From: a virus
IMG/VR virus record: IMGVR_UViG_3300036406_001149
Strand: one strand, 5' to 3'
Length of the DNA: 64,000 nucleotides
Shown here: positions 1 to 64,000 of the stretch, in pieces
Layout of the letters: each line of letters starts with the position of its first letter
Position numbering within the stretch: position 1 is the first letter of the stretch
Translations under genes and position numbers: made by a program
Notes under the pieces: model-generated
Told to the model about the DNA's origin: nothing
Database searches by the model: none
The model's input: only the letters and a program-made list of their open reading frames with translations

Positions 1-113
1 AACGAATCATCAGAATCATTCTCCAGGTCATCATCTCCAGCCCAGTAGTCATTAGTACGATCATCAGCATCGATACCATAAAAATCTTCAAGATCGTCAT
101 ACTCGTAGCTCAT
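1..113 (-). CDS. Very acidic small early protein (runs off the left edge)
   Basis: Manual translation from ATG at 113: MSYEYDDLEDFYGIDADDRTNDYWAGDDDLENDSDDS...; starts 2 nt after the stop of the upstream ORF; not in ORF track. Confidence 0.6.
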   Translation of the reverse strand, partial: MSYEYDDLEDFYGIDADDRTNDYWAGDDDLENDSDDS

Positions 114-115
114 GG

Positions 116-187
116 TCAATCCCTCACGATGGTGGTAATATAAAACAGGCCAACGTATCCGACAACAAACGCAATCGCACTAAGCAT
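116..187 (-). CDS. 23-aa hydrophobic peptide
   Basis: MLSAIAFVVGYVGLFYITTIVRD; tightly coupled to both neighbouring ORFs. Confidence 0.4.
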   Translation of the reverse strand: MLSAIAFVVGYVGLFYITTIVRD

Positions 188-347
188 GATCATACTCCGG
201 GGGAACGAAATCGTCAATATCAATTCCGACTACCTCAGCATAATCGTAAAAATCGGTCTGGATACTAGGATCGTCAATCGGCTCCACGATGTTCAGTTCG
301 GCCATCTCAGCAAGAATCCGATTCACAGCGTCAAAATCGTTCAGCAT
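180..347 (-). CDS. 55-aa acidic early protein
   Basis: MLNDFDAVNRILAEMAELNIVEPIDDPSIQTDFYDYAEVVGIDIDDFVPPEYDHA; downstream of promoter 386-414. Confidence 0.6.
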   Translation of the reverse strand: MLNDFDAVNRILAEMAELNIVEPIDDPSIQTDFYDYAEVVGIDIDDFVPPEYDHA

Positions 348-385
348 GATTCTACTCCGTTTGGGTTTCCGTTCGTGATGCTTTG

Positions 386-414
386 ATTCTACACTTATTA
401 TCGACCCATTGCAA
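386..414 (-). promoter_or_regulatory. sigma70-type early promoter TTGCAA-17-TAGAAT
   Basis: Hexamers at 409-414 and 386-391 read on the minus strand. Confidence 0.6.
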
Positions 415-434
415 GCCCTACCATAAAAGTTTTT

Positions 435-538
435 CCTTGCAATTTCGTAAGGTTGTCGTAAAGTGTTGGAGCATAAGCACTTACGCTTCGCGGGGCGGGC
501 CGGACTCGACGTAAGTCCTTACAGATGAAGGAGATACG
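435..538. repeat. Composite repeat copy 1: 18-bp operator (435-452) + palindrome A (457-485) + palindrome B (510-538)
   Basis: CCTTGC-N6-GTAAGG; CGTAAA-N17-CTTACG; CGTAAG-N17-GATACG; A to B offset 53 bp. Confidence 0.8.
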
Positions 539-707
539 TCATAGCACAGCCGATAACAAAACACACCCCCCACAATATGTAGTCACTCGCTCTCATCATT
601 TTCCTCCATATACATGATATTTGACATACTAGCGTACAGTACAATACCACAAATATAACCGAAAGCGACACTAACGAAATCCAATTGATACATCCTTGCA
701 TCTCCAT
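519..707 (-). CDS. Small two-helix membrane protein
   Basis: ORF track 519..758; ATG at 707 preferred because it follows the upstream stop; two hydrophobic segments. Confidence 0.55.
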   Translation of the reverse strand: MEMQGCINWISLVSLSVIFVVLYCTLVCQISCIWRKMMRASDYILWGVCFVIGCAMTYLLHL

Positions 708-717
708 TGTTATTTGG

Positions 718-906
718 TCAATCTCCGTACCCAACCCAAAAATCATCATCTTCTTCATTCTGCATAAGAGTATATCCCCGACTCCTCATAGCCTCATATT
801 CATTTATCCTTTGCCAAACTTCTCCCACAATAGAGAGAAAATAGACCAAGGCCAGAATAAAAAGCATTACCCCCATCCAGACCCATACCAAAATAAAATC
901 GCTCAT
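718..906 (-). CDS. Small single-pass membrane protein with acidic C-terminus
   Basis: MSDFILVWVWMGVMLFILALVYFLSIV...EEDDDFWVGYGD; ATGA overlap with upstream gene. Confidence 0.65.
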   Translation of the reverse strand: MSDFILVWVWMGVMLFILALVYFLSIVGEVWQRINEYEAMRSRGYTLMQNEEDDDFWVGYGD

Positions 907-1097
907 AAAACCTCTTTCCAAACATGGCCGTAAGCATCGACAGCAGACGTTAATTCATCATCCGAAAAATATGCGTGAAGTCCACTGGTAACTGTCACTT
1001 CCCATACATTACCCTCATCGTATTCATGTCCTACGATTTTACCAACCTTTTTCTCTTTTCCCCACATGAACGATACATAGTCACCAATTTCAAACAT
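903..1097 (-). CDS. Small SH3/KOW-like beta protein
   Basis: MFEIGDYVSFMWGKEKKVGKIVGHEY...; GAGGAAAG ribosome-binding site before ATG 1097. Confidence 0.65.
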   Translation of the reverse strand: MFEIGDYVSFMWGKEKKVGKIVGHEYDEGNVWEVTVTSGLHAYFSDDELTSAVDAYGHVWKEVL

Positions 1098-1110
1098 TTT
1101 TCTTTCCTCT

Positions 1111-1290
1111 TTACTTAGTAGCGAGCAACAGAGATTCTTCACGATACCGACGCAACAATTCTGTTGCAAGATAGGAAATATGCTGTTTCCTCAGTTCGAT
1201 CATTTCGGGATCAGTATCCCTAGCGAGCCGGACTTGCTCTAGCCACAGGTTATCTTGCAAAACTCTAGTAGGAAATTGTTTCATCTTCAT
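1111..1290 (-). CDS. 59-aa hypothetical early protein
   Basis: Manual translation MKMKQFPTRVLQDNLWLEQVRLARDTDPEMIELRKQHISYLATELLRRYREESLLLATK; directly after promoter 1311-1339. Confidence 0.6.
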   Translation of the reverse strand: MKMKQFPTRVLQDNLWLEQVRLARDTDPEMIELRKQHISYLATELLRRYREESLLLATK

Positions 1291-1310
1291 TCTCTCTTTC
1301 TTGTCTTACT

Positions 1311-1339
1311 ATTATACCAAACTTTTCCGTCGCCGCCAA
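1311..1339 (-). promoter_or_regulatory. sigma70-type early promoter TTGGCG-17-TATAAT
   Basis: Hexamers at 1334-1339 and 1311-1316 on the minus strand. Confidence 0.55.
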
Positions 1340-1360
1340 CCCCTCTTATACGGGGGTGGG
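1336..1360. terminator. GC hairpin at gene end, repeated at about 4201-4224
   Basis: CCAACCCCTCTTATACGGGGGTGGG versus TCAACCCCTCTTATCGGGGGAGGG; both overlap a stop codon and the next -35 box. Confidence 0.45.
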
Positions 1361-1564
1361 ATTCGACCGATAATACATTGCCCACAGTTCATCCATCACA
1401 AACTGGACAACACGATCATGTGAACCACGGCAGACGTAGTATCCCATATGGATATCAAACAGAGCAAACGATCCATCTTCTTGAGGATGAAACGTGAACC
1501 CACACTTGTAGGCATAGGCGTTGATTTTACCCTTGACGGTCGAACTTTTTGGAGGCTTTCTCAT
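1346..1564 (-). CDS. 72-aa hypothetical early protein
   Basis: The track start TTG at 1624 is the -35 box of a perfect promoter; true start is likely ATG 1564 (MRKPPKSSTVKG...). Confidence 0.7.
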   Translation of the reverse strand: MRKPPKSSTVKGKINAYAYKCGFTFHPQEDGSFALFDIHMGYYVCRGSHDRVVQFVMDELWAMYYRSNPTPV

Positions 1565-1595
1565 TTTCTTCTTTCCTTTTCTTTCTTGTCCTATC

Positions 1596-1624
1596 ATTAT
1601 ACCATAATTATCGTCCAATGTCAA
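1596..1624 (-). promoter_or_regulatory. Perfect sigma70 promoter TTGACA-17-TATAAT
   Basis: tgtcaa 1619-1624 and attata 1596-1601. Confidence 0.85.
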
Positions 1625-1646
1625 TAGCCTAGACCAGGAAAAATTT

Positions 1647-1793
1647 CCTTACAAAGTCGTAAGGTTTGAGAGAGAGATTTGGCATAGCGTTTGCGACCCG
1701 ATCAGATTAGCTGTAACTCTATAGGCAGAAACCACTTACGTCAAGTTTGGCGAGCCGTCTTTGCTCTAAGTGCTTATGTAGCAACGGGTTACA
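1647..1793. repeat. Composite repeat copy 2: operator 1647-1664, palindrome A 1712-1740, palindrome B 1765-1793
   Basis: CCTTAC-N6-GTAAGG; TGTAAC-N17-CTTACG; TCTAAG-N17-GTTACA; offset 53 bp. Confidence 0.8.
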
Positions 1794-1937
1794 TCAAATC
1801 TTTCGTTTTCTGTATATTCGTTCACCATCCACCCAAACGGGTAGGTATAGCCTAGGGTACAGCTGTACATATCTGCTATTTACCCATCGTTCAGTCTCTA
1901 GTGTAACGTCATATACTAGTGTACAATCGTTCATCAT
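1794..1937 (-). CDS. 47-aa hypothetical protein
   Basis: MMNDCTLVYDVTLETERWVNSRYVQLYPRLYLPVWVDGERIYRKRKI; ATGA coupling; its stop abuts palindrome B. Confidence 0.55.
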   Translation of the reverse strand: MMNDCTLVYDVTLETERWVNSRYVQLYPRLYLPVWVDGERIYRKRKI

Positions 1938-2317
1938 TCATCTTCTCCCTTGAAGCTGAAAGGACTGATTTCTTCTCCATAAGCTGCGATAGCCTCGTAC
2001 TGTGAACGCAGAGCGTCAACACGCTCACGGCTTCCCGGCTTACCAACCGAAATGATCATAGTATCCTCACCACCAACATAGCGAGGATCGGCCTTTTCTT
2101 TACGAATCTTTCCGATATTCTTCAATGAGGTACGATTGAACTTGAGAACCTTTTCGCTCACAACGTAACGCTTCTGGTCGGTCACGCCATAGACGTAATC
2201 GGTATCTTCAGTGATCCGATCATCGGGAATCTCTACTAGCATCGGAATAGCGATACCCTTGAAGATCATACGGGCTTGACGCTTGGCATTTTCGATGATG
2301 GGATACTTGGTTTTCAT
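1934..2317 (-). CDS. 127-aa hypothetical early protein
   Basis: Track ORF 1934..2530 spans a perfect promoter at 2358-2386, so ATG 2317 (MKTKYPIIENAKRQ...) is preferred. Confidence 0.7.
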   Translation of the reverse strand: MKTKYPIIENAKRQARMIFKGIAIPMLVEIPDDRITEDTDYVYGVTDQKRYVVSEKVLKFNRTSLKNIGKIRKEKADPRYVGGEDTMIISVGKPGSRERVDALRSQYEAIAAYGEEISPFSFKGEDE

Positions 2318-2357
2318 TGTCTTTTTCTCTCTTTGTCTATCGTTCTCTTGTGTGTGC

Positions 2358-2404
2358 ATTATACCAAACCTATTTTGTTCTGTCAACCTTACAATGTCGG
2401 AAGG
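2358..2404 (-). promoter_or_regulatory. Perfect sigma70 promoter with adjacent operator (2387-2404)
   Basis: TTGACA-17-TATAAT at 2358-2386; CCTTAC-AATGTC-GGAAGG immediately upstream. Confidence 0.8.
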
Positions 2405-2405
2405 T

Positions 2406-2609
2406 TCAGATTCTCCACTCAACAAACTTGAGAGTGAACACTTGACCAGGATACTTTGCAGAGATATGCTTTTCAGCAGTCTCTTTCTTGTTGTCCGAAG
2501 CACTAACACCTTGAACAATCTTTCCATCAATCATCACACTCCAAATCTTACGCTTACGAATCTTAGGGAGTGAACTGATGAAGCTATTGATGTGAGTAGT
2601 CTTTTCCAT
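2406..2609 (-). CDS. 67-aa early protein, paralog of 4211..4435
   Basis: MEKTTHINSFISSLPKI... aligns end to end with MEKTTNINSFINTLPKI... Confidence 0.75.
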   Translation of the reverse strand: MEKTTHINSFISSLPKIRKRKIWSVMIDGKIVQGVSASDNKKETAEKHISAKYPGQVFTLKFVEWRI

Positions 2610-2642
2610 TTTTTTCTCTTTCTTTCTTTCTTTCTTTTCTCT

Positions 2643-2698
2643 ATTATACAGTATCGGTTATTGTTTGTCAATACCTTGAACCTTGCAATGTCGTAAGG
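2643..2698 (-). promoter_or_regulatory. Perfect sigma70 promoter with operator (2681-2698)
   Basis: TTGACA-17-TATAAT at 2643-2671; CCTTGC-AATGTC-GTAAGG. Confidence 0.85.
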
Positions 2699-2833
2699 TT
2701 AGATCATTCTCTGGAAGTATCGAACCTTGAGAGGATCTTGGGTAATCTTCCCATTCTGGATAAGATAGATAACCTTTCCATTTCTAACCATTGCACTAGT
2801 GTTGTTGGTAATCTGAATCGTTTTCATTTTCAT
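2699..2833 (-). CDS. 44-aa basic hypothetical protein
   Basis: MKMKTIQITNNTSAMVRNGKVIYLIQNGKITQDPLKVRYFQRMI after a purine-rich leader. Confidence 0.55.
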   Translation of the reverse strand: MKMKTIQITNNTSAMVRNGKVIYLIQNGKITQDPLKVRYFQRMI

Positions 2834-2910
2834 TCTCTCTTTCTTATACCTATATAAGATGCAGCTTTCGTGCCAAAGCCAAAAATATTTTTCTTGCGTT
2901 TTTCTCGGGC

Positions 2911-3056
2911 AAAACACTATGCTACTTTCTGTGCCTAGTTTTTAAGCGTAGCATTTTGCAACAGTGATTTGCATTTTGCGTTAGCATTTTTGGCCGAGAT
3001 ATTGATAAGTGTAGCATTTTGCGTTACGCTACATATGGTGTGCCTAGAAAGTAATC
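2911..3056. repeat. Non-coding block of short direct and inverted repeats
   Basis: GCATTTT at 2951, 2971, 2984 and 3014 (GCATTTTGC three times); GTGCCTAG at 2931 and 3040. Confidence 0.6.
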
Positions 3057-3072
3057 AGCACAAGACATTTGT

Positions 3073-3154
3073 CGTAAGTCGTTATTCTATAGGCACTTAC
3101 GTCAAATTTTCGACGCCCCGCTCGTCGTAAGTCGTTACGAGCTAAGGGTTTACG
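3073..3154. repeat. Composite repeat copy 3: palindrome A 3073-3101, palindrome B 3126-3154
   Basis: CGTAAG-N17-CTTACG; CGTAAG-N17-TTTACG; offset 53 bp. Confidence 0.85.
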
Positions 3155-3338
3155 TCGGACTCAGCTCATATAGTGAACAGTTGTATACCTTACCATCCTC
3201 ATCCTGTACAGATGCCCACGCATTTTCTGTACCATACACAGCATCGGCAAGTACGCCCATGAACGAACGTACAGTAACAACCCTAGAGCCGTGCATCACG
3301 GTTTGTCCATATCGTGGAGTATTTTCTGCAGTGAACAT
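3150..3338 (-). CDS. 62-aa hypothetical early protein
   Basis: ORF track; AAGGGAAAC ribosome-binding site before ATG. Confidence 0.6.
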   Translation of the reverse strand: MFTAENTPRYGQTVMHGSRVVTVRSFMGVLADAVYGTENAWASVQDEDGKVYNCSLYELSPT

Positions 3339-3351
3339 TTGTTTCCCTTTT

Positions 3352-3669
3352 TTAGTAGATAAGATTCATATCGGCCACAACCATACCATCTTCATACTCT
3401 AGGCCACTGTCCAGATACCACTGTCCCTTGCGTTGATACACTCGCACGGGTGAATACTGATTGATTCTATCCTTAGTGGTGGCACTATACCATCCACCAG
3501 TATTGAGGGTAGCACTATTGTCAGGATGAATCTTTACCACATAGGTACTATGCAGCATGATCCCTACGCTACCATCAGGAAGAATTTCCGCATAGGTATT
3601 ATTACCTACCTTACGAGTATCCTTATTAGTCTTACCACGAACCATCTTTACTGCTTCATAGTGTGTCAT
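3352..3669 (-). CDS. 105-aa conserved-looking phage early protein (TGGWxxxTTKxRxN motif)
   Basis: ORF track; motif LNTGGWYSATTKDRIN resembles a phage family of unknown function I recall. Confidence 0.65.
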   Translation of the reverse strand: MTHYEAVKMVRGKTNKDTRKVGNNTYAEILPDGSVGIMLHSTYVVKIHPDNSATLNTGGWYSATTKDRINQYSPVRVYQRKGQWYLDSGLEYEDGMVVADMNLIY

Positions 3670-3670
3670 A

Positions 3671-3823
3671 CTACATTATCCAAACATATAGAGGAAGAAA
3701 AACAAACAGGAAAGCCCAACTACCAAACAGCAAAGCCAAGATACCCAATCCAGAAACTATTCCAAAAGTATCTATAGTCTCTGGATTCTCTCCCAACACA
3801 TTATAACAAATCCACTTTTTCAT
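3671..3823 (-). CDS. 50-aa membrane protein
   Basis: MKKWICYNVLGENPETIDTFGIVSGLGILALLFGSWAFLFVFLPLYVWIM; TAATG coupling. Confidence 0.55.
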   Translation of the reverse strand: MKKWICYNVLGENPETIDTFGIVSGLGILALLFGSWAFLFVFLPLYVWIM

Positions 3824-3942
3824 TAGTCGTTCTCATGCAGGATGGATTGAACAGCGTTACCCACTTCGTGAACAGTATACGAAATGAAACCGGCAAAAGC
3901 AATCAAGGCAAACAGCTGAAAATATTCGATAGCTGTAATCAT
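3823..3942 (-). CDS. 39-aa membrane peptide
   Basis: MITAIEYFQLFALIAFAGFISYTVHEVGNAVQSILHEND. Confidence 0.5.
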   Translation of the reverse strand: MITAIEYFQLFALIAFAGFISYTVHEVGNAVQSILHEND

Positions 3943-3952
3943 TAGAATTCTT

Positions 3953-4150
3953 TCAATACTTGATAAGATTATTGGCGACATTGAACCGAATCAATCCAGA
4001 GACACTACGATTAGCCAAAAGGCTATCGGTAACATTCTTTCCATCACGCAGGATGGTTTGAATCACAAAGGAACCACTAGGATAAACCTTGAAGGTTGCA
4101 GTGGTATTGCCAAACTTCATCGTATGCCAAGTTTCGTATCCAAAATTCAT
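3953..4150 (-). CDS. 65-aa hypothetical early protein
   Basis: ATG 4150 after a purine leader and promoter 4177-4204. Confidence 0.6.
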   Translation of the reverse strand: MNFGYETWHTMKFGNTTATFKVYPSGSFVIQTILRDGKNVTDSLLANRSVSGLIRFNVANNLIKY

Positions 4151-4176
4151 TTTCTTTCTCTCTTTCTCTTTCCAGA

Positions 4177-4204
4177 ATTCTATCAAACTTTGTCGCCCCG
4201 TCAA
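4177..4204 (-). promoter_or_regulatory. sigma70-type promoter TTGACG-16-TAGAAT
   Basis: Hexamers at 4199-4204 and 4177-4182. Confidence 0.55.
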
Positions 4205-4210
4205 CCCCTC

Positions 4211-4435
4211 TTATCGGGGGAGGGTCATCAATCCTTTGAAGTGCGAAAACGTCAGGGTAAGCTTTTGACCAACATACTTTTGGTCAATGTACGCTTGTGC
4301 AGAACTTTTCCGATTATCGGTAGCACCAACATACTGAACAACCGTACCATCTTGGTCGGTTACTTTCCAAACCTTCTTCTGAACAATCTTGGGAAGGGTG
4401 TTGATGAAACTGTTGATGTTAGTGGTTTTTTCCAT
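4211..4435 (-). CDS. 74-aa early protein, paralog of 2406..2609
   Basis: ORF track; clear sequence similarity. Confidence 0.75.
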   Translation of the reverse strand: MEKTTNINSFINTLPKIVQKKVWKVTDQDGTVVQYVGATDNRKSSAQAYIDQKYVGQKLTLTFSHFKGLMTLPR

Positions 4436-4481
4436 TTTTCTTTTTCTCTTTCTTTCTTTTTCTCTTACTTCTTATATCGAC

Positions 4482-4510
4482 ATTATACCATGAGAATCTT
4501 TAGATGTCAA
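4482..4510 (-). promoter_or_regulatory. Perfect sigma70 promoter TTGACA-17-TATAAT
   Basis: tgtcaa 4505-4510, attata 4482-4487. Confidence 0.85.
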
Positions 4511-4521
4511 TGAAAAACTTT

Positions 4522-4625
4522 CCTTGCAATTTCGTAAGGTTTCTCTAAGTCTATACAGGGTAAGTAGTTATGTCGAATTTGGGAGGCCGACGTTGTCGTA
4601 AGTGCTTATCTACCAACAGCTTACG
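4522..4625. repeat. Composite repeat copy 4: operator 4522-4539, palindrome A 4544-4572, palindrome B 4597-4625
   Basis: CCTTGC-N6-GTAAGG; TCTAAG-N17-GTTATG; CGTAAG-N17-CTTACG; same 4-bp and 53-bp spacings as copy 1. Confidence 0.85.
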
Positions 4626-4645
4626 TTCAGCCTATACAAATGTTC

Positions 4646-4795
4646 TTAGAGAATCGTTCCGTCACCACGAATACGATACATGATCCCTCCAATACTGTAC
4701 AAACAAATACCTTCGCCCATATTCTGAACAAACGTGGCCGAATATCCATGGCGAGCAACTAGGCGACGAATCGTGTTTTGTACTTGAATGGTCAT
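4646..4795 (-). CDS. 49-aa hypothetical early protein
   Basis: MTIQVQNTIRRLVARHGYSATFVQNMGEGICLYSIGGIMYRIRGDGTIL; GAGGG ribosome-binding site; follows promoter 4822-4851. Confidence 0.6.
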   Translation of the reverse strand: MTIQVQNTIRRLVARHGYSATFVQNMGEGICLYSIGGIMYRIRGDGTIL

Positions 4796-4821
4796 TGTTC
4801 TTTCCCTCTTGTGTTGGTTCT

Positions 4822-4851
4822 ATTATACAGTATCGGCTATTCCGTTGTCAA
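4822..4851 (-). promoter_or_regulatory. sigma70 promoter TTGACA-18-TATAAT
   Basis: tgtcaa 4846-4851, attata 4822-4827; flanks closely resemble the promoter at 2643-2671. Confidence 0.8.
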
Positions 4852-4855
4852 TACC

Positions 4856-5086
4856 TTAGCAGATTGCAAAATCTTTCACAACATAACCCATTTCGTCAAT
4901 CTCAATCCAACCACCATCATCCATGAATCCCAATTCTTCATCAATTGAGATCACATTATCATTTTCACGAACCTTTTCCAGAAGATCACTAGCAAATGCT
5001 ACCCTATTCACAAAGGTATCCATTCCAGTGTTATTGATCAGGTCGTGCAACTCAGCCACAGTGTTCAGAACAATCATGTTTTCCAT
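4856..5086 (-). CDS. 76-aa acidic early protein
   Basis: MENMIVLNTVAELHDL...IDEELGFMDDGGWIEIDEMG; ATG 5086 after a purine leader. Confidence 0.65.
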   Translation of the reverse strand: MENMIVLNTVAELHDLINNTGMDTFVNRVAFASDLLEKVRENDNVISIDEELGFMDDGGWIEIDEMGYVVKDFAIC

Positions 5087-5126
5087 TTTCTTTTCCTTTT
5101 CTTCTTTCTTTTTCTCTTGTGCTTTC

Positions 5127-5154
5127 ATTATACAGTATTTATCGACGCTTTCAA
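5127..5154 (-). promoter_or_regulatory. sigma70-type promoter TTGAAA-16-TATAAT
   Basis: Hexamers at 5149-5154 and 5127-5132. Confidence 0.55.
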
Positions 5155-5228
5155 GAGAAATCTTTGGATTTTTTCAAATATAATTTCATGCCAAACACAA
5201 AATTTTCTGATTTTTTCTAAATCATTGA

Positions 5229-5310
5229 CATAACTCTATATCCCATAAGTACTTACGTCAAATTTTGGAGAGAGAATAGTACCTAAGTGTTTATGTATCA
5301 ACAACTTAGG
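5229..5310. repeat. Composite repeat copy 5: palindrome A 5229-5257, palindrome B 5282-5310
   Basis: CATAAC-N17-CTTACG; CCTAAG-N17-CTTAGG; offset 53 bp. Confidence 0.85.
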
Positions 5311-5422
5311 GGGTTTTTTCGTTTTTGCTGCCCATTTCGGAATTTCCCCAAAAACCCTCGGGTGGTGCAAACATAGTAGGCGGGTCTATAAGATATTGGC
5401 CAGTTTAATAGCCAGTTTCCCC

Positions 5423-6340
5423 TCATCTCGACTTGACGTACCATCTCACAGTTTCTGCTAATCCGTCAGTCAAAGATACCTTTGGTTTCCATCCTAGTAA
5501 CTTAGCAGCTTTTGATATATTAAGAAACCTACGAGGCTGTCCATTAGGTTTAGATTCGTCCCATTCAATTGCTCCAGAGTATCCCACTAAATCTTTAATA
5601 GATGTCGCCAGATCCTTAATAGAAACTTCAGAACCACCCCCCAAATTAATAGGAGATGGTTCATTGATCTTTTCCATTCCGTCTACAACTGCTTGTGCAG
5701 CATCCTTAACATACAAAAATTCTCTAGTAGCTGATCCATCCCCCCAACAATCTACAAAAGATAGCGCACCCTCTTTTGCATCAATAAACTTTTTGATCAA
5801 GGCCGGGATAACATGACTACTCTCTGGTTTAAAATTATCACCCGGCCCGTATAAATTAGATGGCACCAAAATACAACTTTTTAAGTTATATTGTTTATGG
5901 TATGCTTCCAACATAACAAATAATGCTTTTTTAGCCACCCCATAAGGAGCATTAGTTTCTTCTGGATATCCATTCCATATATCTTCTTCCACAAAAGGAA
6001 CAGGACATATCTTAGGATAAGAGCATACCGTCCCAACCTGCACAAATTTATTAACATGGTATAATCTAGAAGCTTCTATAAGATTTAAACCCATGCTCAT
6101 ATTAGCATAGAAAAATCTACCTGGGTTGGCCATATTCGCCCCTATACCTCCAACCTCTGCTGCTAAATGAATAATAGTATCAGGACGATAATATCTTATC
6201 ATTTCTTGAGCTTGATCAAATTTAGTCAAATCAATAAGCTTTGATCTAGGAACGAATATATCCCCGTAACCTCTGCGTAATAATTCTTGATGAACAAATT
6301 TCCCTAAAAATCCAGATCCACCAGTTAAAATAATTTTCAT
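5423..6340 (-). CDS. fcl: GDP-L-fucose synthase (GDP-4-keto-6-deoxymannose epimerase/reductase)
   Basis: TGGSGFLG Rossmann motif, HLAAEVGGIGAN, GTVCSYPK, catalytic YGVAKK, PSNLYGPGDNF, WGDGSATREF. Confidence 0.93.
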   Translation of the reverse strand: MKIILTGGSGFLGKFVHQELLRRGYGDIFVPRSKLIDLTKFDQAQEMIRYYRPDTIIHLAAEVGGIGANMANPGRFFYANMSMGLNLIEASRLYHVNKFVQVGTVCSYPKICPVPFVEEDIWNGYPEETNAPYGVAKKALFVMLEAYHKQYNLKSCILVPSNLYGPGDNFKPESSHVIPALIKKFIDAKEGALSFVDCWGDGSATREFLYVKDAAQAVVDGMEKINEPSPINLGGGSEVSIKDLATSIKDLVGYSGAIEWDESKPNGQPRRFLNISKAAKLLGWKPKVSLTDGLAETVRWYVKSR

Positions 6341-6585
6341 GAGTTATTATCAACAGGCTCTGAAATTTCCGGAGCTGTTACATTGGCTACTCCTCCATCT
6401 TTACGAGGACGCCCTCTATTTTTCTTAATATTTAGCTTTCGTCGTTGTCTACGAACCATGCTTCTGCTAATATTTTCGCCAGTTATTTCGGACAATTTTA
6501 CGGACAATCCGTCATCATTAAGTACCAATTGGTTATTAACGATAAAATCAAGTTCGGTTTGTGTCCATTTTTTATAAGTTGCCAT
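6337..6585 (-). CDS. Small DNA-binding protein (Myb/HTH-like with AT-hook)
   Basis: KKWTQTELDF N-terminus, helix pair, C-terminal RGRPRK AT-hook. Confidence 0.55.
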   Translation of the reverse strand: MATYKKWTQTELDFIVNNQLVLNDDGLSVKLSEITGENISRSMVRRQRRKLNIKKNRGRPRKDGGVANVTAPEISEPVDNNS

Positions 6586-6613
6586 TTTAAATCTCCTGAG
6601 GAATTGACGATAT

Positions 6614-6654
6614 TGTGTAACTATTTATTATAGTATATTGACCACATACCGCAA
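6614..6654. promoter_or_regulatory. Divergent control region: late-type motif TGTGTAACTA (+, 6614) and sigma70-type TTGCGG-16-TATAAT (-, 6627-6654)
   Basis: Lies between the divergent starts at 6585 and 6664; the strand switch of the window. Confidence 0.45.
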
Positions 6655-6663
6655 GGGCCTCAC

Positions 6664-6837
6664 ATGAATAAAAATACAAATTATCATATAGCTGATTCTA
6701 TATTAGAAGCTAAGGCTGTTGGTTCCATTATTGAGGAAGTAAAGAAGGACCTAGAAGCTATACCAATTAAATCTATAGAAGAATTACTAGATGAGCAAAA
6801 AGAAGAAGATAGTCAAAAAAACCAAGAAAACGGCTAA
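6664..6837 (+). CDS. 57-aa acidic hypothetical protein
   Basis: Manual translation MNKNTNYHIADSILEAKAVG...QENG; overlaps the sigma gene start by 47 nt. Confidence 0.4.
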   Translation: MNKNTNYHIADSILEAKAVGSIIEEVKKDLEAIPIKSIEELLDEQKEEDSQKNQENG

Positions 6838-7453
6838 AACCCCCAATACTATTAATGGTGTTGATGAAGCTGAATTTTTAATAGTACTAGATAATATTAG
6901 CAAAAGATTAGCTAATAAATTTAAATTTGGATATCATGATTATGAAGATATGAAACAACAAGCCGCTATTTTTGCAATAGAGGGTTTGGAAAAATATGAT
7001 CATAGTCGCCCCCTTGAAAACTTCTTATGGACCCATGTTAGAAATCGCCTCTTTAATTACAAACGAAATAACTATAAAAGACCAGATCCTCCCTGCTTAA
7101 AGTGTCCTTTATATGATAAACTTTATCAACAATCAAATAACCAATGCATAAAATACCTTAATAAAAATGATTGCGATTTGTATAACTCTTGGGACAAACG
7201 AAACAATAGCAAAAAAAATCTTATGAGTTTAACCAGTATAGATAATGAAAAAATTGAAATTAATCAAAACATTATGGAATATGATGATATACTACTCAAA
7301 GAATTAATTGATATTTTAGATAACAAATTATTTGCCCCAGATATTCGTGAAATTTATTTAAGATTAAAAAATAATTGCAACATCTCAAAGGCCGACGTTA
7401 AAAAACTTATTGTTTACATAAAAGATAACAATCTATATGACATTGAAGAATAG
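6791..7453 (+). CDS. Phage sigma70-family sigma factor (probable late sigma) with Cys-rich insert
   Basis: Region-2 signature YEDMKQQAAIFAIEGLEKYDHSRPLENFLWTHVRNRL; CxxC insert PCLKCP; region 4 degenerate. Confidence 0.7.
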   Translation: MSKKKKIVKKTKKTAKTPNTINGVDEAEFLIVLDNISKRLANKFKFGYHDYEDMKQQAAIFAIEGLEKYDHSRPLENFLWTHVRNRLFNYKRNNYKRPDPPCLKCPLYDKLYQQSNNQCIKYLNKNDCDLYNSWDKRNNSKKNLMSLTSIDNEKIEINQNIMEYDDILLKELIDILDNKLFAPDIREIYLRLKNNCNISKADVKKLIVYIKDNNLYDIEE

Positions 7454-8258
7454 CCCCAAAAAAAGAGGTCAGCTCAGTCTAGAAGAAGAACAATACATAA
7501 GAGACCACCTAGACTCTCAAACCATTGACCAAATAGCAGAAGTACTAAACAGACATTCTGCACCAATATCTAAATATGTAGATTCTTTAAAACTAGCACC
7601 ATCCTCAGACGATCAGTTACTAAGACAAAAACTAAAAGGCAAAACCTTTTGGCACGAAATTGTTAAACAGTTCGATAAGGAGAGCGGCGAATTAGAATAT
7701 TTTGAAGATACATGGATAGGTCTTATTAAGCAATTTAGAGAAGACGTTTTACCAGCAGAAGAACTTCAAATTAAACAATTTATCACAATAGATATTCTTA
7801 TTAACAGAAGCATGAAAGAAAGGAAACGACACATAACGGATACTGAGAAATTACAAAGAATGGTGGACGAATTGTATGCTAAACCAGAAAGCGAAAGAGA
7901 TACTGCTAAACTGGCTAACCTCGAAACTCAACTATCGTTCGCACGCAACAGTATCGCTAATTATACTAATGAATATACCAAGCTCCTTAATGAACAGCAA
8001 AAAATTAGCAAAGATCTTAAAGCTACTCGTGAACAACGAATCAAAAGAATAGAAGATGGAAAAAGTAGCTGGGTCGGATTAATACGCATGTTAGAAGACG
8101 AACAAACAAGAGAAAAAGAAGGACGAGAAATGGAAATCTTAAGCATAGCAGTACAAAAAACTAAAAATAAATTAGCAGAATATCACTCTTATGCTGATAA
8201 TAATGTGGACAGTCCATTACTTAATGCGGAGATTGTACTAGAAAGAGACAAAGACTAA
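7437..8258 (+). CDS. HTH plus coiled-coil protein, possible terminase small subunit
   Basis: N-terminal HTH-like segment, long coiled coil, position upstream of terL; assignment by context only. Confidence 0.35.
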   Translation: MTLKNSPKKRGQLSLEEEQYIRDHLDSQTIDQIAEVLNRHSAPISKYVDSLKLAPSSDDQLLRQKLKGKTFWHEIVKQFDKESGELEYFEDTWIGLIKQFREDVLPAEELQIKQFITIDILINRSMKERKRHITDTEKLQRMVDELYAKPESERDTAKLANLETQLSFARNSIANYTNEYTKLLNEQQKISKDLKATREQRIKRIEDGKSSWVGLIRMLEDEQTREKEGREMEILSIAVQKTKNKLAEYHSYADNNVDSPLLNAEIVLERDKD

Positions 8259-8259
8259 T

Positions 8260-9240
8260 ATGAGAACAGCTTTAATCACTGGAATAACAGGACAAGACGG
8301 ATCTTATTTAGCAGAATTATTATTATCTAAAGATTATAGAGTAATAGGATTATATCGTAGATCTAGCGTTTCTCGTTTTGATAGAATTAATCATATATTA
8401 ACTCATCCTAATCTGGTTATGGAAGAATTTGATCTTACCGATCCAGCAGGATGTCATCAGCTAATGATCGACTATAAACCAGACGAGATATATAACCTGG
8501 CCGCCCAAAGTCATGTTGCCACAAGTTTTCATCAGCCCACAACAACATTTGATATTAATGCTATAGGGGTTCTAAATTTATTAGAATCCATACGAAGACA
8601 TGCTCCTATGGCTAAGTTTTATCAAGCTAGTACTAGTGAAATGTTTGGTCGCAATTATACAATAGGCGAATTTGGTCAAAAATACCAGAATGAAAATACT
8701 CAATTTTTACCACAAAGTCCATACGGAGTAGCTAAAACAGCAGCTCATCAATTAGTCACAGTTTATAGATTATCTTACCATATATATGCATGTTGCGGAA
8801 TCTTATTTAATCATGAAAGTCCTCGAAGAGGGGAAAATTTTGTAACTCGTAAAATTACCAAATACATAGGACAGCTAATAAATAAAGAAACAACAGCCAA
8901 ACTTAAATTAGGAAATTTAGACGCCAGCAGAGACTGGGGACATGCTAAAGATTACGTAGAAGCTATGTGGCTTATGTTACAACAACAAAACCCAGAAGAC
9001 TTTGTTATAGCAACAGGCACAACGTGGACCATTAGAGATTTTCTCAAGCTAGCTTTTGATAGAGTTAACCTTAATTACGAAGATCACATAGAAATAGATC
9101 CTGTTCTATTCCGACCAGCAGAAGTAGAGTTCCTAAGAGGTAATGCTTCTAAATCTCAGAATTTACTAGGTTGGGAACCAAAAATTTCCTTTGCAGATCT
9201 AGTTAAAGAAATGGTGGAGAAAGATATTGAGAGACTTTAA
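8260..9240 (+). CDS. gmd: GDP-mannose 4,6-dehydratase
   Basis: ALITGITGQDGSYLAE, YNLAAQSHV, YQASTSEMFG, SPYGVAK, ILFNHESPRRGENFVTRKIT, RDWGHAKDYV. Confidence 0.96.
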   Translation: MRTALITGITGQDGSYLAELLLSKDYRVIGLYRRSSVSRFDRINHILTHPNLVMEEFDLTDPAGCHQLMIDYKPDEIYNLAAQSHVATSFHQPTTTFDINAIGVLNLLESIRRHAPMAKFYQASTSEMFGRNYTIGEFGQKYQNENTQFLPQSPYGVAKTAAHQLVTVYRLSYHIYACCGILFNHESPRRGENFVTRKITKYIGQLINKETTAKLKLGNLDASRDWGHAKDYVEAMWLMLQQQNPEDFVIATGTTWTIRDFLKLAFDRVNLNYEDHIEIDPVLFRPAEVEFLRGNASKSQNLLGWEPKISFADLVKEMVEKDIERL

Positions 9241-9493
9241 TAATAATCAATATAAACAATGGCGAAAAGCAGTTTATAAAAGAGACAATTTTCATTGTCG
9301 TTGGCCAAACTGTTCCATTAAAACTAAATTGAATGCTCATCATATAAAAACTTGGGCAAATTATCCAGCACTAAGATTCACAGTTGAAAATGGTATTACA
9401 TTGTGTAAATATCATCATAAAATGATAAAAGGTATGGAAGACATTTATGAGGCTATTTTTTTAAAAATACTAGCAGATGATAGACTTCAGTAA
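9227..9493 (+). CDS. HNH endonuclease
   Basis: WRKAVYKRDNFHC..C....LNAHHI...NGITLCKYHH. Confidence 0.85.
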   Translation: MRDFNNNQYKQWRKAVYKRDNFHCRWPNCSIKTKLNAHHIKTWANYPALRFTVENGITLCKYHHKMIKGMEDIYEAIFLKILADDRLQ

Positions 9494-9956
9494 TTTTCAT
9501 ATTATCGTGGATACTAGAGAACAACAGCCATGGAGCTTTGACAACATGGTTAAGTCGTGTGCCAAACTAGATACAGGGGATTACTCATTAAAGGGATTAG
9601 AGCATCTATTATGTATAGAGCGTAAAAAAAGTGTGGGAGAAATTGCTAATAATATAACAGAAAAACGGTTTAAAGATGTAGTAACTCGCATGAGTGCTAT
9701 TCAACATTCTTTTTTATTATTAGAGTTTAGTTTAGATAACGTATTGAGCTATCCTATTGGATCTAATGTTCCTAAAAAACTATGGGACAAGATTAAAATT
9801 TCACCCAAATTTATTTTAAAGCATTTAGTAGAATTACAATTACTATATAATATCAAAGTATTATTCTGTGGAGATGCAGACAATGCAGAAACCATGGCCC
9901 TTTCTATCATGAGAAAAATATATGAGCTTGAAGGACAGCCAAAAAAAGATATTTGA
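9477..9956 (+). CDS. ERCC4/XPF-family nuclease domain protein
   Basis: IIVDTREQ, LDTGDYS and CIERKK motifs. Confidence 0.8.
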   Translation: MIDFSNFHIIVDTREQQPWSFDNMVKSCAKLDTGDYSLKGLEHLLCIERKKSVGEIANNITEKRFKDVVTRMSAIQHSFLLLEFSLDNVLSYPIGSNVPKKLWDKIKISPKFILKHLVELQLLYNIKVLFCGDADNAETMALSIMRKIYELEGQPKKDI

Positions 9957-11955
9957 GGATGCTTGGTTAGGTCTTGGCGATCTAGATCAAATTGTTATTC
10001 CTCAAAATCCAATGATTCACAGAACAGAACATGACATTGAGCATCCTGATCTGCATTTATTAAGACTATTAAGAGATCCAAAATATATCGGATCTACATG
10101 TAAGTTACTATTTAATATAGAATTACATCCTATGCAGGTAGCGATTATACAAGAGTTTTGGAATCGTCCATTTCCTATGTATATTGCTAGTCGTGGTTGG
10201 GGTAAATCGTTTTTACTAGCTTTATATTCAGTTCTAAGATGTGTTTTTTATCCAGGAACTAAGATAGTTATTGTTGGAGCAGCTTTTAGACAAAGTAAAA
10301 TTATATTCGAATATATGGAAACTATGTGGCGTAATAGCCCGATTCTAAGATCCATTTTTAACGGAAACGATGATGGTCCTCGTCGAGATGTTGATAGGTG
10401 TACGATTCGCTTGGGCGAAAGCTGGACAATAGCTGTCCCTATGGGCGATGGTAGTAAAATTAGAGGATTAAGAGCACATATTATCATAGCAGACGAGTTC
10501 GCATCAATTTCACCAGATATTTATGAAACAGTAGTGTCAGGTTTCGCAGCAGTATCAGCAAGTCCTATTCAAAATGTAAAAGAACAAGCTAAACGAGCAG
10601 CTATGACAGAAGCTGGACTATGGAACGAAGAGCTAGAAATATTAAACGATAAAATGGGTAATCAGGCTATTGTTGCTGGTACCGCAGATTATGCATTTAA
10701 ACATTTTGCTAGTTATTGGAGAAGATACAAAGCTATTATTGAAAGTAAGGGAGATATTAGAAAATTAGAAGATATCTTTAAAGGAGAAGTTCCTAGTAAT
10801 TTTAATTGGAAAGATTATAGTATTATTCGTATTCCATACGAACTTATTCCTAAAGGCTTCATGGATGATAAACAAGTTGCGCGAGCACGAGCCACTATTC
10901 ATACTGGTATCTATAATATGGAGTATGCTGCTTGTTTTACAGCAGATAGTGACGGATTTTTTAAGCGCAGCTTAATTGAGAATTGTGTTGTGAGCGACAC
11001 TAGACCAACCGTTATTAATAGCAAAACTATTTTATTCGACGCTGTCACATCAGGAAATACAAATCATCATTATGTATACGGTATTGATCCAGCAAGTGAA
11101 CAAGATAATTTTAGTATAGTAATACTAGAAGTACATCAAGATCATACTAGAATAGTATATTGTTGGACAACCAATCGTAACAACTTTAAAGAAAGACAAA
11201 AAACAGGACTTGTTAAGGATCATGATTTTTATGGATTTTGTGCAAGAAAGATTAGGAATCTTATTAGATCATTTCCTCCTATCAAAATAGGTATGGATGC
11301 TCAGGGTGGAGGAGTAGCTATCGAAGAAGCGTTACATGACCCATCAAAATTAGAAGATGGAGAACATCTAATCTGGCCCATCATTGATTACGAGAAACCT
11401 AAAGACACAGACAGTCAACCCGGCTTACATTTAATAGAGCTTATACAGTTCGCTAGAGCAGATTGGACAGCACAAGCCAATCATGGATTAAGAAAAGATT
11501 TTGAAGATAAAGCTTTACTATTTCCAAGATTTGACCAATTAACCTTGGGACTAGCTCTAGATCAAGAAGGCAAAGATATTATGACAGCAGACTTAAATCC
11601 AATTTATGATAGTGTTAGCGAATGCATATTAGAAATAGAAGAGCTTAAAAATGAATTGACCACAATTGTTATGACACAGACTAGTAGCGGATCAGGAGCT
11701 AGAGACAGATGGGATACTCCAGAAGTTAAATTGCCTAACGGTAAAAAAGGACGATTAAGAAAAGATAGATATAGTGCTTTAGTTATTGCAAATATGCTAG
11801 CTAGACAGATAAACAGAGCATTGCCGAATATTGATTATGAGGTTATTGGAGGAGATCGATCAAAAATAGTTAAGCAGTCAGGGAAAATGTATAAAGGACC
11901 AGAATGGTTTACAAGCGGAGCTAATGACGATTTTTATACCGGAATATATAGATAA
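9922..11955 (+). CDS. terL: Terminase large subunit
   Basis: Walker A ASRGWGKS, Walker B IIIADEF, GLRA motif, nuclease YGIDPAS and C-terminal KDRYSA. Confidence 0.88.
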   Translation: MSLKDSQKKIFEDAWLGLGDLDQIVIPQNPMIHRTEHDIEHPDLHLLRLLRDPKYIGSTCKLLFNIELHPMQVAIIQEFWNRPFPMYIASRGWGKSFLLALYSVLRCVFYPGTKIVIVGAAFRQSKIIFEYMETMWRNSPILRSIFNGNDDGPRRDVDRCTIRLGESWTIAVPMGDGSKIRGLRAHIIIADEFASISPDIYETVVSGFAAVSASPIQNVKEQAKRAAMTEAGLWNEELEILNDKMGNQAIVAGTADYAFKHFASYWRRYKAIIESKGDIRKLEDIFKGEVPSNFNWKDYSIIRIPYELIPKGFMDDKQVARARATIHTGIYNMEYAACFTADSDGFFKRSLIENCVVSDTRPTVINSKTILFDAVTSGNTNHHYVYGIDPASEQDNFSIVILEVHQDHTRIVYCWTTNRNNFKERQKTGLVKDHDFYGFCARKIRNLIRSFPPIKIGMDAQGGGVAIEEALHDPSKLEDGEHLIWPIIDYEKPKDTDSQPGLHLIELIQFARADWTAQANHGLRKDFEDKALLFPRFDQLTLGLALDQEGKDIMTADLNPIYDSVSECILEIEELKNELTTIVMTQTSSGSGARDRWDTPEVKLPNGKKGRLRKDRYSALVIANMLARQINRALPNIDYEVIGGDRSKIVKQSGKMYKGPEWFTSGANDDFYTGIYR

Positions 11956-11965
11956 TGTGTAACTA
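11956..11965 (+). promoter_or_regulatory. Candidate late promoter motif TGTGTAACTA
   Basis: Identical 10-mer at 6614; 54 bp upstream of the portal start. Confidence 0.4.
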
Positions 11966-12009
11966 ATACTGTAATCTAATTATAATACAATCACAATAAG
12001 ATAACAAAT

Positions 12010-14190
12010 ATGGCCAAAAAATATCCAAAAAGTTCAGCGATTCAAACAGCCTCACCCATAGACGAAAATGCTTATGTTACATGGGGAGAAGATTTACAGA
12101 GTAAAACAGATGCTCTTAAAAAATCATCAGAATCTCTTACAGAATACAATATAGTTGAAAAGTCTACTGCTATGAGGAGATATGGATTAGACTATTCTAA
12201 TCTAGACTCTAATACATCAGGCAGACCAGGATTAACAAGAGCAGACTATGACTTTTTCAGACCATCTGAAGCTACTCCAAGACACATCAAACATATTCTT
12301 ATCAGAGCAGAGGATATCTATCAAAGAGTAGGTTTGGTCAAAAACGTAATTGATCTTATGGGTGATTTTGCTAGCCAAGGAATAAGATTAGTTCATAAAA
12401 ATAAAAGAATAGAAAGATTTTACAGACAGTGGTTTAAAAAAGTTAGAGGTAAAGATCGCAGTGAACGATTCTTAAACAATCTATATAAAACCGGAAACAT
12501 TGTAATAAATAGACAAACAGGAAAATTAAGTATAAAAGCAGCAGAAAAACTATATAAAGCAGTAGCTTCTCCAGATTTACAGATAACAGATATAGATGAT
12601 CTTCCGGTAGAAAAAAGAGAAATTCCTTGGAAGTATACTTTTATTGATCCAGCGTATGTTGAAGTATCAGCTGGAGCATTATCTTCTTTTGTTCAGAACA
12701 AAAGATATGAATTAATTTTACCAGCTAATTTACGTAAACTTATTAATAATCCAAAAACAGAACAAGAGAAAAAAGTAGTGGAAGGTTTACCATTACCAAT
12801 TATAGAAGCAGCAAAAGCAAGAAAAGCATATCCTTTGGATGCAGAAAAAACTCTTGTATTTCATTACAAAAAAGATGATTGGCAAAGCTGGGCATATCCT
12901 ATGGTATATTCTATCATGGACGATATTACTGTTATTGAAAAACTAAAGTTAGCAGATATGTCTGCTCTCGACGGAGCTATAAGCAATATTCGTATTTTTA
13001 AGCTAGGTAGTCTAGAGCATAAAATTGCTCCCACAAAAGCCGCCGCAGCTAAACTAGCACAGATTTTAGGAAACAATGTTGGAGGAGGAACGATGGATCT
13101 TGTCTGGGGTCCAGATATAGAGCTTATAGAATCAAAAACATCTGTTCATCAATTTTTAGGAGAGGGCAAATACATTCCTCACCTTAATTCAGTATATGCT
13201 GGTCTTGGAATTCCTCCTACATTAACAGGAACCTTCGGAGCAGCAGGAACAACAAATAACTTTATTTCTCTCAAAACATTAACCCAAAGATTACAATATG
13301 GTAGAGATATCCTTACAGAATTTTGGGATAAAGAAATAGCATTAATACAAAAAGCTATGGGTTTTAGATATCCAGCTAAAGTAGAATTTGATAGAATGGA
13401 TCTTAGTAATGAAGATGCAGAGAAAGCACTATTAGTACAGCTTGCAGATAGAAATCTTATTAGCGATGAACTATTACAAACACGTTTTGGGTTTGATCCA
13501 GATATGGAAAAATCTAGACTCAATAGAGAACAAAGAGACAGAACTGGTGAAAGAATGGTAAACAAAGCAGGCCCGTGGTATGATCCGACACCAGATAATA
13601 GTTTAAAGAAAATAGCATTACAAACAGGAGTAGCCTCTCCATCTCAAGTGGGTTTGGAACTAGAAAAGAAGAAAACTGGAGAAAAAACAGCACTTGAAAT
13701 GAAGCAAGCTCTTTCACCAACGAAGTTGGCAAAAGATTCGCCAGAATCTTTGCCGGGTGAACCTCAACAAGGCAGACCAAAACTTTCCAAGGATTCATCC
13801 CCCAGAAAAACAAAAACTTTTACCCCACAAAAAGGCGCAGCAATCTCCTTGTGGGCATCTGAAGCACAAGATAAAATTGGCGAAATTATCAATCCTATTT
13901 TATTAGATTTTTATAATAAGAAAAACCTAAGAAGTTTGTCTAACGAGCAAGCACGAGAACTAGAAAGCACAAAAACGCAAATTCTATTCAACTTACAACC
14001 TTTCTGCATAATTGATTCTGACAAAATTATAGCCGAATTAAATAATTTATTAGTAAAAAACAATAATTTTATAGACCATTATAGTGTATGGTTAAGACAG
14101 CTAGCGTCACAATTAAACAGAGATTTAACTGTAGAAGACCAAAAACAGGCTAAAGCATCGTTTTATTCTATGCTTTATCCATCAACATAA
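12010..14190 (+). CDS. Portal protein
   Basis: Directly after terL; 726 aa; portal-like segments LVKNVIDLMGDFASQGIRL and VYAGLGIPPTL. Confidence 0.75.
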   Translation: MAKKYPKSSAIQTASPIDENAYVTWGEDLQSKTDALKKSSESLTEYNIVEKSTAMRRYGLDYSNLDSNTSGRPGLTRADYDFFRPSEATPRHIKHILIRAEDIYQRVGLVKNVIDLMGDFASQGIRLVHKNKRIERFYRQWFKKVRGKDRSERFLNNLYKTGNIVINRQTGKLSIKAAEKLYKAVASPDLQITDIDDLPVEKREIPWKYTFIDPAYVEVSAGALSSFVQNKRYELILPANLRKLINNPKTEQEKKVVEGLPLPIIEAAKARKAYPLDAEKTLVFHYKKDDWQSWAYPMVYSIMDDITVIEKLKLADMSALDGAISNIRIFKLGSLEHKIAPTKAAAAKLAQILGNNVGGGTMDLVWGPDIELIESKTSVHQFLGEGKYIPHLNSVYAGLGIPPTLTGTFGAAGTTNNFISLKTLTQRLQYGRDILTEFWDKEIALIQKAMGFRYPAKVEFDRMDLSNEDAEKALLVQLADRNLISDELLQTRFGFDPDMEKSRLNREQRDRTGERMVNKAGPWYDPTPDNSLKKIALQTGVASPSQVGLELEKKKTGEKTALEMKQALSPTKLAKDSPESLPGEPQQGRPKLSKDSSPRKTKTFTPQKGAAISLWASEAQDKIGEIINPILLDFYNKKNLRSLSNEQARELESTKTQILFNLQPFCIIDSDKIIAELNNLLVKNNNFIDHYSVWLRQLASQLNRDLTVEDQKQAKASFYSMLYPST

Positions 14191-14201
14191 GAAAGTAATT
14201 T

Positions 14202-15701
14202 ATGCAAATTTTTGCAGCAGAAATTCATGATGGTATTGCTGAGAAAATATGTGCTTCTGCTTCGGTTTCTTATGCTTCCTTAGCGGAACCTTGTGAAGTT
14301 TCTAAAAGCAATAAACTTAAAAATAAAACCATAGCATCATTACATGACAATGATTTGTACTATGTTCAGTCTATTTTAGTAAGTTCTGCATGGAATAAAA
14401 ATGACGATATTTTTCATAAAACAGAAGTATGGAATGCTCGTAATACACCGGAAGACAAACCAACAAATTTAGAGCATAATGAAAATTTAATCATAGGACA
14501 TATTACTTCTAATTGGCCTATCGATGACGATGGATCTCCAATTAATAATATTATTGATATTAATGACTTACCAGATAAATTTCATATTTTAACTGGATCT
14601 GTAATTTATAGAGCTTTCAGTAATCCAGATCTTAAAGCTAGAGCAGAAAATTTGATTAATGAGATCGAATCTGGGAAAAAATACGTTAGCATGGAATGCT
14701 ATTTCAAAGGTTTCGATTATGGACTAATTAATAAAGAAACTGCAGAGTATAAAATATTAGCAAGAAATGAAGACACTGCTTATCTAACAAAATATTTAAG
14801 AGCTTATGGAGGTCAGGGTGAACACTCTAACTACAAAATTGGCAGAGTATTAAGAGATATTACTTTTTCAGGTAAAGGTTTTGTTGACAAACCAGCTAAT
14901 CCAGATAGTATAATCTTTACCAGAGATGTAGTAAATAAATTATTGGAACAAAAAAATGACGATTTATCGAATTCAGGTGTATTAGTAAACGAACCCCAAT
15001 TAAATGCGGAGAATATCACTATGAGTGCAGCTGTAGAAACAAATACCGATCTTAATGTGCCTGAAGCTCATGCACTTGCTTCGGACACTCCACTATCCAA
15101 TGAAACACTAGAGGCAGCTATGAAAAATAAAGATGCTGAATTAGTTAAGAAAGAAGAAGAGATGAAAAAGATGAAAGCTGAGTTTGACGAAGCTCTAGCT
15201 GCCACAAAGAACGAAGTAGAGATCACAGTTGCAGAACTACAAACAGCTCTTACAGACAAGCAAACAGAACTTGATACTGTTAAAGCAGAACTCAACGCAG
15301 CTAATGAAGTCATTGCAGCTTACAAGGATAAAGAAGCTGAAATGATGAAGAAAGAAAAAATGATGAAGCGTAAAGCAGCTTTAGTAGAAGCCGGTCTCGA
15401 CGAAGAGTCCGTTGCTTCAACATTAGAAAAATTCGAAAATATCGACGATACTGCATTTGAAACTATGACTAGTCTTTTTGCTGGTATGAAAGTTAAAAAG
15501 GCTGAAATGATGATGGAAACACCAAAAAAGAAACCAGCAAAAGCTGAAGATGTTGTTGATGCCTTAGAAGAAGTAGAAACAACAGAGACAGTTGAGCTAG
15601 GCGTTGGTGGAGAAGCAGAATCAACTGTTTCAAATACTCGTGCAGAACTTGTTGAATTTGTTTGTGCTAGACTAGGTAAAAATCTTAATAAGGGAGAATA
15701 A
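14202..15701 (+). CDS. Prohead protease fused to scaffold
   Basis: N-domain NKNDDIF...KPTNLEH...IGHI...VSMEC typical of phage maturation proteases; acidic coiled-coil C-terminal half. Confidence 0.75.
   Translation: MQIFAAEIHDGIAEKICASASVSYASLAEPCEVSKSNKLKNKTIASLHDNDLYYVQSILVSSAWNKNDDIFHKTEVWNARNTPEDKPTNLEHNENLIIGHITSNWPIDDDGSPINNIIDINDLPDKFHILTGSVIYRAFSNPDLKARAENLINEIESGKKYVSMECYFKGFDYGLINKETAEYKILARNEDTAYLTKYLRAYGGQGEHSNYKIGRVLRDITFSGKGFVDKPANPDSIIFTRDVVNKLLEQKNDDLSNSGVLVNEPQLNAENITMSAAVETNTDLNVPEAHALASDTPLSNETLEAAMKNKDAELVKKEEEMKKMKAEFDEALAATKNEVEITVAELQTALTDKQTELDTVKAELNAANEVIAAYKDKEAEMMKKEKMMKRKAALVEAGLDEESVASTLEKFENIDDTAFETMTSLFAGMKVKKAEMMMETPKKKPAKAEDVVDALEEVETTETVELGVGGEAESTVSNTRAELVEFVCARLGKNLNKGE
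15021..15701 (+). CDS. Probable nested in-frame scaffold protein (226 aa)
   Basis: In-frame ATG with GGAGA 8 nt upstream and a GGTGTATTA motif at 14976. Confidence 0.5.
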   Translation: MSAAVETNTDLNVPEAHALASDTPLSNETLEAAMKNKDAELVKKEEEMKKMKAEFDEALAATKNEVEITVAELQTALTDKQTELDTVKAELNAANEVIAAYKDKEAEMMKKEKMMKRKAALVEAGLDEESVASTLEKFENIDDTAFETMTSLFAGMKVKKAEMMMETPKKKPAKAEDVVDALEEVETTETVELGVGGEAESTVSNTRAELVEFVCARLGKNLNKGE

Positions 15702-15704
15702 CTC

Positions 15705-16160
15705 ATGGCTCTTAAACCAGATCGTATCGAATTACTAACAGATATTTCATTTTTCATGAACACCACTGCCGAGAGAGGCGGCGTTGTATCTGCTGTTACT
15801 AGCGGTTCTGGCGTAGCCATGGACGACGCTAATGCTGTAGTAGCTTATGCTGCTGCTGCCAGCGGAGCCAAGCCTCTTGGCATTCTCTTGAACGACGTTG
15901 TTAACTATGACCTAACCAGACAGCATATCAACTGGCACCGAGATGAGGTTCAGGTTGGTGGCAAGGTTACTGTTCTACGTCAAGGGCAGGTAACAACAAA
16001 TCGTCTTGTAAGCGGCATTTCACCAACAGCTGGTACTGATGCTTATGTTGGCGCCAGTGGTCTCGTTGGAACATCCAGCACCAATGCTGTGAAGATTGGT
16101 CAGTTCTTGAGCAGCTTAAGTGCAGATGGTTATGCTAAAGTCTCAGTCAATATTACTTGA
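15705..16160 (+). CDS. Capsid decoration/cement protein
   Basis: 151-aa small beta-rich protein between scaffold and major capsid; strong GGGAGA RBS. Confidence 0.6.
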   Translation: MALKPDRIELLTDISFFMNTTAERGGVVSAVTSGSGVAMDDANAVVAYAAAASGAKPLGILLNDVVNYDLTRQHINWHRDEVQVGGKVTVLRQGQVTTNRLVSGISPTAGTDAYVGASGLVGTSSTNAVKIGQFLSSLSADGYAKVSVNIT

Positions 16161-16185
16161 TTTTTATCAATAAGGGAGATATAAT

Positions 16186-17199
16186 ATGTCATCAGTTAAT
16201 AGCAAAGCTTTCCAACCAACACCAGAACTTACAGATCTTTTGATCCGTTCTGGCTCTCCAAACAGAGAGGTATCTTTAGCTGCCAATGCTGAGTTTGCAA
16301 AGGCCTTAGAACTTCCTCTCCGTAAGGGTTTGTTAAGTGGAGATATTCTAGACGGTATCTTCGAGCCAATTCGTTTAGCTCAAAGTGCCACTCCAGAATT
16401 CCCACTAGATTTTCTAGCCCCAGGTACAGAAAAGGACTTTGTTGCCTATACTGTTCCTAACCACGGCTATGTTCCAGAACGCCATGTTGAAGGCGATTAC
16501 GTCATGGTTCCTACTTTTGATATCGGTGCTAGTATCGATTATCTTCTAAAGTATGCTCGTGATGCTCGCTGGGACGTAGTTGGTCGTGCAATGGAAGTTC
16601 TTGAAAGTTCTTTCGTCAAGAAGATGAACGATGATGGCTGGCATACATTGCTTGCTGCTGGCGTTGATCGCAACATTGTTGTCTATGATAGCGATGCTGC
16701 TTCTGGCCAGTTCACCAAGAGACTAGTAAGTCTTATGAAGACTGTTATGCGTCGTAACGGCGGAGGTAACTCTGCTAGTAACAATAGAGGCATGTTAACA
16801 GATCTTTATGTTTCTCCAGAGTCAATGGAAGATATTCGTAATTGGGGTATTGACCAAGTTGACGAAGTTACACGTAGAGAAATCTACACTGCTGGTGATG
16901 GAGCCATCAACAGAGTATTCGGTATCAATCTTCATGATCTAGACGAACTAGGAGAAGGTCAAGAGTATCAACTCTTCTACTCCAGTGTTCTTAATGGCAC
17001 ACTTCCAGGTAGTGATAACGAAGTGGTTGTTGGCCTAGATCTTCGTAAGAGAGATAGCTTTATAATGCCAGTCCGTGAAGAAGTTCAAATTTTTGAAGAT
17101 GACACACTACATCGTCAAAAGAGAGCTGGCTTTTATGGTTGGGCTGAACAAGGCTTTGCTGTTCTAGACAATAGAAGAGTTATACTAGGTTCTCTATAA
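16186..17199 (+). CDS. Major capsid protein (HK97 fold expected)
   Basis: 337 aa, strong RBS, canonical position, followed by a terminator. Confidence 0.8.
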   Translation: MSSVNSKAFQPTPELTDLLIRSGSPNREVSLAANAEFAKALELPLRKGLLSGDILDGIFEPIRLAQSATPEFPLDFLAPGTEKDFVAYTVPNHGYVPERHVEGDYVMVPTFDIGASIDYLLKYARDARWDVVGRAMEVLESSFVKKMNDDGWHTLLAAGVDRNIVVYDSDAASGQFTKRLVSLMKTVMRRNGGGNSASNNRGMLTDLYVSPESMEDIRNWGIDQVDEVTRREIYTAGDGAINRVFGINLHDLDELGEGQEYQLFYSSVLNGTLPGSDNEVVVGLDLRKRDSFIMPVREEVQIFEDDTLHRQKRAGFYGWAEQGFAVLDNRRVILGSL

Positions 17200-17235
17200 T
17201 ACTATAACAGTCTTAAGACTATTATTAAAAATAAG

Positions 17236-17266
17236 AAGAGCTGCCTTAACCGGTGGCTCTTTTTAT
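17236..17266 (+). terminator. Rho-independent terminator
   Basis: AAGAGCTGCC-ttaacc-GGTGGCTCTT followed by a T-run, right after the capsid gene. Confidence 0.8.
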
Positions 17267-17331
17267 TTCACCACTATCGAGAATATACAGATTTGTTTTT
17301 GTAGACAAGCTAAACAGACAACGAAGACTTA

Positions 17332-17340
17332 GGTGTATAA
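17332..17340 (+). promoter_or_regulatory. Candidate late promoter GGTGTATAA
   Basis: Same GGTGTAT core at 14976, 20973 and 25919, each 45-70 bp before a start codon. Confidence 0.5.
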
Positions 17341-17401
17341 TACTTTATATCCTACTCTATTTTAATAGCTTAGAATATCCTATCCTTAAGGGCATAAACT
17401 A

Positions 17402-17809
17402 ATGGCAGCAGCCAAATATGACTTTGCTATAGAACAGGGAACATCATTTAAAATATCCTGGATATACAAAAACCAGAATGGAACCCCCATCAATTTAACA
17501 AACTGGTGTGCTAGACTTACTTGGAGAACTAACTTGAATGCCACCCAAGCGTTTCATTCTGAAAATACTGACTATAGTGTATATAAATTTACAATAGATG
17601 ATTTAAATGGAAAACTTACTTTGCTAATTCCCGCCTCAACTACTAATGGATTTATCTTCAACACGGCTAAATATGATCTGGAACTACGATCTCCAGATGA
17701 TTTATATGCTGGTGGTGGAGGTAAATATATTACTAGGATTGTATTTGGTACAGTTACTGTTGTTAAGAGATTTAGTCAAAATACTTCCAACTTAGACTGT
17801 AACATATGA
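17402..17809 (+). CDS. Virion beta-sandwich (BppU-N-like) protein, paralog of 26498..26935
   Basis: YDFAIEQGTSF...PINLTNWCAR...AKYDLEL shared with YNFDISKGSSL...PINLTNWQAR...ALYDLDL. Confidence 0.6.
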   Translation: MAAAKYDFAIEQGTSFKISWIYKNQNGTPINLTNWCARLTWRTNLNATQAFHSENTDYSVYKFTIDDLNGKLTLLIPASTTNGFIFNTAKYDLELRSPDDLYAGGGGKYITRIVFGTVTVVKRFSQNTSNLDCNI

Positions 17810-18069
17810 GTGATTTTATTGTTGAAATTGTAGATACAGAGAATAACATTATTGAGATAGAAACTAGTTATATTGAAAATATTAATAATCTAGAAATAGA
17901 AAGATACGAAACGTATAATGTTGATGTTATCAATACTGAAAAGATTCTACTTAGTGATCTACCAGATTCCTACCCTATGAATAAAATTATTGGAAATTTA
18001 TCTGTTTATAGAATTAGTGGATTAGACGATTACTTAGACTCATACCAATTCGACTGTGGAACACCCTAA
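17806..18069 (+). CDS. 87-aa acidic virion-associated protein
   Basis: ORF track; ATGA coupling; ends FDCGTP, like the IDGGTP end of the next gene. Confidence 0.55.
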   Translation: MSDFIVEIVDTENNIIEIETSYIENINNLEIERYETYNVDVINTEKILLSDLPDSYPMNKIIGNLSVYRISGLDDYLDSYQFDCGTP

Positions 18070-18091
18070 AATATTTTAATGGAGATTTATA

Positions 18092-19876
18092 ATGCCAGTT
18101 CAAACTAAAATTCAGTTTCGTAGAAGTATAGCAACAGACTGGGTCGCAGTCAATCCTATTTTAAGTGCTGGAGAAGTAGGCTATGAAACAGACAATAAAA
18201 AATTCAAGATAGGAGACGGTACAACAGCCTGGAATTCTTTGGCTTACGCAGCTGTTTTACCTTCTGAATTAAATGAATTGGTAGACGATAGAGTTAATGA
18301 TCTATTGGTCGCTGGTTCTAATATTGAAAAGTCTTACAGTGATTCAACAAATGCCTTAACCATATCTGTTACTGGAGTTTCCCTTCCCGGCCATACTCAT
18401 TCATCTTCTGCAATTACTGATTTTAATAGTAGTGTTAGTGGCTTATTACCAGTAAAAAATATTGTGGCTGGCACTAATATTGCTGTAAGTGGAAACAATG
18501 GAACATTCACAATATCTACTAATGGATTAGATGCTAATACAGTTAAAGATGTTATAGGAGCTACCATAACTGGGGTAAGTGGTATTAGAGCAAGTTATGA
18601 TGATACTAGTAAGGTAGAAACCATCTCAGTTACTGGATTAACTAGTTCTTATATTGGAGATTTTAATTCCTCGGTAAGTGGTTTATTAAATGTTAAGAGT
18701 TTATCTCAAGGATCTGGCATTGGCATAGTTAATAATGCTGGTGTTCAAACTATTAGCGTAACTGGAATCCCAAGTTCTTTAGTTACCGATCTTGGAAGTG
18801 TTGCTACCACTCAGGTAATTGGAAGAACTGGTATTGCTTTAACTTATGATTCTATTAATGATGCTATGTTTATCGATACTACTGGAGTATCTTTTGTTGG
18901 ACATACTCACACCTGGAATAATATAACAGACGCTTCTACAAGAGCAACACTAGCTGAACTAACATATCTGTCCGGAGTTGTTGCTGGTACAGCTTCTGCA
19001 AGCAGAGCTTTAGTACTTAATAGTACCCGTAGTATTGTTGGTATTAATAATTTAGCAACCACCGGAAACATTACAGTTGGTGGAGATCTTATTGTTCAAG
19101 GGACAACTACTACAGTTAACAGTACTACTGTAGAAATTGGTGATAACATTATCAGAGTTAATACTAGTGGCTTGAATACCGGAGGTATGGAAGTTTATAC
19201 AGGGACTGACACAAAGTCAGTTGTTTGGAATACATCAGCTAATAGGTGGGAATTTACTGGTGGAGATATTTATACTAGTGGTAATTTTATTGGATCATTG
19301 AACGGCAATGCTAGTACTGTTACAAATGGCGTTTATACAACAGATACTGGTACTGTTACTAGTACCATGATTGCTAACAACACCATTGTTGATGCAGACA
19401 TTAATAGTGCCGCTGCTATTGCATACAGTAAGTTAAGTCTATCTAATAGTATTGTAAATGGAGACATATCCAGCTCCGCAGCTATTGCTGATAGCAAACT
19501 AGCTACAATTAGTTCAAGTGGCAAAGTTAGCAATAGTGCAACAACAGCAACAGACAGCAATACTACTTTGGCTATTGTATCCCGTGATGCTAGCGGCAAT
19601 TTTAGTGCGGGAACTATTACCGCTAATTTAAGTGGTAATGCCAGTACAGTAACTAGCGGTGTTTATACATCAGATACTGGTACAGTAACAAATACCATGT
19701 TGGCTGGAAGTATAGCTAATAATAAGCTTCTTAATAGTTCGGTTACAATAGGCTCTACATCAGTATCTCTTGGAACAACAACGTCTACTCTCGCCGGACT
19801 AACAAGCATTAGCGGAGTTAGCGCAGCTAATCCAACAACACTATATTACTGCGTCATTGATGGCGGCACACCATAA
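18092..19876 (+). CDS. Tail fibre with Mtd-N/hyaluronidase-type N-terminal domain
   Basis: IQFRRSIATDWVAVNPILSAGEVGYETDNKKFKIGDG; S/T/G-rich shaft with HTH(His-x-His) motifs. Confidence 0.75.
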   Translation: MPVQTKIQFRRSIATDWVAVNPILSAGEVGYETDNKKFKIGDGTTAWNSLAYAAVLPSELNELVDDRVNDLLVAGSNIEKSYSDSTNALTISVTGVSLPGHTHSSSAITDFNSSVSGLLPVKNIVAGTNIAVSGNNGTFTISTNGLDANTVKDVIGATITGVSGIRASYDDTSKVETISVTGLTSSYIGDFNSSVSGLLNVKSLSQGSGIGIVNNAGVQTISVTGIPSSLVTDLGSVATTQVIGRTGIALTYDSINDAMFIDTTGVSFVGHTHTWNNITDASTRATLAELTYLSGVVAGTASASRALVLNSTRSIVGINNLATTGNITVGGDLIVQGTTTTVNSTTVEIGDNIIRVNTSGLNTGGMEVYTGTDTKSVVWNTSANRWEFTGGDIYTSGNFIGSLNGNASTVTNGVYTTDTGTVTSTMIANNTIVDADINSAAAIAYSKLSLSNSIVNGDISSSAAIADSKLATISSSGKVSNSATTATDSNTTLAIVSRDASGNFSAGTITANLSGNASTVTSGVYTSDTGTVTNTMLAGSIANNKLLNSSVTIGSTSVSLGTTTSTLAGLTSISGVSAANPTTLYYCVIDGGTP

Positions 19877-19903
19877 TATTTTCATAAAAAAAAGGAAAAC
19901 ACA

Positions 19904-20932
19904 ATGAGAGCTTTTTTTGGCTTCGGTAACAGTAATGGTAAATTATTCATTAGTCGTGCTACAAATAGACTCGTAGTTAGACAACAAGACAATATTAAAA
20001 AATTAGCTGCTATGAATGTGGGAGGGTGGGGTGACCCACACCTGTATATTAGACAGGCCCAAACTCTTAATCCAAATAACTACTCGTCTGGAAAGTTTTT
20101 AGCAAAATGGGGAGATAATAAAGTAGGGTCTGGCGGCACAGAATTACTTTTGCTAGATGTTGAAACACGCTTAATGAAGCTCAAGGTATACTACACTGTT
20201 AAAAATTGGAAAACGGCAAAAGCAATAGAAAGTTTTAGAATCGTTCATAATAATGTTACAAGAACCTTCAACAATACTGCATATACCACTATTGGACCAA
20301 TCACTATTTCTATAATAAAAGTTGGTACTGGAGCATTATCATATTTAAACTTTGAGATGAAATGGAATACAATATATAATATTACAAAACTTGGCGGCGC
20401 ACTAACAATGATCTTAAGAAAAGTAGCTGATTCAGGTGGTTTTTGGGTTGGAAAAGATGGAAGAACATGGGACGGATACGGAGAGGCAGGACAAACTTAT
20501 GGCTTAACAAGAGCTAGCTTTGAGACATCCGTAGGTGGATTGTCAATAGATGAAAACTCTAATGATATGTTTCGTGTTCAAGATATAATATTATCAGATG
20601 AAGATCTAGAAACAATAAACGTCGCACAAATAGAAGAATCTGATATTTTAGATGATTTAACAGACGAATCAACAAATGAATCAGTATCAGTATGGGATCA
20701 AAGTGTGCTTGGAGATGTTGAAGAAGGGATCGAAGGAAGTTTGACAATTTTCGAAACTCATGGAACTATTGATCATCACTTAGCTAATCTTGTTAATAAT
20801 GGAGCTACTATTGAGGGAATGAGTGCGGGAACGGCATCTTCTATTATTTCTAATTTTACAGCTAATAATGTATCATATGATGATGGTTATGTTTCTGGAA
20901 ATTCTATAATTGATGATAATTTTATTCCATAA
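19904..20932 (+). CDS. Hypothetical virion protein with WGDPH motif and acidic C-terminus
   Basis: ORF track; GWGDPHLY at aa 41-48. Confidence 0.55.
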   Translation: MRAFFGFGNSNGKLFISRATNRLVVRQQDNIKKLAAMNVGGWGDPHLYIRQAQTLNPNNYSSGKFLAKWGDNKVGSGGTELLLLDVETRLMKLKVYYTVKNWKTAKAIESFRIVHNNVTRTFNNTAYTTIGPITISIIKVGTGALSYLNFEMKWNTIYNITKLGGALTMILRKVADSGGFWVGKDGRTWDGYGEAGQTYGLTRASFETSVGGLSIDENSNDMFRVQDIILSDEDLETINVAQIEESDILDDLTDESTNESVSVWDQSVLGDVEEGIEGSLTIFETHGTIDHHLANLVNNGATIEGMSAGTASSIISNFTANNVSYDDGYVSGNSIIDDNFIP

Positions 20933-20972
20933 TATTATTAATCAGTTTGATATTTTGTTAAACTTGCCTTGA

Positions 20973-20981
20973 GGTGTATAT
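20973..20981 (+). promoter_or_regulatory. Candidate late promoter GGTGTATAT
   Basis: 55 bp upstream of start 21028. Confidence 0.5.
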
Positions 20982-21027
20982 ATTATTATTATAATCGCTC
21001 TACGGAACATCCAGGATATAAGTAAAA

Positions 21028-22563
21028 ATGGCTGTTAATGATTTAATAACATTTCGCAAAGGAACATCTTCAGCATGGACTTCGGTCAATCCAGTATTAG
21101 CTAGTGGTGAGCCCGGCTACGATTTAACAAATAGTATTCTTAAGATAGGAGACGGAGTTTCAAATTGGGTAGCTCTTAGTGGAATAGGATCAACTAGTGT
21201 TGGTGGTTCATCATCTTCGTCTGTTGGAGTTAGAGGAATAATAAGCACAACAGGAACATTGACCAGTTTTGCCGTGTCAGGTGGCTATCCTGTCGGGTAT
21301 TTAGATTTGTTCCAAGACGGAGTTAAGCTAGTATCAGACCTAGACTTTTCTGCAACAGATGGATCTAATGTTACTCTTAATAATAGTGTTCCATCAGGAA
21401 CAGTTTTAGAATATTTAACTATGGCTTCTGGAGTTTCTTCTGGGGGTAGTGGGGGTTCTAGTTATGATTCTAGATGGGATTTATTTCTTCCTCCGGCACC
21501 GACAGGAGTGACGGCTAGTCAGGGGAACGCTCAGGCCACAGTATCCTGGACAGCTCCAGCAGTTTTAAGTCAGACGCCGATTACAGATTATATAGTACAA
21601 TATTCATCAAATTCTGGTTCAACGTGGACAACATTCTCTGACGGAGCTTCTACCTCAACGAGTGTGGCTGTTACCGGACTGAGTAATGGAGCATCGTATG
21701 TGTTTCGTGTTGCTGGGGTCAATGGCGTGGGTACTGGAACATATTCGACGGCTAGTAGTGCAGTGACGCCGGGGAGTATGCTTGAGGTTCTCGTTGTCGC
21801 TGGTGGTGGCGGCGGTGCCACTTCTGTAGGCGGCGGTGGCGGCGGTGGCGGCGTAGTTTATTCGTCTGCGGTGGCCTACGCAACAGGCGTACAATACATC
21901 GTGACGGTGGGCGGCGGCGGCGCGGGCGTTGGCTCAAATACTGCCGGAACGAACGGCTCAAACTCCTCATTCGCTAGCCTGTTAGCTGTTGCTGTTGGTG
22001 GCGGTGGTGGTGGTTCGTTTGGTGGCAATAGCTCAGGCAAAAACGGAGGCAGCGGCGGCGGCGGAACCGGTTTCACAACAGACAGCAGATCGCTTGGCGG
22101 CAGCGGCACAAACGGTCAAGGTTACAACGGAGGCAACGGCGCTGGGCCTTATGGTTCTGGAGCATCCGGCGGTGGTGGTGGTGCTGCTAGTGCTGGCGGA
22201 AACGCATCCGGCGGCTCCGCTGGCGCTGGAGGTGACGGTGTTGGCTCTTACAGTACGCTTGCGGCAGCAGCCAGCGTCGGCGTACTCTACTCAGGCACGA
22301 GGTATTTTTCCGGCGGTGGCGCTGGTATCTCGGTGGGGGCGGATCAGGTCACGCCCGTCAATGGCAGCAACTCTGTTGGCTCTGCTGGCACGGCAAACTC
22401 TGGGCAGGGTGCGGGCGGTGATGGAGGTACTGCTGGGGGAGGCGGCGTTGTGATTATCAAATCGCAAGTCGCTGCAACGGCGACAACTGGTAGCCCTGTG
22501 ATTACGAACAGCGAGGGAAGCATCATCTACACATTCACTGGTACCGGGAGTATCACATTCTAA
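21028..22563 (+). CDS. Fibre/adhesin: Mtd-N domain + FN3 domain + glycine-rich domain
   Basis: ITFRKGTSSAWTSVNPVLASGEPGYD; FN3 PPAPTGVTASQGNAQATVSW...YVFRVAGVN; VLVVAGGGGG...GGGGVVII. Confidence 0.75.
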   Translation: MAVNDLITFRKGTSSAWTSVNPVLASGEPGYDLTNSILKIGDGVSNWVALSGIGSTSVGGSSSSSVGVRGIISTTGTLTSFAVSGGYPVGYLDLFQDGVKLVSDLDFSATDGSNVTLNNSVPSGTVLEYLTMASGVSSGGSGGSSYDSRWDLFLPPAPTGVTASQGNAQATVSWTAPAVLSQTPITDYIVQYSSNSGSTWTTFSDGASTSTSVAVTGLSNGASYVFRVAGVNGVGTGTYSTASSAVTPGSMLEVLVVAGGGGGATSVGGGGGGGGVVYSSAVAYATGVQYIVTVGGGGAGVGSNTAGTNGSNSSFASLLAVAVGGGGGGSFGGNSSGKNGGSGGGGTGFTTDSRSLGGSGTNGQGYNGGNGAGPYGSGASGGGGGAASAGGNASGGSAGAGGDGVGSYSTLAAAASVGVLYSGTRYFSGGGAGISVGADQVTPVNGSNSVGSAGTANSGQGAGGDGGTAGGGGVVIIKSQVAATATTGSPVITNSEGSIIYTFTGTGSITF

Positions 22564-22850
22564 TGGCACATTTTGCACAACTCGACGACAACAACATCGT
22601 CACACAGGTGATCGTTGTTAACAACGCGGAACTGCTCGACAACGGCGTCGAAAGCGAGGCCAAGGGCATCTCGTTCTGTCAGTCTTTGCTTGGCGGAAGA
22701 TGGATACAGACAAGCTACAGCGGCAGCATTCGCAGACAATTCGCTGGCATTGGGTTTTCTTACGATCCGCAGGCAGACGTATTCGTGCCGCCGCACCCAT
22801 TCCCGACGGCAACATTCACGCCAACTATTACCACATTTGCAAACAGATAA
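22563..22850 (+). CDS. MAHFA-family partner of glycine-rich proteins, possibly C-truncated
   Basis: MAHFAQLDDNNIVTQVIVV...WIQTSY...FAGIGFSYDP; GC-rich codons; paralog of 25570..25884. Confidence 0.65.
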   Translation: MAHFAQLDDNNIVTQVIVVNNAELLDNGVESEAKGISFCQSLLGGRWIQTSYSGSIRRQFAGIGFSYDPQADVFVPPHPFPTATFTPTITTFANR

Positions 22851-22896
22851 CATATCACAAAACCATACGATATTACAACTTAAGAAATAATAACAT

Positions 22897-23367
22897 ATGA
22901 CAAAAGCATATAATAATTCACTACTAGCACGAAACATAAGCATTAGCGGAGTTAATACCTCTGTTAGTGGGTTATTGTCTGTTACTAGTGGTAATTTTAT
23001 AAATTCACTACAAGTTAATAGTGTTAATGTTAGTGTTAGTGGGCATACTCACTCATCTTCAAATATTACAGATTTTAACTCTTCAGTTAGTGGACTATTA
23101 CCAGTGACCAATATAACTGCTGGTTCTGGAATTAGCATTAGCTCTAGTTCTGGCAATTATACAGTTGATAGTACGGTTATAATAAGTTATGCTACAACAG
23201 CTAGCTTTCCAGCTACTGGTTCAACCAACTCTTATTATTTAGCATCTGATACCAGTAGACTATATCAATGGACAGGATCATATTATGCCGAAATAGGACC
23301 ACCAACCGCAGGCGTTAATAATGCTCAAAATGCCGCTAATCTTTATCTATGGAACAACTTTAAATAG
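22897..23367 (+). CDS. Short fibre-like virion protein
   Basis: Shares GHTHSSS.ITDFNSSVSGLLPV with 18092..19876. Confidence 0.6.
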   Translation: MTKAYNNSLLARNISISGVNTSVSGLLSVTSGNFINSLQVNSVNVSVSGHTHSSSNITDFNSSVSGLLPVTNITAGSGISISSSSGNYTVDSTVIISYATTASFPATGSTNSYYLASDTSRLYQWTGSYYAEIGPPTAGVNNAQNAANLYLWNNFK

Positions 23368-23378
23368 GAGAATAAATT

Positions 23379-23762
23379 ATGGCTATTAGTCCCTCATTTG
23401 CCGCAACACCTAGAATAGGAAATGTCAGCATATCAACTGCTGAAAGTTCTTATACTTCCCCAACAAATTTTGGAACTTTAATTACTGGAGCATCTACAGG
23501 AACACGAATAGCAGAAGTTGTAGTAAAAAATGCTGCTACCAGTTCTGCTGCTATAGTTCGTTTATTTTTACATGATGGATCTACTTATTATCTTTTTGAC
23601 GAATATACTATAGCTGCCGCCACTGGATCAAGTACTGTTCAGCAAAGTAGAGTGAGTACCCAGTATAACAATCTTATATTACCAAGCGCCTCTTGGACTT
23701 TAAGAGTAACTACTAGCGTTAGTCAAGCCACCCACGTTACTGCTTTAGGTGCTGATCTATGA
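23379..23762 (+). CDS. 127-aa beta-rich virion protein
   Basis: ORF track; GGAGA RBS. Confidence 0.6.
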   Translation: MAISPSFAATPRIGNVSISTAESSYTSPTNFGTLITGASTGTRIAEVVVKNAATSSAAIVRLFLHDGSTYYLFDEYTIAAATGSSTVQQSRVSTQYNNLILPSASWTLRVTTSVSQATHVTALGADL

Positions 23763-24634
23763 ATAATGGTATTTATGGTTTTGGATCATCTTTAGCATCT
23801 TCTAGTCCATACGGACCATATGGAATATCTGGTTCTTCGTCTATTGTTGGAACAATAAGATTATTAGTTGTTGGAGGCGGTGGAGCTGGTGGTATTCGCT
23901 CAGGACATACTCCTGCTGGTGGTGGTGGAGGCGGAGGTGTACTTGAACAGCTTCTTGGAATTTCACTGCAAACAGAATATACGATAACCATTGGAGCTGG
24001 GGGAGCAGCGAATACCCAAGGTTCTATTTCTCGGTTTAGCAGTATCGTCGCAATAGGAGGAGGTGCTGGCGTTGGTCAAAATACGCCTATAGCATATGGA
24101 GCATCTAGTGGAGGCACTAGCACATCGATAACGAGACTAATATCTCTTTGCTCTACGCAAGGATTTTCTGGTGGTACTGGTCTTGCGGCAGCTACCGCCG
24201 CAGGAGGAGGAGGAGGAGCCGGGGCGCAAGGTGGTGACGCTGTATCTACTGCATCTGGTAATGGTGGTGCTGGTCGGTTAGCAACAATTACTGGATCATA
24301 CTATGGCGGAGGAGCTGGTGGTGGTTGTTACTCTAACGGAATTAATCCTAATGCTATTGCTGGCACTGGTGGTATTGGTGGTGGAGGGAATGGAAATGCA
24401 GCAGCATCCGTTGCAGCCGTAGCTGGGACAGCCAATACTGGAGGAGGAGGTGGGGGTGGAGGTGGAACAAATGCAAATCCAGCAACTGGTGGTTCTGGCG
24501 TTGTTATTGTTCGTTGGAATTCTTCCCAAATGAAAATTAATATAGGAGTAGGATTAACATTTACAACAACCACAGTAGGATCTGATACAATAGTTACCTT
24601 TACAGCAGGAACCGGAACAGTATCATGGAGTTAA
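23759..24634 (+). CDS. Glycine-rich domain virion protein
   Basis: LLVVGGGGAGG...GGGGGGGV...GGSGVVIVRW. Confidence 0.7.
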   Translation: MNNGIYGFGSSLASSSPYGPYGISGSSSIVGTIRLLVVGGGGAGGIRSGHTPAGGGGGGGVLEQLLGISLQTEYTITIGAGGAANTQGSISRFSSIVAIGGGAGVGQNTPIAYGASSGGTSTSITRLISLCSTQGFSGGTGLAAATAAGGGGGAGAQGGDAVSTASGNGGAGRLATITGSYYGGGAGGGCYSNGINPNAIAGTGGIGGGGNGNAAASVAAVAGTANTGGGGGGGGGTNANPATGGSGVVIVRWNSSQMKINIGVGLTFTTTTVGSDTIVTFTAGTGTVSWS

Positions 24635-24637
24635 TTT

Positions 24638-25555
24638 ATGCCATTTAATTTTCCAAATAATCCAACAGTAAATCAATATTCTCGTCAAAATAATAGAGTA
24701 TACCGATGGAATGGATATTCGTGGGATTTATTTGCTGATAATTTTTTACTTCGTGTGTTGGTGGTTGGTGGTGGAGCGGCTGGTGTTACTGCACAGGGAG
24801 GTGGCGGACGCCCTGGACCCGGAGGTGGTGGTGGCGGCGTGGTGGATCAGACCCTTGGCGTTCTACTTAACACATCATACTCCGTGACGATTGCTGCCGG
24901 TGGCTCTGTTGGAGCATTCCCCGGAAATAATAGTTTTTTTGATGGTATCACTGCCGCAGGCGGTGGAACGGGTTCGACATCTAGCGTTGGCTTCTCGCTT
25001 GCTACAGGTGCCGGATATTTGTTCCTGACCGGCAACAGCAACGGAGGCACTCGCAATGCGTCCTACATCACGACGCAAGGATTTTCCGGTGGCCTTGGCC
25101 AATCAAACGGAAGGGCTGGTGGTGGTGGCGGTGGTTCTGGTGGACAAGGGGGTGACGCCACTTCAACCGTTAGCGGTTCGGGCGGTATTGGTAGGTCTAG
25201 CGACATCACTGGATCGGCTGTTCTATACGGTCCCGGCGGTGGCTCTGGAGGCTACGTTGGAACATCTTCTGCTGGTTCTGGTGGTAGCACTGGTGGAGGC
25301 AACGGGTCGCAGGATGTTGCGTCTGCGGGATCGGCAGGTGCGGCTAATACCGGAGGGGGAGGTGGTGGTGGAGCAACTGATGGTACTAATTTCTCAGTTG
25401 GAGGAGTGGGTGGTAGCGGTGTTGTGATATTGCGATTTGATGCCATATTAAACATAACTCTTTCAGCGGGACTATCATACACTACAGCTTCTTTTGGAGC
25501 AGATACAATTGTTACAATTACAGCCGGTACAGGAACGGTTACATTTACAGTTTAA
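24638..25555 (+). CDS. Glycine-rich domain virion protein
   Basis: MPFNFPNNPTVNQ N-terminal anchor; VLVVGGGAAG...GGSGVVILRF; paralog of the previous gene. Confidence 0.7.
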   Translation: MPFNFPNNPTVNQYSRQNNRVYRWNGYSWDLFADNFLLRVLVVGGGAAGVTAQGGGGRPGPGGGGGGVVDQTLGVLLNTSYSVTIAAGGSVGAFPGNNSFFDGITAAGGGTGSTSSVGFSLATGAGYLFLTGNSNGGTRNASYITTQGFSGGLGQSNGRAGGGGGGSGGQGGDATSTVSGSGGIGRSSDITGSAVLYGPGGGSGGYVGTSSAGSGGSTGGGNGSQDVASAGSAGAANTGGGGGGGATDGTNFSVGGVGGSGVVILRFDAILNITLSAGLSYTTASFGADTIVTITAGTGTVTFTV

Positions 25556-25569
25556 ATAGGAGAATAATT

Positions 25570-25884
25570 ATGGCTCATTATGCATTTTTAGATGAAAACA
25601 ATATTGTTACTGAAGTTATAGTTGGTAAGAATGAAAACGAAGATGGTATTAATTGGGAAAAACATTATGGAGAATTTAGAGGAAAAACTTGTAAACGAAC
25701 TTCATATAATACAGTTGGTGGAGTTCATAGTGGAGGTGGAGTTCCATACCGAAAAAATTATGCTGGGATAGGTTATGTTTTTAGAGAAGATATTAATGCT
25801 CCAGAAGGAGCTTTTGTTCCACCCTGTCCTGGAGATGATCATACTTTAAATGAGAATACTGGATTATGGGAACTTCTAAGTTAG
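25570..25884 (+). CDS. MAHYA-family partner of glycine-rich proteins
   Basis: MAHYAFLDENNIVTEVIVG...KRTSYNT...RKNYAGIGY. Confidence 0.7.
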   Translation: MAHYAFLDENNIVTEVIVGKNENEDGINWEKHYGEFRGKTCKRTSYNTVGGVHSGGGVPYRKNYAGIGYVFREDINAPEGAFVPPCPGDDHTLNENTGLWELLS

Positions 25885-25918
25885 CCATTTAATTTAAAAT
25901 CTATCCCTTTCACTATAA

Positions 25919-25927
25919 GGTGTATTA
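25919..25927 (+). promoter_or_regulatory. Candidate late promoter GGTGTATTA
   Basis: 46 bp upstream of start 25965. Confidence 0.5.
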
Positions 25928-25964
25928 AAGACTAGGCACACTCTCTATATAAAAGGGTCAAAAT

Positions 25965-26480
25965 ATGAGTTGGAATACTGAAATTCCTATTATTGTTAGA
26001 ACTTTAATTAATGATTTAGAAGATCCTCCTATGTACTCGGATGAAAGACTATTACAGTCTATTACTGTAGCAGCTAAATATGTTCAATTCGATGTTGTAT
26101 TGGAACATCAATATGACGTAAATATAAGTGCAGGAACTATAAGTCCCGACCCAACAGAAGATAAGGATGAAATTTTTATCGCATTATTATCTCTAAAAGC
26201 AGCATGTATTGTTGACCAAAGCACCTTCAGAACCAAAGCCGCAACAGAAGGAGTGAGAGCAGCTTTAGGTCCAGCTCAATTATCGGTAGCTGGTAGTCTA
26301 AACGGATGGAAGACAATCTTAGATAAGGGGCCATGCGCTTTGTACGAGGAACTTACATCTCATTGGGATGTTAAAGATGCTGCAGCCGTGGCTGTTATTC
26401 TTAGTCCATTCGTTGGTAATAAATTTGATCCAAGATATTTACAAGACTCTAGTGATAGATCTAGATATTTTTACTCTTAA
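25965..26480 (+). CDS. Head-tail connector/adaptor-like protein
   Basis: VRTLINDLEDPPMYSDERL resembles gp6/gp15-like adaptor N-termini; start of the neck module. Confidence 0.5.
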   Translation: MSWNTEIPIIVRTLINDLEDPPMYSDERLLQSITVAAKYVQFDVVLEHQYDVNISAGTISPDPTEDKDEIFIALLSLKAACIVDQSTFRTKAATEGVRAALGPAQLSVAGSLNGWKTILDKGPCALYEELTSHWDVKDAAAVAVILSPFVGNKFDPRYLQDSSDRSRYFYS

Positions 26481-26497
26481 AAGGGATATCAATCATT

Positions 26498-26935
26498 ATG
26501 GCATCTGAATATAATTTTGACATCTCTAAAGGTAGTAGTTTAACAAAAACATTTGAGTATAAAAATTCAGACAATACCCCTATCAATTTAACAAATTGGC
26601 AAGCTCGTATCAGTGTTCAACCACTTGATGGACCAAATACGTCAGTTATTACTTATATGTCAGATAATCAAGATGCTATTTATTATCTTGTTGTTCAAGC
26701 ATCTACTGGAAGAATAGTATTTAAGTTACCGTCATCAACGACCTCAGAATACACATTCTCTACTGCTCTATATGATCTAGATCTTAAAGCTCCAAATGAA
26801 TTATATCCAGGAGCTGGAGATCAGATTGTTCAATTATTAAGAGGAACTATTACTATTCTTAATCCAAATATTATTATTCCAGAAGTTTTTATTCCAAAAT
26901 CATTCGATCCAGACGAATGCGCCTCGTGTGAGTAG
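26498..26935 (+). CDS. Virion beta-sandwich protein, paralog of 17402..17809
   Basis: Direct sequence similarity. Confidence 0.6.
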   Translation: MASEYNFDISKGSSLTKTFEYKNSDNTPINLTNWQARISVQPLDGPNTSVITYMSDNQDAIYYLVVQASTGRIVFKLPSSTTSEYTFSTALYDLDLKAPNELYPGAGDQIVQLLRGTITILNPNIIIPEVFIPKSFDPDECASCE

Positions 26936-26940
26936 AGTTT

Positions 26941-27225
26941 ATGCCAGATCCTATCATCAATGTATCATCTGATACAAAAATTGTAGCTATTGTTCAATCT
27001 GATCAGGATACTGTTCGCATATCCAATACTATAGTATCTACTGATGAAAATGTTAAAGTTGTTAATTCTATAGATGCTTTAGGTCTGAGTATTATATTAC
27101 CAACAGCAGCTCCTAATTCGTCATCGGAAATAGGCACACCAGGAGAGTTGAGATGGGACAATGATTATATATACATATGCTTGACATCATCATACTGGAA
27201 AAGAATACCATTAACAGAATTTTAA
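26941..27225 (+). CDS. Small virion protein with fibre-type C-terminal motif
   Basis: PNSSSEIGTPGELRWDNDYIYIC...WKRIPL. Confidence 0.6.
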   Translation: MPDPIINVSSDTKIVAIVQSDQDTVRISNTIVSTDENVKVVNSIDALGLSIILPTAAPNSSSEIGTPGELRWDNDYIYICLTSSYWKRIPLTEF

Positions 27226-27228
27226 TAT

Positions 27229-27744
27229 ATGTTTCATAATATTATTACTAAACAGTTTAAACAAATATACAATGACATGATAGATCATTTGATTAGCAAA
27301 GAGGGTCTTAGCACATCATGTAAATTAATATTTGATGGTACAAATAATAAGTTATGTCCAAATTGTATTTATGATCCTATAAATCAAAAATCTTTTAATA
27401 AATATAATGGAACAGGCCCTGTTAGTTTTGCTGATGGATCAGTATGCCCAGCTTGTTTAGGATTTGGTAAAACACAAACAACATCTGATATAGTAGTTAA
27501 TCTAGCTTTAATTTTAGATAGTAAGTATTGGTTGAACTGGGGACCAAATCATGTTAATATTCCAAATATTGCAGCACAAACTATTTGTGATATTTCTTTA
27601 TTACCAAATATATTATCTTGTAAAAACATGGTGGTAGTAGAAACAGAGTCATTCGTATCTGCAACATACTCAAAAGCAGGTTTTCCAACACCAATTGGGT
27701 TAGGAGATAAAAAATATATATTAACTAATTGGACTCAGCCATGA
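27229..27744 (+). CDS. Head-closure/neck protein with two CxxC motifs
   Basis: CPNC and CPAC; position in the neck module. Confidence 0.45.
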   Translation: MFHNIITKQFKQIYNDMIDHLISKEGLSTSCKLIFDGTNNKLCPNCIYDPINQKSFNKYNGTGPVSFADGSVCPACLGFGKTQTTSDIVVNLALILDSKYWLNWGPNHVNIPNIAAQTICDISLLPNILSCKNMVVVETESFVSATYSKAGFPTPIGLGDKKYILTNWTQP

Positions 27745-28385
27745 GAATCACAGCAGATTTATTAGAAAGTAATAATCAAATTTATGAAGCTATACTAAAT
27801 AATATTAAAAGTATATTAGATGTAGCTATAAATAAAAGTATTAATAATATTCGTGCTAATATTAGAAATTTAATTCAACAAAGAGTCACTAACGAGCCTG
27901 AGTATTTGTCTTTAAAAAATGGCAAATTAAGACTAGAATTTGGAATAGAAAATATAGATACTATAGATAAATTTATAGACTTAGTATTAAATACTCTTAA
28001 AGTTGAAACAAAACCAATTCAAGTTAATAAATTATCAGTATCTGGTGGTTTTCAATGTTCTTTTTTAGATAGAGACGAATTACAAAATTTAGTATCCTCA
28101 GAACCTGCATTGGTTTATGATAATAAAGGATATTATTTACCTTGGGCTAAATGGTTATTGCTTGAAGGAAATAAAAGAATCGTTAAACAATATGATGTTA
28201 GTCAACTTAATTCTAACAAATCTCGTTCGGGTATGGGATTTATGATAAGATCAGATACAGACTGGTTTGTTCCAAGAGAATTTGCCGGGTCTATTACAAA
28301 TAACTGGCTTTCTAGAGGTATTGGTAAAATAACAGAACAACAAATTACTAGTATCATACAAACGGAAATAGAGAAACAATTATGA
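27729..28385 (+). CDS. Neck/tail-completion protein (putative)
   Basis: Position; PWAKWLLLEG motif typical of such proteins. Confidence 0.4.
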   Translation: MDSAMRITADLLESNNQIYEAILNNIKSILDVAINKSINNIRANIRNLIQQRVTNEPEYLSLKNGKLRLEFGIENIDTIDKFIDLVLNTLKVETKPIQVNKLSVSGGFQCSFLDRDELQNLVSSEPALVYDNKGYYLPWAKWLLLEGNKRIVKQYDVSQLNSNKSRSGMGFMIRSDTDWFVPREFAGSITNNWLSRGIGKITEQQITSIIQTEIEKQL

Positions 28386-29335
28386 ATATTAGTAATAATA
28401 CTTTTTATGGTGTTACCAGCCTAAATCAAAATTTTTACACTTCTAGTATAGAAGATAATTTAAAATCTTATATTAATTATAATATGTTAAATATTGGAGG
28501 ATTTGTCAATGTTAATGTGCAAACCTCCGGTCTTTATAATAATATTACATTTGATAGATTGAAACCAATCAATGCTGTAGGACAAGATACTAATACTATC
28601 TGGCAAACACCAAAAAGAGATTGGGTCTGGGAGTCGGGCGTTTCTTTTAATAATTCTACTCCTAATGCTATTAGCGGAATCTATGTAAATAACACGCTCT
28701 ATCCTGCTCCAAGTGGTTCTGGCGCAATTACATATACTTTGGATTATCCTAACGGATCTGTAATTTTTGATAAACCTTTATCTAGTGCTACTAAAATTCA
28801 TATGGCATATAGTTACAGATGGTGCCAAGTTATCAAGTCTGTAGATAGTGAATGGAAATTATTGCAACAACTTACATATAAACCAACAGATACTACTAAA
28901 ACAAATCTTAGTAATATTTTAGGTGAACATAGACTACAGATGCCTTGTATTGTAATAGAACCAACCCCAAATACTTTCGACATTCCATACGAACTTGGTT
29001 CTCTAAAATCTTATAGGAATCAAGATGTTTTATTGCATGTTTATTCAGAAAATCTAAATGATAATAATAAAATTGTTGATATTTTAAGATTACAAAAAGA
29101 CAATAATATCGTGATGTACGATATTAAAAAACTAATCTCTGATAATGCATATCCATTAAAATATAATGGATCAATTAATCCTAGTGGATTAAACTATAGC
29201 GAAATTATTAATAACTCAGCATTTCATTGGAAAAAACTATATATTAAAGACATTAATTTAATTGATCAGCAAAAAAATACGGTCTCTGATCTTATATGGT
29301 GTATGCTTAGAATGACCGTCGAAGTCATCCTATAA
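28382..29335 (+). CDS. Tail terminator-like protein (putative)
   Basis: Immediately before the tail tube gene; QMPCIVIE...QDVLLHVYSE. Confidence 0.45.
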   Translation: MNISNNTFYGVTSLNQNFYTSSIEDNLKSYINYNMLNIGGFVNVNVQTSGLYNNITFDRLKPINAVGQDTNTIWQTPKRDWVWESGVSFNNSTPNAISGIYVNNTLYPAPSGSGAITYTLDYPNGSVIFDKPLSSATKIHMAYSYRWCQVIKSVDSEWKLLQQLTYKPTDTTKTNLSNILGEHRLQMPCIVIEPTPNTFDIPYELGSLKSYRNQDVLLHVYSENLNDNNKIVDILRLQKDNNIVMYDIKKLISDNAYPLKYNGSINPSGLNYSEIINNSAFHWKKLYIKDINLIDQQKNTVSDLIWCMLRMTVEVIL

Positions 29336-29357
29336 ATAATCTAACAAGGGTAAAATT

Positions 29358-30392
29358 ATGGCCAACAATCGTATATTCTATGCCGTTCAAGCAGTCAAAA
29401 TGAAGCCATGCACATCTGATGCTTCGTCTACAAGTTATGGTAGTGAAGTTATATTAAAGGGTATTCAAAGTGTTGGTATTACAACCAACTTTAATCTCGA
29501 ACAAGTTTACCAGTTAGGTCAACTAGAACTTTATGACAACGTTGAAGAAGTACCAGATATCGAGGTTACACTCAATAAAGTACTAGACGGAACAAGACTC
29601 GTATATAATACTGCCACAGACGGATCCAACAGTTCAGGTAATAATCTTGGACTTACCCAAATTGCTGATCGTAGATGTGACGTTGCTCTAGGTATTTATA
29701 ACGACACCGACGTTGGAACTTCCGGAGCAGCTACATATTATGTGGTTTGCACAGGTATGTATGTTTCTAGTGTTTCTTATAACCTAGTAACAGACGGAAA
29801 CTTTACAGAAGATGTAACTTTGGTTGGTAATCATAAAAAGTGGAGTCTCACTACTGGTTCTGGTATCAAGAACTTTAACTCTGGTGTTACAGACAATGGT
29901 TCACAGACCACTAAGGTTGCAAGACGTAGTGCTTTCAATAAAGACTTGTCTATTTTACCAACAGGCGATAATAATCTTCCAAGCACAGTTGGCGAATTAC
30001 ATATTAATAGTATTACTCTAAGTTGCAATCTTGGAAGAGAATCTATCAACGAGCTTGGTAGAAGATCTCCTTACTATCGTTATGTTAATTTCCCAGTAGA
30101 AGTAACATCAGAATTTGAAATTACAGCTACTCGCGGAGATCAAGTTGACGCTGACGATTTCGGAACACTAACTGGTTGTACAGCTGCTTCTGCAAGTAAT
30201 CTTACAGCTAAACAAATTAAGATTTTTGTATGCAGCTCCAACACCAATAGTGTTGATTATGTATTCGATTTAGGTACCAGAAATAAACTAACCAGCGTTA
30301 ACTATACTGGTGGTGAAACTGGTGGCGGTAATTCTACTATTACTTATAGCTATCAAACATTCAATGACTTTAAGGTCAGTGGTGTTGCCTGA
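29358..30392 (+). CDS. Major tail tube protein
   Basis: IQSVGITTNFNLEQVYQLGQ...PDIEVTLNK and LGRESINELGRRSPY...VEVTSEF two-repeat tube-like fold; position. Confidence 0.65.
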   Translation: MANNRIFYAVQAVKMKPCTSDASSTSYGSEVILKGIQSVGITTNFNLEQVYQLGQLELYDNVEEVPDIEVTLNKVLDGTRLVYNTATDGSNSSGNNLGLTQIADRRCDVALGIYNDTDVGTSGAATYYVVCTGMYVSSVSYNLVTDGNFTEDVTLVGNHKKWSLTTGSGIKNFNSGVTDNGSQTTKVARRSAFNKDLSILPTGDNNLPSTVGELHINSITLSCNLGRESINELGRRSPYYRYVNFPVEVTSEFEITATRGDQVDADDFGTLTGCTAASASNLTAKQIKIFVCSSNTNSVDYVFDLGTRNKLTSVNYTGGETGGGNSTITYSYQTFNDFKVSGVA

Positions 30393-30416
30393 TAAGTAAT
30401 CGGCAGAGAGACATAA

Positions 30417-30439
30417 GCGCCATAAGTTGTTTATGGCGC
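30417..30439 (+). terminator. Perfect 9-bp hairpin after the tail tube gene
   Basis: GCGCCATAA-gttgt-TTATGGCGC; no U-tract, so possibly a processing or stabilising stem. Confidence 0.4.
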
Positions 30440-30462
30440 AGGAACTATTAAGGAGGACACTA

Positions 30463-30621
30463 ATGGATCAAGATTATATATTTACTATTATAGGAAAACT
30501 CTATATTGATATCACGAATGCTCAGAAGATTATAGAAGGTCTTCAGATGAAGCTTAAAGAAAAAGATAAGATTATTCAGGAATATCAACATAAAGAATCT
30601 CTAGGACATGCAGAAGGATAA
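30463..30621 (+). CDS. 52-aa coiled-coil protein
   Basis: AAGGAGG RBS before ATG 30463, in frame with track ORF 30427..30621. Confidence 0.6.
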   Translation: MDQDYIFTIIGKLYIDITNAQKIIEGLQMKLKEKDKIIQEYQHKESLGHAEG

Positions 30622-31633
30622 TATTCCATTATTAGTACATAGAATTATTTCTGGTAAATTATATATTACTATTAATGATATCAGATACACAGTACATGCT
30701 CCGAACGCTGATCAAAAGTATGAAGCAGAACTATTCTATGAATCTGTTATAGAAGATAATAAATATGACACATGGTTTAGAAAAGAAAATATTCTAAATA
30801 TATTAAAATATGTAGGATTATGGGATAATGATGACGATATTATGCTAACAGATACAGAAAAAAAAATAGAAACACTAAAACATAATTTATATACCAATAG
30901 ATTATTAGCAGAAAAAACCAAAAATATCAGACAAGATTTAACAGAGAAAAAACAGTTTTTAGATAAATTACTAAACCGTAAACACAGTTTAGACTATTTA
31001 ACTCTAGAAGATTACGCTAATATTAGAAAAAATGAATATCTAATAGTACATAACACGTACGGATTAAATAATCAGTTAATTTTTTCTGATGCTGCAAATA
31101 TAGATACTAAATTATTTTTTGCTATTAGCACTAATATTAGTGAAAGCTTTATCTCTATTGAACAGTATAAGACTATAGCAAAACATGAATATTGGAAAAA
31201 TATTTGGAATAGCAATAAAAACCACCTTTTTACCGGCCCAGCATGTCTCTATACTGATGAACAAAAAACACTAATTAATATTAGCTTAATGTATGATCGT
31301 ATATATGAACATCCAGAATGTCCAGATGAATCAGTAGTCAATGATGATGATATGTTAGATGGATGGATGATAGATCAGAAGAAAAAGAATGAAGAAAAGA
31401 AAAAAGAAAATAATGCTAAAGATTTAGTGAATAAACATAAGAATGCAAAAGAAATTTTTATAGTTAGCGACCCAAATGATGCAAATTCTGTGTATAGTAT
31501 GAATACCGGACAATCAAGAAGTATAATCAAGCAAAGAGCTGGAGCCATAGCCAAGGCACAAGAAGGATTAGACGAGTTTAGATTACCGGATGTTCAACAA
31601 GACCTAATGCTAAAAAGAAACAGTAGAGGATAA
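30608..31633 (+). CDS. Tail assembly chaperone-like protein (paralog of 31941..32825)
   Basis: GLWDNDDD...RKHSLDYLTLEDYANIRKNEYLI aligns with GLWNDEKQ...VRTSLDNHSAEGQADNARFNYLV. Confidence 0.5.
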   Translation: MQKDNIPLLVHRIISGKLYITINDIRYTVHAPNADQKYEAELFYESVIEDNKYDTWFRKENILNILKYVGLWDNDDDIMLTDTEKKIETLKHNLYTNRLLAEKTKNIRQDLTEKKQFLDKLLNRKHSLDYLTLEDYANIRKNEYLIVHNTYGLNNQLIFSDAANIDTKLFFAISTNISESFISIEQYKTIAKHEYWKNIWNSNKNHLFTGPACLYTDEQKTLINISLMYDRIYEHPECPDESVVNDDDMLDGWMIDQKKKNEEKKKENNAKDLVNKHKNAKEIFIVSDPNDANSVYSMNTGQSRSIIKQRAGAIAKAQEGLDEFRLPDVQQDLMLKRNSRG

Positions 31634-31635
31634 TT

Positions 31636-31944
31636 ATGGATAAAGACTATATACTATATCTAGCAACTAAAAAACTTGAAACCACAATGATAGGCTCTTT
31701 GGCCAGATTTGAGGATGCTTTTGGAAATTTGTGGGGACATAATAAAAACTATGATCAACCACTCACAGAAAGAGAAATAGAATACGAAAATATTTGGACA
31801 GATACTCGGAACAGAATTCTAGATCATGGCAATAAACAAATTAGAGCCATGGTTAATGATTTGAAAAAAGTGTTAAATGATAAACTACAAACTAAATATA
31901 CCTATAAATTTCACGTTAATAATCCCCAGGAGAATCAGGAATGA
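31636..31944 (+). CDS. 102-aa hypothetical protein
   Basis: ORF track; GAGGA RBS; coupled to neighbours. Confidence 0.6.
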   Translation: MDKDYILYLATKKLETTMIGSLARFEDAFGNLWGHNKNYDQPLTEREIEYENIWTDTRNRILDHGNKQIRAMVNDLKKVLNDKLQTKYTYKFHVNNPQENQE

Positions 31945-32825
31945 ATACTAGAACTTTTAGTGCCGTTGTAGACAATAAAGAAATCTGGCTTACTGCTAAA
32001 AGCCCATCTTTAAATGATCAGAGAGAAGCTCAAAAAATTTATAATCAAGCCTTTACAGACGCTATTAAGTCCAAGAGCGTGGTAAGAGCCAAGCTAGATG
32101 ACTTGCTCAAAGACCAGGGACTATGGAATGATGAAAAACAGGCTAAGTTTACAGAATTACAGAAAGAATTATTGGAAGGAGAGAAAAAGTTAGCTAAAGG
32201 AGGTATCTCTTTAAGAGAAGCTAGAGAATTAGCTTTGAGAATGAAAAAACTTAGAGAAGATATCAGAGATCTGATCAGTGTTAGAACATCTTTAGACAAC
32301 CATAGTGCAGAAGGTCAAGCAGATAATGCAAGATTCAATTATCTTGTATCCGTATGTGTGGTGTATAAAGATACTAATGATAAATATTTTAATAATTTAG
32401 AAGATTACCTAAATAGAGCAGATGACCCTGTAGCTATGCTAGGTGCTCAAAATTTGGCTAATATGCTCTACGGATTGGATAATGACTTTGAAAAGAATTT
32501 ACCAGAAAATAAATTTTTACATAAATATAAGTTTGTTAATAGTGAATTAAGACTTATAGACAAAAAGGGTAGGTTGATTGATGCTGATGGTAGGCTTGTT
32601 GATGACAGAGGAAGATACATAGACGAAGAAGGAAATTTTGTAGATAGATTTGGTAATAAGATGAGCGAGACTGGAGAATACATAGTTGATGCACAACCGT
32701 TTTTTGATGATGATGGAAAACCAGTTATCCCCACAGAAGAAGACAAGAAAACTAATGAAGCACCAAAAGACCCAGAGCCCGTTGTTCAACAACCTGTTGC
32801 TGACAACACAGTCAAAGAATCCTAA
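31941..32825 (+). CDS. Tail assembly chaperone-like protein with C-terminal DxxG repeats
   Basis: Directly upstream of the tape measure gene; coiled coil; LIDKKGRLIDADGRLVDDRGRYIDEEGNFVDRFG. Confidence 0.55.
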   Translation: MNTRTFSAVVDNKEIWLTAKSPSLNDQREAQKIYNQAFTDAIKSKSVVRAKLDDLLKDQGLWNDEKQAKFTELQKELLEGEKKLAKGGISLREARELALRMKKLREDIRDLISVRTSLDNHSAEGQADNARFNYLVSVCVVYKDTNDKYFNNLEDYLNRADDPVAMLGAQNLANMLYGLDNDFEKNLPENKFLHKYKFVNSELRLIDKKGRLIDADGRLVDDRGRYIDEEGNFVDRFGNKMSETGEYIVDAQPFFDDDGKPVIPTEEDKKTNEAPKDPEPVVQQPVADNTVKES

Positions 32826-32859
32826 GATTATTCTTCATTTATTGTCTTATATAATAATG

Positions 32860-32900
32860 ACACCATGTTTCTATTTAGTTACATGGTGTTGTTGTTTTTA
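32860..32900 (+). terminator. Hairpin plus T-rich tract just before the tape measure gene
   Basis: ACACCATGT-N12-ACATGGTGT then TGTTGTTTTT, ending about 15 nt before ATG 32915. Confidence 0.4.
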
Positions 32901-32914
32901 TGGAGTAATTAAGC

Positions 32915-35900
32915 ATGGCTAGTACTTTTAACCTTACTGCACAACTTAACCTAAGAGGTCCTGCTAATATTAGAGCTGTTGTAGCTAATATTAGAAGACA
33001 AATAGGTACTATTGATGCTAATGTTAATATTGTTGTAAATCCTGCTGCGGTACGTAATTCTACAGCACTTAATACGGCACTAGTAAGACTAAACACCACA
33101 TTACAAACTACTACTGTTAATGCTACCAGTGCTGCCAATGCCATTAATGCATTAGTAGCATCAATGACTTCTGCTTCTAGTCTTAGACCGCCACCAGCTT
33201 TAGTCAATATGCCAGGAACACTAGCTTCTATAGGAGACGCTGCTAGACCGATTGGAACAACTATAGAAACAGCAACTGGTGAAATTACTAATTTCGGTAG
33301 ACAAGCAGGATTAGCTGTTAGAAGATTCTCAGCTTTTGCTGCAACGACAGGTATTATTTATTCGTTTACTAATGCTATTAATAGTGGATTAAAAGCGTAT
33401 ATAGAATTTGATAAACAATTAACAAGATTATCACAGGTAACAGAAGAGAGTCGATCAGGACTTACGGGCCTTACCAATAATATTACTAGTTTGGCTACAT
33501 CTCTTGGCGTTAGTTCATCAGAGCTAGCTAATGTATCAGTCACGCTTGCTCAGGCTGGTTTAAGTGCACAGGATACATCCAAAGCTTTAAAAGCGTTAGC
33601 TCTTAGTGCTTTGGCCCCATCTTTCGATCAATTAAATGATACCGTAGAAGGTAGTATCGCATTGATGAGACAGTTCGGTATTAGCGCAGGGGATTTAGAA
33701 GGAGCACTAGGCTCCATAAACTCAGTTGCTGCTAAATTTGCCGTTGAAGCTTCTGACCTTATTACAGCTATTCAAAGAACCGGTGGTGTGTTCGCATCAG
33801 CTAGTCGCGGAGTTAGTGAAGGCACAGATGCTTTAAATGAATTCTTAGCAATTTTTACCAGTATTAGAGCTACTACTCGTGAAAGCGCAGAAACTATTGC
33901 AACAGGTTTAAGAACTATTTTTACTAGAATTCAAAGAGCAGAAACTATAGACGCTCTAAAAGAATTCGGAGTTGTACTTACAGACCTTGAAGGTAAGTTC
34001 GTAGGACCATTCGTAGCCGTACAAAGATTAGCAGAGGGCTTAGGAAGATTAGATCCAAGAGATTTAAAATTCTCACAGATAGTTGAAGAGCTTGGAGGTT
34101 TTAGACAAATAGGTAAAGTGTTACCACTTATTCAACAATTCGCCACTGCTCAAGAAGCATTAGCGGTTGCTCAAGCTGGACAAGGATCTTTGGCGACTGA
34201 CGCAGCTAAAGGACAATTAGCATTAGCAGTACAAATTCAAAAAGTGAGAGAAGAGTTTGCAGCACTAATACGAAGTATCGGAGAAACAGATAGTTTCCGT
34301 ACAATGATTACACTAGGTTTGGATTTAGCTAGTGCTTTAATAAAAGTTGCTGACGCAACCAAAGGAGTGCTACCATTAGTAGGTTTGATGGCCGCATTCA
34401 AAGGTATTAGTGGTATTACGCAATTTGCTACTGGATTTGCTGGAGGACTTAGAGGCACTCCAGCTACACAAACCAGAAGATTTGCTACTGGTGGTTATGT
34501 TCCCGGTTCCGGAAACAGCGACACTGTACCAGCAAGATTGACTCCAGGAGAATTTGTAATTCGTAAAAAAGCTGTAGAAGCTATTGGCGTTGGTAAATTA
34601 CAGGCTTTGAATAGAAATGCTGGCGGACCAATATCCATTCAGAGATCTAGTATTGGCAGAGGACCTGTCCAGAAATTTAGTGTAGGAGGAAGCCCTGAAA
34701 CACAAACAAATAATGAGTTAACTACTCATAGAACTCATATAGGTCCTAAAATAGCATTATCTCCAAAACAAGCAAAACTAGCAAGATCCTATGGATACAG
34801 CCAGTCTTACGCAGCGTTAGGAGCAGAAAGACAAATTGACTTTGCTCCGTATCTCCCAGCAGTTTGGAATGAACAATGGAGAAGAGGCGGATCAAATAAA
34901 GGAGTTGCTCTTTCTGAAATCCTTAATTATGTTAATCCAAGATCACCAGAACAACTATTTGGTAGAGGAGGTATTCCTTCGTTACTTTATAATAAATTAT
35001 CTAGAAGAAACCAATTACTGCCTTTAAAAAATGTTTTCTTATCCGGATTAAGAGCAGCTCCTTCACTTATTCAAAAAGATTCTCAACTAGATTTTATCTT
35101 GCCAAATTATATTAAACCATTTTTAGATTCATTAGATCTATGGTCACCATTAGCTGAAAAACAAACCTTAACTATTCCTAGAAAATTTTCAGGAACTGAT
35201 GTTTTTAAGACCTTGTTAGACAAAGGAGTTCTTAAAACAAAAGTAAGAACTACTACACCAGGTATTCGTAAATCTTTAGCTCAGGATTTAGGAAATACTT
35301 TTGCCAATGGTGGTTCTATAAGAGCATTCGCTGAAGCAGGAGCAGTGTCTGCTACAGGTGGCAAGCCAGCAACTGCCTCGGAAATACTCAGGGTATTAGG
35401 AGCACAAAAAGCTGCGGCTGCTGGTGGAATATCTTCAACAGATGTATATACTTTACTTAAAAAACAAAAATTAACACCAGAACAGGAAGCAAGTAAAAAA
35501 GCTATTTTTGCAGAATTTACTAAACAACAAAATAGATTATCTGGAGCACAAAAGGCTAAAACCACCAGAGCAGAATCCAAAGGACTAGTATTTGGCGCTG
35601 CTGGTATGATGGGATCCGCATTTGCTCCTATTAATAAGACTATTAATTCTAATTTATTAAAATCTCCGGTGAGTGTGAGGATTGTTAGTGGACTTATGAA
35701 TCCAGATACAGCAGCTTCTCTGGACCAGTCTTTTTCTTCCTCTGTTAACAAAACTGCCAAACAAGCTGCTAAAAAAGTAATGGTGGCTGATATTTTATCT
35801 AATCTTGGTCTTGGTAGAGAATTGAATTTGGATTTTGACAGAACATTAGCTTTTGGAGCAGATAAAGTGTTGGCTGATCCAAAAACTCCAAAGTTTGCTG

Positions 35901-38900
35901 AGTTTGGAGATAGAACTAAAGTAGCAGCCGCTCTTAAAGGAGCAAAGCTTAGTTTATTAGGTAGAGAATTAGTTGGCATGGTTTCTAAAAAACCTGAATT
36001 ACTTAGTAGTCTAAGACTAATTACAGCTCGTCCATCATCAACATTAGACCTTGTTCATCAGTGGTTATCTTCTCAAGGATTACCTATTCCATTATCTCAA
36101 TTCAAGGGATTGGGAGGTCCAGGAGTTTCTGGTTCTCAAATAGCTAAACTTAAAGCGGAATTACTTAGTCCAGGATCAGTATTTGTTGATGATGATGTTA
36201 GAAATGTGAAAGCGGCCAAAGCTAGATCAACAGAAGGAATTACGTCATATAGGTATGGTAATAGAAAAAGTATAAAAAATACTAATGCTGATGCTACAGC
36301 CCAAGGAGTTATCTTTGAAAGAATGATCGAACAATTAGGAGGACCATCAGCTCTAAAAGGCCAAGGTTTAGATTTTCCTAATGGACTTAAGGGAGCAGCT
36401 AAATATTTTAATATACCAGGAAACATCCCCACTGATGCAAAAAGAACAATTAGTGGTCCATCAACAGTAGAGGATAATATTGTTACTTATCTTAAAAATG
36501 TTAAAGGATATAATCTTGGAGGAGTAGTTCAAAAATTTGCTTCTGGAGGCTTATCAAAACCTTTAGACACACTAGAAAGATACTACACAGACGCTACTCC
36601 AATTAATCTTGGTTTGTCTAATAGCAAATCATTAAATAAAGAGGACAGAAAACAATTAGCTTCAGATGTTAGAAATTTACGTAAACTTCGCACAGAAGCA
36701 CCAGAGGAATTATATACTTCAATATCTCGTAATGCATTTGATAAATTTGCTATGGATACTGGATTAAATAAAAATCCAGATATTCCACAAGGAACCAAAT
36801 TTAATGCTAAACAAGCATATTATGCTCCAGAAGTAGCTAAAATTATTGGTAAAACTTTTAGTCTTCCGGGATTCATTTCTACAAGTAAAAACTACGCAGT
36901 TGCCAAATCATTCTTAGATAATGCTCCAAGAGCAAAAGATAATTGGGCAGCTATGCTTACTGTAAAAACAAAAAAGAATGCTCAAGGAGTAGATGTTGCC
37001 GAACAATTAAAAGATCGTAAAATTAATGTAACCAAACAAGATATTAATCCAAGAACAGGCAAAACCGAAACGTTCTTCATGAAACAACCCAATGAAGAAA
37101 ACGAATTCATGCTTTCTCCTCGTTCTAAATTTAGAGTAAATACAGCAAAATACGTAGATTTAATGGGGAGACATAATCTTTGGGCTAATGTTCAGCAGTA
37201 TGCTACTGGAGGATCCGTTCAAGACACTGTTCCTGCTTTATTAACTCCGGGTGAGTTTGTAATTAATAAAAAAGCTGCTAGTAGTTTAGGATCTAGTAGA
37301 TTACATACTCTTAATAGAGCAGATAAAATTAAAGGATTTAACAAAGGAGGTCCGGTAGGAACCGTACAGAATTTCGCTGCTGGAGGTGCCGTACAAAGAT
37401 TTTTCTTTGGTGGTGGTCCAAGAGTTCCAGCTAGACCGGGAGCACAAGCTTCTTTTGAGAATTTACGCATTCCGGACGGCGTGGTAACAGGTCTTGGTCA
37501 GATGATAGATGCCCTAGAAGAATTAGGAGTTAGGTCTTCGGACTCAGCCAATATCTTGCGTAGAGGAGGACAAATTAGTGTAGAAGCTGCTACAAGAGCA
37601 TATGAAGCAGATATTTTAAGATTAAGAGTTTCTGGCGCACCAATGAGAACTGTTATAGAAGCTGAAACAAGACTTGCTAATATCAGACAGCAAGCAGCGG
37701 CTCAAGTCAGAGCTCAAAGACAATTAGCTGGAGTTAATGGTGGTCAATTAGAAACAATAGATTATGATGCACAGCAAAACTTACAAGCTATGATTCAAAG
37801 ACGTCAAGCAAGTGGTCGTGATCTTGATGATACTTTTATGAGACGAGCAGAAAGCGTTTCATATGGAAGAGCAGCTCAAAGAGCTGGATTATCACCAACA
37901 CAAACAGCAGGATTAAGCGGTAATGATCTTAGACAATATATTAATACTGCTATGGGAGATCCAAGAACATTTGAACAAATGAATAGAGCTTTTGAAACTA
38001 GAAGAAGAGCTGAATTAACAAGACAACTAACAGCAGAAGGTCGTTTCGGAGGTGATAGAAATAGAATTTTAGAAGAAGCCAGAAGAATGGCTCAACAAGA
38101 AGCAAGGATTCGTCGAGACACACTTAACGAAACTAGAGGAGCATCTGGTCCGGGTCGTACTGGAATAGGTTCTCAAGCTATGATGACAGGAGCTTTTGGT
38201 ATTCAAATGTTTGGGGGCATATTAGCACAAGGTATAGACAGGAAAAGTAGTGCAGAATCAGCCGGTCTTGCAGCAGGTTTAGAAACAGCCACAACCGGAT
38301 TAGGCACAGGATTAATGCTATATAGTCAATTGGATGAAATGTCTAAAGGATTATCTAACGTTAATACAACATTAGGCAGATTCGGGTCGGGATTAACAAG
38401 AGTTGCAGCTCGATTAACTGCTCTTGGAGCAGCTGCTTTTACGATTGTCTCGACCATTAAAGATGTTGTTAACGCAATGAATCAATTTGATATTGATCTA
38501 CAGAAACAAAAGCTTGAATTTAGTATGAAGGGAGTTGAGCAAGAATTTGAGAGATTAAGAAAAGCTGCAAATAATATAGGATTTGATAGACTAAACAGTG
38601 CTCTAGAATCTGCTTCGAAAGCTTTCGCTTCAGCTCTAGACAGAGTAAGTAAACAATCCACTATTACTTTTACTAATCTATTAGACTACATATATACCTC
38701 TATGCCATATTTTGGCACAGGAGATACTGAAGGATTTGATAAAAGATCTGAGATTGAGAGACTTGGTGGTAAAAAAGCTTATTATGCTTCTCGCAGCGAC
38801 GAAAGATCACTAGCTGATGAATATAAAAAAATTATACCACAACTTGCACAAGAACAAGCGGCTCTTGGTAAAGCTTTGTCAGATTCTTTACTTGAAAGCT

Positions 38901-41900
38901 TCAAAGAGAGAGCTTATAAAGGAGAATCTTTTCAAGATATTGTTAATGATCCTAATTTCAAGAGTTTTGCTGAGTCTTTAGCTAATGCAGACGCGGTTAT
39001 TCGTCAGAGGATCCTTGAACTAGAAAATAGCGGATTAGACGGAGCTGTCATAGAGAAAGAAAAAAAACGCATAATAGACGCAGCTGCTCAAGAAAAAACA
39101 AGACAGCAGGTATTGATTACCATCAGAGACAAAGAAGCTAAATCCGTACAAAGATTTACTGCTGTATATACAGGATCTTTAATTCGTATGTTTAGAAACA
39201 TGGAACAGGCAATAGCAGCAACATCGTTCTCTTTGCAACAAATGCAACAAAGCATAGATGGTAATATAGCAGCTTTAAACGGACAAGCTTCCTTACAGTC
39301 AACAGAATTAGGATTGTCTAATGTATTAAATAATCCAAGATCATATAACGATTTTCAAGGATCACAAGCTCGTGCAACAGCAGGTGGTTTTTTTGGACCT
39401 TCATCTAATATAGTTCAATCTCTATTGTCTGTTGGAGAAACAGCAGAATCTACAGTAATGAAAACTGTAAATTCAGTATTGGCACAAAATCCTGAAGCAA
39501 ATGACGAAGTTATCTCCATGAAAATTGATGCTAATCTTAGACAAGCTCTAAAAGATCTAGGATTGCCACCTGAGTTATCAGAAAAAATAGCAGAACAAGT
39601 TGGTAGAGCAGTAGGAGAATTAAGAAAATCTGGAGAAGACAAGGTGTCTTTTTCTGAAATTCAAGATAAAGTAGCTTCATTAAGTAAAGTTTTAGATACC
39701 GCACAGAATGTTCAGGGAATAGTTAGTAAAGCTTTAGAAAGTTTTGGAGCTGCATTAGATTCTTATAGAAACAATATTAATAAAACTATTGACCTGGAAA
39801 TATCTCGTAGAGATAAATTGCGTAGAGCTGACGATATCTTAGTTAATGCTAATGTAGAATTAGCAAAAGTACTAGGAAAAACTATTGATTTAGATCAGTC
39901 CAGACAAAGATTACAAAATAAAACTAAGAGTTTTACTGGAGGTTCTGTTGATCCTAGAGAAATTTTTAATTCTATTTTGGATTTAGATGCTCTAAGAAGA
40001 AGACAAGAAAGTTCACGAGCACAAGTAGCAGAAAGAGGTCCAGCTGGAGTTCCTGATTTTGCTAGACTTAGTAACAACGTGAAAGATACAAGTATCGCTT
40101 TAAGAGAAAATATTAGTGGCTTAAAACTCTTAGCGGAAAGTACTGAGTTTGCATCAGATGCTATGCAAAAAATGCAAGACGCTCAACAAAGAATAGGGGG
40201 CAAGGTTTCATTTATAGAAAAACTTGTAACATCTACTCCAGAAGAATTAAGTGGTCTTAATATGTCATTTGTTAGACTACAACGGAATATGAATGGTCAA
40301 ATTAATACTATTAATAATAGTATAGGAGCGCAAAAAGCTTATCGTGAAGCTTTAAACAATGGAGCCAATGTTTTTGAAGCTATGAAATCTGCACAAGCAG
40401 CATTTGCCAATGAAAGAAAAGATACTTTAGGAGTACTACAAGACTTATTGCCTTTCTTGGGAGACAGTAAACAAGGATCTAATGTTAGAGCAAATGTATT
40501 AGAAAGTATGTTGCAAGAGTCTGGTATCGGCATAACTCCAATGTTTATGGACGTTTTAAATAGTTTGCGTAATCCAGAAGTTGATCCGGCTGTTTCCGCA
40601 GCACTAGCTTATTATAACGAAGCTAATGCATTACAAGCACAAGCTAACAGATACTTAGCAAACTTAGAAGGAACACTTGCACAAGATATTGCAGACAGAT
40701 CTGCAAAAGCACTTAGTTTAGCTTTATCTAAAACACAATTAACTTTCGTTAATGCCCATTTAGCAGATATAGCTGCTGGTATTAATAGACTAGCTCCTTT
40801 GCAGCCTCAAGGCAAAGCTTCAGGAGGTATTATCTATGCAGCAGCAGGACAAATGGTTGATTTTAGTGCCAAAGGAACAGACACTGTTCCCGCCATGTTG
40901 ACTCCCGGAGAATTTGTTGTTAATAGACAAGCTACTAGTAGAAATAGAGGACTATTAGAATCTATAAATAGTAATAAATATAGTAAAGGAGGAAAAGTTA
41001 GATATTATGATAAAGGAGGTTTCGTACATGATCTTGGTGATGAAACTATCTTTACTAAATCAGCTAGACAAAGTACTACAGAAATTATTGATCTAAATAC
41101 ACCTGCTGCAATAGCAGGTTTAACAAAAGCAAAGTCTGCTTTATATCAAGCTCCTACAGTATACACGTTTTTGAATAGCCCTAAACAAACTCCAAAAGCA
41201 GATGATAATACATTAACTCTAGACCTTAAGGATCTAGAGCCAGATGCCGGTACCAGAGTAGTACCGGGTATGGGACCAATATTAATGAAATATACAGATG
41301 AAGAAGGAGCAACAAAAGTAGATTACCAAATATGGGATCGTGCTGAAGCAGCTCTTTCTAGATTTGCTGGTATTAAAGATGAAAAGAGCTTTTTTCATAC
41401 TGATGGCTCAGACAGTTTGAGTACTATTAAGCTAAATGAACTAGAGCTAGAAAAATATAAGAAAAAAGCAAAAGATAATAATATTGATTGGTCATTAGCT
41501 AAATATAATCTAGATCTTAATAATTTCGGATCTATGCCTTTTCCATCAGATTTTACTGGAGATGGAGATAAATTTGCTACAACAATAGTAAAAGGTAAGT
41601 CATTAGGTATTGCAAAAGAAAGACAGGCTGGAGCAGGCCCGGCATTATCTGATGAAAGAAAAAATATGTATAAAATTTGGAAACCAAAAAGAGGAGGAGA
41701 AACTGACGTTGTATCCACTAATTTCCCTAACTTTGCTATGGGAACACCGTATGCTTCTACTGATTTCGAACAAAAAAGAGAGGCTGGTACCTCTTTGGTT
41801 ATGTCAAATTGGGAAAAAGACGTTATTGCTTTTGATAAGTTGGGAGCACTAAAAGACTCTAACGACGAATCATACCAGAAATATGAAAATACTGCTAATT

Positions 41901-44900
41901 TTTTAAGAGCTCCAGCATTTGACGATAAGGGAAAAGTAGATGCAAAAACACTAGAAATTCAAAATCAATTATCTAAATTATATAATGGATCAGTAGGAGA
42001 AATTTTTCCTGGAGCAGATGTTATTAGTAGATATTTCGATCAGCTAAGAATTACTGGAACAGCTAATAGTTTGGCTATTTTTAATCCTGGAGCTGTACCG
42101 GCACTCAACAAAACTATAGAAGAATTGGCAGCAAATCCTATTATAGCAAAAAATAGAGATTTGATGTTTAGTGGAGCTGGACTAAAAGCAACAGATGCTG
42201 CTGGAAATGCTCTTCCTTTCGTTGACCCAGGTCCACCACAAGGCATCCGTATCAAAGAGCTTGATGATCTGGGAGCTATTCGTCAACGATCTAAAGCTTT
42301 CCCCTATGTTATTAATGGTAAATTAGATGATCTAGACCCTGTATTAAGACAACAACTAGAAGCACAGCTTGCTGCTGCTAATCCTGGCGATATTAAGATG
42401 ACAAGACTACCAGAGGAAAATCTGGCAGTACCAGTTCCTGCTGCATGGGGATTGCAACAGTTACTTGGCGGTAATCCAAATATGGATTTAAAAATAGCAT
42501 ATGATGAATGGGAAGGCAAATTATATGATCCAATTAATAAACAATTCGAACCAGCAGCTACTAAGCTATTCTTGCCATCAAACACAGGAGGAACCCTATT
42601 TGAAGGTATTAATCCCGCAATACTAGATAAGCGTAGAATAGGTTTATTTCCTGGCGCTAAATATACACCAGCAGATATTAATAAGGCTTTAAATGCTGTA
42701 GCATTACCAAACGCTGATGTACAAAAATATATTAATAGTATATTAACAGATCCTACAAAACCCGACGGTGCTGCTAAAACTAATTTACAAAAGGCTATGA
42801 TAGGACAATTAGATTCGTCATTTATCAAAAGCTTAGAGATGGTATTTCCTGGTTTGGATACCCTAGTTAGTCCAGTATCTAATCAGCCTTTCGGTATCGA
42901 AATGGGAGAGCATATTTTGTCTCAAATAGACAGAGTAAGAGCCAGAGCTGGTAATCAAGCTGATTCTATAGCCAATAAGGGATTTAAAAATCTTACTGTT
43001 GATGATCAAAATATACCAGAAGCTTTAAGAAGAATGTCAAAATCTGCTCTACAAATTTTTGGAAGAGCAAGAGTCCCAGGAACTAGAAATGGATGGTTAG
43101 CATCTTATATCGGTAAAGTTCCTAATTTACAAAAAATTAATGCTGGACAAGCTAAGAATATCTCAGGATATGCTGCTAATGTAATGGAAAACTTTGGAGG
43201 TTATTTATCATCAATTAGTAACAGCATCAGAAGACCTGATCAGTTTCAATATCTTAAAGAGGTCTATACTGTGGCTTCTGGTGCAGCTAAAGCTTTTGCT
43301 GGATTAGCATCCGGAGATACAGGATTATTAGCACAATTTAATATGGTAGGCTCTGACTACATGAGTTTATTTAGAACTCTTGGCGGAACTATGTTAATGT
43401 CCAGACTTTCTGGTTTACAACTGTCTCCAGATTGGCAAAATATATTAGGAGCACAAATACAGAATGGATTAGTTAGAACAGTATCTCCAAATGGTACTTT
43501 AGGCAGACAGCAGATGGTAGATGCTATTCCAACAGATCTTATGGGTTTAATTAAACTATTATTTAATCCATATAATGAATTTGCTGATGTTAATACTAGA
43601 AAAGATCTAATGGACAAGTTCGTTAATGATATTTCTAGTTTCAAAGGATCGAACGGATTGCCTTATTTTGATCAATTTACTCTTAAATATTTAGTAGATA
43701 GAGTTAATGTACTTAAAGAATGGTATGGGGGTAATCCTGGATGGGTTGGTCAAGACTTTTTATTCGATAAAGTAGGTAATCCCGATAATGTTGCAAGATC
43801 TAATACATTTCAAGCTAGTTTAGCAGCTAATTTACCTCTCAGATCACAAGCTAATATTGCCCACACTACTTTAGGTTTGGCAAAAACATTTGGAGAGTTA
43901 CCTGATCAAAATTGGTTTGGTGGTAGAGTTGTACAAGGATTCCAAACAGGAGGTGTTGTCAACTCTGTTGCTGCACAATCTGGTGGTATGATTAATTTTC
44001 AGCCAAGAGGAACAGATACTGTGCCAGCAATGTTGACGCCCGGCGAATTTGTTATTAATAGACAGGCAGCTCAAAGTAATCTTCCGTTATTACAACAAAT
44101 TAATAGTGGTAAAGCATACAGCAGAGGAGGAGTAGTATATGCTCAATTTGGAGGAGAAATAGACCAGAATGTCGGAGTAGGTACAGATGAACAAATGATG
44201 CGTGATCAAGAAATGAAAGCTGGTTACGAAGCAAAAATAAGAAGAGAAAATAGAGCTAATAAAATAGCTACAATCACAGAAGCTATGGAAAAATATCCCC
44301 AATTAATACTAGATCTACGAGATACTGTTCGTCCAGTTACAGTCTTTGACATGATGTCAACAAACAAGTTCAAAACAACCACTAAATTTGATGAAGCTAT
44401 TGCTAGAGTTAGATTACAAGATCCTGTATTAGCAAAAGAATTATTTAGTCATAGATTAACAGTACCAGGAATAGTCTCTTCATTACACGAAGAATTAGAT
44501 AATTATAAAAGAATTTCTGGCTTTGACGGCAAATATGGAACATGGGATGATACTGAATTCTTAGATGATATATCTATGACTCTTGCTGGACTAGGATTGA
44601 TACCAGCTATAGGTAATATTTTTGATTTGGCTAGTATTCCTATAGATCTTTTAAGAGGAGATACAACATCAGCGGGACTAAGTTCTCTTTCTTTAATAGA
44701 AGGTGTTGGACAAGCGGCGGGTGCTACTAAGATGGCTAATTTGGCAACAGCATCTACTGCTGGTATGGCTGGTATTTTTGCAACCAGAGCTGCTAATAAA
44801 GGAATTAATTACGAAGGAGCAAGTAATATATTTGATTTAATAAATAAGATTAAAGCTAATTCAAATCTTGACCCTGCATCTAGAAGACTTAAAATTTTAG

Positions 44901-47900
44901 ACACTCTACAAACAGCTTTATCTGGTAAAACTAATTCAGCAAAAGCAACAGAAGCATACGAAAAAGCGATAACAGACCTGAGGATATTGGGGCAAGGTCA
45001 TCCAGATTCCAAAGGCATAAATGATCTAATTCAATTATTAGATAAAACAGCATATCCGGCTCAAGGAAGTAAAGGAGCAGGCATAGGCAAATATTTATTT
45101 AATAAAACAACAGCTACAGCAGCAGTTGCCGTAGCGGCACTTGCATACTATGCGAGTCTGGATAAGAAAAATGTAGACCAAGCAACCCGCAAACAAGCTT
45201 CAGAAGAAGAGATCGAGGCATCTATACCTGATGTATCTGGAAAACAAGTTACAGCACAAGAGAGTGATGATGTTAGAAAAGGTGTAGCCACACCAGAAGT
45301 GAAAGAAAAGGTTGAAAAATGGAAAGAAAAAACAGCATCACCGGAAGATAAAGATGCTGCGGAAAAACTAGCAGCTATTGAAAAGATTATAGAAAGATAT
45401 CCTGTAAATGATATAAAAGGAAATCCAAGTCGTATTGGTCCCGTAAAACAAAAAACTTTAGAGAAAACTTATCCAGATTTATCACAAAGACTAAGAGTAT
45501 ATGAACAAACAGAAAGAGACTTAAAAGACGATCCCAGTCTTGTCCATAGAGCTAGAGGAGGTATGATTTATGCTAATAATGGCATGATGATTCCTTATTC
45601 TCCTCGTGGAACTGATACTGTTCCTGCTATGCTAACTCCCGGAGAGTTTGTTGTAAACCGAGCATCAACCCAGGCAAACCTACCTTTATTACAAGCTATT
45701 AATAATAATCAAGTTATTAGTAGCATTAAAGGTTTTACTAATGGTGGAATTGTTTATGCTGCTGACGGAGGCACAATCCCAACTAAACCAGACGGTTCTG
45801 CTGATACTAATTTTAATGCTCGTAAAGCTAAACGAACAGCATATTTACAAAGGCAGATAGAAAAAGAAGAAAAAGCAGAATTTATTGATAAACTTGGCAT
45901 TCTTTATAATGATACTACAGATAAACAAGATATAATAGAAGCTCTTAAAAAACAAAGAGATTATAAATCAAAAATTGATTACTATCTAAGACAATTTAGT
46001 GTTGACAATCAACTAGGAATACGACTTAAAAGATTTCCAAGAATTAGCGAAGCATCAAAATCAATTCTAGCCAAAGAACAACAGCCAAAAGCTAATCCTT
46101 TTGATCAAGGTCAGCAACCAGCAGCAACTCCACAATCACTCTCAAGAGGCGGAGTAATTTATGCTGCCGAAGGATTTGATCCATCAAGACCATTAAACCC
46201 CATGATGAATCGTCATGGAAAGGGTCCAACTTCAACACTGCCCCAACAACCTATTACTAATTTTGATAGTGAAAAGTTGGCCGAAGAAGGAAAAGCTTTT
46301 ATATACGGAGCTGCTAAGTCCGTACTTCCAGGTTTAGCTGGTTTGGGTGCTGGAGTTTTAGGATTACCCACTACAGGTTTTGGTGGATTTGCTTTAGCTG
46401 GCTTAGCATCAGCGGCTACATATCAAGCTCAAGAAAATTATTTGAATGCTTTGGCTCCAGAAACAAATAGACAGATGAAAGATACCACCGAGGAGCACTG
46501 GCAGTCCTCATTATTAGGATCAATGGTTGGTGGTTTTGGTGCCGATAGGATAGGTCGTAATTTACTTGGTTCTTCTATAAAAAATACTGTAAGAATACCC
46601 TCTCTACGTCCTAATAATAATGCTTCTGTAAGACCAGATATGAAAAGTGCTGGTCAAGAAGCTTTGGAAGAATTCTCTTTAAGAAGTAGACCAGCTATGA
46701 GTGCTCCATTAGATGTGCCAAAAGCTTCTAAAACTATGTCTCTTTTTCATGCTAGCAATACTGGTTTAGAAAACTCTATTTTAAAAAGTTTTCAAAAAGA
46801 AGGTGGTAAAAGTAGTATTGCAAAGGGGTATGGGCAAGGTCAAGGATTGTACACCTACACTAGTAGGGAAGCAGCTGAAAAACACGCAAGAAGCATTATT
46901 AAAGGAAATATGCTTACAGGAGCAGATGCTCGTGGCAAGCCCATGATTGTTAAATTTGATGAAACATTAGATCCATCAAGATTTGATTTAGACTATGAGC
47001 TGAATGCTGGATATGTTACCAAATGGTTATACGATCATTTTGATGATGTACAAAAGATATTATCTGATCAAAAAAATCCGATGTTGCTAGAGAGAATGAT
47101 GGATCCTGGAGCTATGGGTAGAGAAGCACAAAAAGGTATAAGAACTAGTGTTCCAACAGCTATTGGTGGTCTTGATTTCCTTGAGCAAAGAGCTACTGGT
47201 TTAGCTCCACGAAAATGGATCTATGGTTCTCAAACAGATTACACTACTAGAGATGGAGAAATACTGTCTAGAATTATGTCGGCTGTTGGCAAGAGAGATC
47301 CTAAGCTATTAGCAAAATTTAAAGAAGGATTTTTTGAAACTATGCCAGCCGAATCGGCTATTAAATATACTGGTTCAGACAATTTAATGCCTAGTAATAT
47401 TGACGTATTAGCTAAAGCTAGAGGTGGAATAATTTATGCTTCAACAGGAACATTAGTAAACTACCAGCCTCGTGGTACAGACACAGTACCCGCCATGTTA
47501 ACTCCCGGCGAGTTTGTGGTTAATAGAGCAGCAACTCAGAAACATTTGCCTCTATTAAAATCTATTAATAGTGGTGGAACAGCAACTGGGTATAGTAATG
47601 GAGGACCAGTATATCTAGCAGCAGGAGGAGTAGCTGATTTCGAAGATGCTCAGTTCGTACCATCAGCTACCGCAAAAAATAGAGCACAAGCCAAAGCAAA
47701 AGCACAGCAGAAACAACAAGAAAGAAAACAAGAGATAGAAAAAAATAAACAGGCTAGACAAAATCAAGATGTAGATAGATTAGAGGGCATCACAGAAGTT
47801 AGAGTAAAAAATGGAGTAGATAAAATTTCTGCTCTGACTGTTAATGAAGTTAAAGCATTATTTAAGAATAAAGATTTTATTACCTCACTAGAGAATAATA

Positions 47901-50308
47901 GTTCACTAAATCTAGGTAATCTTAAGAATTTACCACCAACAGTAGCTCAAGAAATATTTAAACAATTAAGCGCTAATCGTTTAGCTTGGATAACTGATTT
48001 TAATTTTGATTCACTAAACTCTCTGGACCAATCTTCCGCTAACCTGTTCAAAGAACACATGGCTAGTCGTATTTCTGCAAAGGGTTTAACAGAACCCCCT
48101 ATGTCATTAGTCAAATATTTTGTTGATAATGCTCTTGAAGATTCCGGAGGTGGTTCATCCACAGATCTGTCGTCTCCAACTATTGGGGGTCGTTTCCTTA
48201 CAGGCATTGATTTAACACCAATGATAAAAGAGTATTATAGTCAATTAGATCCAGACAAATTTGGACAACAATTTGGTCAAGATAAATTAAAATTAGAAGA
48301 TATGGAACAAACATCAGCTAGTAGTATTTTTAGTGAATTATCATCTGGTAATTTTACTAATCCTTATGTATCCTCTAATTTAGCTAAAATTAAGACCATT
48401 ATACAGAGAAATCCTGAGCAAAAAGATGATTTAGAAAATATTATTGCCCGAACGGGAGCATTAGATCTTAATGGTCTTTCTAAAATAGAGGATTCTGCAT
48501 TAAAAGATTTATTAGATTTTTGTGTAGATCAGAATTTGCCCATAGGTGCGGTATCATTTGGAGCAGATAAATTTAATGGTCAGTTAATAGATCTAATGTC
48601 TAGTTATAGAGATATTATATCATTATTTATTTATGGAACTGATATTAATCAATCTCTGGCTGATGGTATAGGAAGATCAACTCTTGGTGATATACATCTA
48701 CAAGAGATGCAGAATATGTCATTGGGAACAGCAAGATCATTATCATTATTTAGTGGTAAATTAAGTATGCATAGTCTAGAGTCTGTAGATGAGGCGGCAT
48801 TGAGAATTTTTGCAGAAGCTGGAACAGAGATTTTTCCCCGAGAATTATTAGCTCAACTAGCCAATAAACCACCAGTACAAAATAGAGCAAATGGAGGTTT
48901 AATTTATGCTAGTCAAGGAACACTAGTCAATTATCAGCCTCGTGGTACCGATACTGTTCCCGCCATGTTAACTCCGGGTGAATTTGTTATTAACAGAGAA
49001 GCAACTCAACAGAACCTAGGATTATTACAAGCTATTAATAAAGGACAAGATATAACAAATCATTTATCAGATGGAGGGATAGTTAATCCTATCTATAGAC
49101 CGGGAGGCGGACCAGTAGGTATGAGTTACAAAGAAATATTAGCTGAACGAGAAGCTAATTATAAGAAACAACAAGCAGACAGAAGACAGGCCTATAAGGA
49201 TCAAAGAGGTTTAAATCAAGCAGGATTGAGTAGATTAGCTATGTTCATAGTAAATCAAATTAATACTAATCCTAATTTATTTGAAGAACTTAATAACGAC
49301 GCTATAAAAGAGGATTTATCAGCTGACACTATTGCTCAAAATTATATTCAAGAATTCCAAAAAATTGCAGACCCAGCACAAAGATATAATACAGCTAAGG
49401 GTAGATATGTTCAACAGACTAATCGCTTTAATTATCTAAAAACTATAATACAAAATACAAAGGGGGCTTTAACACAACTTAAAGATAAAGATAAAAACTA
49501 TAAAATACCACAAAGAGGTAATATTACCCTAGGCACGATCCTAGACACCCAATTCCAAACTGCTTCACAAGAAGCCTCTATCATGGATCAAGTTTGGCAA
49601 AAAATTGGTAATACTTTCCCAGAATTTAAAAATCAAGATCCAACACGAGGTCAACAATTTGTTCCTCCAGCAGCCATGATGAACAAGGGAGGAGTTGTTT
49701 ATGCTAGTAATGGCATGTTGGTTAACTATCAACCACAAGGATCAGATACTGTACCAGCAATGCTAACTCCTGGTGAGTTTGTTGTTAACCGAAATGCAGC
49801 ACAAAAACATTTAGGCTTATTACAAGGAATAAATAATGGATATTATTCTGGTGGAGGAAGAGTCAAATATTTGGCTGATGGTACTCCAGGTACAGATGTA
49901 TTACAACAGAATATCGCTCAACTTAGTTCCGTTCTGCAACTAGGGGCCGAAAGTATTAATGCCTCATTGACTGGTTTGTCAACAACGCTTAACGGCATAA
50001 GAGAAAATCTATCTGGCGGTAATACGGACAATCGTGTTAGTGGTGTATCTAATAATACAAACAACAACCCTATTGCTGCTATAAATGCTCTTGGGACTAA
50101 ATTAGACCAATTTATCGAACGCCTACAAACAGCATTGCCACCAGTAATTAATGTTAAATTAACTCAGGATCAACCTATAAATGTTACAATTAATGGAGCA
50201 AATGTCTTGCAAAATCTTCTGTCAGGACCAATTGGTGGTATCATTCAGAATGCTATTCAATCAGCTTTTGATGCTCGTAGTAGAACTAGCGAAGGGTCTT
50301 CTTCATAA
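32915..50308 (+). CDS. Giant tape measure protein (5797 aa) carrying multiple cargo domains
   Basis: N-terminal TP901-type tape-measure core (EFDKQLTRLSQVT...LAQAGLSAQD...AAKFAVEASDL); position after tube and chaperone genes; eight TPGEFV modules; HAD, ART and LRR-like motifs inside. Confidence 0.88.
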   Translation: MASTFNLTAQLNLRGPANIRAVVANIRRQIGTIDANVNIVVNPAAVRNSTALNTALVRLNTTLQTTTVNATSAANAINALVASMTSASSLRPPPALVNMPGTLASIGDAARPIGTTIETATGEITNFGRQAGLAVRRFSAFAATTGIIYSFTNAINSGLKAYIEFDKQLTRLSQVTEESRSGLTGLTNNITSLATSLGVSSSELANVSVTLAQAGLSAQDTSKALKALALSALAPSFDQLNDTVEGSIALMRQFGISAGDLEGALGSINSVAAKFAVEASDLITAIQRTGGVFASASRGVSEGTDALNEFLAIFTSIRATTRESAETIATGLRTIFTRIQRAETIDALKEFGVVLTDLEGKFVGPFVAVQRLAEGLGRLDPRDLKFSQIVEELGGFRQIGKVLPLIQQFATAQEALAVAQAGQGSLATDAAKGQLALAVQIQKVREEFAALIRSIGETDSFRTMITLGLDLASALIKVADATKGVLPLVGLMAAFKGISGITQFATGFAGGLRGTPATQTRRFATGGYVPGSGNSDTVPARLTPGEFVIRKKAVEAIGVGKLQALNRNAGGPISIQRSSIGRGPVQKFSVGGSPETQTNNELTTHRTHIGPKIALSPKQAKLARSYGYSQSYAALGAERQIDFAPYLPAVWNEQWRRGGSNKGVALSEILNYVNPRSPEQLFGRGGIPSLLYNKLSRRNQLLPLKNVFLSGLRAAPSLIQKDSQLDFILPNYIKPFLDSLDLWSPLAEKQTLTIPRKFSGTDVFKTLLDKGVLKTKVRTTTPGIRKSLAQDLGNTFANGGSIRAFAEAGAVSATGGKPATASEILRVLGAQKAAAAGGISSTDVYTLLKKQKLTPEQEASKKAIFAEFTKQQNRLSGAQKAKTTRAESKGLVFGAAGMMGSAFAPINKTINSNLLKSPVSVRIVSGLMNPDTAASLDQSFSSSVNKTAKQAAKKVMVADILSNLGLGRELNLDFDRTLAFGADKVLADPKTPKFAEFGDRTKVAAALKGAKLSLLGRELVGMVSKKPELLSSLRLITARPSSTLDLVHQWLSSQGLPIPLSQFKGLGGPGVSGSQIAKLKAELLSPGSVFVDDDVRNVKAAKARSTEGITSYRYGNRKSIKNTNADATAQGVIFERMIEQLGGPSALKGQGLDFPNGLKGAAKYFNIPGNIPTDAKRTISGPSTVEDNIVTYLKNVKGYNLGGVVQKFASGGLSKPLDTLERYYTDATPINLGLSNSKSLNKEDRKQLASDVRNLRKLRTEAPEELYTSISRNAFDKFAMDTGLNKNPDIPQGTKFNAKQAYYAPEVAKIIGKTFSLPGFISTSKNYAVAKSFLDNAPRAKDNWAAMLTVKTKKNAQGVDVAEQLKDRKINVTKQDINPRTGKTETFFMKQPNEENEFMLSPRSKFRVNTAKYVDLMGRHNLWANVQQYATGGSVQDTVPALLTPGEFVINKKAASSLGSSRLHTLNRADKIKGFNKGGPVGTVQNFAAGGAVQRFFFGGGPRVPARPGAQASFENLRIPDGVVTGLGQMIDALEELGVRSSDSANILRRGGQISVEAATRAYEADILRLRVSGAPMRTVIEAETRLANIRQQAAAQVRAQRQLAGVNGGQLETIDYDAQQNLQAMIQRRQASGRDLDDTFMRRAESVSYGRAAQRAGLSPTQTAGLSGNDLRQYINTAMGDPRTFEQMNRAFETRRRAELTRQLTAEGRFGGDRNRILEEARRMAQQEARIRRDTLNETRGASGPGRTGIGSQAMMTGAFGIQMFGGILAQGIDRKSSAESAGLAAGLETATTGLGTGLMLYSQLDEMSKGLSNVNTTLGRFGSGLTRVAARLTALGAAAFTIVSTIKDVVNAMNQFDIDLQKQKLEFSMKGVEQEFERLRKAANNIGFDRLNSALESASKAFASALDRVSKQSTITFTNLLDYIYTSMPYFGTGDTEGFDKRSEIERLGGKKAYYASRSDERSLADEYKKIIPQLAQEQAALGKALSDSLLESFKERAYKGESFQDIVNDPNFKSFAESLANADAVIRQRILELENSGLDGAVIEKEKKRIIDAAAQEKTRQQVLITIRDKEAKSVQRFTAVYTGSLIRMFRNMEQAIAATSFSLQQMQQSIDGNIAALNGQASLQSTELGLSNVLNNPRSYNDFQGSQARATAGGFFGPSSNIVQSLLSVGETAESTVMKTVNSVLAQNPEANDEVISMKIDANLRQALKDLGLPPELSEKIAEQVGRAVGELRKSGEDKVSFSEIQDKVASLSKVLDTAQNVQGIVSKALESFGAALDSYRNNINKTIDLEISRRDKLRRADDILVNANVELAKVLGKTIDLDQSRQRLQNKTKSFTGGSVDPREIFNSILDLDALRRRQESSRAQVAERGPAGVPDFARLSNNVKDTSIALRENISGLKLLAESTEFASDAMQKMQDAQQRIGGKVSFIEKLVTSTPEELSGLNMSFVRLQRNMNGQINTINNSIGAQKAYREALNNGANVFEAMKSAQAAFANERKDTLGVLQDLLPFLGDSKQGSNVRANVLESMLQESGIGITPMFMDVLNSLRNPEVDPAVSAALAYYNEANALQAQANRYLANLEGTLAQDIADRSAKALSLALSKTQLTFVNAHLADIAAGINRLAPLQPQGKASGGIIYAAAGQMVDFSAKGTDTVPAMLTPGEFVVNRQATSRNRGLLESINSNKYSKGGKVRYYDKGGFVHDLGDETIFTKSARQSTTEIIDLNTPAAIAGLTKAKSALYQAPTVYTFLNSPKQTPKADDNTLTLDLKDLEPDAGTRVVPGMGPILMKYTDEEGATKVDYQIWDRAEAALSRFAGIKDEKSFFHTDGSDSLSTIKLNELELEKYKKKAKDNNIDWSLAKYNLDLNNFGSMPFPSDFTGDGDKFATTIVKGKSLGIAKERQAGAGPALSDERKNMYKIWKPKRGGETDVVSTNFPNFAMGTPYASTDFEQKREAGTSLVMSNWEKDVIAFDKLGALKDSNDESYQKYENTANFLRAPAFDDKGKVDAKTLEIQNQLSKLYNGSVGEIFPGADVISRYFDQLRITGTANSLAIFNPGAVPALNKTIEELAANPIIAKNRDLMFSGAGLKATDAAGNALPFVDPGPPQGIRIKELDDLGAIRQRSKAFPYVINGKLDDLDPVLRQQLEAQLAAANPGDIKMTRLPEENLAVPVPAAWGLQQLLGGNPNMDLKIAYDEWEGKLYDPINKQFEPAATKLFLPSNTGGTLFEGINPAILDKRRIGLFPGAKYTPADINKALNAVALPNADVQKYINSILTDPTKPDGAAKTNLQKAMIGQLDSSFIKSLEMVFPGLDTLVSPVSNQPFGIEMGEHILSQIDRVRARAGNQADSIANKGFKNLTVDDQNIPEALRRMSKSALQIFGRARVPGTRNGWLASYIGKVPNLQKINAGQAKNISGYAANVMENFGGYLSSISNSIRRPDQFQYLKEVYTVASGAAKAFAGLASGDTGLLAQFNMVGSDYMSLFRTLGGTMLMSRLSGLQLSPDWQNILGAQIQNGLVRTVSPNGTLGRQQMVDAIPTDLMGLIKLLFNPYNEFADVNTRKDLMDKFVNDISSFKGSNGLPYFDQFTLKYLVDRVNVLKEWYGGNPGWVGQDFLFDKVGNPDNVARSNTFQASLAANLPLRSQANIAHTTLGLAKTFGELPDQNWFGGRVVQGFQTGGVVNSVAAQSGGMINFQPRGTDTVPAMLTPGEFVINRQAAQSNLPLLQQINSGKAYSRGGVVYAQFGGEIDQNVGVGTDEQMMRDQEMKAGYEAKIRRENRANKIATITEAMEKYPQLILDLRDTVRPVTVFDMMSTNKFKTTTKFDEAIARVRLQDPVLAKELFSHRLTVPGIVSSLHEELDNYKRISGFDGKYGTWDDTEFLDDISMTLAGLGLIPAIGNIFDLASIPIDLLRGDTTSAGLSSLSLIEGVGQAAGATKMANLATASTAGMAGIFATRAANKGINYEGASNIFDLINKIKANSNLDPASRRLKILDTLQTALSGKTNSAKATEAYEKAITDLRILGQGHPDSKGINDLIQLLDKTAYPAQGSKGAGIGKYLFNKTTATAAVAVAALAYYASLDKKNVDQATRKQASEEEIEASIPDVSGKQVTAQESDDVRKGVATPEVKEKVEKWKEKTASPEDKDAAEKLAAIEKIIERYPVNDIKGNPSRIGPVKQKTLEKTYPDLSQRLRVYEQTERDLKDDPSLVHRARGGMIYANNGMMIPYSPRGTDTVPAMLTPGEFVVNRASTQANLPLLQAINNNQVISSIKGFTNGGIVYAADGGTIPTKPDGSADTNFNARKAKRTAYLQRQIEKEEKAEFIDKLGILYNDTTDKQDIIEALKKQRDYKSKIDYYLRQFSVDNQLGIRLKRFPRISEASKSILAKEQQPKANPFDQGQQPAATPQSLSRGGVIYAAEGFDPSRPLNPMMNRHGKGPTSTLPQQPITNFDSEKLAEEGKAFIYGAAKSVLPGLAGLGAGVLGLPTTGFGGFALAGLASAATYQAQENYLNALAPETNRQMKDTTEEHWQSSLLGSMVGGFGADRIGRNLLGSSIKNTVRIPSLRPNNNASVRPDMKSAGQEALEEFSLRSRPAMSAPLDVPKASKTMSLFHASNTGLENSILKSFQKEGGKSSIAKGYGQGQGLYTYTSREAAEKHARSIIKGNMLTGADARGKPMIVKFDETLDPSRFDLDYELNAGYVTKWLYDHFDDVQKILSDQKNPMLLERMMDPGAMGREAQKGIRTSVPTAIGGLDFLEQRATGLAPRKWIYGSQTDYTTRDGEILSRIMSAVGKRDPKLLAKFKEGFFETMPAESAIKYTGSDNLMPSNIDVLAKARGGIIYASTGTLVNYQPRGTDTVPAMLTPGEFVVNRAATQKHLPLLKSINSGGTATGYSNGGPVYLAAGGVADFEDAQFVPSATAKNRAQAKAKAQQKQQERKQEIEKNKQARQNQDVDRLEGITEVRVKNGVDKISALTVNEVKALFKNKDFITSLENNSSLNLGNLKNLPPTVAQEIFKQLSANRLAWITDFNFDSLNSLDQSSANLFKEHMASRISAKGLTEPPMSLVKYFVDNALEDSGGGSSTDLSSPTIGGRFLTGIDLTPMIKEYYSQLDPDKFGQQFGQDKLKLEDMEQTSASSIFSELSSGNFTNPYVSSNLAKIKTIIQRNPEQKDDLENIIARTGALDLNGLSKIEDSALKDLLDFCVDQNLPIGAVSFGADKFNGQLIDLMSSYRDIISLFIYGTDINQSLADGIGRSTLGDIHLQEMQNMSLGTARSLSLFSGKLSMHSLESVDEAALRIFAEAGTEIFPRELLAQLANKPPVQNRANGGLIYASQGTLVNYQPRGTDTVPAMLTPGEFVINREATQQNLGLLQAINKGQDITNHLSDGGIVNPIYRPGGGPVGMSYKEILAEREANYKKQQADRRQAYKDQRGLNQAGLSRLAMFIVNQINTNPNLFEELNNDAIKEDLSADTIAQNYIQEFQKIADPAQRYNTAKGRYVQQTNRFNYLKTIIQNTKGALTQLKDKDKNYKIPQRGNITLGTILDTQFQTASQEASIMDQVWQKIGNTFPEFKNQDPTRGQQFVPPAAMMNKGGVVYASNGMLVNYQPQGSDTVPAMLTPGEFVVNRNAAQKHLGLLQGINNGYYSGGGRVKYLADGTPGTDVLQQNIAQLSSVLQLGAESINASLTGLSTTLNGIRENLSGGNTDNRVSGVSNNTNNNPIAAINALGTKLDQFIERLQTALPPVINVKLTQDQPINVTINGANVLQNLLSGPIGGIIQNAIQSAFDARSRTSEGSSS
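34541..49783 (+). repeat. Eight intragenic copies of the DTVPA(M/L/R)LTPGEFV module
   Basis: TPGEFV codons start at 34541, 37244, 40901, 44036, 45635, 47501, 48971 and 49766. Confidence 0.95.
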
Positions 50309-50325
50309 TCCAAAGGTAAAATATT

Positions 50326-53136
50326 ATGGTTATATATTATGATAATAATATAGGTAATACATCTAGTAGTACTGGTACGAATAATTTCTTATTAGGTACT
50401 GCATTACCATACTACAATAGTTTAACAGGATTACTTAATAAATATATACCATATTATATTAAACATGATACATTAACAGAATGGGAGTATGGTTTAGGAT
50501 ATATTGTTAATATAGGAGGGGAAAATGTTTTAGTTAGAGGAGAGGATAATTCATACGAAACTGCCATATATTCATCTTCTAATAATAATAGCAAAGTTAT
50601 TTTTTCTGCTGGTACTAAATCTGTAGTAGCCATTATTAGTGCTGAAAGAATTAATCACGGAGGTAATAATTATGTAACAAAAACTTCTAATTTTTATGTA
50701 GATCCAGTACAAACAGTTTATGGGATACAACCAACAGGAACAAATATAACAGCTTATCTGCCATTAGCATCTGGCAACAAAAACCTAGTAGTTGGTTTCA
50801 GACTACTCAATGGTTCTCTTAATAACCTAATCATATCCCCTTCTGGATCAGACCTGATAGATGGATCAGGATCTGTTACACTAAATCCTAACACACAGTA
50901 TACATCGCTAATATCTAATAATTCTGGATGGGTACAGCTAAATCGAAATATTAATATTGATGCTGCCGGATTACCTGATGGTAGTCAAGGAAATATTCAA
51001 TTTAAAAATAATAGTACCGATTTTGCAGGAGATAATGATTTACATTGGGACATAAACAATAAACTATTATTAGTTGGAGGAGCAACGTCTGGTAATGCCA
51101 ATATTATTTTACCAGCCGATTCGGGACATACTACGATCTTTAATAAACAAGCATTTAATAATGATTTTCAAGTTAAAGGAACAGGTAATAATCAGCTGTA
51201 CTTTGATGCATCATCTGGTAAGTTTGGCATAAATACACAAACACCAACAACCATTTTACATATTGTTGGTAGGTGCGCTAATGACACAATGAAGCTAGAA
51301 AGCTCCACAAATTGTGCCACCGGAGTAGCACTAACCCTATATCATAATCCTCTTAGCGGCTCTGAAGTAGGAGATTTTCCAGCCACTATTAATTTTGCTG
51401 GTAGAGATAGTAATGGCCAACAGATTAATTATGGTAGAGTTAGGTCCAGAATCTTAGGAACATTAATTAATCAAACTAGTGGAGAACTTGTTCTAAGTGT
51501 AGATTATTTAGGTGCAGAAAAAAATATTATTACTGTTAGTCCAGTTAGAACTACATTAGGAGTTAATTCAAATACTTCTGAATTACATAATATATCTATA
51601 GGTAATTTTATTGTTAATAGTGGATCTAATAATATAGTAGTTGGACAATCAGCTAATATTTCAGATATAAATTCTACAAACAATATTATTCTATCTAACA
51701 GCGGGTCTTTTAAAGGAAATAATTCTTTTATAGCAGGAAGCAACACCCCCTCGTCAGGTACAAATATTTATGTTTTAGGTAGTAATACTAGGGCAACCGG
51801 GATAAACCTATTCAATATCGGTTCTGATAATACTCTTAATGGTTCCAATATTATTAATTGTGGATATTCTAACAATACCAGCGGAGCATCAGTATTCGCA
51901 TTAGGAAAAAATAACACAGTAACAAATGCTATTTCTGGCATAGCTATAGGATTCAACAACACTGTTCAAAGCGGCATTTCTTTTGGGTCAGACATTACTG
52001 CTATAGGTTACAATATAACATGCGGATCATTAATAATATCATCTGGAGTTAATAATACTGTACTTGGTATCTACACTGATGCAATAGGATTGAACAACAC
52101 AGCGGTTGGATCTGGGCATTATATTCTCGGAACAGGCAATATTGTTTTTGGAGAAAATGTAGCAACAACCGGTACCAATAATATTATTATTGGAAATAAC
52201 TTAGATATTGTAGATAGCAATAGTGTTGTGATAGGTATTGATGATCCTTCTATTGTTATTAATAGTGGTAATATAGCTATAAACTCTGGACTATCTCCTG
52301 TAAACATTAGTCTCTACGGAAGTAGTGCTCAATCTGGTTTATTTTTAAGAAATAATAAAGTAGGTATTAATAATTTACCATCTGATCCATATGTATTAGA
52401 TGTATTGGGTTCTGGTAAAATGAATCATCTTTATACAGAAACATTACGAGTTGGATCAAATACAAGTAGTAATTATATCTTAGTATCAGACACATCAGGT
52501 AATGCCACATGGCAGTCTCCATCTATTTTTGAACAAAATTTTACGGATAACTTAACAGTCAATGGACTAGTGTCCTATGACGGAAACACTTTTGTATCAA
52601 CAACTGGTTTGTTCTGGAGTCAAACTAGTGGTATTTTATATACTACTAATAATAATACTATTATTCCAACAGGAAATAATACTTTTGTTATTAACAATAA
52701 TCAACAAGCATTATCTAATTTATTTAATATCAAAGGTTCAATACGTCCAGATTTATTAGTAGTTAATAGTAATGTAGATAGAATAGGTATTAATAATAAT
52801 AATCCTCTTAGAACGATAGATGCTTCTGGTACTTTTAGAGTATATAAAGATTCATTGAATTATATTGAAAAAAATGACAATCAATTCATTGTAGCTTATG
52901 ATAATGGAGTAGCTCAATCTAATAAATTAGTATTCACCTCATCAGGTATTTATGTTGAACAGACAGTTGCTAGTCCACAAATATTGCCAGAGCACACGTT
53001 TGTTTCTACATATCCTACTACAGTAAATGTTGAATTAGTTAGAGACTTAGTATTTGATACTAATGATAATAAATTAAAGTATAGAACATCCACATTAGCT
53101 GGCTTTGGGGCCTTTAACGGAAATTCAGATTCCTAG
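50326..53136 (+). CDS. Tail fibre with YadA-like beta-roll repeats
   Basis: Fibre N-terminus ...EWEYGLG; N/I/G repeats (NIYVLGSN, LFNIGSDN, GIAIGFNN); KFGINTQTP repeats. Confidence 0.65.
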   Translation: MVIYYDNNIGNTSSSTGTNNFLLGTALPYYNSLTGLLNKYIPYYIKHDTLTEWEYGLGYIVNIGGENVLVRGEDNSYETAIYSSSNNNSKVIFSAGTKSVVAIISAERINHGGNNYVTKTSNFYVDPVQTVYGIQPTGTNITAYLPLASGNKNLVVGFRLLNGSLNNLIISPSGSDLIDGSGSVTLNPNTQYTSLISNNSGWVQLNRNINIDAAGLPDGSQGNIQFKNNSTDFAGDNDLHWDINNKLLLVGGATSGNANIILPADSGHTTIFNKQAFNNDFQVKGTGNNQLYFDASSGKFGINTQTPTTILHIVGRCANDTMKLESSTNCATGVALTLYHNPLSGSEVGDFPATINFAGRDSNGQQINYGRVRSRILGTLINQTSGELVLSVDYLGAEKNIITVSPVRTTLGVNSNTSELHNISIGNFIVNSGSNNIVVGQSANISDINSTNNIILSNSGSFKGNNSFIAGSNTPSSGTNIYVLGSNTRATGINLFNIGSDNTLNGSNIINCGYSNNTSGASVFALGKNNTVTNAISGIAIGFNNTVQSGISFGSDITAIGYNITCGSLIISSGVNNTVLGIYTDAIGLNNTAVGSGHYILGTGNIVFGENVATTGTNNIIIGNNLDIVDSNSVVIGIDDPSIVINSGNIAINSGLSPVNISLYGSSAQSGLFLRNNKVGINNLPSDPYVLDVLGSGKMNHLYTETLRVGSNTSSNYILVSDTSGNATWQSPSIFEQNFTDNLTVNGLVSYDGNTFVSTTGLFWSQTSGILYTTNNNTIIPTGNNTFVINNNQQALSNLFNIKGSIRPDLLVVNSNVDRIGINNNNPLRTIDASGTFRVYKDSLNYIEKNDNQFIVAYDNGVAQSNKLVFTSSGIYVEQTVASPQILPEHTFVSTYPTTVNVELVRDLVFDTNDNKLKYRTSTLAGFGAFNGNSDS

Positions 53137-53145
53137 GAGTAAAAC

Positions 53146-54507
53146 ATGTCGAAACACTTACACAGAACAAATAGAACAACAAGCAACACTCCTATTGGAG
53201 GAGAATTAGAAGAAGGAGAAATTGCACTAGGTATTTCCACCTTAGGGACATCGACTAATGGTTTTAATAATGGTAGATTATATATAAAATTAGCTAATGG
53301 AGATGTTAAAAGATTTATCGGATTAGGTCTTCCTGGCACAACAGATGAAACCTTAAAAACAAAATATGGAGGCACGAATAATAATTTCTCTACAGCCTCA
53401 GTCCCTACTGTCAATAATACTAAAAATTTAGTTTATTTTAATTATGATGCAAATTTAAATCATAGCTTAGCATCAGTGTCAAATGATACTTTATTATGGA
53501 ATGTATCTACCAATAGACTATCCATCAATCGTAGTACCGCAGCAACATGTACTTTAGATGTCGGAGGAGACCTTCGTGTTCAAACTATTCCGGATTGGAC
53601 AAGTTCATTCTCTAGTACATTTAATATTTTAGGACAAAATGAATCAGATGAAAAAATTTATGGAATACCATCTAATACTTTTTTAAGCTACCTCTCCAAT
53701 AATAGTCTCCCTTCATCAAGGATATCTGGTGTTGTTGGATTAGATAAAGGAGGAACCAATACTGATTTTACAGCATTTGGCGCCCCATCTAACGGAAGTG
53801 TTATGTTCTATAGCACAGCAACATCAGGCTTTATAACCAATCCTAATTTTACATGGAATACTTCTTCTAACATACTAACTATCGCTGGATCAGTTATACA
53901 TAATGCCGCTACTGATACATCTAACAACGCCTCCCTTGTTGGTTTAGATGCAACGAATAAATTAGTTAGATTAACAGCCAACAATACTAATAATCTTGGT
54001 TTTAGTACTTTAGCTGTAAGTGGACAGAGTAGCGTCGTAGCAGACAGTAATACGGGTACCGTGACCCTCATTCCCGGAGGTGGCATAAACATAACAACTA
54101 ATAACACAGCTGATACCATAACCATATCTAGTGCTTCTCAGACTATAAGAGAGGTTTATTCGGCTAGTTTATTAGGTAACCTTACCATTAATACTTTTAG
54201 TGAGTTTAGATATCTATTCTTAGATCCTAATGGAGCAAATCGTAATGTGTTCTTAAGTACGACAGGAGCAACGCTGTCAAATGGAACAGACTTAGTAATA
54301 CAAAACACAGAGAGTAATTTATCTGATAATTATCTTAATGTATATAGTGGAACAGGTACAGCGTTATTGATAGCAACTTTATACCAAGATTATGGTGATG
54401 GAATAACAGATAGAACTAAATCTTCATGGTTTGTATTTGATGGAACCAACTGGAGATCTGCTCTAGAACAGCATCATTATGCACCATATAGTCCATCGGT
54501 ACCATAA
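53146..54507 (+). CDS. Fibre-like virion protein
   Basis: GELEEGEIALG N-terminal motif, GVVGLDKGGTN, FSTLAVSGQSSVVADS fibre motifs. Confidence 0.55.
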   Translation: MSKHLHRTNRTTSNTPIGGELEEGEIALGISTLGTSTNGFNNGRLYIKLANGDVKRFIGLGLPGTTDETLKTKYGGTNNNFSTASVPTVNNTKNLVYFNYDANLNHSLASVSNDTLLWNVSTNRLSINRSTAATCTLDVGGDLRVQTIPDWTSSFSSTFNILGQNESDEKIYGIPSNTFLSYLSNNSLPSSRISGVVGLDKGGTNTDFTAFGAPSNGSVMFYSTATSGFITNPNFTWNTSSNILTIAGSVIHNAATDTSNNASLVGLDATNKLVRLTANNTNNLGFSTLAVSGQSSVVADSNTGTVTLIPGGGINITTNNTADTITISSASQTIREVYSASLLGNLTINTFSEFRYLFLDPNGANRNVFLSTTGATLSNGTDLVIQNTESNLSDNYLNVYSGTGTALLIATLYQDYGDGITDRTKSSWFVFDGTNWRSALEQHHYAPYSPSVP

Positions 54508-54530
54508 TATAATAAACTTAGGACTAATTT

Positions 54531-56309
54531 ATGAGCAGTATTGATTTACATTATGGTAGAAATAAATTTTCTACAATATCTGGTACAGCTTACAGATTGC
54601 CTCTACCACTGGTAACTGTCGATACAACAACAAATGTAGATAATGATGGAAATATACTTTCATTTGTATCTTCTATTCAGCTAGAAGGAACAATTATTGG
54701 GAGTGGAATTTCTTCTTTAATGACTGCGTATTCTGGTATACAGAATTTTTTTACTAACAATAGTAATCAGGGTCAAAATTTTAGCATTCTCTGCAATAAT
54801 ACTAATATTAGTACATATAGTGGAGTATACTTAAAATCTATTAATGCCCAAAAAAGCAATGATAATTGGACAGTGTTACTACCATATTCTATTACGCTGG
54901 AAAGCGCCTACCCTGCATCAGGAGTGATAGGATTAATACAGTCATTTGAAGATTCATGGTCTATAGAACCTTTAGAAGAAATATCTTATGTTAATTATGT
55001 TAAAGATGCTGTTCTTAAAGATTTTAAACCATCACAAGCTAATAGAGATTTGAATTCTCCTCCAGCAGACTCTATTCTCTACAATAAAGCAGTATCTGTT
55101 CAAGTAGAGAATATCCTACAACATAGAATCACTCATCGAGTCAGTGCTGTTGGTAAAAGTATAGATAGAAGTGATCTTGTAAATCCTTCTGTTATTATTA
55201 ATAAAAATCCAGCATATATAGAAGCAGCTAGATGGGTAGCAGATAGACTTAATAAGTCATACTCAACAACTAGTATTAGTACCCCAACAGGTATCACAAT
55301 TCTTTCTTCTCCGTCTTCTCCTCCTACTACAGGATTGTATTTATATAATCACGTTCGTACGATTGAATCAAATGTATCTGCTGGATCGTATGGTATTGTG
55401 GATACCTGGTTAGCTTTAACTTCTGGAATTAAATATACAGAAGAATTTACTTGGGAAATTAACACAGATGATAAATTAATTAAAACAGTAACTATGAATG
55501 GAACTATTAAGGGATTGGAGGCAGTAGGTGGTAACGGCTTTACCATGTTTCCTGATCAGTCTATGACAGGAGTGATTAATCCTAATTTTCCCTCTAAATT
55601 TTCTAATCAAAATCAAACAAACAACAAGTTTTCTGTAGCAATTAGTGGTTACAATAATCATGTCAAACCGTATCTTTATCAAAGAGCTTCCTTAGCATTA
55701 TCTGCTATTCCAGGAGGAGCAAAAGCATCTTCCAGCAGTAACACAACAGATCAGATATTTTTTGGCCCATCTGCAAATAATCCATTAAATGTTATTCCTG
55801 CTCAATATAGCGAATCTATGAATCCAGTCGCAGGAACAGTAGGATACAATGTTGTTTATTCAAATAGACCAGGGTCATTTATTCCTGGATCTTTATCTTC
55901 CAGTATTACAGTCACAGACTCAGCCCCTTCTGATCAAGTAGCAGAAACTTTTATTTTAGGCAGACCATTGGGTCCTATATTAGAAAAAGTAGGTACTACT
56001 AAATCCGAAAGAAGGGTTAATGTAGAGATTCTATATCCCGCCCCAACAGGATATGTTCAAGCTCATCCACAATCTCCACAGTGTGTGGTTTATAGCGGTA
56101 ATGCTTCTTTCCAGCAACTACAACAATTAGTCAATTCTTTTAGGCCCATAGCAGCCGAAGCTTTTGCTAGTATAGTACCTACGTCATCTTATTCCATAGC
56201 CAATCAAGGATTAGTATTCAAAACTAGTGATAGTAGAAATTGGAATCCTTTTGAGGGTAGATTTTCATGGGATATTACATGGGTATATAATACTGGAGAA
56301 TGTTTATAA
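54531..56309 (+). CDS. Tail-tip/distal tail (hub-like) protein, putative
   Basis: Repeated tube-like beta segments; position after tape measure and fibres. Confidence 0.4.
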   Translation: MSSIDLHYGRNKFSTISGTAYRLPLPLVTVDTTTNVDNDGNILSFVSSIQLEGTIIGSGISSLMTAYSGIQNFFTNNSNQGQNFSILCNNTNISTYSGVYLKSINAQKSNDNWTVLLPYSITLESAYPASGVIGLIQSFEDSWSIEPLEEISYVNYVKDAVLKDFKPSQANRDLNSPPADSILYNKAVSVQVENILQHRITHRVSAVGKSIDRSDLVNPSVIINKNPAYIEAARWVADRLNKSYSTTSISTPTGITILSSPSSPPTTGLYLYNHVRTIESNVSAGSYGIVDTWLALTSGIKYTEEFTWEINTDDKLIKTVTMNGTIKGLEAVGGNGFTMFPDQSMTGVINPNFPSKFSNQNQTNNKFSVAISGYNNHVKPYLYQRASLALSAIPGGAKASSSSNTTDQIFFGPSANNPLNVIPAQYSESMNPVAGTVGYNVVYSNRPGSFIPGSLSSSITVTDSAPSDQVAETFILGRPLGPILEKVGTTKSERRVNVEILYPAPTGYVQAHPQSPQCVVYSGNASFQQLQQLVNSFRPIAAEAFASIVPTSSYSIANQGLVFKTSDSRNWNPFEGRFSWDITWVYNTGECL

Positions 56310-56328
56310 CACAAGGTAAGAGGACAAT

Positions 56329-59300
56329 ATGACAACACCGTGCTATACGACAATTACAAAATCAGGAACAAACGGAGGACCAGCAACCAACTATAAAATA
56401 TGTTGCTCTAAGGTTTATGCTCAAACTCTGTTTTTAGGATGTAGTATCAAATCTTTCAATGCTTCTTTGGCATGGGGCTCAGAATCCAGTAGATTAACTG
56501 TTGAATTAGTATATGACTCTTGTAAATATCCTTCTTTAACTGATATTAACGGCACGAGAGTTCCAAGACCAACACAAGATAATGCCTATGTAACAGCTAG
56601 ACAAAATAATAATTTTAGCAAGGACGAGAATGGGAATAGCTTAATCCCAGCAAAGGTATATTATGTAGCATCAAACGGAGCAATTGTTTCTAGGTATTGG
56701 TCTGATCCTGACCCTGGTTTTTATGCGGACATGCCTGATCCCAATTTGAGTATAGATATTGTAGGAACACCCGTTTATTTTATTTATGACGATTTTTCAT
56801 TTAATGGTATTGTTAAATCTTGGGAAAAAAGCAATTCTTCTTCGGGTACTGATAGCTATACTGTAATTATAGAATCTCCATCGTATTTACTATCTCAAAC
56901 TAATATGATTTTATCAGATTATGTTGGTTCTATACATTCTAAAGTTGCCTCCGATTCTACTTGGTATTCCGAAAATCAATATCTTGGATTTCCTAGTTTA
57001 GAATACAGTAATGATTATACAGGTTTGATAGGGAATCAAAATATACCTAATCTTATCAATATTTATGGATATTTAGAAGATAATTCTAATTTCAATGGTA
57101 CAGGTGGTAGTAGCGGAGCTTTATTTGATCCAATAACTCGTACGCCAGAATATTCTTATGGCAGATCTATGAAGAATGATCGAGGTATACCTGTTTTGAA
57201 AATTTTAACAGCATTATATGAACTTACAAGTACTGGAGAAGCATATGTAAATAATATTCCTAATCAAGCAGGATATAGAAAATTATTCAGATATGCTCCT
57301 TATGCTAGAATTGTTGGTAAGCCGCCTTTATTAAAAAATACTACTACTATTTATAACTGGCAGAATACAGATAGGTTTCGTATGGGTCTTATAGAACCTA
57401 AACAATTGTCTGTAGACGGAGTTAATGTTTATTTAAGTCCTTTTATGCTAGATATAAGTAATTTAGTAGATAATGGTTTTATTCCAGCAGAATATCGTAT
57501 GAGCGAAACTAATTTAGATATTTTAAGTTTAGTTAATAATATAGCAGATAATACTGGTCAAGAAGTTTTTATTAGTTTAGAAATATTCTGTGTAGGTAAT
57601 TTTACATACCCTGTTATCAAAGTTAATACTTATTCTAATCTAAGAACACCTGGAGATACGGCTGTACAGTCTTTTATCGATGGTATAACAGACGCTGGAG
57701 CAACCATAACTGCAACAAATAAGGGAGAAGAATTTAATAATACTAAACCCGTTAGATCAGTATATATTGGAGGTAAACAACAAAGATTATATCAGGTAAA
57801 AAATGTAAAATATGCTGTTTCGCAAAGTACTCTCAAATACAATCCATATACTAAAACTTTTGCTCAAGTACAACACTATGGACCAAGTGCTACACAACAA
57901 TATAGATTTCCAGATCTTAATAGTTTAAGAAATTTAGATATGGGATATGTTGTAAATACTGTTTTAGGAGTTACTGGCAGAGTTGATGCAAGGGCTGCGG
58001 GAGCTTTTAATACGACGGATACATGGGCTACTAATATATTAAGAGGTAATTATCAAAAACCTCTTAACGTTGTTGGTACTCAAATATCTCCCGCAGAATT
58101 GAGTTATCCTTCTAGTTTATCTGATGCTATTTGTCCTTTTTTTGGTACGGATCCTTTTACTAAATTAGTGAGACCTATTTATCACAATTATAATGAAATA
58201 AATTTACAAACAGGAAATCCTCAAATTAATCCATTTGGCAATAAATCTGGTTTAGGATTTGTTGTAGAGTTTAGCGCTGCAGAAATAGAAAATATAGTAG
58301 GATATAATTTAACTGATCGAACTCCTATTGGAATTTCTGAGTTAGAGTTCAGAGCAGCTATGAGTGGACCAGACGCTTATATTGCATTTATAACTGCCGT
58401 CGCGGCTGAATCAGTATCTCTCGGAATATCCCCTTCTGCTGTTAAACTAGATATATATCGTAAAGTATTAAGATTTTTAGTTAATTTTGGACCTAGTATA
58501 TCTATGGGATTAAAAAATCATTATAATGCTTATAGCAATTCACAATCAGGAGGACAAAGCGTACCTACAGGACCAGCTTCTAGTATTTATACTGATCAAA
58601 GAGCATACGGAGTATTCGTTAAATTACAACAGTTTTTGAAAAATATTGCTGATGAATATTATGGTAAACAATTTATGATTAGTGTTCCTTCTCCTCAAAT
58701 ATATACAGATATTAACACAGCATATCAAGTTACAGGAACTCTGCCAAACGGAAATGATATTCCTTTAACTGGAGGTAGTCAAAAAATTTATTCGTCTTTT
58801 GAGCTAGCAACAGACGGAGCATGGGAAGAACCAGGCAATGTGATAGATGATACTCTAACAATAGGAACATCAGATGTTGATGAATTTATTAATGATAATG
58901 GACTAATACAAACCATATTAGGCTATAGTAATTTACCTCTCTATAATTATTATAGAGAATTTGAATATTCTTTATATAATAATACCATTAATTTTAATAC
59001 AAATTTTAATTTTTATAACTTTACAAAATTTGATGCATATCGAAGCGCTGGTGTTTTTCATAACTGGTCAACATCTAATCCAACATTTTATTGGGAACCA
59101 TCTTTGATGTTTTCAGGAGATAAATATAAGGTAGTGCCATATAGACATTCTTTTTCAGACAGCTATAACTCCAGAACTATACCAGCGGACCTAGCTTCTA
59201 AAGTATATGTTAAAGCAGATGTTGAAGAAAATTTAGTGTTTGCTAAAAATGGTAATTCTGTTATTCCCAAAATTATTGTAAAAACAGATAAAATAGATAT

Positions 59301-61716
59301 TAATCCGATATCACCAGACGCACTAAGTGTTAGTGCTGCTATAGCAGAATTTATGTTGCCAGAATATTCTGCTACTAATAATGCTGTAATTTCTATTAGA
59401 GCTAAAAAAATTCTAGCTATTAGTAATAGATATGTTAACAATGGCGCCGGATTTACTGCTGAAAACTATTTACAGGATAGTGGAAACAAACAATATAACA
59501 ACCTATCTATTGCTCCAAAAGCAGCTATGCCAGCATTTGCCGCTATTCCCGTCAAAGATAATAGAGCTGTATACGGACCATGGATTAGCTCTCCAGATAT
59601 GTTTATAGACGATATTTTTTCGTATTTAGGAGACGACTCAGCTCATAAATCAAGAAAACTAGAAACACTAATCGGAGGAGTTAACGTAAATGTAGACCCA
59701 AGTCTTGTTCCATGGAACTATGGAAGTATGGTAGTTTTAGATATGGTGGCTATTCAACTAGCTACACAAGATAATAATTATCAACTTAAGGGAGAAACTG
59801 GTCAGTTATCATATTACGGCACTCCAATGTTTAATTTAGGAAATGAGTTGAAAGCTGCTGCATATGCATTCGGAGGACCAGTAATCAATAATATACAAAC
59901 ACAAATCAGCGAAAACGGCCCATTAACTACGTATACATTTAGAACATATACAAAGAAATTTAGTTTATTTAATAAAGAAAATGCAGATAGATTAAAAGAG
60001 GCAGGCGAACAAAATATTAGATTTGAAAAACAACTAAGGCAACAGTATGCGGCTATTAGAGAACAACTAAGTTCCATAGCTGGTCGCCCAACACTTTCAA
60101 ATTTTGATCTAGGAGCATCTGTACCAAAACTGAGATCTTACAGTCCATTGAATGTTTTAGTTGGTTATTCTTCTCCATTTTTTAGTCGTAAAGCTACTAA
60201 ACAGCCCAAATTTCTAGCTAATCGATTTGATAATACTAACATATGGACGGGAGACAGTATTCGTCAATTAACCACTGTTACTTTACAAAATATTAGAGAA
60301 GTACCATCAGAATTTGAAAATTCTTATAGTTCCAAAGCATTTATGAGTATGGATGGTTTATTGCAGCCTATATCTTTTTATCCAACGTTGTCCAACTCTA
60401 CTACTCCTCTAAAAAAATATTATACAAGTGGTTGTCCGTTTTGTAACGGAACCAAACAATATTCTTTTACTTTATCTGATGGAAATACCAGATCTCTATG
60501 GTGTGATTTTTGTAGTGGTGAAGTAGCTGGTTCTGAAGCAGGACCATCAGATGCTAGTAATGGAAGATTACCTCCCTTTATTTTATCGAACGAAGCTGAT
60601 TCGTCCATTATCAGAGATCCAAATGCTGTGAGCGCTCTACTAGATAATTTTAAACGAAAACGAATTAATTATGTTAATTTAAATCCTCTCATTATGCCAG
60701 TTGGAGAATTACGTAATCAATATGCTCAGCTTAATGACTTTACAGCTCATCATATCGACATTGTTGGTAGAAGTCAAGTACCTCCACAATCTTTATCATT
60801 TTATCAGAATTTGGATATAGATCAAAATGGTAGAGAATACTCTGATCAAAATAATAGTTTTGCTGATGCAGATATTAATTCTAAATCTTTTGATAATGTT
60901 AATAATCGTACTAATACTAGTATTACTCAGATGAATTATAGATTTTTAGGATTACGAGGTCCATTGATAATGGCTGGCTGGGGGTTTGACACAGAGGGAT
61001 ATCCTGTTCCTAATGCTTCTGGTGAGCCAAAAGGATTTTTTAGTAATGGCCAGCCTTGGAGAATCTCATCTTTAACACAGCAACAAACAGGAACAGAAGG
61101 GGCAATACTCGGCAAAAATCAAGAATGGTCGAATGATGAAGGAAGATGGAGTGAGCCTACGAGAGAAGATAAATTTTATCAGGGTTGGGGTTTAAGGCCG
61201 GATTCGTGGCCAGTCGGACCAGTAGACCTTAGATGGGATCATGCGAAAAAAGTGTGGACTACTCCACAGCCATATAAGCTCGTTGATATACAATTAGAAG
61301 ATGATCTTGTACCACCATTTCCTGCTAGAGGCTTCTTAAATGCCGTAGACAGAAAAACACCACTACCCAATGGTCTCAGGCGCATGGTATTTGTCAAAGA
61401 TTCGTCTGAAACATTTGGAGCACCAAGAGGCGCAAAAATTTTATGTTATTATGATGAAGGTTCTGGCTTTTATGAACCAATATCTCGTCAAAATATTATT
61501 GCTTTAGGATATATACAAAGCAATGGTTCTGCTAGGATTTTTAATGCATATGCTAAAGGTTACGATCCAGTTACCGGGTTGCCAGAAAGTCCAGAAGAAA
61601 TAACCGTTCAATATGGGAATCCTTTGAATTTCCCATTAACTACTCCAAACCAGACCGGTGTATTTATGTATATAAGGAATTCATGGACTCTTATTAGTAC
61701 ATATAGCTGCACTTAA
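56329..61716 (+). CDS. Large baseplate hub/central tip protein (1795 aa), putative
   Basis: N-terminal hub-like LTVELV...FNGIVKSWEK segment; CPFC...CDFC zinc-finger-like motif; position. Confidence 0.5.
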   Translation: MTTPCYTTITKSGTNGGPATNYKICCSKVYAQTLFLGCSIKSFNASLAWGSESSRLTVELVYDSCKYPSLTDINGTRVPRPTQDNAYVTARQNNNFSKDENGNSLIPAKVYYVASNGAIVSRYWSDPDPGFYADMPDPNLSIDIVGTPVYFIYDDFSFNGIVKSWEKSNSSSGTDSYTVIIESPSYLLSQTNMILSDYVGSIHSKVASDSTWYSENQYLGFPSLEYSNDYTGLIGNQNIPNLINIYGYLEDNSNFNGTGGSSGALFDPITRTPEYSYGRSMKNDRGIPVLKILTALYELTSTGEAYVNNIPNQAGYRKLFRYAPYARIVGKPPLLKNTTTIYNWQNTDRFRMGLIEPKQLSVDGVNVYLSPFMLDISNLVDNGFIPAEYRMSETNLDILSLVNNIADNTGQEVFISLEIFCVGNFTYPVIKVNTYSNLRTPGDTAVQSFIDGITDAGATITATNKGEEFNNTKPVRSVYIGGKQQRLYQVKNVKYAVSQSTLKYNPYTKTFAQVQHYGPSATQQYRFPDLNSLRNLDMGYVVNTVLGVTGRVDARAAGAFNTTDTWATNILRGNYQKPLNVVGTQISPAELSYPSSLSDAICPFFGTDPFTKLVRPIYHNYNEINLQTGNPQINPFGNKSGLGFVVEFSAAEIENIVGYNLTDRTPIGISELEFRAAMSGPDAYIAFITAVAAESVSLGISPSAVKLDIYRKVLRFLVNFGPSISMGLKNHYNAYSNSQSGGQSVPTGPASSIYTDQRAYGVFVKLQQFLKNIADEYYGKQFMISVPSPQIYTDINTAYQVTGTLPNGNDIPLTGGSQKIYSSFELATDGAWEEPGNVIDDTLTIGTSDVDEFINDNGLIQTILGYSNLPLYNYYREFEYSLYNNTINFNTNFNFYNFTKFDAYRSAGVFHNWSTSNPTFYWEPSLMFSGDKYKVVPYRHSFSDSYNSRTIPADLASKVYVKADVEENLVFAKNGNSVIPKIIVKTDKIDINPISPDALSVSAAIAEFMLPEYSATNNAVISIRAKKILAISNRYVNNGAGFTAENYLQDSGNKQYNNLSIAPKAAMPAFAAIPVKDNRAVYGPWISSPDMFIDDIFSYLGDDSAHKSRKLETLIGGVNVNVDPSLVPWNYGSMVVLDMVAIQLATQDNNYQLKGETGQLSYYGTPMFNLGNELKAAAYAFGGPVINNIQTQISENGPLTTYTFRTYTKKFSLFNKENADRLKEAGEQNIRFEKQLRQQYAAIREQLSSIAGRPTLSNFDLGASVPKLRSYSPLNVLVGYSSPFFSRKATKQPKFLANRFDNTNIWTGDSIRQLTTVTLQNIREVPSEFENSYSSKAFMSMDGLLQPISFYPTLSNSTTPLKKYYTSGCPFCNGTKQYSFTLSDGNTRSLWCDFCSGEVAGSEAGPSDASNGRLPPFILSNEADSSIIRDPNAVSALLDNFKRKRINYVNLNPLIMPVGELRNQYAQLNDFTAHHIDIVGRSQVPPQSLSFYQNLDIDQNGREYSDQNNSFADADINSKSFDNVNNRTNTSITQMNYRFLGLRGPLIMAGWGFDTEGYPVPNASGEPKGFFSNGQPWRISSLTQQQTGTEGAILGKNQEWSNDEGRWSEPTREDKFYQGWGLRPDSWPVGPVDLRWDHAKKVWTTPQPYKLVDIQLEDDLVPPFPARGFLNAVDRKTPLPNGLRRMVFVKDSSETFGAPRGAKILCYYDEGSGFYEPISRQNIIALGYIQSNGSARIFNAYAKGYDPVTGLPESPEEITVQYGNPLNFPLTTPNQTGVFMYIRNSWTLISTYSCT

Positions 61717-61727
61717 AAAGGAATAGT

Positions 61728-64000
61728 ATGGCCGCCTGTGATTGTGATATTAAGAATAATTTATTAGTATATGAATTATTAAACAATATAGATAATACTG
61801 TTTTTAACTATGATTTAGCAGATTATATAAAGCCGTACGATGTTTCGTATAGCGGCGTATGGATGCCCTATTTTCATACAACTCAACCAAAATCCATCGA
61901 TGGGTCCATATGGAAAGAATATACCAGTAATACTTGTCAATCTAGCACTCCGAATGGTTTGGGTGTTGCTAATTTCTTATATATTCCGCAAACACAGGGT
62001 TTAAAAAATTGGTCTGTAACTGGACCCTTATTTATGAATTTAGATTGGGTTGTTAATTTTCAACCTTGTGCTAATTATAATGAAACTATTTTATTTTGGT
62101 ATAGATATTGGGATATAAATAGAGAAAATGACAATAGACTAGTTCCTGGTGTCGATTTATATATTTCAGATGGTGATTTTGCTATTATTAATGGAGCACC
62201 AAATGTTACTGATAATTTAAAAAATAGCGCACGATTAATTAAACAATCATTGACATCTGCTAAAATTACGTGTGATGTAGACTGGTTATCAAAGCTGTTA
62301 TCTTCTGGCCCTCAGATAGATTGGGTTACTGAGATTCTAACAGGAGCAGGAATAGACGAGTGTGAAAAGTTTGAGCCAGGATGGACGGTAGAATCTATTC
62401 AATATCCTAGAGATGAATATTATAGAATACTACCTTTCTTAAAATTAATGTCAGATAAACCATATAATGATATTGGAACCAATAATTATATTCAATCTAA
62501 AAGTGATTTAATTTATAAACTAGTTTCTAAATGTGGTTTGCAGCTTGTAATTCCTCCAAACTCTACAACAATTTTTACTTCTAATTTTACTAGCGATACC
62601 GGACCCAATATCTCTATTAGTTCAAATCAACAACTTTTTGTTCCATCTAATAATCCTGGAGCAGGATATTCTGTTGCTTATAGTGTTGGAGACTTATTAT
62701 TTAAAGCAGCTCCATCTGGTTTTGTTAATCCCATTATGACAAAGTATAATAGTACTGTCTTGGCTGATACTCATAGACTAAATACATTTACTCTTAATGA
62801 TAAAGTTTTAGGTTATAACCTATCTCCTGTAGTGTCCGGAACATTTGATCCTAATATTTCTAATATACAATTTCATGGTTTTGGTGGAGTAAAAATTAAT
62901 ACAGATATTAAATTAGGACAAGCTTGTGATAATGAATTTAATCTTAACTTAGGTGGAGTCATTTCTATTACCATGATCAATGGAGGGTCCGATTATACCT
63001 CTCCTCCTACCGTAAGTATACAGCCATCCGCGTCTGATTCGGGAGCAGGAGGAGCAACAGGAATAGCTGTTATTGGAGATGGAGCATTACAAGAAATTAA
63101 TATCATCAATCCAGGTAAAAATTACTTTACTCCACCAAAGGTTTACATAGTTGGTGGAGGTGGAACAGGAGCCACAGCTGTTGCACAAGTATCTGAAGAT
63201 GGACTTATTACAAATATCAATTTACAAAATCGTGGAACAGGATATTATTCACAACCAACGATATATTTGATTGGTTGCGGAACAGAAGGTGTTGCCGAAG
63301 CAGAATTAACCTCTAGCGGACAAGTAACTAGGGTTATCATCACTAATCCTGGTTCGGGTTTTACTAAATCTCCGTCTATTAGTTTTAGTGGAGGAGGAGG
63401 ATCAGGTGCTCAAGCCAAGGGAACAGTAGCTGGTACCCAGCATGAATTTCAAGAAGATACTGGAGAATTACCCAAGGCGAGATACTGCTCTGGATCAACC
63501 TATGGACAACAAACAGTTAATATCCCAGATGGTTTGGGTTCTGGTCCATACTATGTTAGAATCACAGGTAATGTAAGCGATGATTTATTAGTAAATGGAA
63601 CCATAATCGACTGCGGAAGATATGCTTCGGGAACATACAAATGCAACAACGACCATAGTATAGATTACTTATTTAAAACTTCCTCGTCATTCTTCACCAT
63701 AGCTGTTAAAAATAATTTTGGTGGAATAATCTCATATAATTTAAAAATAACCTTCTCAGGCTCTGCTAAATATAATAATACGAAACAATTCGATGATAAA
63801 CCCTTTTTTATCGACAACTATCGTCCTGCAAATAGAGTTTATGATACATTTGAAACCGGCCCAGCTGCTATAAGCATAGGATTTACTACAGCTAGTAATA
63901 GTCAATTACGCATTAAAGAAAATTTTAATCTTAATTATTTAAGAAGTGCTTCTAAGCCATCTTGTCCTGCTTTTATAGAAACCAATTCTCAAGAATGTGA
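61728..64000 (+). CDS. Large virion/baseplate protein, truncated by the window end
   Basis: Not in ORF track; AAGGA RBS, ATG 61728 (MAACDCDIKN...), frame read open to 64000; repeated INxGxGY...PxVxIxGGGGxGA units as in T4-like baseplate wedge proteins. Confidence 0.75.
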   Translation, partial: MAACDCDIKNNLLVYELLNNIDNTVFNYDLADYIKPYDVSYSGVWMPYFHTTQPKSIDGSIWKEYTSNTCQSSTPNGLGVANFLYIPQTQGLKNWSVTGPLFMNLDWVVNFQPCANYNETILFWYRYWDINRENDNRLVPGVDLYISDGDFAIINGAPNVTDNLKNSARLIKQSLTSAKITCDVDWLSKLLSSGPQIDWVTEILTGAGIDECEKFEPGWTVESIQYPRDEYYRILPFLKLMSDKPYNDIGTNNYIQSKSDLIYKLVSKCGLQLVIPPNSTTIFTSNFTSDTGPNISISSNQQLFVPSNNPGAGYSVAYSVGDLLFKAAPSGFVNPIMTKYNSTVLADTHRLNTFTLNDKVLGYNLSPVVSGTFDPNISNIQFHGFGGVKINTDIKLGQACDNEFNLNLGGVISITMINGGSDYTSPPTVSIQPSASDSGAGGATGIAVIGDGALQEINIINPGKNYFTPPKVYIVGGGGTGATAVAQVSEDGLITNINLQNRGTGYYSQPTIYLIGCGTEGVAEAELTSSGQVTRVIITNPGSGFTKSPSISFSGGGGSGAQAKGTVAGTQHEFQEDTGELPKARYCSGSTYGQQTVNIPDGLGSGPYYVRITGNVSDDLLVNGTIIDCGRYASGTYKCNNDHSIDYLFKTSSSFFTIAVKNNFGGIISYNLKITFSGSAKYNNTKQFDDKPFFIDNYRPANRVYDTFETGPAAISIGFTTASNSQLRIKENFNLNYLRSASKPSCPAFIETNSQEC

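Follow-up and report, generated by a model that had tools for sequence, protein, structure and literature searches.

The early region of an uncultured phage is punctuated by a 98-bp module, composed of two 29-bp palindromes placed 53 bp apart centre to centre, that may work at the level of the DNA itself. Judged from its sequence, the element is best read as a DNA-level control module, a pair of operators for a dimeric protein that would control or insulate the borders of early transcription units; we put the chances of this reading at about even. An earlier note on this DNA had offered two readings, phased binding sites for a regulator and dedicated recombination sites. The first is favoured here by a conserved sequence that lacks covariation, by an invariant geometry and by a fixed placement before the next promoter, while the second finds no support.

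Element copies in the window

The window, the whole 64-kb stretch of DNA analysed, was searched with a covariance model, R1, built from 74 copies of the element, 69 of them on other contigs. It carries five copies:

449..546, + strand (genes on the − strand), element copy e1, palindromes 457-485 and 510-538; R1 58.4 bits, E 6e-9
1704..1801, + strand, element copy e2, palindromes 1712-1740 and 1765-1793; R1 72.4 bits, E 1e-11
3065..3162, + strand, element copy e3, palindromes 3073-3101 and 3126-3154; R1 84.9 bits, E 4e-14
4536..4633, + strand, element copy e4, palindromes 4544-4572 and 4597-4625; R1 68.0 bits, E 8e-11
5221..5318, + strand, element copy e5, palindromes 5229-5257 and 5282-5310; R1 72.0 bits, E 1.4e-11

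All ten sites of the five pairs first noted at 457/510, 1712/1765, 3073/3126, 4544/4597 and 5229/5282 were confirmed, together with the claimed 17-bp spacer and 53-bp offset: the ten fit nnTAAn-N17-nTTAnn, with the members of each pair 53 bp apart. A repeat search of the window recovered the 53-bp-spaced families independently, and MAFFT aligned the five copies over ~95 nt. A loose two-unit regular expression matched four of the five, missing e1 (one arm reads ATA instead of TTA), and gave a mean of 0.5 matches in shuffled windows, both strands counted. R1 itself scored in exactly five places in the 64 kb, at 58-85 bits and E-values of 6e-9 to 4e-14, and its search of the remaining 58 kb returned no further element. 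The copy nearest the family consensus is e3. The early region opens with e5 as its first element, the second palindrome of which continues into GGGGGTTTTTTCGTTTTT on the + strand; L094, L029 and L041 share this G-run/T-run tail at their first element.

Distribution among relatives

A motif scan of relatives, which the earlier note had suggested, returned ~140 distinct copies across some 22 IMG/VR viral contigs. Five complete relatives (186-231 kb) hold 15-25 copies each. In every one of these genomes all copies fall in a single early region of ~20 kb (18-22 kb), where the module recurs about once per kb and shares one orientation, antisense to the genes. Strict single palindromes are nearly exclusive to the elements, with 54 matches against 2 for the control. 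The family that hosts the element consists of uncultured ~225-kb phages, siphovirus-like with a tape measure and not T4-like.

Conservation of sequence and spacing

Each operator follows the 29-bp consensus CGTAAGTnnTT-N7-AAnnACTTACG. The 53 bp between centres amount to about five helical turns, so that both operators would face the same side of the helix. This geometry is held tightly: the 74-copy alignment has no gaps even at a mean column identity of only 68%, and nearly all R1 matches are exactly 98 nt long, with a few of 97 or 99. Spacers were initially described as varying freely. That description does not hold, as the inner TT/AA (unit positions 10-11 and 19-20) is more than 90% conserved and the spacer between the units is built as a T-tract, a GC core and an A-tract. 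The two units differ consistently from one another, which gives the element a polarity. Since the half-sites stay constant while the loops and spacer vary, the pattern reflects selection rather than recent duplication.

The palindromic arms do not behave as an RNA stem would. No covariation beyond column composition was found in the arms of the 74-copy alignment by partner shuffling: 78.1% of arm cells pair, versus 77.5% with partners shuffled, and in 48 of 500 shuffles the pairing is at least as high. About 20% of arm cells are true mismatches, and positions 8/9 of unit 1 are kept as C.C and G.G. In unit 2 the antisense strand allows more pairing than the sense strand (81.8% versus 71.9%) by virtue of G.U pairs, which hints at some constraint on the antisense strand at the RNA level. 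Overall, the arms look more like the target of a DNA-binding dimer than like an RNA hairpin or terminator.

Placement between stop codons and promoters

The element had been placed between the last stop codon of one unit and the promoter of the next, and this placement stands; in about half of 94 copies, the upstream stop codon directly adjoins the element or overlaps it. Within the window, the stop codon of ORF 519..758 falls inside e1, ORF 1794..1937 stops at the edge of e2, and the palindrome-arm TAA of e3 (3150-3152) doubles as the stop codon of ORF 3150..3338. On the other flank, a sigma70-type promoter, TTGACA-N16-18-TA(T/G)AAT, follows most copies at 4-120 nt. A short third palindrome, H3, recurs in the same region. 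The relevant features are:

386-414, sigma70-type promoter equivalent to that at e4, after e1
1596-1624, equivalent sigma70-type promoter, after e2
4482..4510, − strand, sigma70-type promoter TTGACA-17-TATAAT at e4/H3 (consensus scan)
5127-5154, equivalent sigma70-type promoter, after e5
435..452, H3 (CCTTGCAATTTCGTAAGG), 4 bp from e1 (repeat search)
4522..4539, H3 copy, 4 bp from e4 (repeat search)
1647-1664, 2387-2404 and 2681-2698, further H3 copies (repeat search)

Distances from element to −35 box group near 10, 20 and 30 bp, and those from the centre of the proximal palindrome to the −10 box cluster at ~55, 65 and 75 bp. This ~10-bp phasing need not have been selected: the junction classes are not independent, and duplicated cassettes could have carried it along. 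The third site does lie 4 bp from copies 1 and 4 as first reported, but it is not restricted to them: a further H3 lies 48 bp from copy 2, and those at 2387 and 2681 are solitary. Every H3 copy precedes a −35 box on the − strand by 9-25 nt, and in relatives H3 is found in the proximal early region only.

Proposed role

A sequence-specific dimeric protein, encoded by phage or host, would occupy both operators cooperatively. The resulting protein-DNA complex would sit at the border of an early unit, right behind the stop codon that precedes it and in most cases with 10-30 bp left to the −35 box of the next promoter, itself of host type, where it would control or insulate early transcription. Its effect may be upstream activation, timed shut-off, or a roadblock to read-through and antisense transcription. 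Secondarily, the repeated module, usually together with its promoter, would also provide a portable joint at which relatives have swapped, inserted and rearranged gene cassettes. For protein binding, for the identity of the protein and for the direction of the transcriptional effect alike, we infer from sequence only. Pfam recognised no DNA-binding domain in the conserved early proteins, and neither HTH_3 nor RHH_1 matched in the five complete genomes.

Conceivably, though this is a tentative and rather doubtful extension, these jumbo phages possess a protein-DNA boundary system of a kind not yet described. One protein of unrecognised fold, acting through ~20 phased double palindromes, would insulate and time all early units, block sigma54-driven antisense transcription at some copies, and leave a joint for takeover and anti-defence cassettes. 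If true, the protein could be early, virion-delivered or host-encoded, and the joint would serve the exchange of host-takeover and anti-defence gene cassettes between phages.

Alternative explanations

An RNA-level function is improbable. In such a scheme the palindromes would fold into hairpins in tandem where early operon transcripts end, and these would terminate or attenuate transcription or stabilise the 3′ end, corresponding to the stem-loop portion of a PeSL-type terminator/promoter cassette. The location of the element behind the last stop codon, often overlapping it, its single orientation relative to transcription, and the A/T tracts flanking each palindrome are all as expected of such hairpins, and T4-like PeSLs, whose stem-loops terminate transcription, share the layout (PMC2839356). 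The details of the sequence point the other way. Beyond the lack of covariation and the 20% mismatched cells, unit 2 retains conserved A.C/C.A mismatches on its sense strand, and neither loop nor spacer changes in length, a constancy that RNA hairpins do not need. The hairpins are weak, with means of just −6 to −8.6 kcal/mol, and a sense-direction hairpin with a U-tract occurs in just 4-5 of 91 copies; an intrinsic (Rho-independent) terminator was rejected on these two grounds. A consensus scan found no intrinsic terminator at the palindromes, with the exception of e5 unit 2 on the + strand. Predicted folds of the five window copies disagree with one another, their z-scores lie mostly above −2, and an Rfam search with the element gave no match.

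A small probability likewise attaches to a main role as a recombination joint, in which the homology of element plus promoter is exchanged by general phage recombination with no dedicated recombinase. A comparison of cassette order, also suggested at the outset, indeed revealed breakpoints in gene content and gene order beside elements. A lack of such breakpoints was what the earlier note had named as refuting recombination, and on the evolutionary scale they are present. Early gene families occur in differing orders among relatives with elements at the module borders; it is the proximal half of the early region where order is plastic. Where an element separates two genes, 43% of the pairs stay neighbours, versus 59% of the pairs with no element between them, and ends of homology blocks are ~2.7-fold enriched within the half of the element that faces the stop codon, although both statistics are modest and not phylogenetically independent. 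Individual cases illustrate the traffic: in G001 alone, a cassette of element, promoter and leader is inserted into what is elsewhere a translationally adjacent gene pair, and cassette [1 53] has relocated along with its element between the window and G002, with breakpoints flanking the elements. As the junctions fall at variable points near element and promoter, they seem to fit homologous or illegitimate, PeSL-like exchange better than a precise crossover. Nonetheless, ~68% identity over 98 bp makes a poor substrate for homologous recombination, mere homology does not explain selection on specific positions and exact spacing, and distal early-region gene order is kept despite many elements.

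A link to sigma54 is less probable still. The palindromes would be enhancer sites for a host enhancer-binding protein, or else the element would be a ~95-nt antisense RNA transcribed from a sigma54-type promoter. One such motif lies in the window:

1680..1694, + strand, sigma54-type motif TGGCATAGCGTTTGC, pointing into e2, antisense to the genes

In relatives the motif flanks ~20 of 94 copies within 70 nt; counting e2, TGGCAY-N5-TTGC lies 0-46 nt off the unit-1 edge in these copies and points inward. In five genomes the exact form has 23 matches, 21 of them in the proximal early region; the reversed control has 0. In addition, unit 2 with a T-run resembles a terminator on the antisense strand in 17 of 91 copies, and its G.U pairs favour that strand. 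Set against this, about three quarters of copies, among them every copy in the distal early region, lack a sigma54 motif in the 70 nt to either side, and most copies have no terminator on either strand. A search with PF00158 found no enhancer-binding protein encoded by the phages, and the absence of covariation and of an Rfam family weighs against this reading as well.

Dedicated site-specific recombination, whereby res-, attC- or dif-like sites would let a dedicated or host recombinase excise and insert cassettes, is very improbable. Its attractions are the likeness of 11-bp arms around a 7-bp centre to tyrosine-recombinase core sites, the one co-oriented element per cassette border reminiscent of attC arrays, and the 53-bp offset, equal to the distance that the earlier note gives between sites I and II of Tn3 res. 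Conservative recombinases require matching cores. Of the 45 pairs of central 7-mers in the window, 0 match exactly; across the five genomes 19 of 3213 do. Moreover, a 29-bp site puts its dyad on a base pair, and mosaic junctions fall at variable points round the elements with no fixed crossover. No match to Resolvase (PF00239; controls positive), Phage_integrase (PF00589) or the Y1 transposase Y1_Tnp (PF01797) was found in the five complete related genomes. With none of these recombinases encoded in the five complete relatives and with central 7 bp that copies hardly ever share, a res- or att-like system finds no support. The res-like shuffling or excision system originally envisaged is further at odds with 15-25 copies per genome and with two equal palindromes in place of sites I-III with their differing spacers. 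Individual candidates fell in turn: Tn3/gamma-delta res for want of PF00239 and for its site arrangement, the short third site here accompanying only some copies; integron attC for want of PF00589 in the five complete genomes and for conserved length and arm sequence without covariation, sequence rather than structure being what is kept; dif/pdif, lox and att cores, since partners of that kind share an identical central overlap and the copies here almost never do; and REP/BIME or REPIN, PF01797 being absent and the copies confined to one 20-kb region.

Comparison with known systems

Among known elements, the promoter-early stem-loop (PeSL) cassettes of T4-like phages are close in setting (Arbiol et al. 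2010, PMC2839356; Comeau et al. 2014, PMC4122927). In both systems an intergenic repeat populates a plastic early region rich in small non-essential genes, its palindromic part lies behind the upstream stop codon and is followed by an AT-rich stretch and a strong sigma70-type promoter, and copies bound indels and reordering between relatives. The PeSL stem-loop is a functional terminator, often with polyG/polyC, and no fixed sequence or geometry is reported for it (PMC2839356; PMC4122927). The present element, in contrast, has two 29-bp palindromes with conserved arms and mismatches, keeps its 53-bp offset invariant, shows terminator-like features in few copies, and resides in siphovirus-like phages with a tape measure, not in T4-like ones.

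A parallel in layout is phi29, where early transcription is switched by protein p4, a dimer of elongated shape and novel fold that binds CTTTTT-15 bp-AAAATG sites, two per region (PMC3100819, PMC1904284). It is a precedent for paired, long-spaced inverted repeats bound by a dimer in early-transcription switching. Both systems feature paired imperfect inverted repeats with A/T tracts beside early promoters, and in both the inverted blocks are 15 bp apart (6-15-6 in phi29, 7-15-7 in the element), a resemblance of layout only. The sequences are unrelated, and binding at the element is something we infer. Whereas phi29 has four sites in one control region, the element family spreads 30-50 palindromes over 20 kb.

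In a secondary account, Tn3/gamma-delta res comprises three resolvase dimer sites (Grindley et al. 1982, as cited in PMC9943657). The element shares with it several dyad-symmetric sites, here candidate protein sites, in fixed helical phasing. It differs in its two equal sites of odd length, in the absence of a resolvase, in its 15-25 copies per genome and in its location in the early region of a lytic phage. Integron attC sites conserve a folded single-strand structure while sequence and length vary, and they require IntI. Here, too, one imperfect palindromic element stands co-oriented behind the last stop codon of each cassette; unlike attC, it conserves sequence and length but not structure, has no integrase, and borders cassettes with promoters of their own. 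In sum, the element looks like a protein docking site at cassette borders and not like a dedicated recombination site.

The element in the window

The window comes from an uncultured tailed phage; from ~6.8 kb on, the plus strand of the window encodes a large terminase, a portal, tail fibres and a tape measure protein of 5,797 aa. It has no nucleotide match among 50,697 deposited phage records, and its terminase is only ~25% identical to the best matches, from Bacillus and Microcystis siphophages. Positions 1-5400 form an early-type region on the minus strand, where small ORFs are arranged in short operons, each with a near-consensus TTGACA-N17-TATAAT promoter and a purine-rich leader (AAAGAAAG...) whose Shine-Dalgarno sequence is weak at most. 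This region presumably runs on past the left edge of the window, which holds only its first 5.4 kb. Many early promoters (e.g. 386-414, 1596-1624 and 5127-5154; also in relatives) carry (G/T)CGATAA in the spacer, ~8 nt 5′ of the −10 box.

Five copies of a 98-bp element, each built of two 29-bp palindromes (units 1 and 2), lie in this region. All ten palindromic sites described in an earlier note were recovered in place, and the 53-bp spacing that it reported is exact in every pair and was confirmed independently by a repeat search. The five copies can be aligned over ~95 nt. Four of the five fit the layout when it is written as a loose regular expression, against 0.5 matches expected in shuffled sequence, and a covariance model built mostly from copies on other contigs found these five copies and no others in the 64 kb (E 4e-14 to 6e-9), with none within the 58 kb of structural genes. 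The palindromes and their spacing stand as first described, with three small corrections. A TT and an AA are conserved within the internal 17-bp "spacer", which makes CGTAAGTnnTT-N7-AAnnACTTACG the more accurate form of the site. Between the two palindromes run a T-tract, a core rich in GC and an A-tract. Since the two palindromes are consistently unlike (TCGTT...AAGCA versus TCCTT...AAGGG), the element has polarity; its canonical, higher-scoring strand is the plus strand of the window, antisense to the genes.

Features of the early region (H3, short third palindrome near some elements)
435-452: H3
449-546, + strand: element e1
1647-1664: H3
1680-1694: sigma54-type motif, pointing into e2
1704-1801, + strand: element e2
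2387-2404: H3
2681-2698: H3
2861-2875, − strand: sigma54-type promoter TGGCACGAAAGCTGC
3065-3162, + strand: element e3
4522-4539: H3
4536-4633, + strand: element e4
5221-5318, + strand: element e5
5282-5328, + strand: second palindrome of e5 plus GGGGGTTTTTTCGTTTTT, a good predicted intrinsic terminator for rightward transcripts

Distribution and placement

Scanning IMG/VR for the exact pattern gave 116 loci, mostly chance matches, with several two-palindrome copies at ~22 of them; ~140 distinct copies were gathered with the covariance model. Five complete related genomes (G001-G005, 186-231 kb) hold 15-25 copies each, all within a single 18-22 kb stretch at ~1 per kb. Orientation is the same in 91 of their 94 copies, and is antisense to the neighbouring genes at every locus. 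Strict single palindromes are nearly absent elsewhere in these genomes (54 matches versus 2 in the reversed control), and a search there for lone autoregulatory sites yielded no convincing candidate. The original observation is thereby confirmed and extended. We place the element among the repeated regulatory cassettes of phage early regions.

Along the direction of transcription, the last stop codon is followed by the element, 4-120 bp, a sigma70-type promoter, a leader and the next gene. In about half of the 94 copies, the stop codon either borders the element or lies partly within it; in e3, the invariant TAA of the palindrome arm is itself the stop codon. In the distal half of the early region, where gene order is conserved, the −35 box typically lies 10, 20 or 30 bp past the element. 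The early genes of the window belong to the proximal half, where additional signals are interposed: H3, and sigma54-type motifs in both orientations. H3 is an 18-bp palindrome, CCTTRCAAnnTCGKAAGG, also read as AACCTTACGAnATTGyAAGGAAA. It lies 9-25 nt upstream of −35 boxes, is often followed on the gene strand by AAAGTTTTT, occurs in relatives in the proximal early region only, and has CTTACG/CAAGG in common with the inner part of unit 2. Of the 23 exact TGGCAY-N5-TTGC motifs in the five relatives (reversed control, 0), 21 likewise fall in the proximal early region. The TGGCACGAAAGCTGC promoter of the window lies ~25 nt 5′ of ORF 2699..2836, and no enhancer-binding protein (sigma54-activator domain) is encoded in the five genomes. 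Phages appear to use sigma54-type promoters rarely; a single literature search found no description of such use.

Several further signals were observed in this neighbourhood. At 2920-3030, 60-170 bp upstream of the TGGCACGAAAGCTGC promoter, several GCAAAATGC(TA) repeats in both orientations resemble enhancer sites. A second hairpin type, CCCnCCCCCGnATAAGAGGGG, at 1338-1360 and 4203-4225, extends over the stop codon and lies directly against the −35 box (TTGGCG / TTGACG) at two internal promoters. At loci L055, L041, L069 and L029, TGTACA-N4-TGTACA (GTA-N8-TAC, e.g. TGTACAGTAGTGTACA) directly adjoins several elements, in the 3′ flank on the canonical strand and at the end of the upstream gene. 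Resemblances to MotA and NtcA boxes were noted by eye only. The sequence TTGACG-17-TAGAGT inside unit 1 of four of the five window copies was rejected as a general internal sense promoter because most family copies have ACGACT there.

Regulator sites, recombination sites or RNA hairpins

Specific arm bases of the palindromes hardly vary, unlike the 7-bp centres and much of the spacer; the length almost never changes, though copies are only ~68% identical overall. Judged from sequence, conserved dyad symmetry at fixed spacing and free of pairing constraint has the look of a site for a dimeric DNA-binding protein, and the distance of five helical turns suggests that two such sites may be occupied cooperatively on one face of the helix. 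Conservation, geometry and the lack of pairing constraint favour phased sites for a regulator, one of the two readings first offered; we hold this reading with middling confidence.

The other reading, site-specific recombination at res-like sites, predicted breakpoints between relatives, and these are borne out at the evolutionary scale, with elements at module borders. The mechanism itself finds no support: no Resolvase, Phage_integrase or Y1 transposase (Y1_Tnp) domain was detected in the five complete relatives, control genomes being positive. The central 7 bp are practically never common to two copies, and the dyad falls on a base pair because the palindrome is 29 bp long. Unlike res, with its three unequal sites, the element has two equal ones. 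A dedicated recombination system for the element is unlikely.

Palindromes acting as hairpins would be expected to keep their pairing through compensatory change; these do not. Palindrome cells are paired in 78.1% of cases, versus 77.5% with 3′ partners shuffled among sequences, and ~20% of cells are true mismatches. C.C and G.G oppositions are conserved in unit 1, and C-G/G-C alternation occurs in one pair only (columns 63/89 of alignment A2). A single observation points away from the DNA-site reading: in unit 2, pairing is better on the antisense strand (81.8% vs 71.9%), via G.U at two positions, where alone the strands differ. RNA structure was rejected on these shuffle-level pair counts, on discordant folds (the five window copies differ among themselves on both strands, with weak z-scores) and on an Rfam search empty at E≤1. 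Intrinsic termination was rejected as the conserved function, the hairpins being weak (mean −6 to −8.6 kcal/mol) and followed by a U-tract in 4-5 of 91 copies on the sense strand and, for unit 2, 17 of 91 on the antisense strand. The predicted terminator at e5 would end antisense transcription out of the early region ahead of the late operon; an e5-type tail is also present on the first element of L094, L029 and L041.

Cassette joints and comparison with known systems

Early gene families are ordered differently between genomes, with elements at the module borders. Neighbouring genes stay adjacent in 43% of pairs that have an intervening element versus 59% of pairs that lack one. Homology-block ends are enriched in the promoter/leader and in the half of the element nearer the stop codon; both statistics are modest and not corrected for shared ancestry. 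In G001 only (L118:9500-9690), a ~155-bp block of element, promoter and leader is inserted between gene families 13 and 14. In G002-G004 these genes are separated by 9-11 bp, and in G005 by an additional small ORF. Between the window and G002, the cassette of families 1 and 53, with its element, differs in position, and homology ends beside elements. At L009:9180-9230 and L019:7980-8030, the element directly abuts a tRNA-gene-like stretch (GGTTCGAATCC T-loop), suggesting that tRNA genes are among the bounded cassettes.

Throughout a family of uncultured phages of ~225 kb, the element is a high-information DNA motif that marks the early, host-takeover region, and it offers direct bait for its putative binding protein. 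Among ten conserved early proteins, Pfam recognised no DNA-binding domain, only Kyano_Gp96, DUF932 and DUF7227/GP88, and HTH_3 and RHH_1 are absent throughout the five genomes. The binder could come from the host, or be a phage protein with an unrecognised fold. Should a protein bind, transcription units would be insulated or timed with unusual regularity in a phage using host sigma70- and apparently sigma54-type promoters. A module acting as an insulator might furnish a part for synthetic circuits. The cassettes between elements encode dozens of small proteins without assigned function, shuffled from one relative to another, and an understanding of the joints would reveal how accessory genes of this kind are brought together.

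For a binder of unrecognised fold, phi29 p4 is a precedent: this novel-fold dimer recognises inverted blocks 15 bp apart in paired sites and switches early transcription (PMC3100819, PMC1904284). As to the joints, junctions between relatives share no single fixed point, which fits exchange between repeated regulatory cassettes, as at the promoter-early stem-loop cassettes (PeSLs) of T4-like phages (PMC2839356, PMC4122927). A PeSL-like role as cassette joint is supported as an evolutionary consequence, and extends the PeSL idea past T4-like phages to another element architecture, one distinguished by the strict geometry of its two palindromes and by often being paired with sigma54-type promoters.

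Follow-up and report, generated by a model that had tools for sequence, protein, structure and literature searches.

The tail tape measure proteins of the phages lambda and T5 (gpH and pb2, respectively) are each cut once, gpH into gpH* and gpHC and pb2 into pb2* and pb2C, and in both cases the C-terminal fragment is small (PMC12617516, PMC10038345). The gpH protein loses about 14 kDa through a cut that has been located only to a region, the Gly-rich one upstream of FATGG (PMC12617516), and pb2 is cut after R1127, three residues ahead of GG, the sequence following the cut being AEGGMMY (PMC10038345). A giant enzyme-bearing ruler need not be cut, since gp96 of the Thermus phage P23-45 (5,002 aa, matching an 800-nm tail), which carries a fused virion RNA polymerase through the tail, stays full-length in virions (bioRxiv 10.1101/2022.12.01.518664). 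In the mycobacteriophages TM4 (gp17) and Douge (gp16) the tape measure has an embedded, peptidoglycan-acting domain which adds to tail length (PMC1796659). Two further systems are comparable. Polyvalent proteins (Iyer et al. 2017, PMC5512222) combine many unrelated effector domains, ADP-ribosyltransferases (ARTs) often among them, with domain shuffling and proposed processing; they are packaged in the head or delivered by conjugation (MuF, portal, N4-type polymerase, relaxase), usually together with a processing metallopeptidase (MPTase), and tape measures are not mentioned in that article ('tape' has 0 occurrences). Sle1-type effectors of actinobacterial contractile injection systems use a tape-measure scaffold as a reconfigurable carrier of exchangeable domains (PMC13277306).

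The stretch of DNA analysed here (64,000 nucleotides, called the window below) comes from a jumbo phage (about 189 kb, uncultured), the tail of which is probably non-contractile. As the initial annotation had claimed, a single open reading frame on the plus strand (32915..50308) codes for a tail tape measure protein of 5,797 aa. A GGAG ribosome-binding site stands 12 nt 5' of the ATG of this frame, and the protein is of the TP901 type. Its N-terminus matches PF10145 (aa 190-393, E 8e-23, 81.8 bits against a cut-off of 33.2) and TIGR01760 (98.1 bits, cut-off 28.8), and several PHROG tape-measure families are matched as well. Mis-assembly or fusion of reading frames was rejected as an explanation, since 11 contigs, which come from four sources, carry the identical protein. 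Genes for terminase, portal and capsid lie upstream, the nearest terminases being only about 25% identical. Two ORFs of 102 and 294 aa (31636..32825, plus strand) stand at the usual position of the tail assembly chaperones, to which they are assigned by position only, neither having a family match; the flanking tail genes likewise matched no family and fit the tail module by position only. The next ORF 3' of the tape measure codes for 936 aa.

The sequence TPGEFV occurs exactly eight times in this protein (aa 543, 1444, 2663, 3708, 4241, 4863, 5353 and 5618), just where eight modules had been noted before; the spacings claimed for them (901, 1219, 1045, 533, 622, 490 and 265 aa) were reproduced as well, and 179 aa remain past the last copy. 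The conserved unit, termed joint in this work, is wider than the module noted earlier: it covers about 75 aa and reads GG...(T/S)DTVPA(M/R/L)LTPGEFV(V/I)...L..(I/L)N...GG...GG, the opening GG standing 26 aa, or 12-17 aa, upstream of the motif. Joint 1 (aa 518-593, 34466..34693) is of the short, lambda-like type, RFATGG-x16-GEFV, and joint 2 (aa 1418-1494, 37166..37396) is also short, while joint 3 (aa 2634-2706, 40814..41032) is of the long type, KASGGIIYA ... TDTVPAMLTPGEFV. Joints 4 (aa 3679-3751, 43949..44167), 5 (aa 4212-4290, 45548..45784), 6 (aa 4834-4908, 47414..47638), 7 (aa 5324-5402, 48884..49120) and 8 (aa 5588-5660, 49676..49894) follow, all eight being on the plus strand. Three lone Gly-Gly mini-joints (aa ~799, ~1207 and ~4412) further split two of the blocks between them. 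Structure prediction modelled the joint as disordered save one helix.

Nineteen columns of the alignment are the same in all eight copies, the DNA of which is only 62-79% identical among themselves, and the 14-codon core shows 195 synonymous versus 30 non-synonymous codon-pair differences. The joints are clearly under strong purifying selection, the protein being near-invariant and the synonymous sites saturated; with such divergent DNA and such an excess of synonymous differences they result neither from chance nor from recent duplication. Strong conservation of this kind implies a common binding partner if the joints are repeated docking sites for chaperones, the inner tube wall or other tape-measure chains, which would keep the chain in register and make cassette exchange a side effect, and the two ORFs at the chaperone position directly upstream would fit that explanation. 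Lambda, however, has a single joint, located at the tip end, although its chaperones reportedly coat the entire ruler, and the joints described here stand at domain borders with irregular spacing (265 to 1,219 aa), so that we regard docking as highly improbable.

A profile search gave 17,797 proteins with the joint, and the best 150 of these matches (935-7,872 aa) were compared as relatives. They contain 3-11 joints per protein, from one near aa 520 to one roughly 140 aa short of the C-terminus, and the contigs of the examined relatives reach 229 kb. These giant tape measures form a large, so far uncultured class. The N-terminal core had no relative in 185,579 species genomes. Comparison of the sequences indicates that three blocks form a constant backbone and the remaining ones are variable, so not every block would be cargo. 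The first, B0, is the TP901-type core itself (aa 1-517, 32915..34465; PF10145, TIGR01760), which is conserved in 121 of the 150 relatives and ends, like lambda and T5, with a hydrophobic, Gly-rich stretch. B2 (aa 1495-2633, 37397..40813), common to 97 of the 150, is rich in helix-forming residues, includes a hydrophobic segment (aa 1830-1849) and probably serves as the principal part of the ruler and forms the channel; no cultured phage with a homologue of it was found. The conserved C-terminal tail B8 (aa 5661-5797, 49895..50305), whose cluster takes in 75 of 151 proteins, is expected, from the parallel with lambda, T5 and Douge, to dock in the tail-tip hub (PMC12617516, PMC10038345, PMC13033339).

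Sharing of blocks falls from 121 of the 150 relatives down to 2, the contrary of an identical block content, and 178 of the 567 internal blocks of 151 representatives are singletons. B1a (aa 594-798, 34694..35308) is a rare segment present in only 1-3 relatives, no fold being assigned to it, B4 (aa 3752-4211, 44168..45547) is found in 4 and the near-unique B6 (aa 4909-5323, 47639..48883) in 2, whereas the 972-aa B3 (aa 2707-3678, 41033..43948) is common to 28. B5a/b (aa 4291-4607, 45785..46735) consists of two sub-blocks split by the mini-joint at aa ~4412 and has a Gly-rich hydrophobic stretch around aa 4470-4545; B7 (185 aa, aa 5403-5587, 49121..49675) is a late block in about 10-12 relatives and the penultimate one in the 5,797-aa protein. 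The view that the blocks are mutually unrelated was borne out. B3 gave no family or fold match, and a feature search of a protein atlas with B3 and with the putative tube protein returned uncharacterised viral clusters only; PDB sequence searches with B1, B3 and B4-B6 yielded nothing usable. When 13 relatives were scanned against Pfam, PF10145 and one EF-hand were the sole matches; most of the cargo therefore lies outside known families.

Enzyme signatures had been claimed for several blocks, and structural modelling and profile matches point to enzyme folds in at least three, namely HAD, a PF03496 ART and a second ART; structure prediction thus returned HAD and ART folds rather than helical ruler sequence only. 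B1b (aa 818-1198, 35366..36508) is modelled (AF2, pLDDT 80-95) as a helical subdomain followed by a HAD-fold phosphatase-like domain. The latter (about aa 948-1120) matches the T4 Pnkp phosphatase with Z 11.9 (rmsd 2.7 over 124 residues) and dozens of other HAD entries; its DxDxT motif, LDFDRTL, has near-invariant D, D and T in relatives, and the distal acidic FVDDD is also kept, which is consistent with a HAD phosphatase fold. The neighbouring B1c (aa 1212-1417, 36548..37165), with FAxGG mini-joints on either side, is an ADP-ribosyltransferase of the R-S-E type by its match to PF03496 (25.9 bits, the cut-off being 23.4), and its STS (FISTS) and E-x-E (E-N-E) motifs are conserved across 11 related copies. 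Its ADP-ribosyltransferase activity is nevertheless uncertain, because the canonical catalytic Arg is absent: the Y-R-G position reads LYTS or LYSG here and in all relatives, and an Arg stands 4-5 residues past it in 9 of 12 copies. B5c (aa 4608-4833, 46736..47413), with the motifs LFHAS ... GLYTYTS, is probably a second domain of ART-superfamily fold, since about 40 of its 50 structural matches are ARTs, with Z at most 7.5; the model itself is mediocre (mean pLDDT 51). Polyvalent proteins are characterised by two to fifteen effector-type domains of unrelated kinds, and HAD, ART, second ART fold and the unassigned blocks place our protein within this range; it differs in being a tail ruler in which no peptidase was found. 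Large parts have no fold assignment, and no peptidase family was matched in the tape measure at E up to 0.1 (Pfam, NCBIfam, PHROGs), nor was a peptidase domain found in the neighbouring genes. The suggestion of a polymorphic-toxin system was not upheld: the variable cassettes are internal, the C-terminus is conserved, and the 936-aa ORF, no immunity-like small gene, follows the tape measure.

A search for block swapping between relatives, with the joint profile built and its copies counted, found swaps at the joints. In the relative P0003, 93-100% identical, an unrelated segment stands in place of B5c and the replacement ends exactly at joint 6, the start of which is the right edge of the cassette swap; seven other relatives have the B5c cassette in block 1 instead of block 5. 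Outside giant proteins B5c has almost no homologues (one 242-aa match). Overall, 51% of the homology break-points fall in the joint zones, which make up 15% of the length, and the alignments show that cassettes are exchanged and repositioned at joints.

On this basis we favour, with a probability of roughly 0.55, the reading that a backbone and joint-fenced enzyme cassettes are ejected ahead of the DNA, the joints serving as flexible linkers and the chain being cut at them, either once assembled or during ejection. The backbone consists of the TP901-type N core, the block of about 1,100 aa rich in helix-forming residues, with its hydrophobic segment, and the C-terminal tail that would dock in the hub; variable cassettes interrupt it, each fenced by a joint of about 75 aa, and FAxGG mini-joints split some blocks further. 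The protein would fill the lumen of a very long tail. Its length would be approximately 0.87-0.93 micrometre, with 0.15-0.16 nm for each residue and provided that the entire chain counts as it does in lambda, TM4 and P23-45. The tape measure would leave the tail before the DNA and probably carry ready-made enzymes into the host, in which the cytoplasm is the only place of action for NAD-dependent and phosphatase activities. In this respect the cargo, which appears to be cytoplasm-directed, differs from the cell-wall enzyme of T5, lambda having none.

The same ruler might also be ejected whole, setting the extreme length of the tail, with enzymes that act tethered and joints that are flexible fold-insulating spacers, so that adjacent domains could pack in the lumen and each refold on its own. 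In favour of this, P23-45 gp96 keeps its full size in virions and is active nonetheless, structure prediction gives a disordered joint, and neither the protein nor its neighbours yielded a protease. In addition, the TM4 tail becomes proportionally shorter when the enzyme motif is deleted, hence embedded domains count as ruler (PMC1796659). A mere spacer, on the other hand, leaves unexplained the 14 near-invariant residues in eight copies against saturated synonymous change, and the retention of the same motif in tape measures by the thousand; the motif is missing from gp96 (which has one N-terminal enzyme in contrast to the swappable cassette array), and the proven cuts of lambda and T5 directly adjoin the motif. 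An uncut carrier is a real possibility, though not a probable one.

For cutting, which the preferred reading includes, the relation of the joint to the processed rulers matters. The joint profile matches residues 753-784 of lambda gpH with the same FATGG-to-GEFV spacing, and the joint is thus the motif present once in gpH (FATGG..GEFV..). In T5 pb2 only the opening GG-hydrophobic-Y part matches and the full profile does not. Like both proteins, the tape measure of the window has a Gly-rich hydrophobic stretch, a GG..GE motif and a C-terminal docking tail, but it has eight joints, the longest stretch from one to the next being 1,139 aa, whereas there is one joint and one cut in lambda and T5. 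The initial annotation had stated that ordinary tape measures carry a single module near the C-terminus; this holds for lambda, with its one copy, and the motif is mostly near the C-terminus in other phage tape-measure families, but it is mid-protein in some and Douge has two copies. TM4 has one, directly before the Mt3 hydrolase motif; both mycobacteriophages, with one or two joints, lack the cassette array seen here. Among the phages with data, lambda (motif) and T5 (opening part only) are cut, TM4 (motif) was reported as probably processed, and P23-45, without the motif, is full-size. In the solved structures of lambda, T5 and Douge the joint is absent, only the last 32-42 ruler residues being visible.

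The processing of T5 pb2 claimed earlier is confirmed by the cut after R1127 (PMC10038345), but a cut near R/GEF does not agree with the data: the T5 cut lies before the GG, 15 residues before the pb2 GE motif, and that of lambda upstream of FATGG. Since both lie upstream of GG, any cut is to be expected at the N-terminal edge of the joint and not at GEF. In relatives the joint starts with the class logo [K/R][A/S]xGG[VILM][IV]YA, with which the T5 site agrees, and a cut, if any, would fall, T5 pb2-like, between a basic or aromatic residue and A/S-x-GG; K or R occupies the proposed P1 position in only 47%. The odds that several joints are cut are, by analogy, roughly even, and it counts against cutting that an external protease could not reach joints deep in the assembled tube. 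A double-glycine leader was considered and rejected because the T5 cut is before GG, not after. An S24/S26 peptidase, suggested by the mycobacteriophage form of the joint, was also rejected: there was no Pfam S24/S26 match at E up to 0.1, no conserved Lys partner is present, and lambda is without the Ser/Thr.

In the full model of the initial annotation all eight modules are cut at or near GEFV, leaving about nine free proteins in the tail. The motif of the lambda and T5 maturation region is indeed reiterated at domain borders, the cargo is cassette-like, and peptidase-processed polyvalent proteins provide a parallel (PMC5512222). Nevertheless, neither T5 nor lambda is cut at GEF, B0, B2 and B8 are backbone and not cargo, a cut past the first joint would separate the 517-aa core from the rest, and the internal sites are shielded by the tube. 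There is also no autoproteolytic signature, as the Thr/Ser preceding DTVPA is not kept in every copy and lambda is without Asp and Thr there, and we find this model improbable. A bolder form of the cutting hypothesis, which we hold to be fairly unlikely, is that the joint works as an autonomous processing unit, either by cleaving itself or on a trigger from assembly or ejection, and that this unit is also behind the conversion of lambda gpH to gpH*; its reiteration would create a string of separately released, exchangeable host-directed enzymes. If that were true, the protein would be a tail-lumen counterpart of the head-packaged polyvalent proteins, in use throughout one clade of jumbo phages.

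The joint, once per protein, is known from lambda and the enzyme-bearing giant ruler from P23-45; here, eight joints fence swappable cassettes. The Sle1-type effectors, which belong to bacterial injection particles, have one C-terminal functional domain and no reiterated joint has been reported for them. If the favoured reading is true, the tail lumen would be a second route, besides the head, for proteins of first-minute host takeover or counter-defence, and the class would hold a large untapped repertoire (ARTs, phosphatases and many unknowns), a third of the internal blocks being singletons in the 151 representatives. The class also predicts phage tails close to one micrometre long. The shared joint ties these giant proteins to the maturation cut of lambda gpH, its place and its mechanism, and the T5 site mapped on it gives a residue-level prediction for lambda or T5.

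As a minor observation, the form of the joint in mycobacteriophages, SDSMLAR..NGEF, resembles the GDSMxP..GD of LexA and signal peptidase.

The protein of 5,797 amino acids is encoded by a single open reading frame on the plus strand (window 32915-50308), whose ATG is preceded, at a distance of 12 nt, by a GGAG ribosome-binding site. The N-terminus matched PF10145 (E 8e-23) and TIGR01760 (98 bits, cut-off 28.8), several PHROG tape-measure families also matched the protein, and, judged from its sequence, it was shown to be a TP901-type tape measure. Terminase, portal and major capsid genes were found upstream; family searches turned up neither a match for the flanking tail genes nor a sheath family. 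Eleven contigs, the longest of 188,671 bp, carry the identical protein, no close cultured relative was found (terminase identity to the nearest at most 25%), and the source is an uncultured jumbo phage. Between the ORF in the chaperone position and the tape-measure start, a 9-bp inverted repeat (window 32859-32899; ACACCATGT ... ACATGGTGT) encloses a loop of 12 nt and has a T-rich stretch after it. A simple terminator scan passes over this element, the loop being too long for a call; read-through into the tape-measure gene could be attenuated here.

The translated ORF contains TPGEFV eight times, in exact agreement with the positions and spacings of the initial annotation, and the eight-joint feature of this protein is real. 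Alignment of the 81-aa windows around the eight sites revealed a joint of about 75 aa, which starts with a Gly-Gly motif 12-26 aa before the core (T/S)DTVPA(M/R/L)LTPGEFV(V/I) and continues with a short helix ending in L..(I/L)N and one or two more Gly-Gly motifs; 19 columns are invariant. DNA identity among the copies is only 62-79%, and codon-pair differences in the 14-codon core are 195 synonymous versus 30 non-synonymous, so the copies are old, and purifying selection acts on the protein sequence of each. Blocks 1 and 5 are further divided by three isolated Gly-Gly mini-joints (aa ~799, ~1207 and ~4412). The joint is disordered in the predicted model except for one helix, and it is resolved in no solved structure.

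The protein was split at the joints into blocks B0-B8, and each block was compared with the 150 best proteins of the joint profile search. B0, the N-terminal core, was common to 121 of these 150 relatives and B2 to 97, followed by B1 (59, in parts), B3 (28), the C-terminal tail B8 (25 by BLAST at 1e-5, its cluster including 75 of 151 proteins), B5 (18), B7 (12), B4 (4) and B6 (2). All 861 blocks fell into 269 clusters; among the 567 internal blocks, 178 were singletons. The initial annotation had proposed block swapping between relatives as a test, and swapping was indeed detected. In the relative P0003 (5,762 aa) most blocks are 93-100% identical to ours (B4 83%), and an unrelated segment of ~195 aa replaces aa ~4600-4833, its right edge being the exact start of joint 6. 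The replaced cassette recurs in P0012 and P0078 (72% identity) and in block 1 of seven further relatives (32-40%). Furthermore, when homology end-points were counted for HSPs of at least 150 aa (912 end-points, P0003 left out), 51% lay within joint zones, which make up 15% of the length. Since the DNA of the joints has diverged, they are poor recombination substrates, and the exchange seen at them is more readily taken as a result of selection for viable junctions than as what keeps the motif conserved. A constant backbone with swappable cassettes was thus demonstrated at the level of sequence comparison.

A profile search with the joint alignment against 1.84 billion representatives recovered 17,797 joint-bearing proteins at E <=1e-3 and 925 at E <=1e-30; the best 150 of the 17,797 have 935-7,872 aa and 3-11 matched stretches each. 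With our own profile, these 150 have a constant layout: the first joint is at about aa 520, the last about 140 aa before the C-terminus, and the median distance between joints is 849 aa. In IMG/VR, 43 contigs encode the same N core, the largest of them 229 kb long. By these profile matches, tape measures with reiterated joints are a widespread class. In the consensus of the relatives' alignment, variant joints of some relatives, among them VPALVSNGEAYV and DSIGP..LPVGSFIIR, stand alongside the DTVPAMLTPGEFV type, so the joint family itself is diversified.

Ordinary tape measures had been said to carry one such module near the C-terminus; in the PHROG families the joint of other phages is mostly there, as claimed, but it is mid-protein in some, and among cultured phages 190 records have it at 269 places, one or two in each tape-measure gene. 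The lambda gpH motif given in the initial annotation proved correct: aa 730-784 read FATGG, 16 residues, GEFV..., L..L.. and ATGG, and the profile of our eight copies matched gpH 753-784. Lambda gpH sheds a C-terminal peptide of ~14 kDa, gpHC, "from the glycine-rich region", and only residues 818-849, bound to gpI, are resolved in its structure (PMC12617516). By this origin the joint motif would open gpHC, a short way downstream of the cut. Processing of T5 pb2, also stated by that annotation, was borne out by a cut mapped after R1127 (PMC10038345), where the sequence is ..FVPR|AEGGMMYPG... The opening logo of 305 long-type joints of the class is [K/R 47%, F/L 33%]-[A/S 69%]-x-G-G-[VILM]-[IV]-Y-A, and the T5 cut corresponds to the position between its first and second residues; pb2 did not match the full joint profile, so the link is through the opening motif only. 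If joints are cut, the N-terminal edge would be the expected site and not GEF, as had been suggested, for the lambda and T5 cuts are both upstream of it.

The tail lumen is occupied by the tape measure, which exits ahead of the DNA. The 5,797-aa ruler would likewise lie in the lumen and leave before the DNA, carrying its embedded enzymes. Such domains count toward tail length, according to a TM4 deletion (PMC1796659), and P23-45 gp96 (5,002 aa, 800-nm tail) delivers an active fused RNA polymerase (bioRxiv 10.1101/2022.12.01.518664); the TM4 and P23-45 ratios predict a tail of ~0.87-0.93 micrometre for our phage. That several joints are cut has, in our analysis, about even odds. Both proven cuts, in lambda and T5, adjoin the joint motif; gp96, where the motif was searched for and is absent, is full-size in virions and TM4 with the motif is reported as probably processed, a comparison of four phages only; and conservation this strong asks for a partner or a chemistry that is specific to the sequence. 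However, no peptidase was found, internal joints would be shielded inside the tube and the P1 position is variable. It is unlikely that the joint is a self-contained processing element. In TM4 gp17 a single joint (aa 702-766) stands immediately ahead of the Mt3 hydrolase motif, and Douge gp16 (PDB 8zdo chain S) has two (aa 963-1034 and 1412-1464); both phages are cultured and well suited to testing internal-joint cutting. In mycobacteriophage rulers the joint directly adjoins the embedded cell-wall hydrolase region.

Enzyme signatures had been noticed in several blocks, and enzyme folds were recovered. For B1, AlphaFold2 run together with 20 relatives modelled aa 818-1198 confidently (pLDDT 80-95), and for this model Foldseek and VIA-align returned HAD phosphatases throughout, the best being the 3'-phosphatase domain of T4 polynucleotide kinase (Z 11.9, rmsd 2.7, 124 residues); DxDxT and a distal DDD are nearly invariant among relatives. 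Residues 1212-1417 exceed the gathering score of the ADP-ribosyltransferase (ART) family PF03496, with STS and E-x-E kept in 11 related copies; the canonical Arg position is Y-T/S-S/G, which makes the activity uncertain. For the swapped cassette (aa 4608-4833) the model was mediocre (core pLDDT 60-87); of the 50 structures that match it best, about 40 have the ART fold (Z 7.5-4.5), including Tpt1/KptA, PltA, PARP16, pertussis and diphtheria toxins, DarT, Arr and RES; its atlas neighbours include DUF3990, PARP and RES clusters. With moderate confidence, the modelled cassette is assigned an ART-superfamily fold. NAD-dependent and phosphatase cargo would point to the cytoplasm as destination. Family and fold searches gave no assignment for B1a, B3, B4, B6 and B7.

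Compared with known systems, lambda gpH and T5 pb2 have the same motif in single copy, whereas P23-45 gp96 is a giant enzyme-carrying ruler without it. Polyvalent proteins are injected multi-effector polypeptides that are delivered from the head or by conjugation and have peptidases (PMC5512222, whose text nowhere mentions tape measures). TM4-type rulers carry cell-wall hydrolase motifs, and the Sle1-type effectors of injection systems are tape-measure-derived (PMC13277306). In a literature search of incomplete coverage no paper came up that describes tape measures with reiterated joints or arrays of cassettes.

Elsewhere in the window, the five large ORFs 3' of the tape measure are all without a Pfam family; at window 56329-64000 an ORF of 1,795 aa precedes an open-ended one of at least 757 aa, and the latter matches repeat domains that occur in many PHROG families of virion, baseplate and fibre proteins. 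Four ORFs at 18092-25555 have Mtd_N (major tropism determinant N-terminal) and/or Gly_rich_2, one also fn3, in an island of raised G+C (41-46% versus 31-38% around); these could code for fibre or decoration proteins with a separate origin, or else be what a diversity-generating system targets. At the left end (1-6400) the genes are on the minus strand, GC skew is negative and G+C is higher (39-43%), which suggests a transcription unit of its own, probably an early one.
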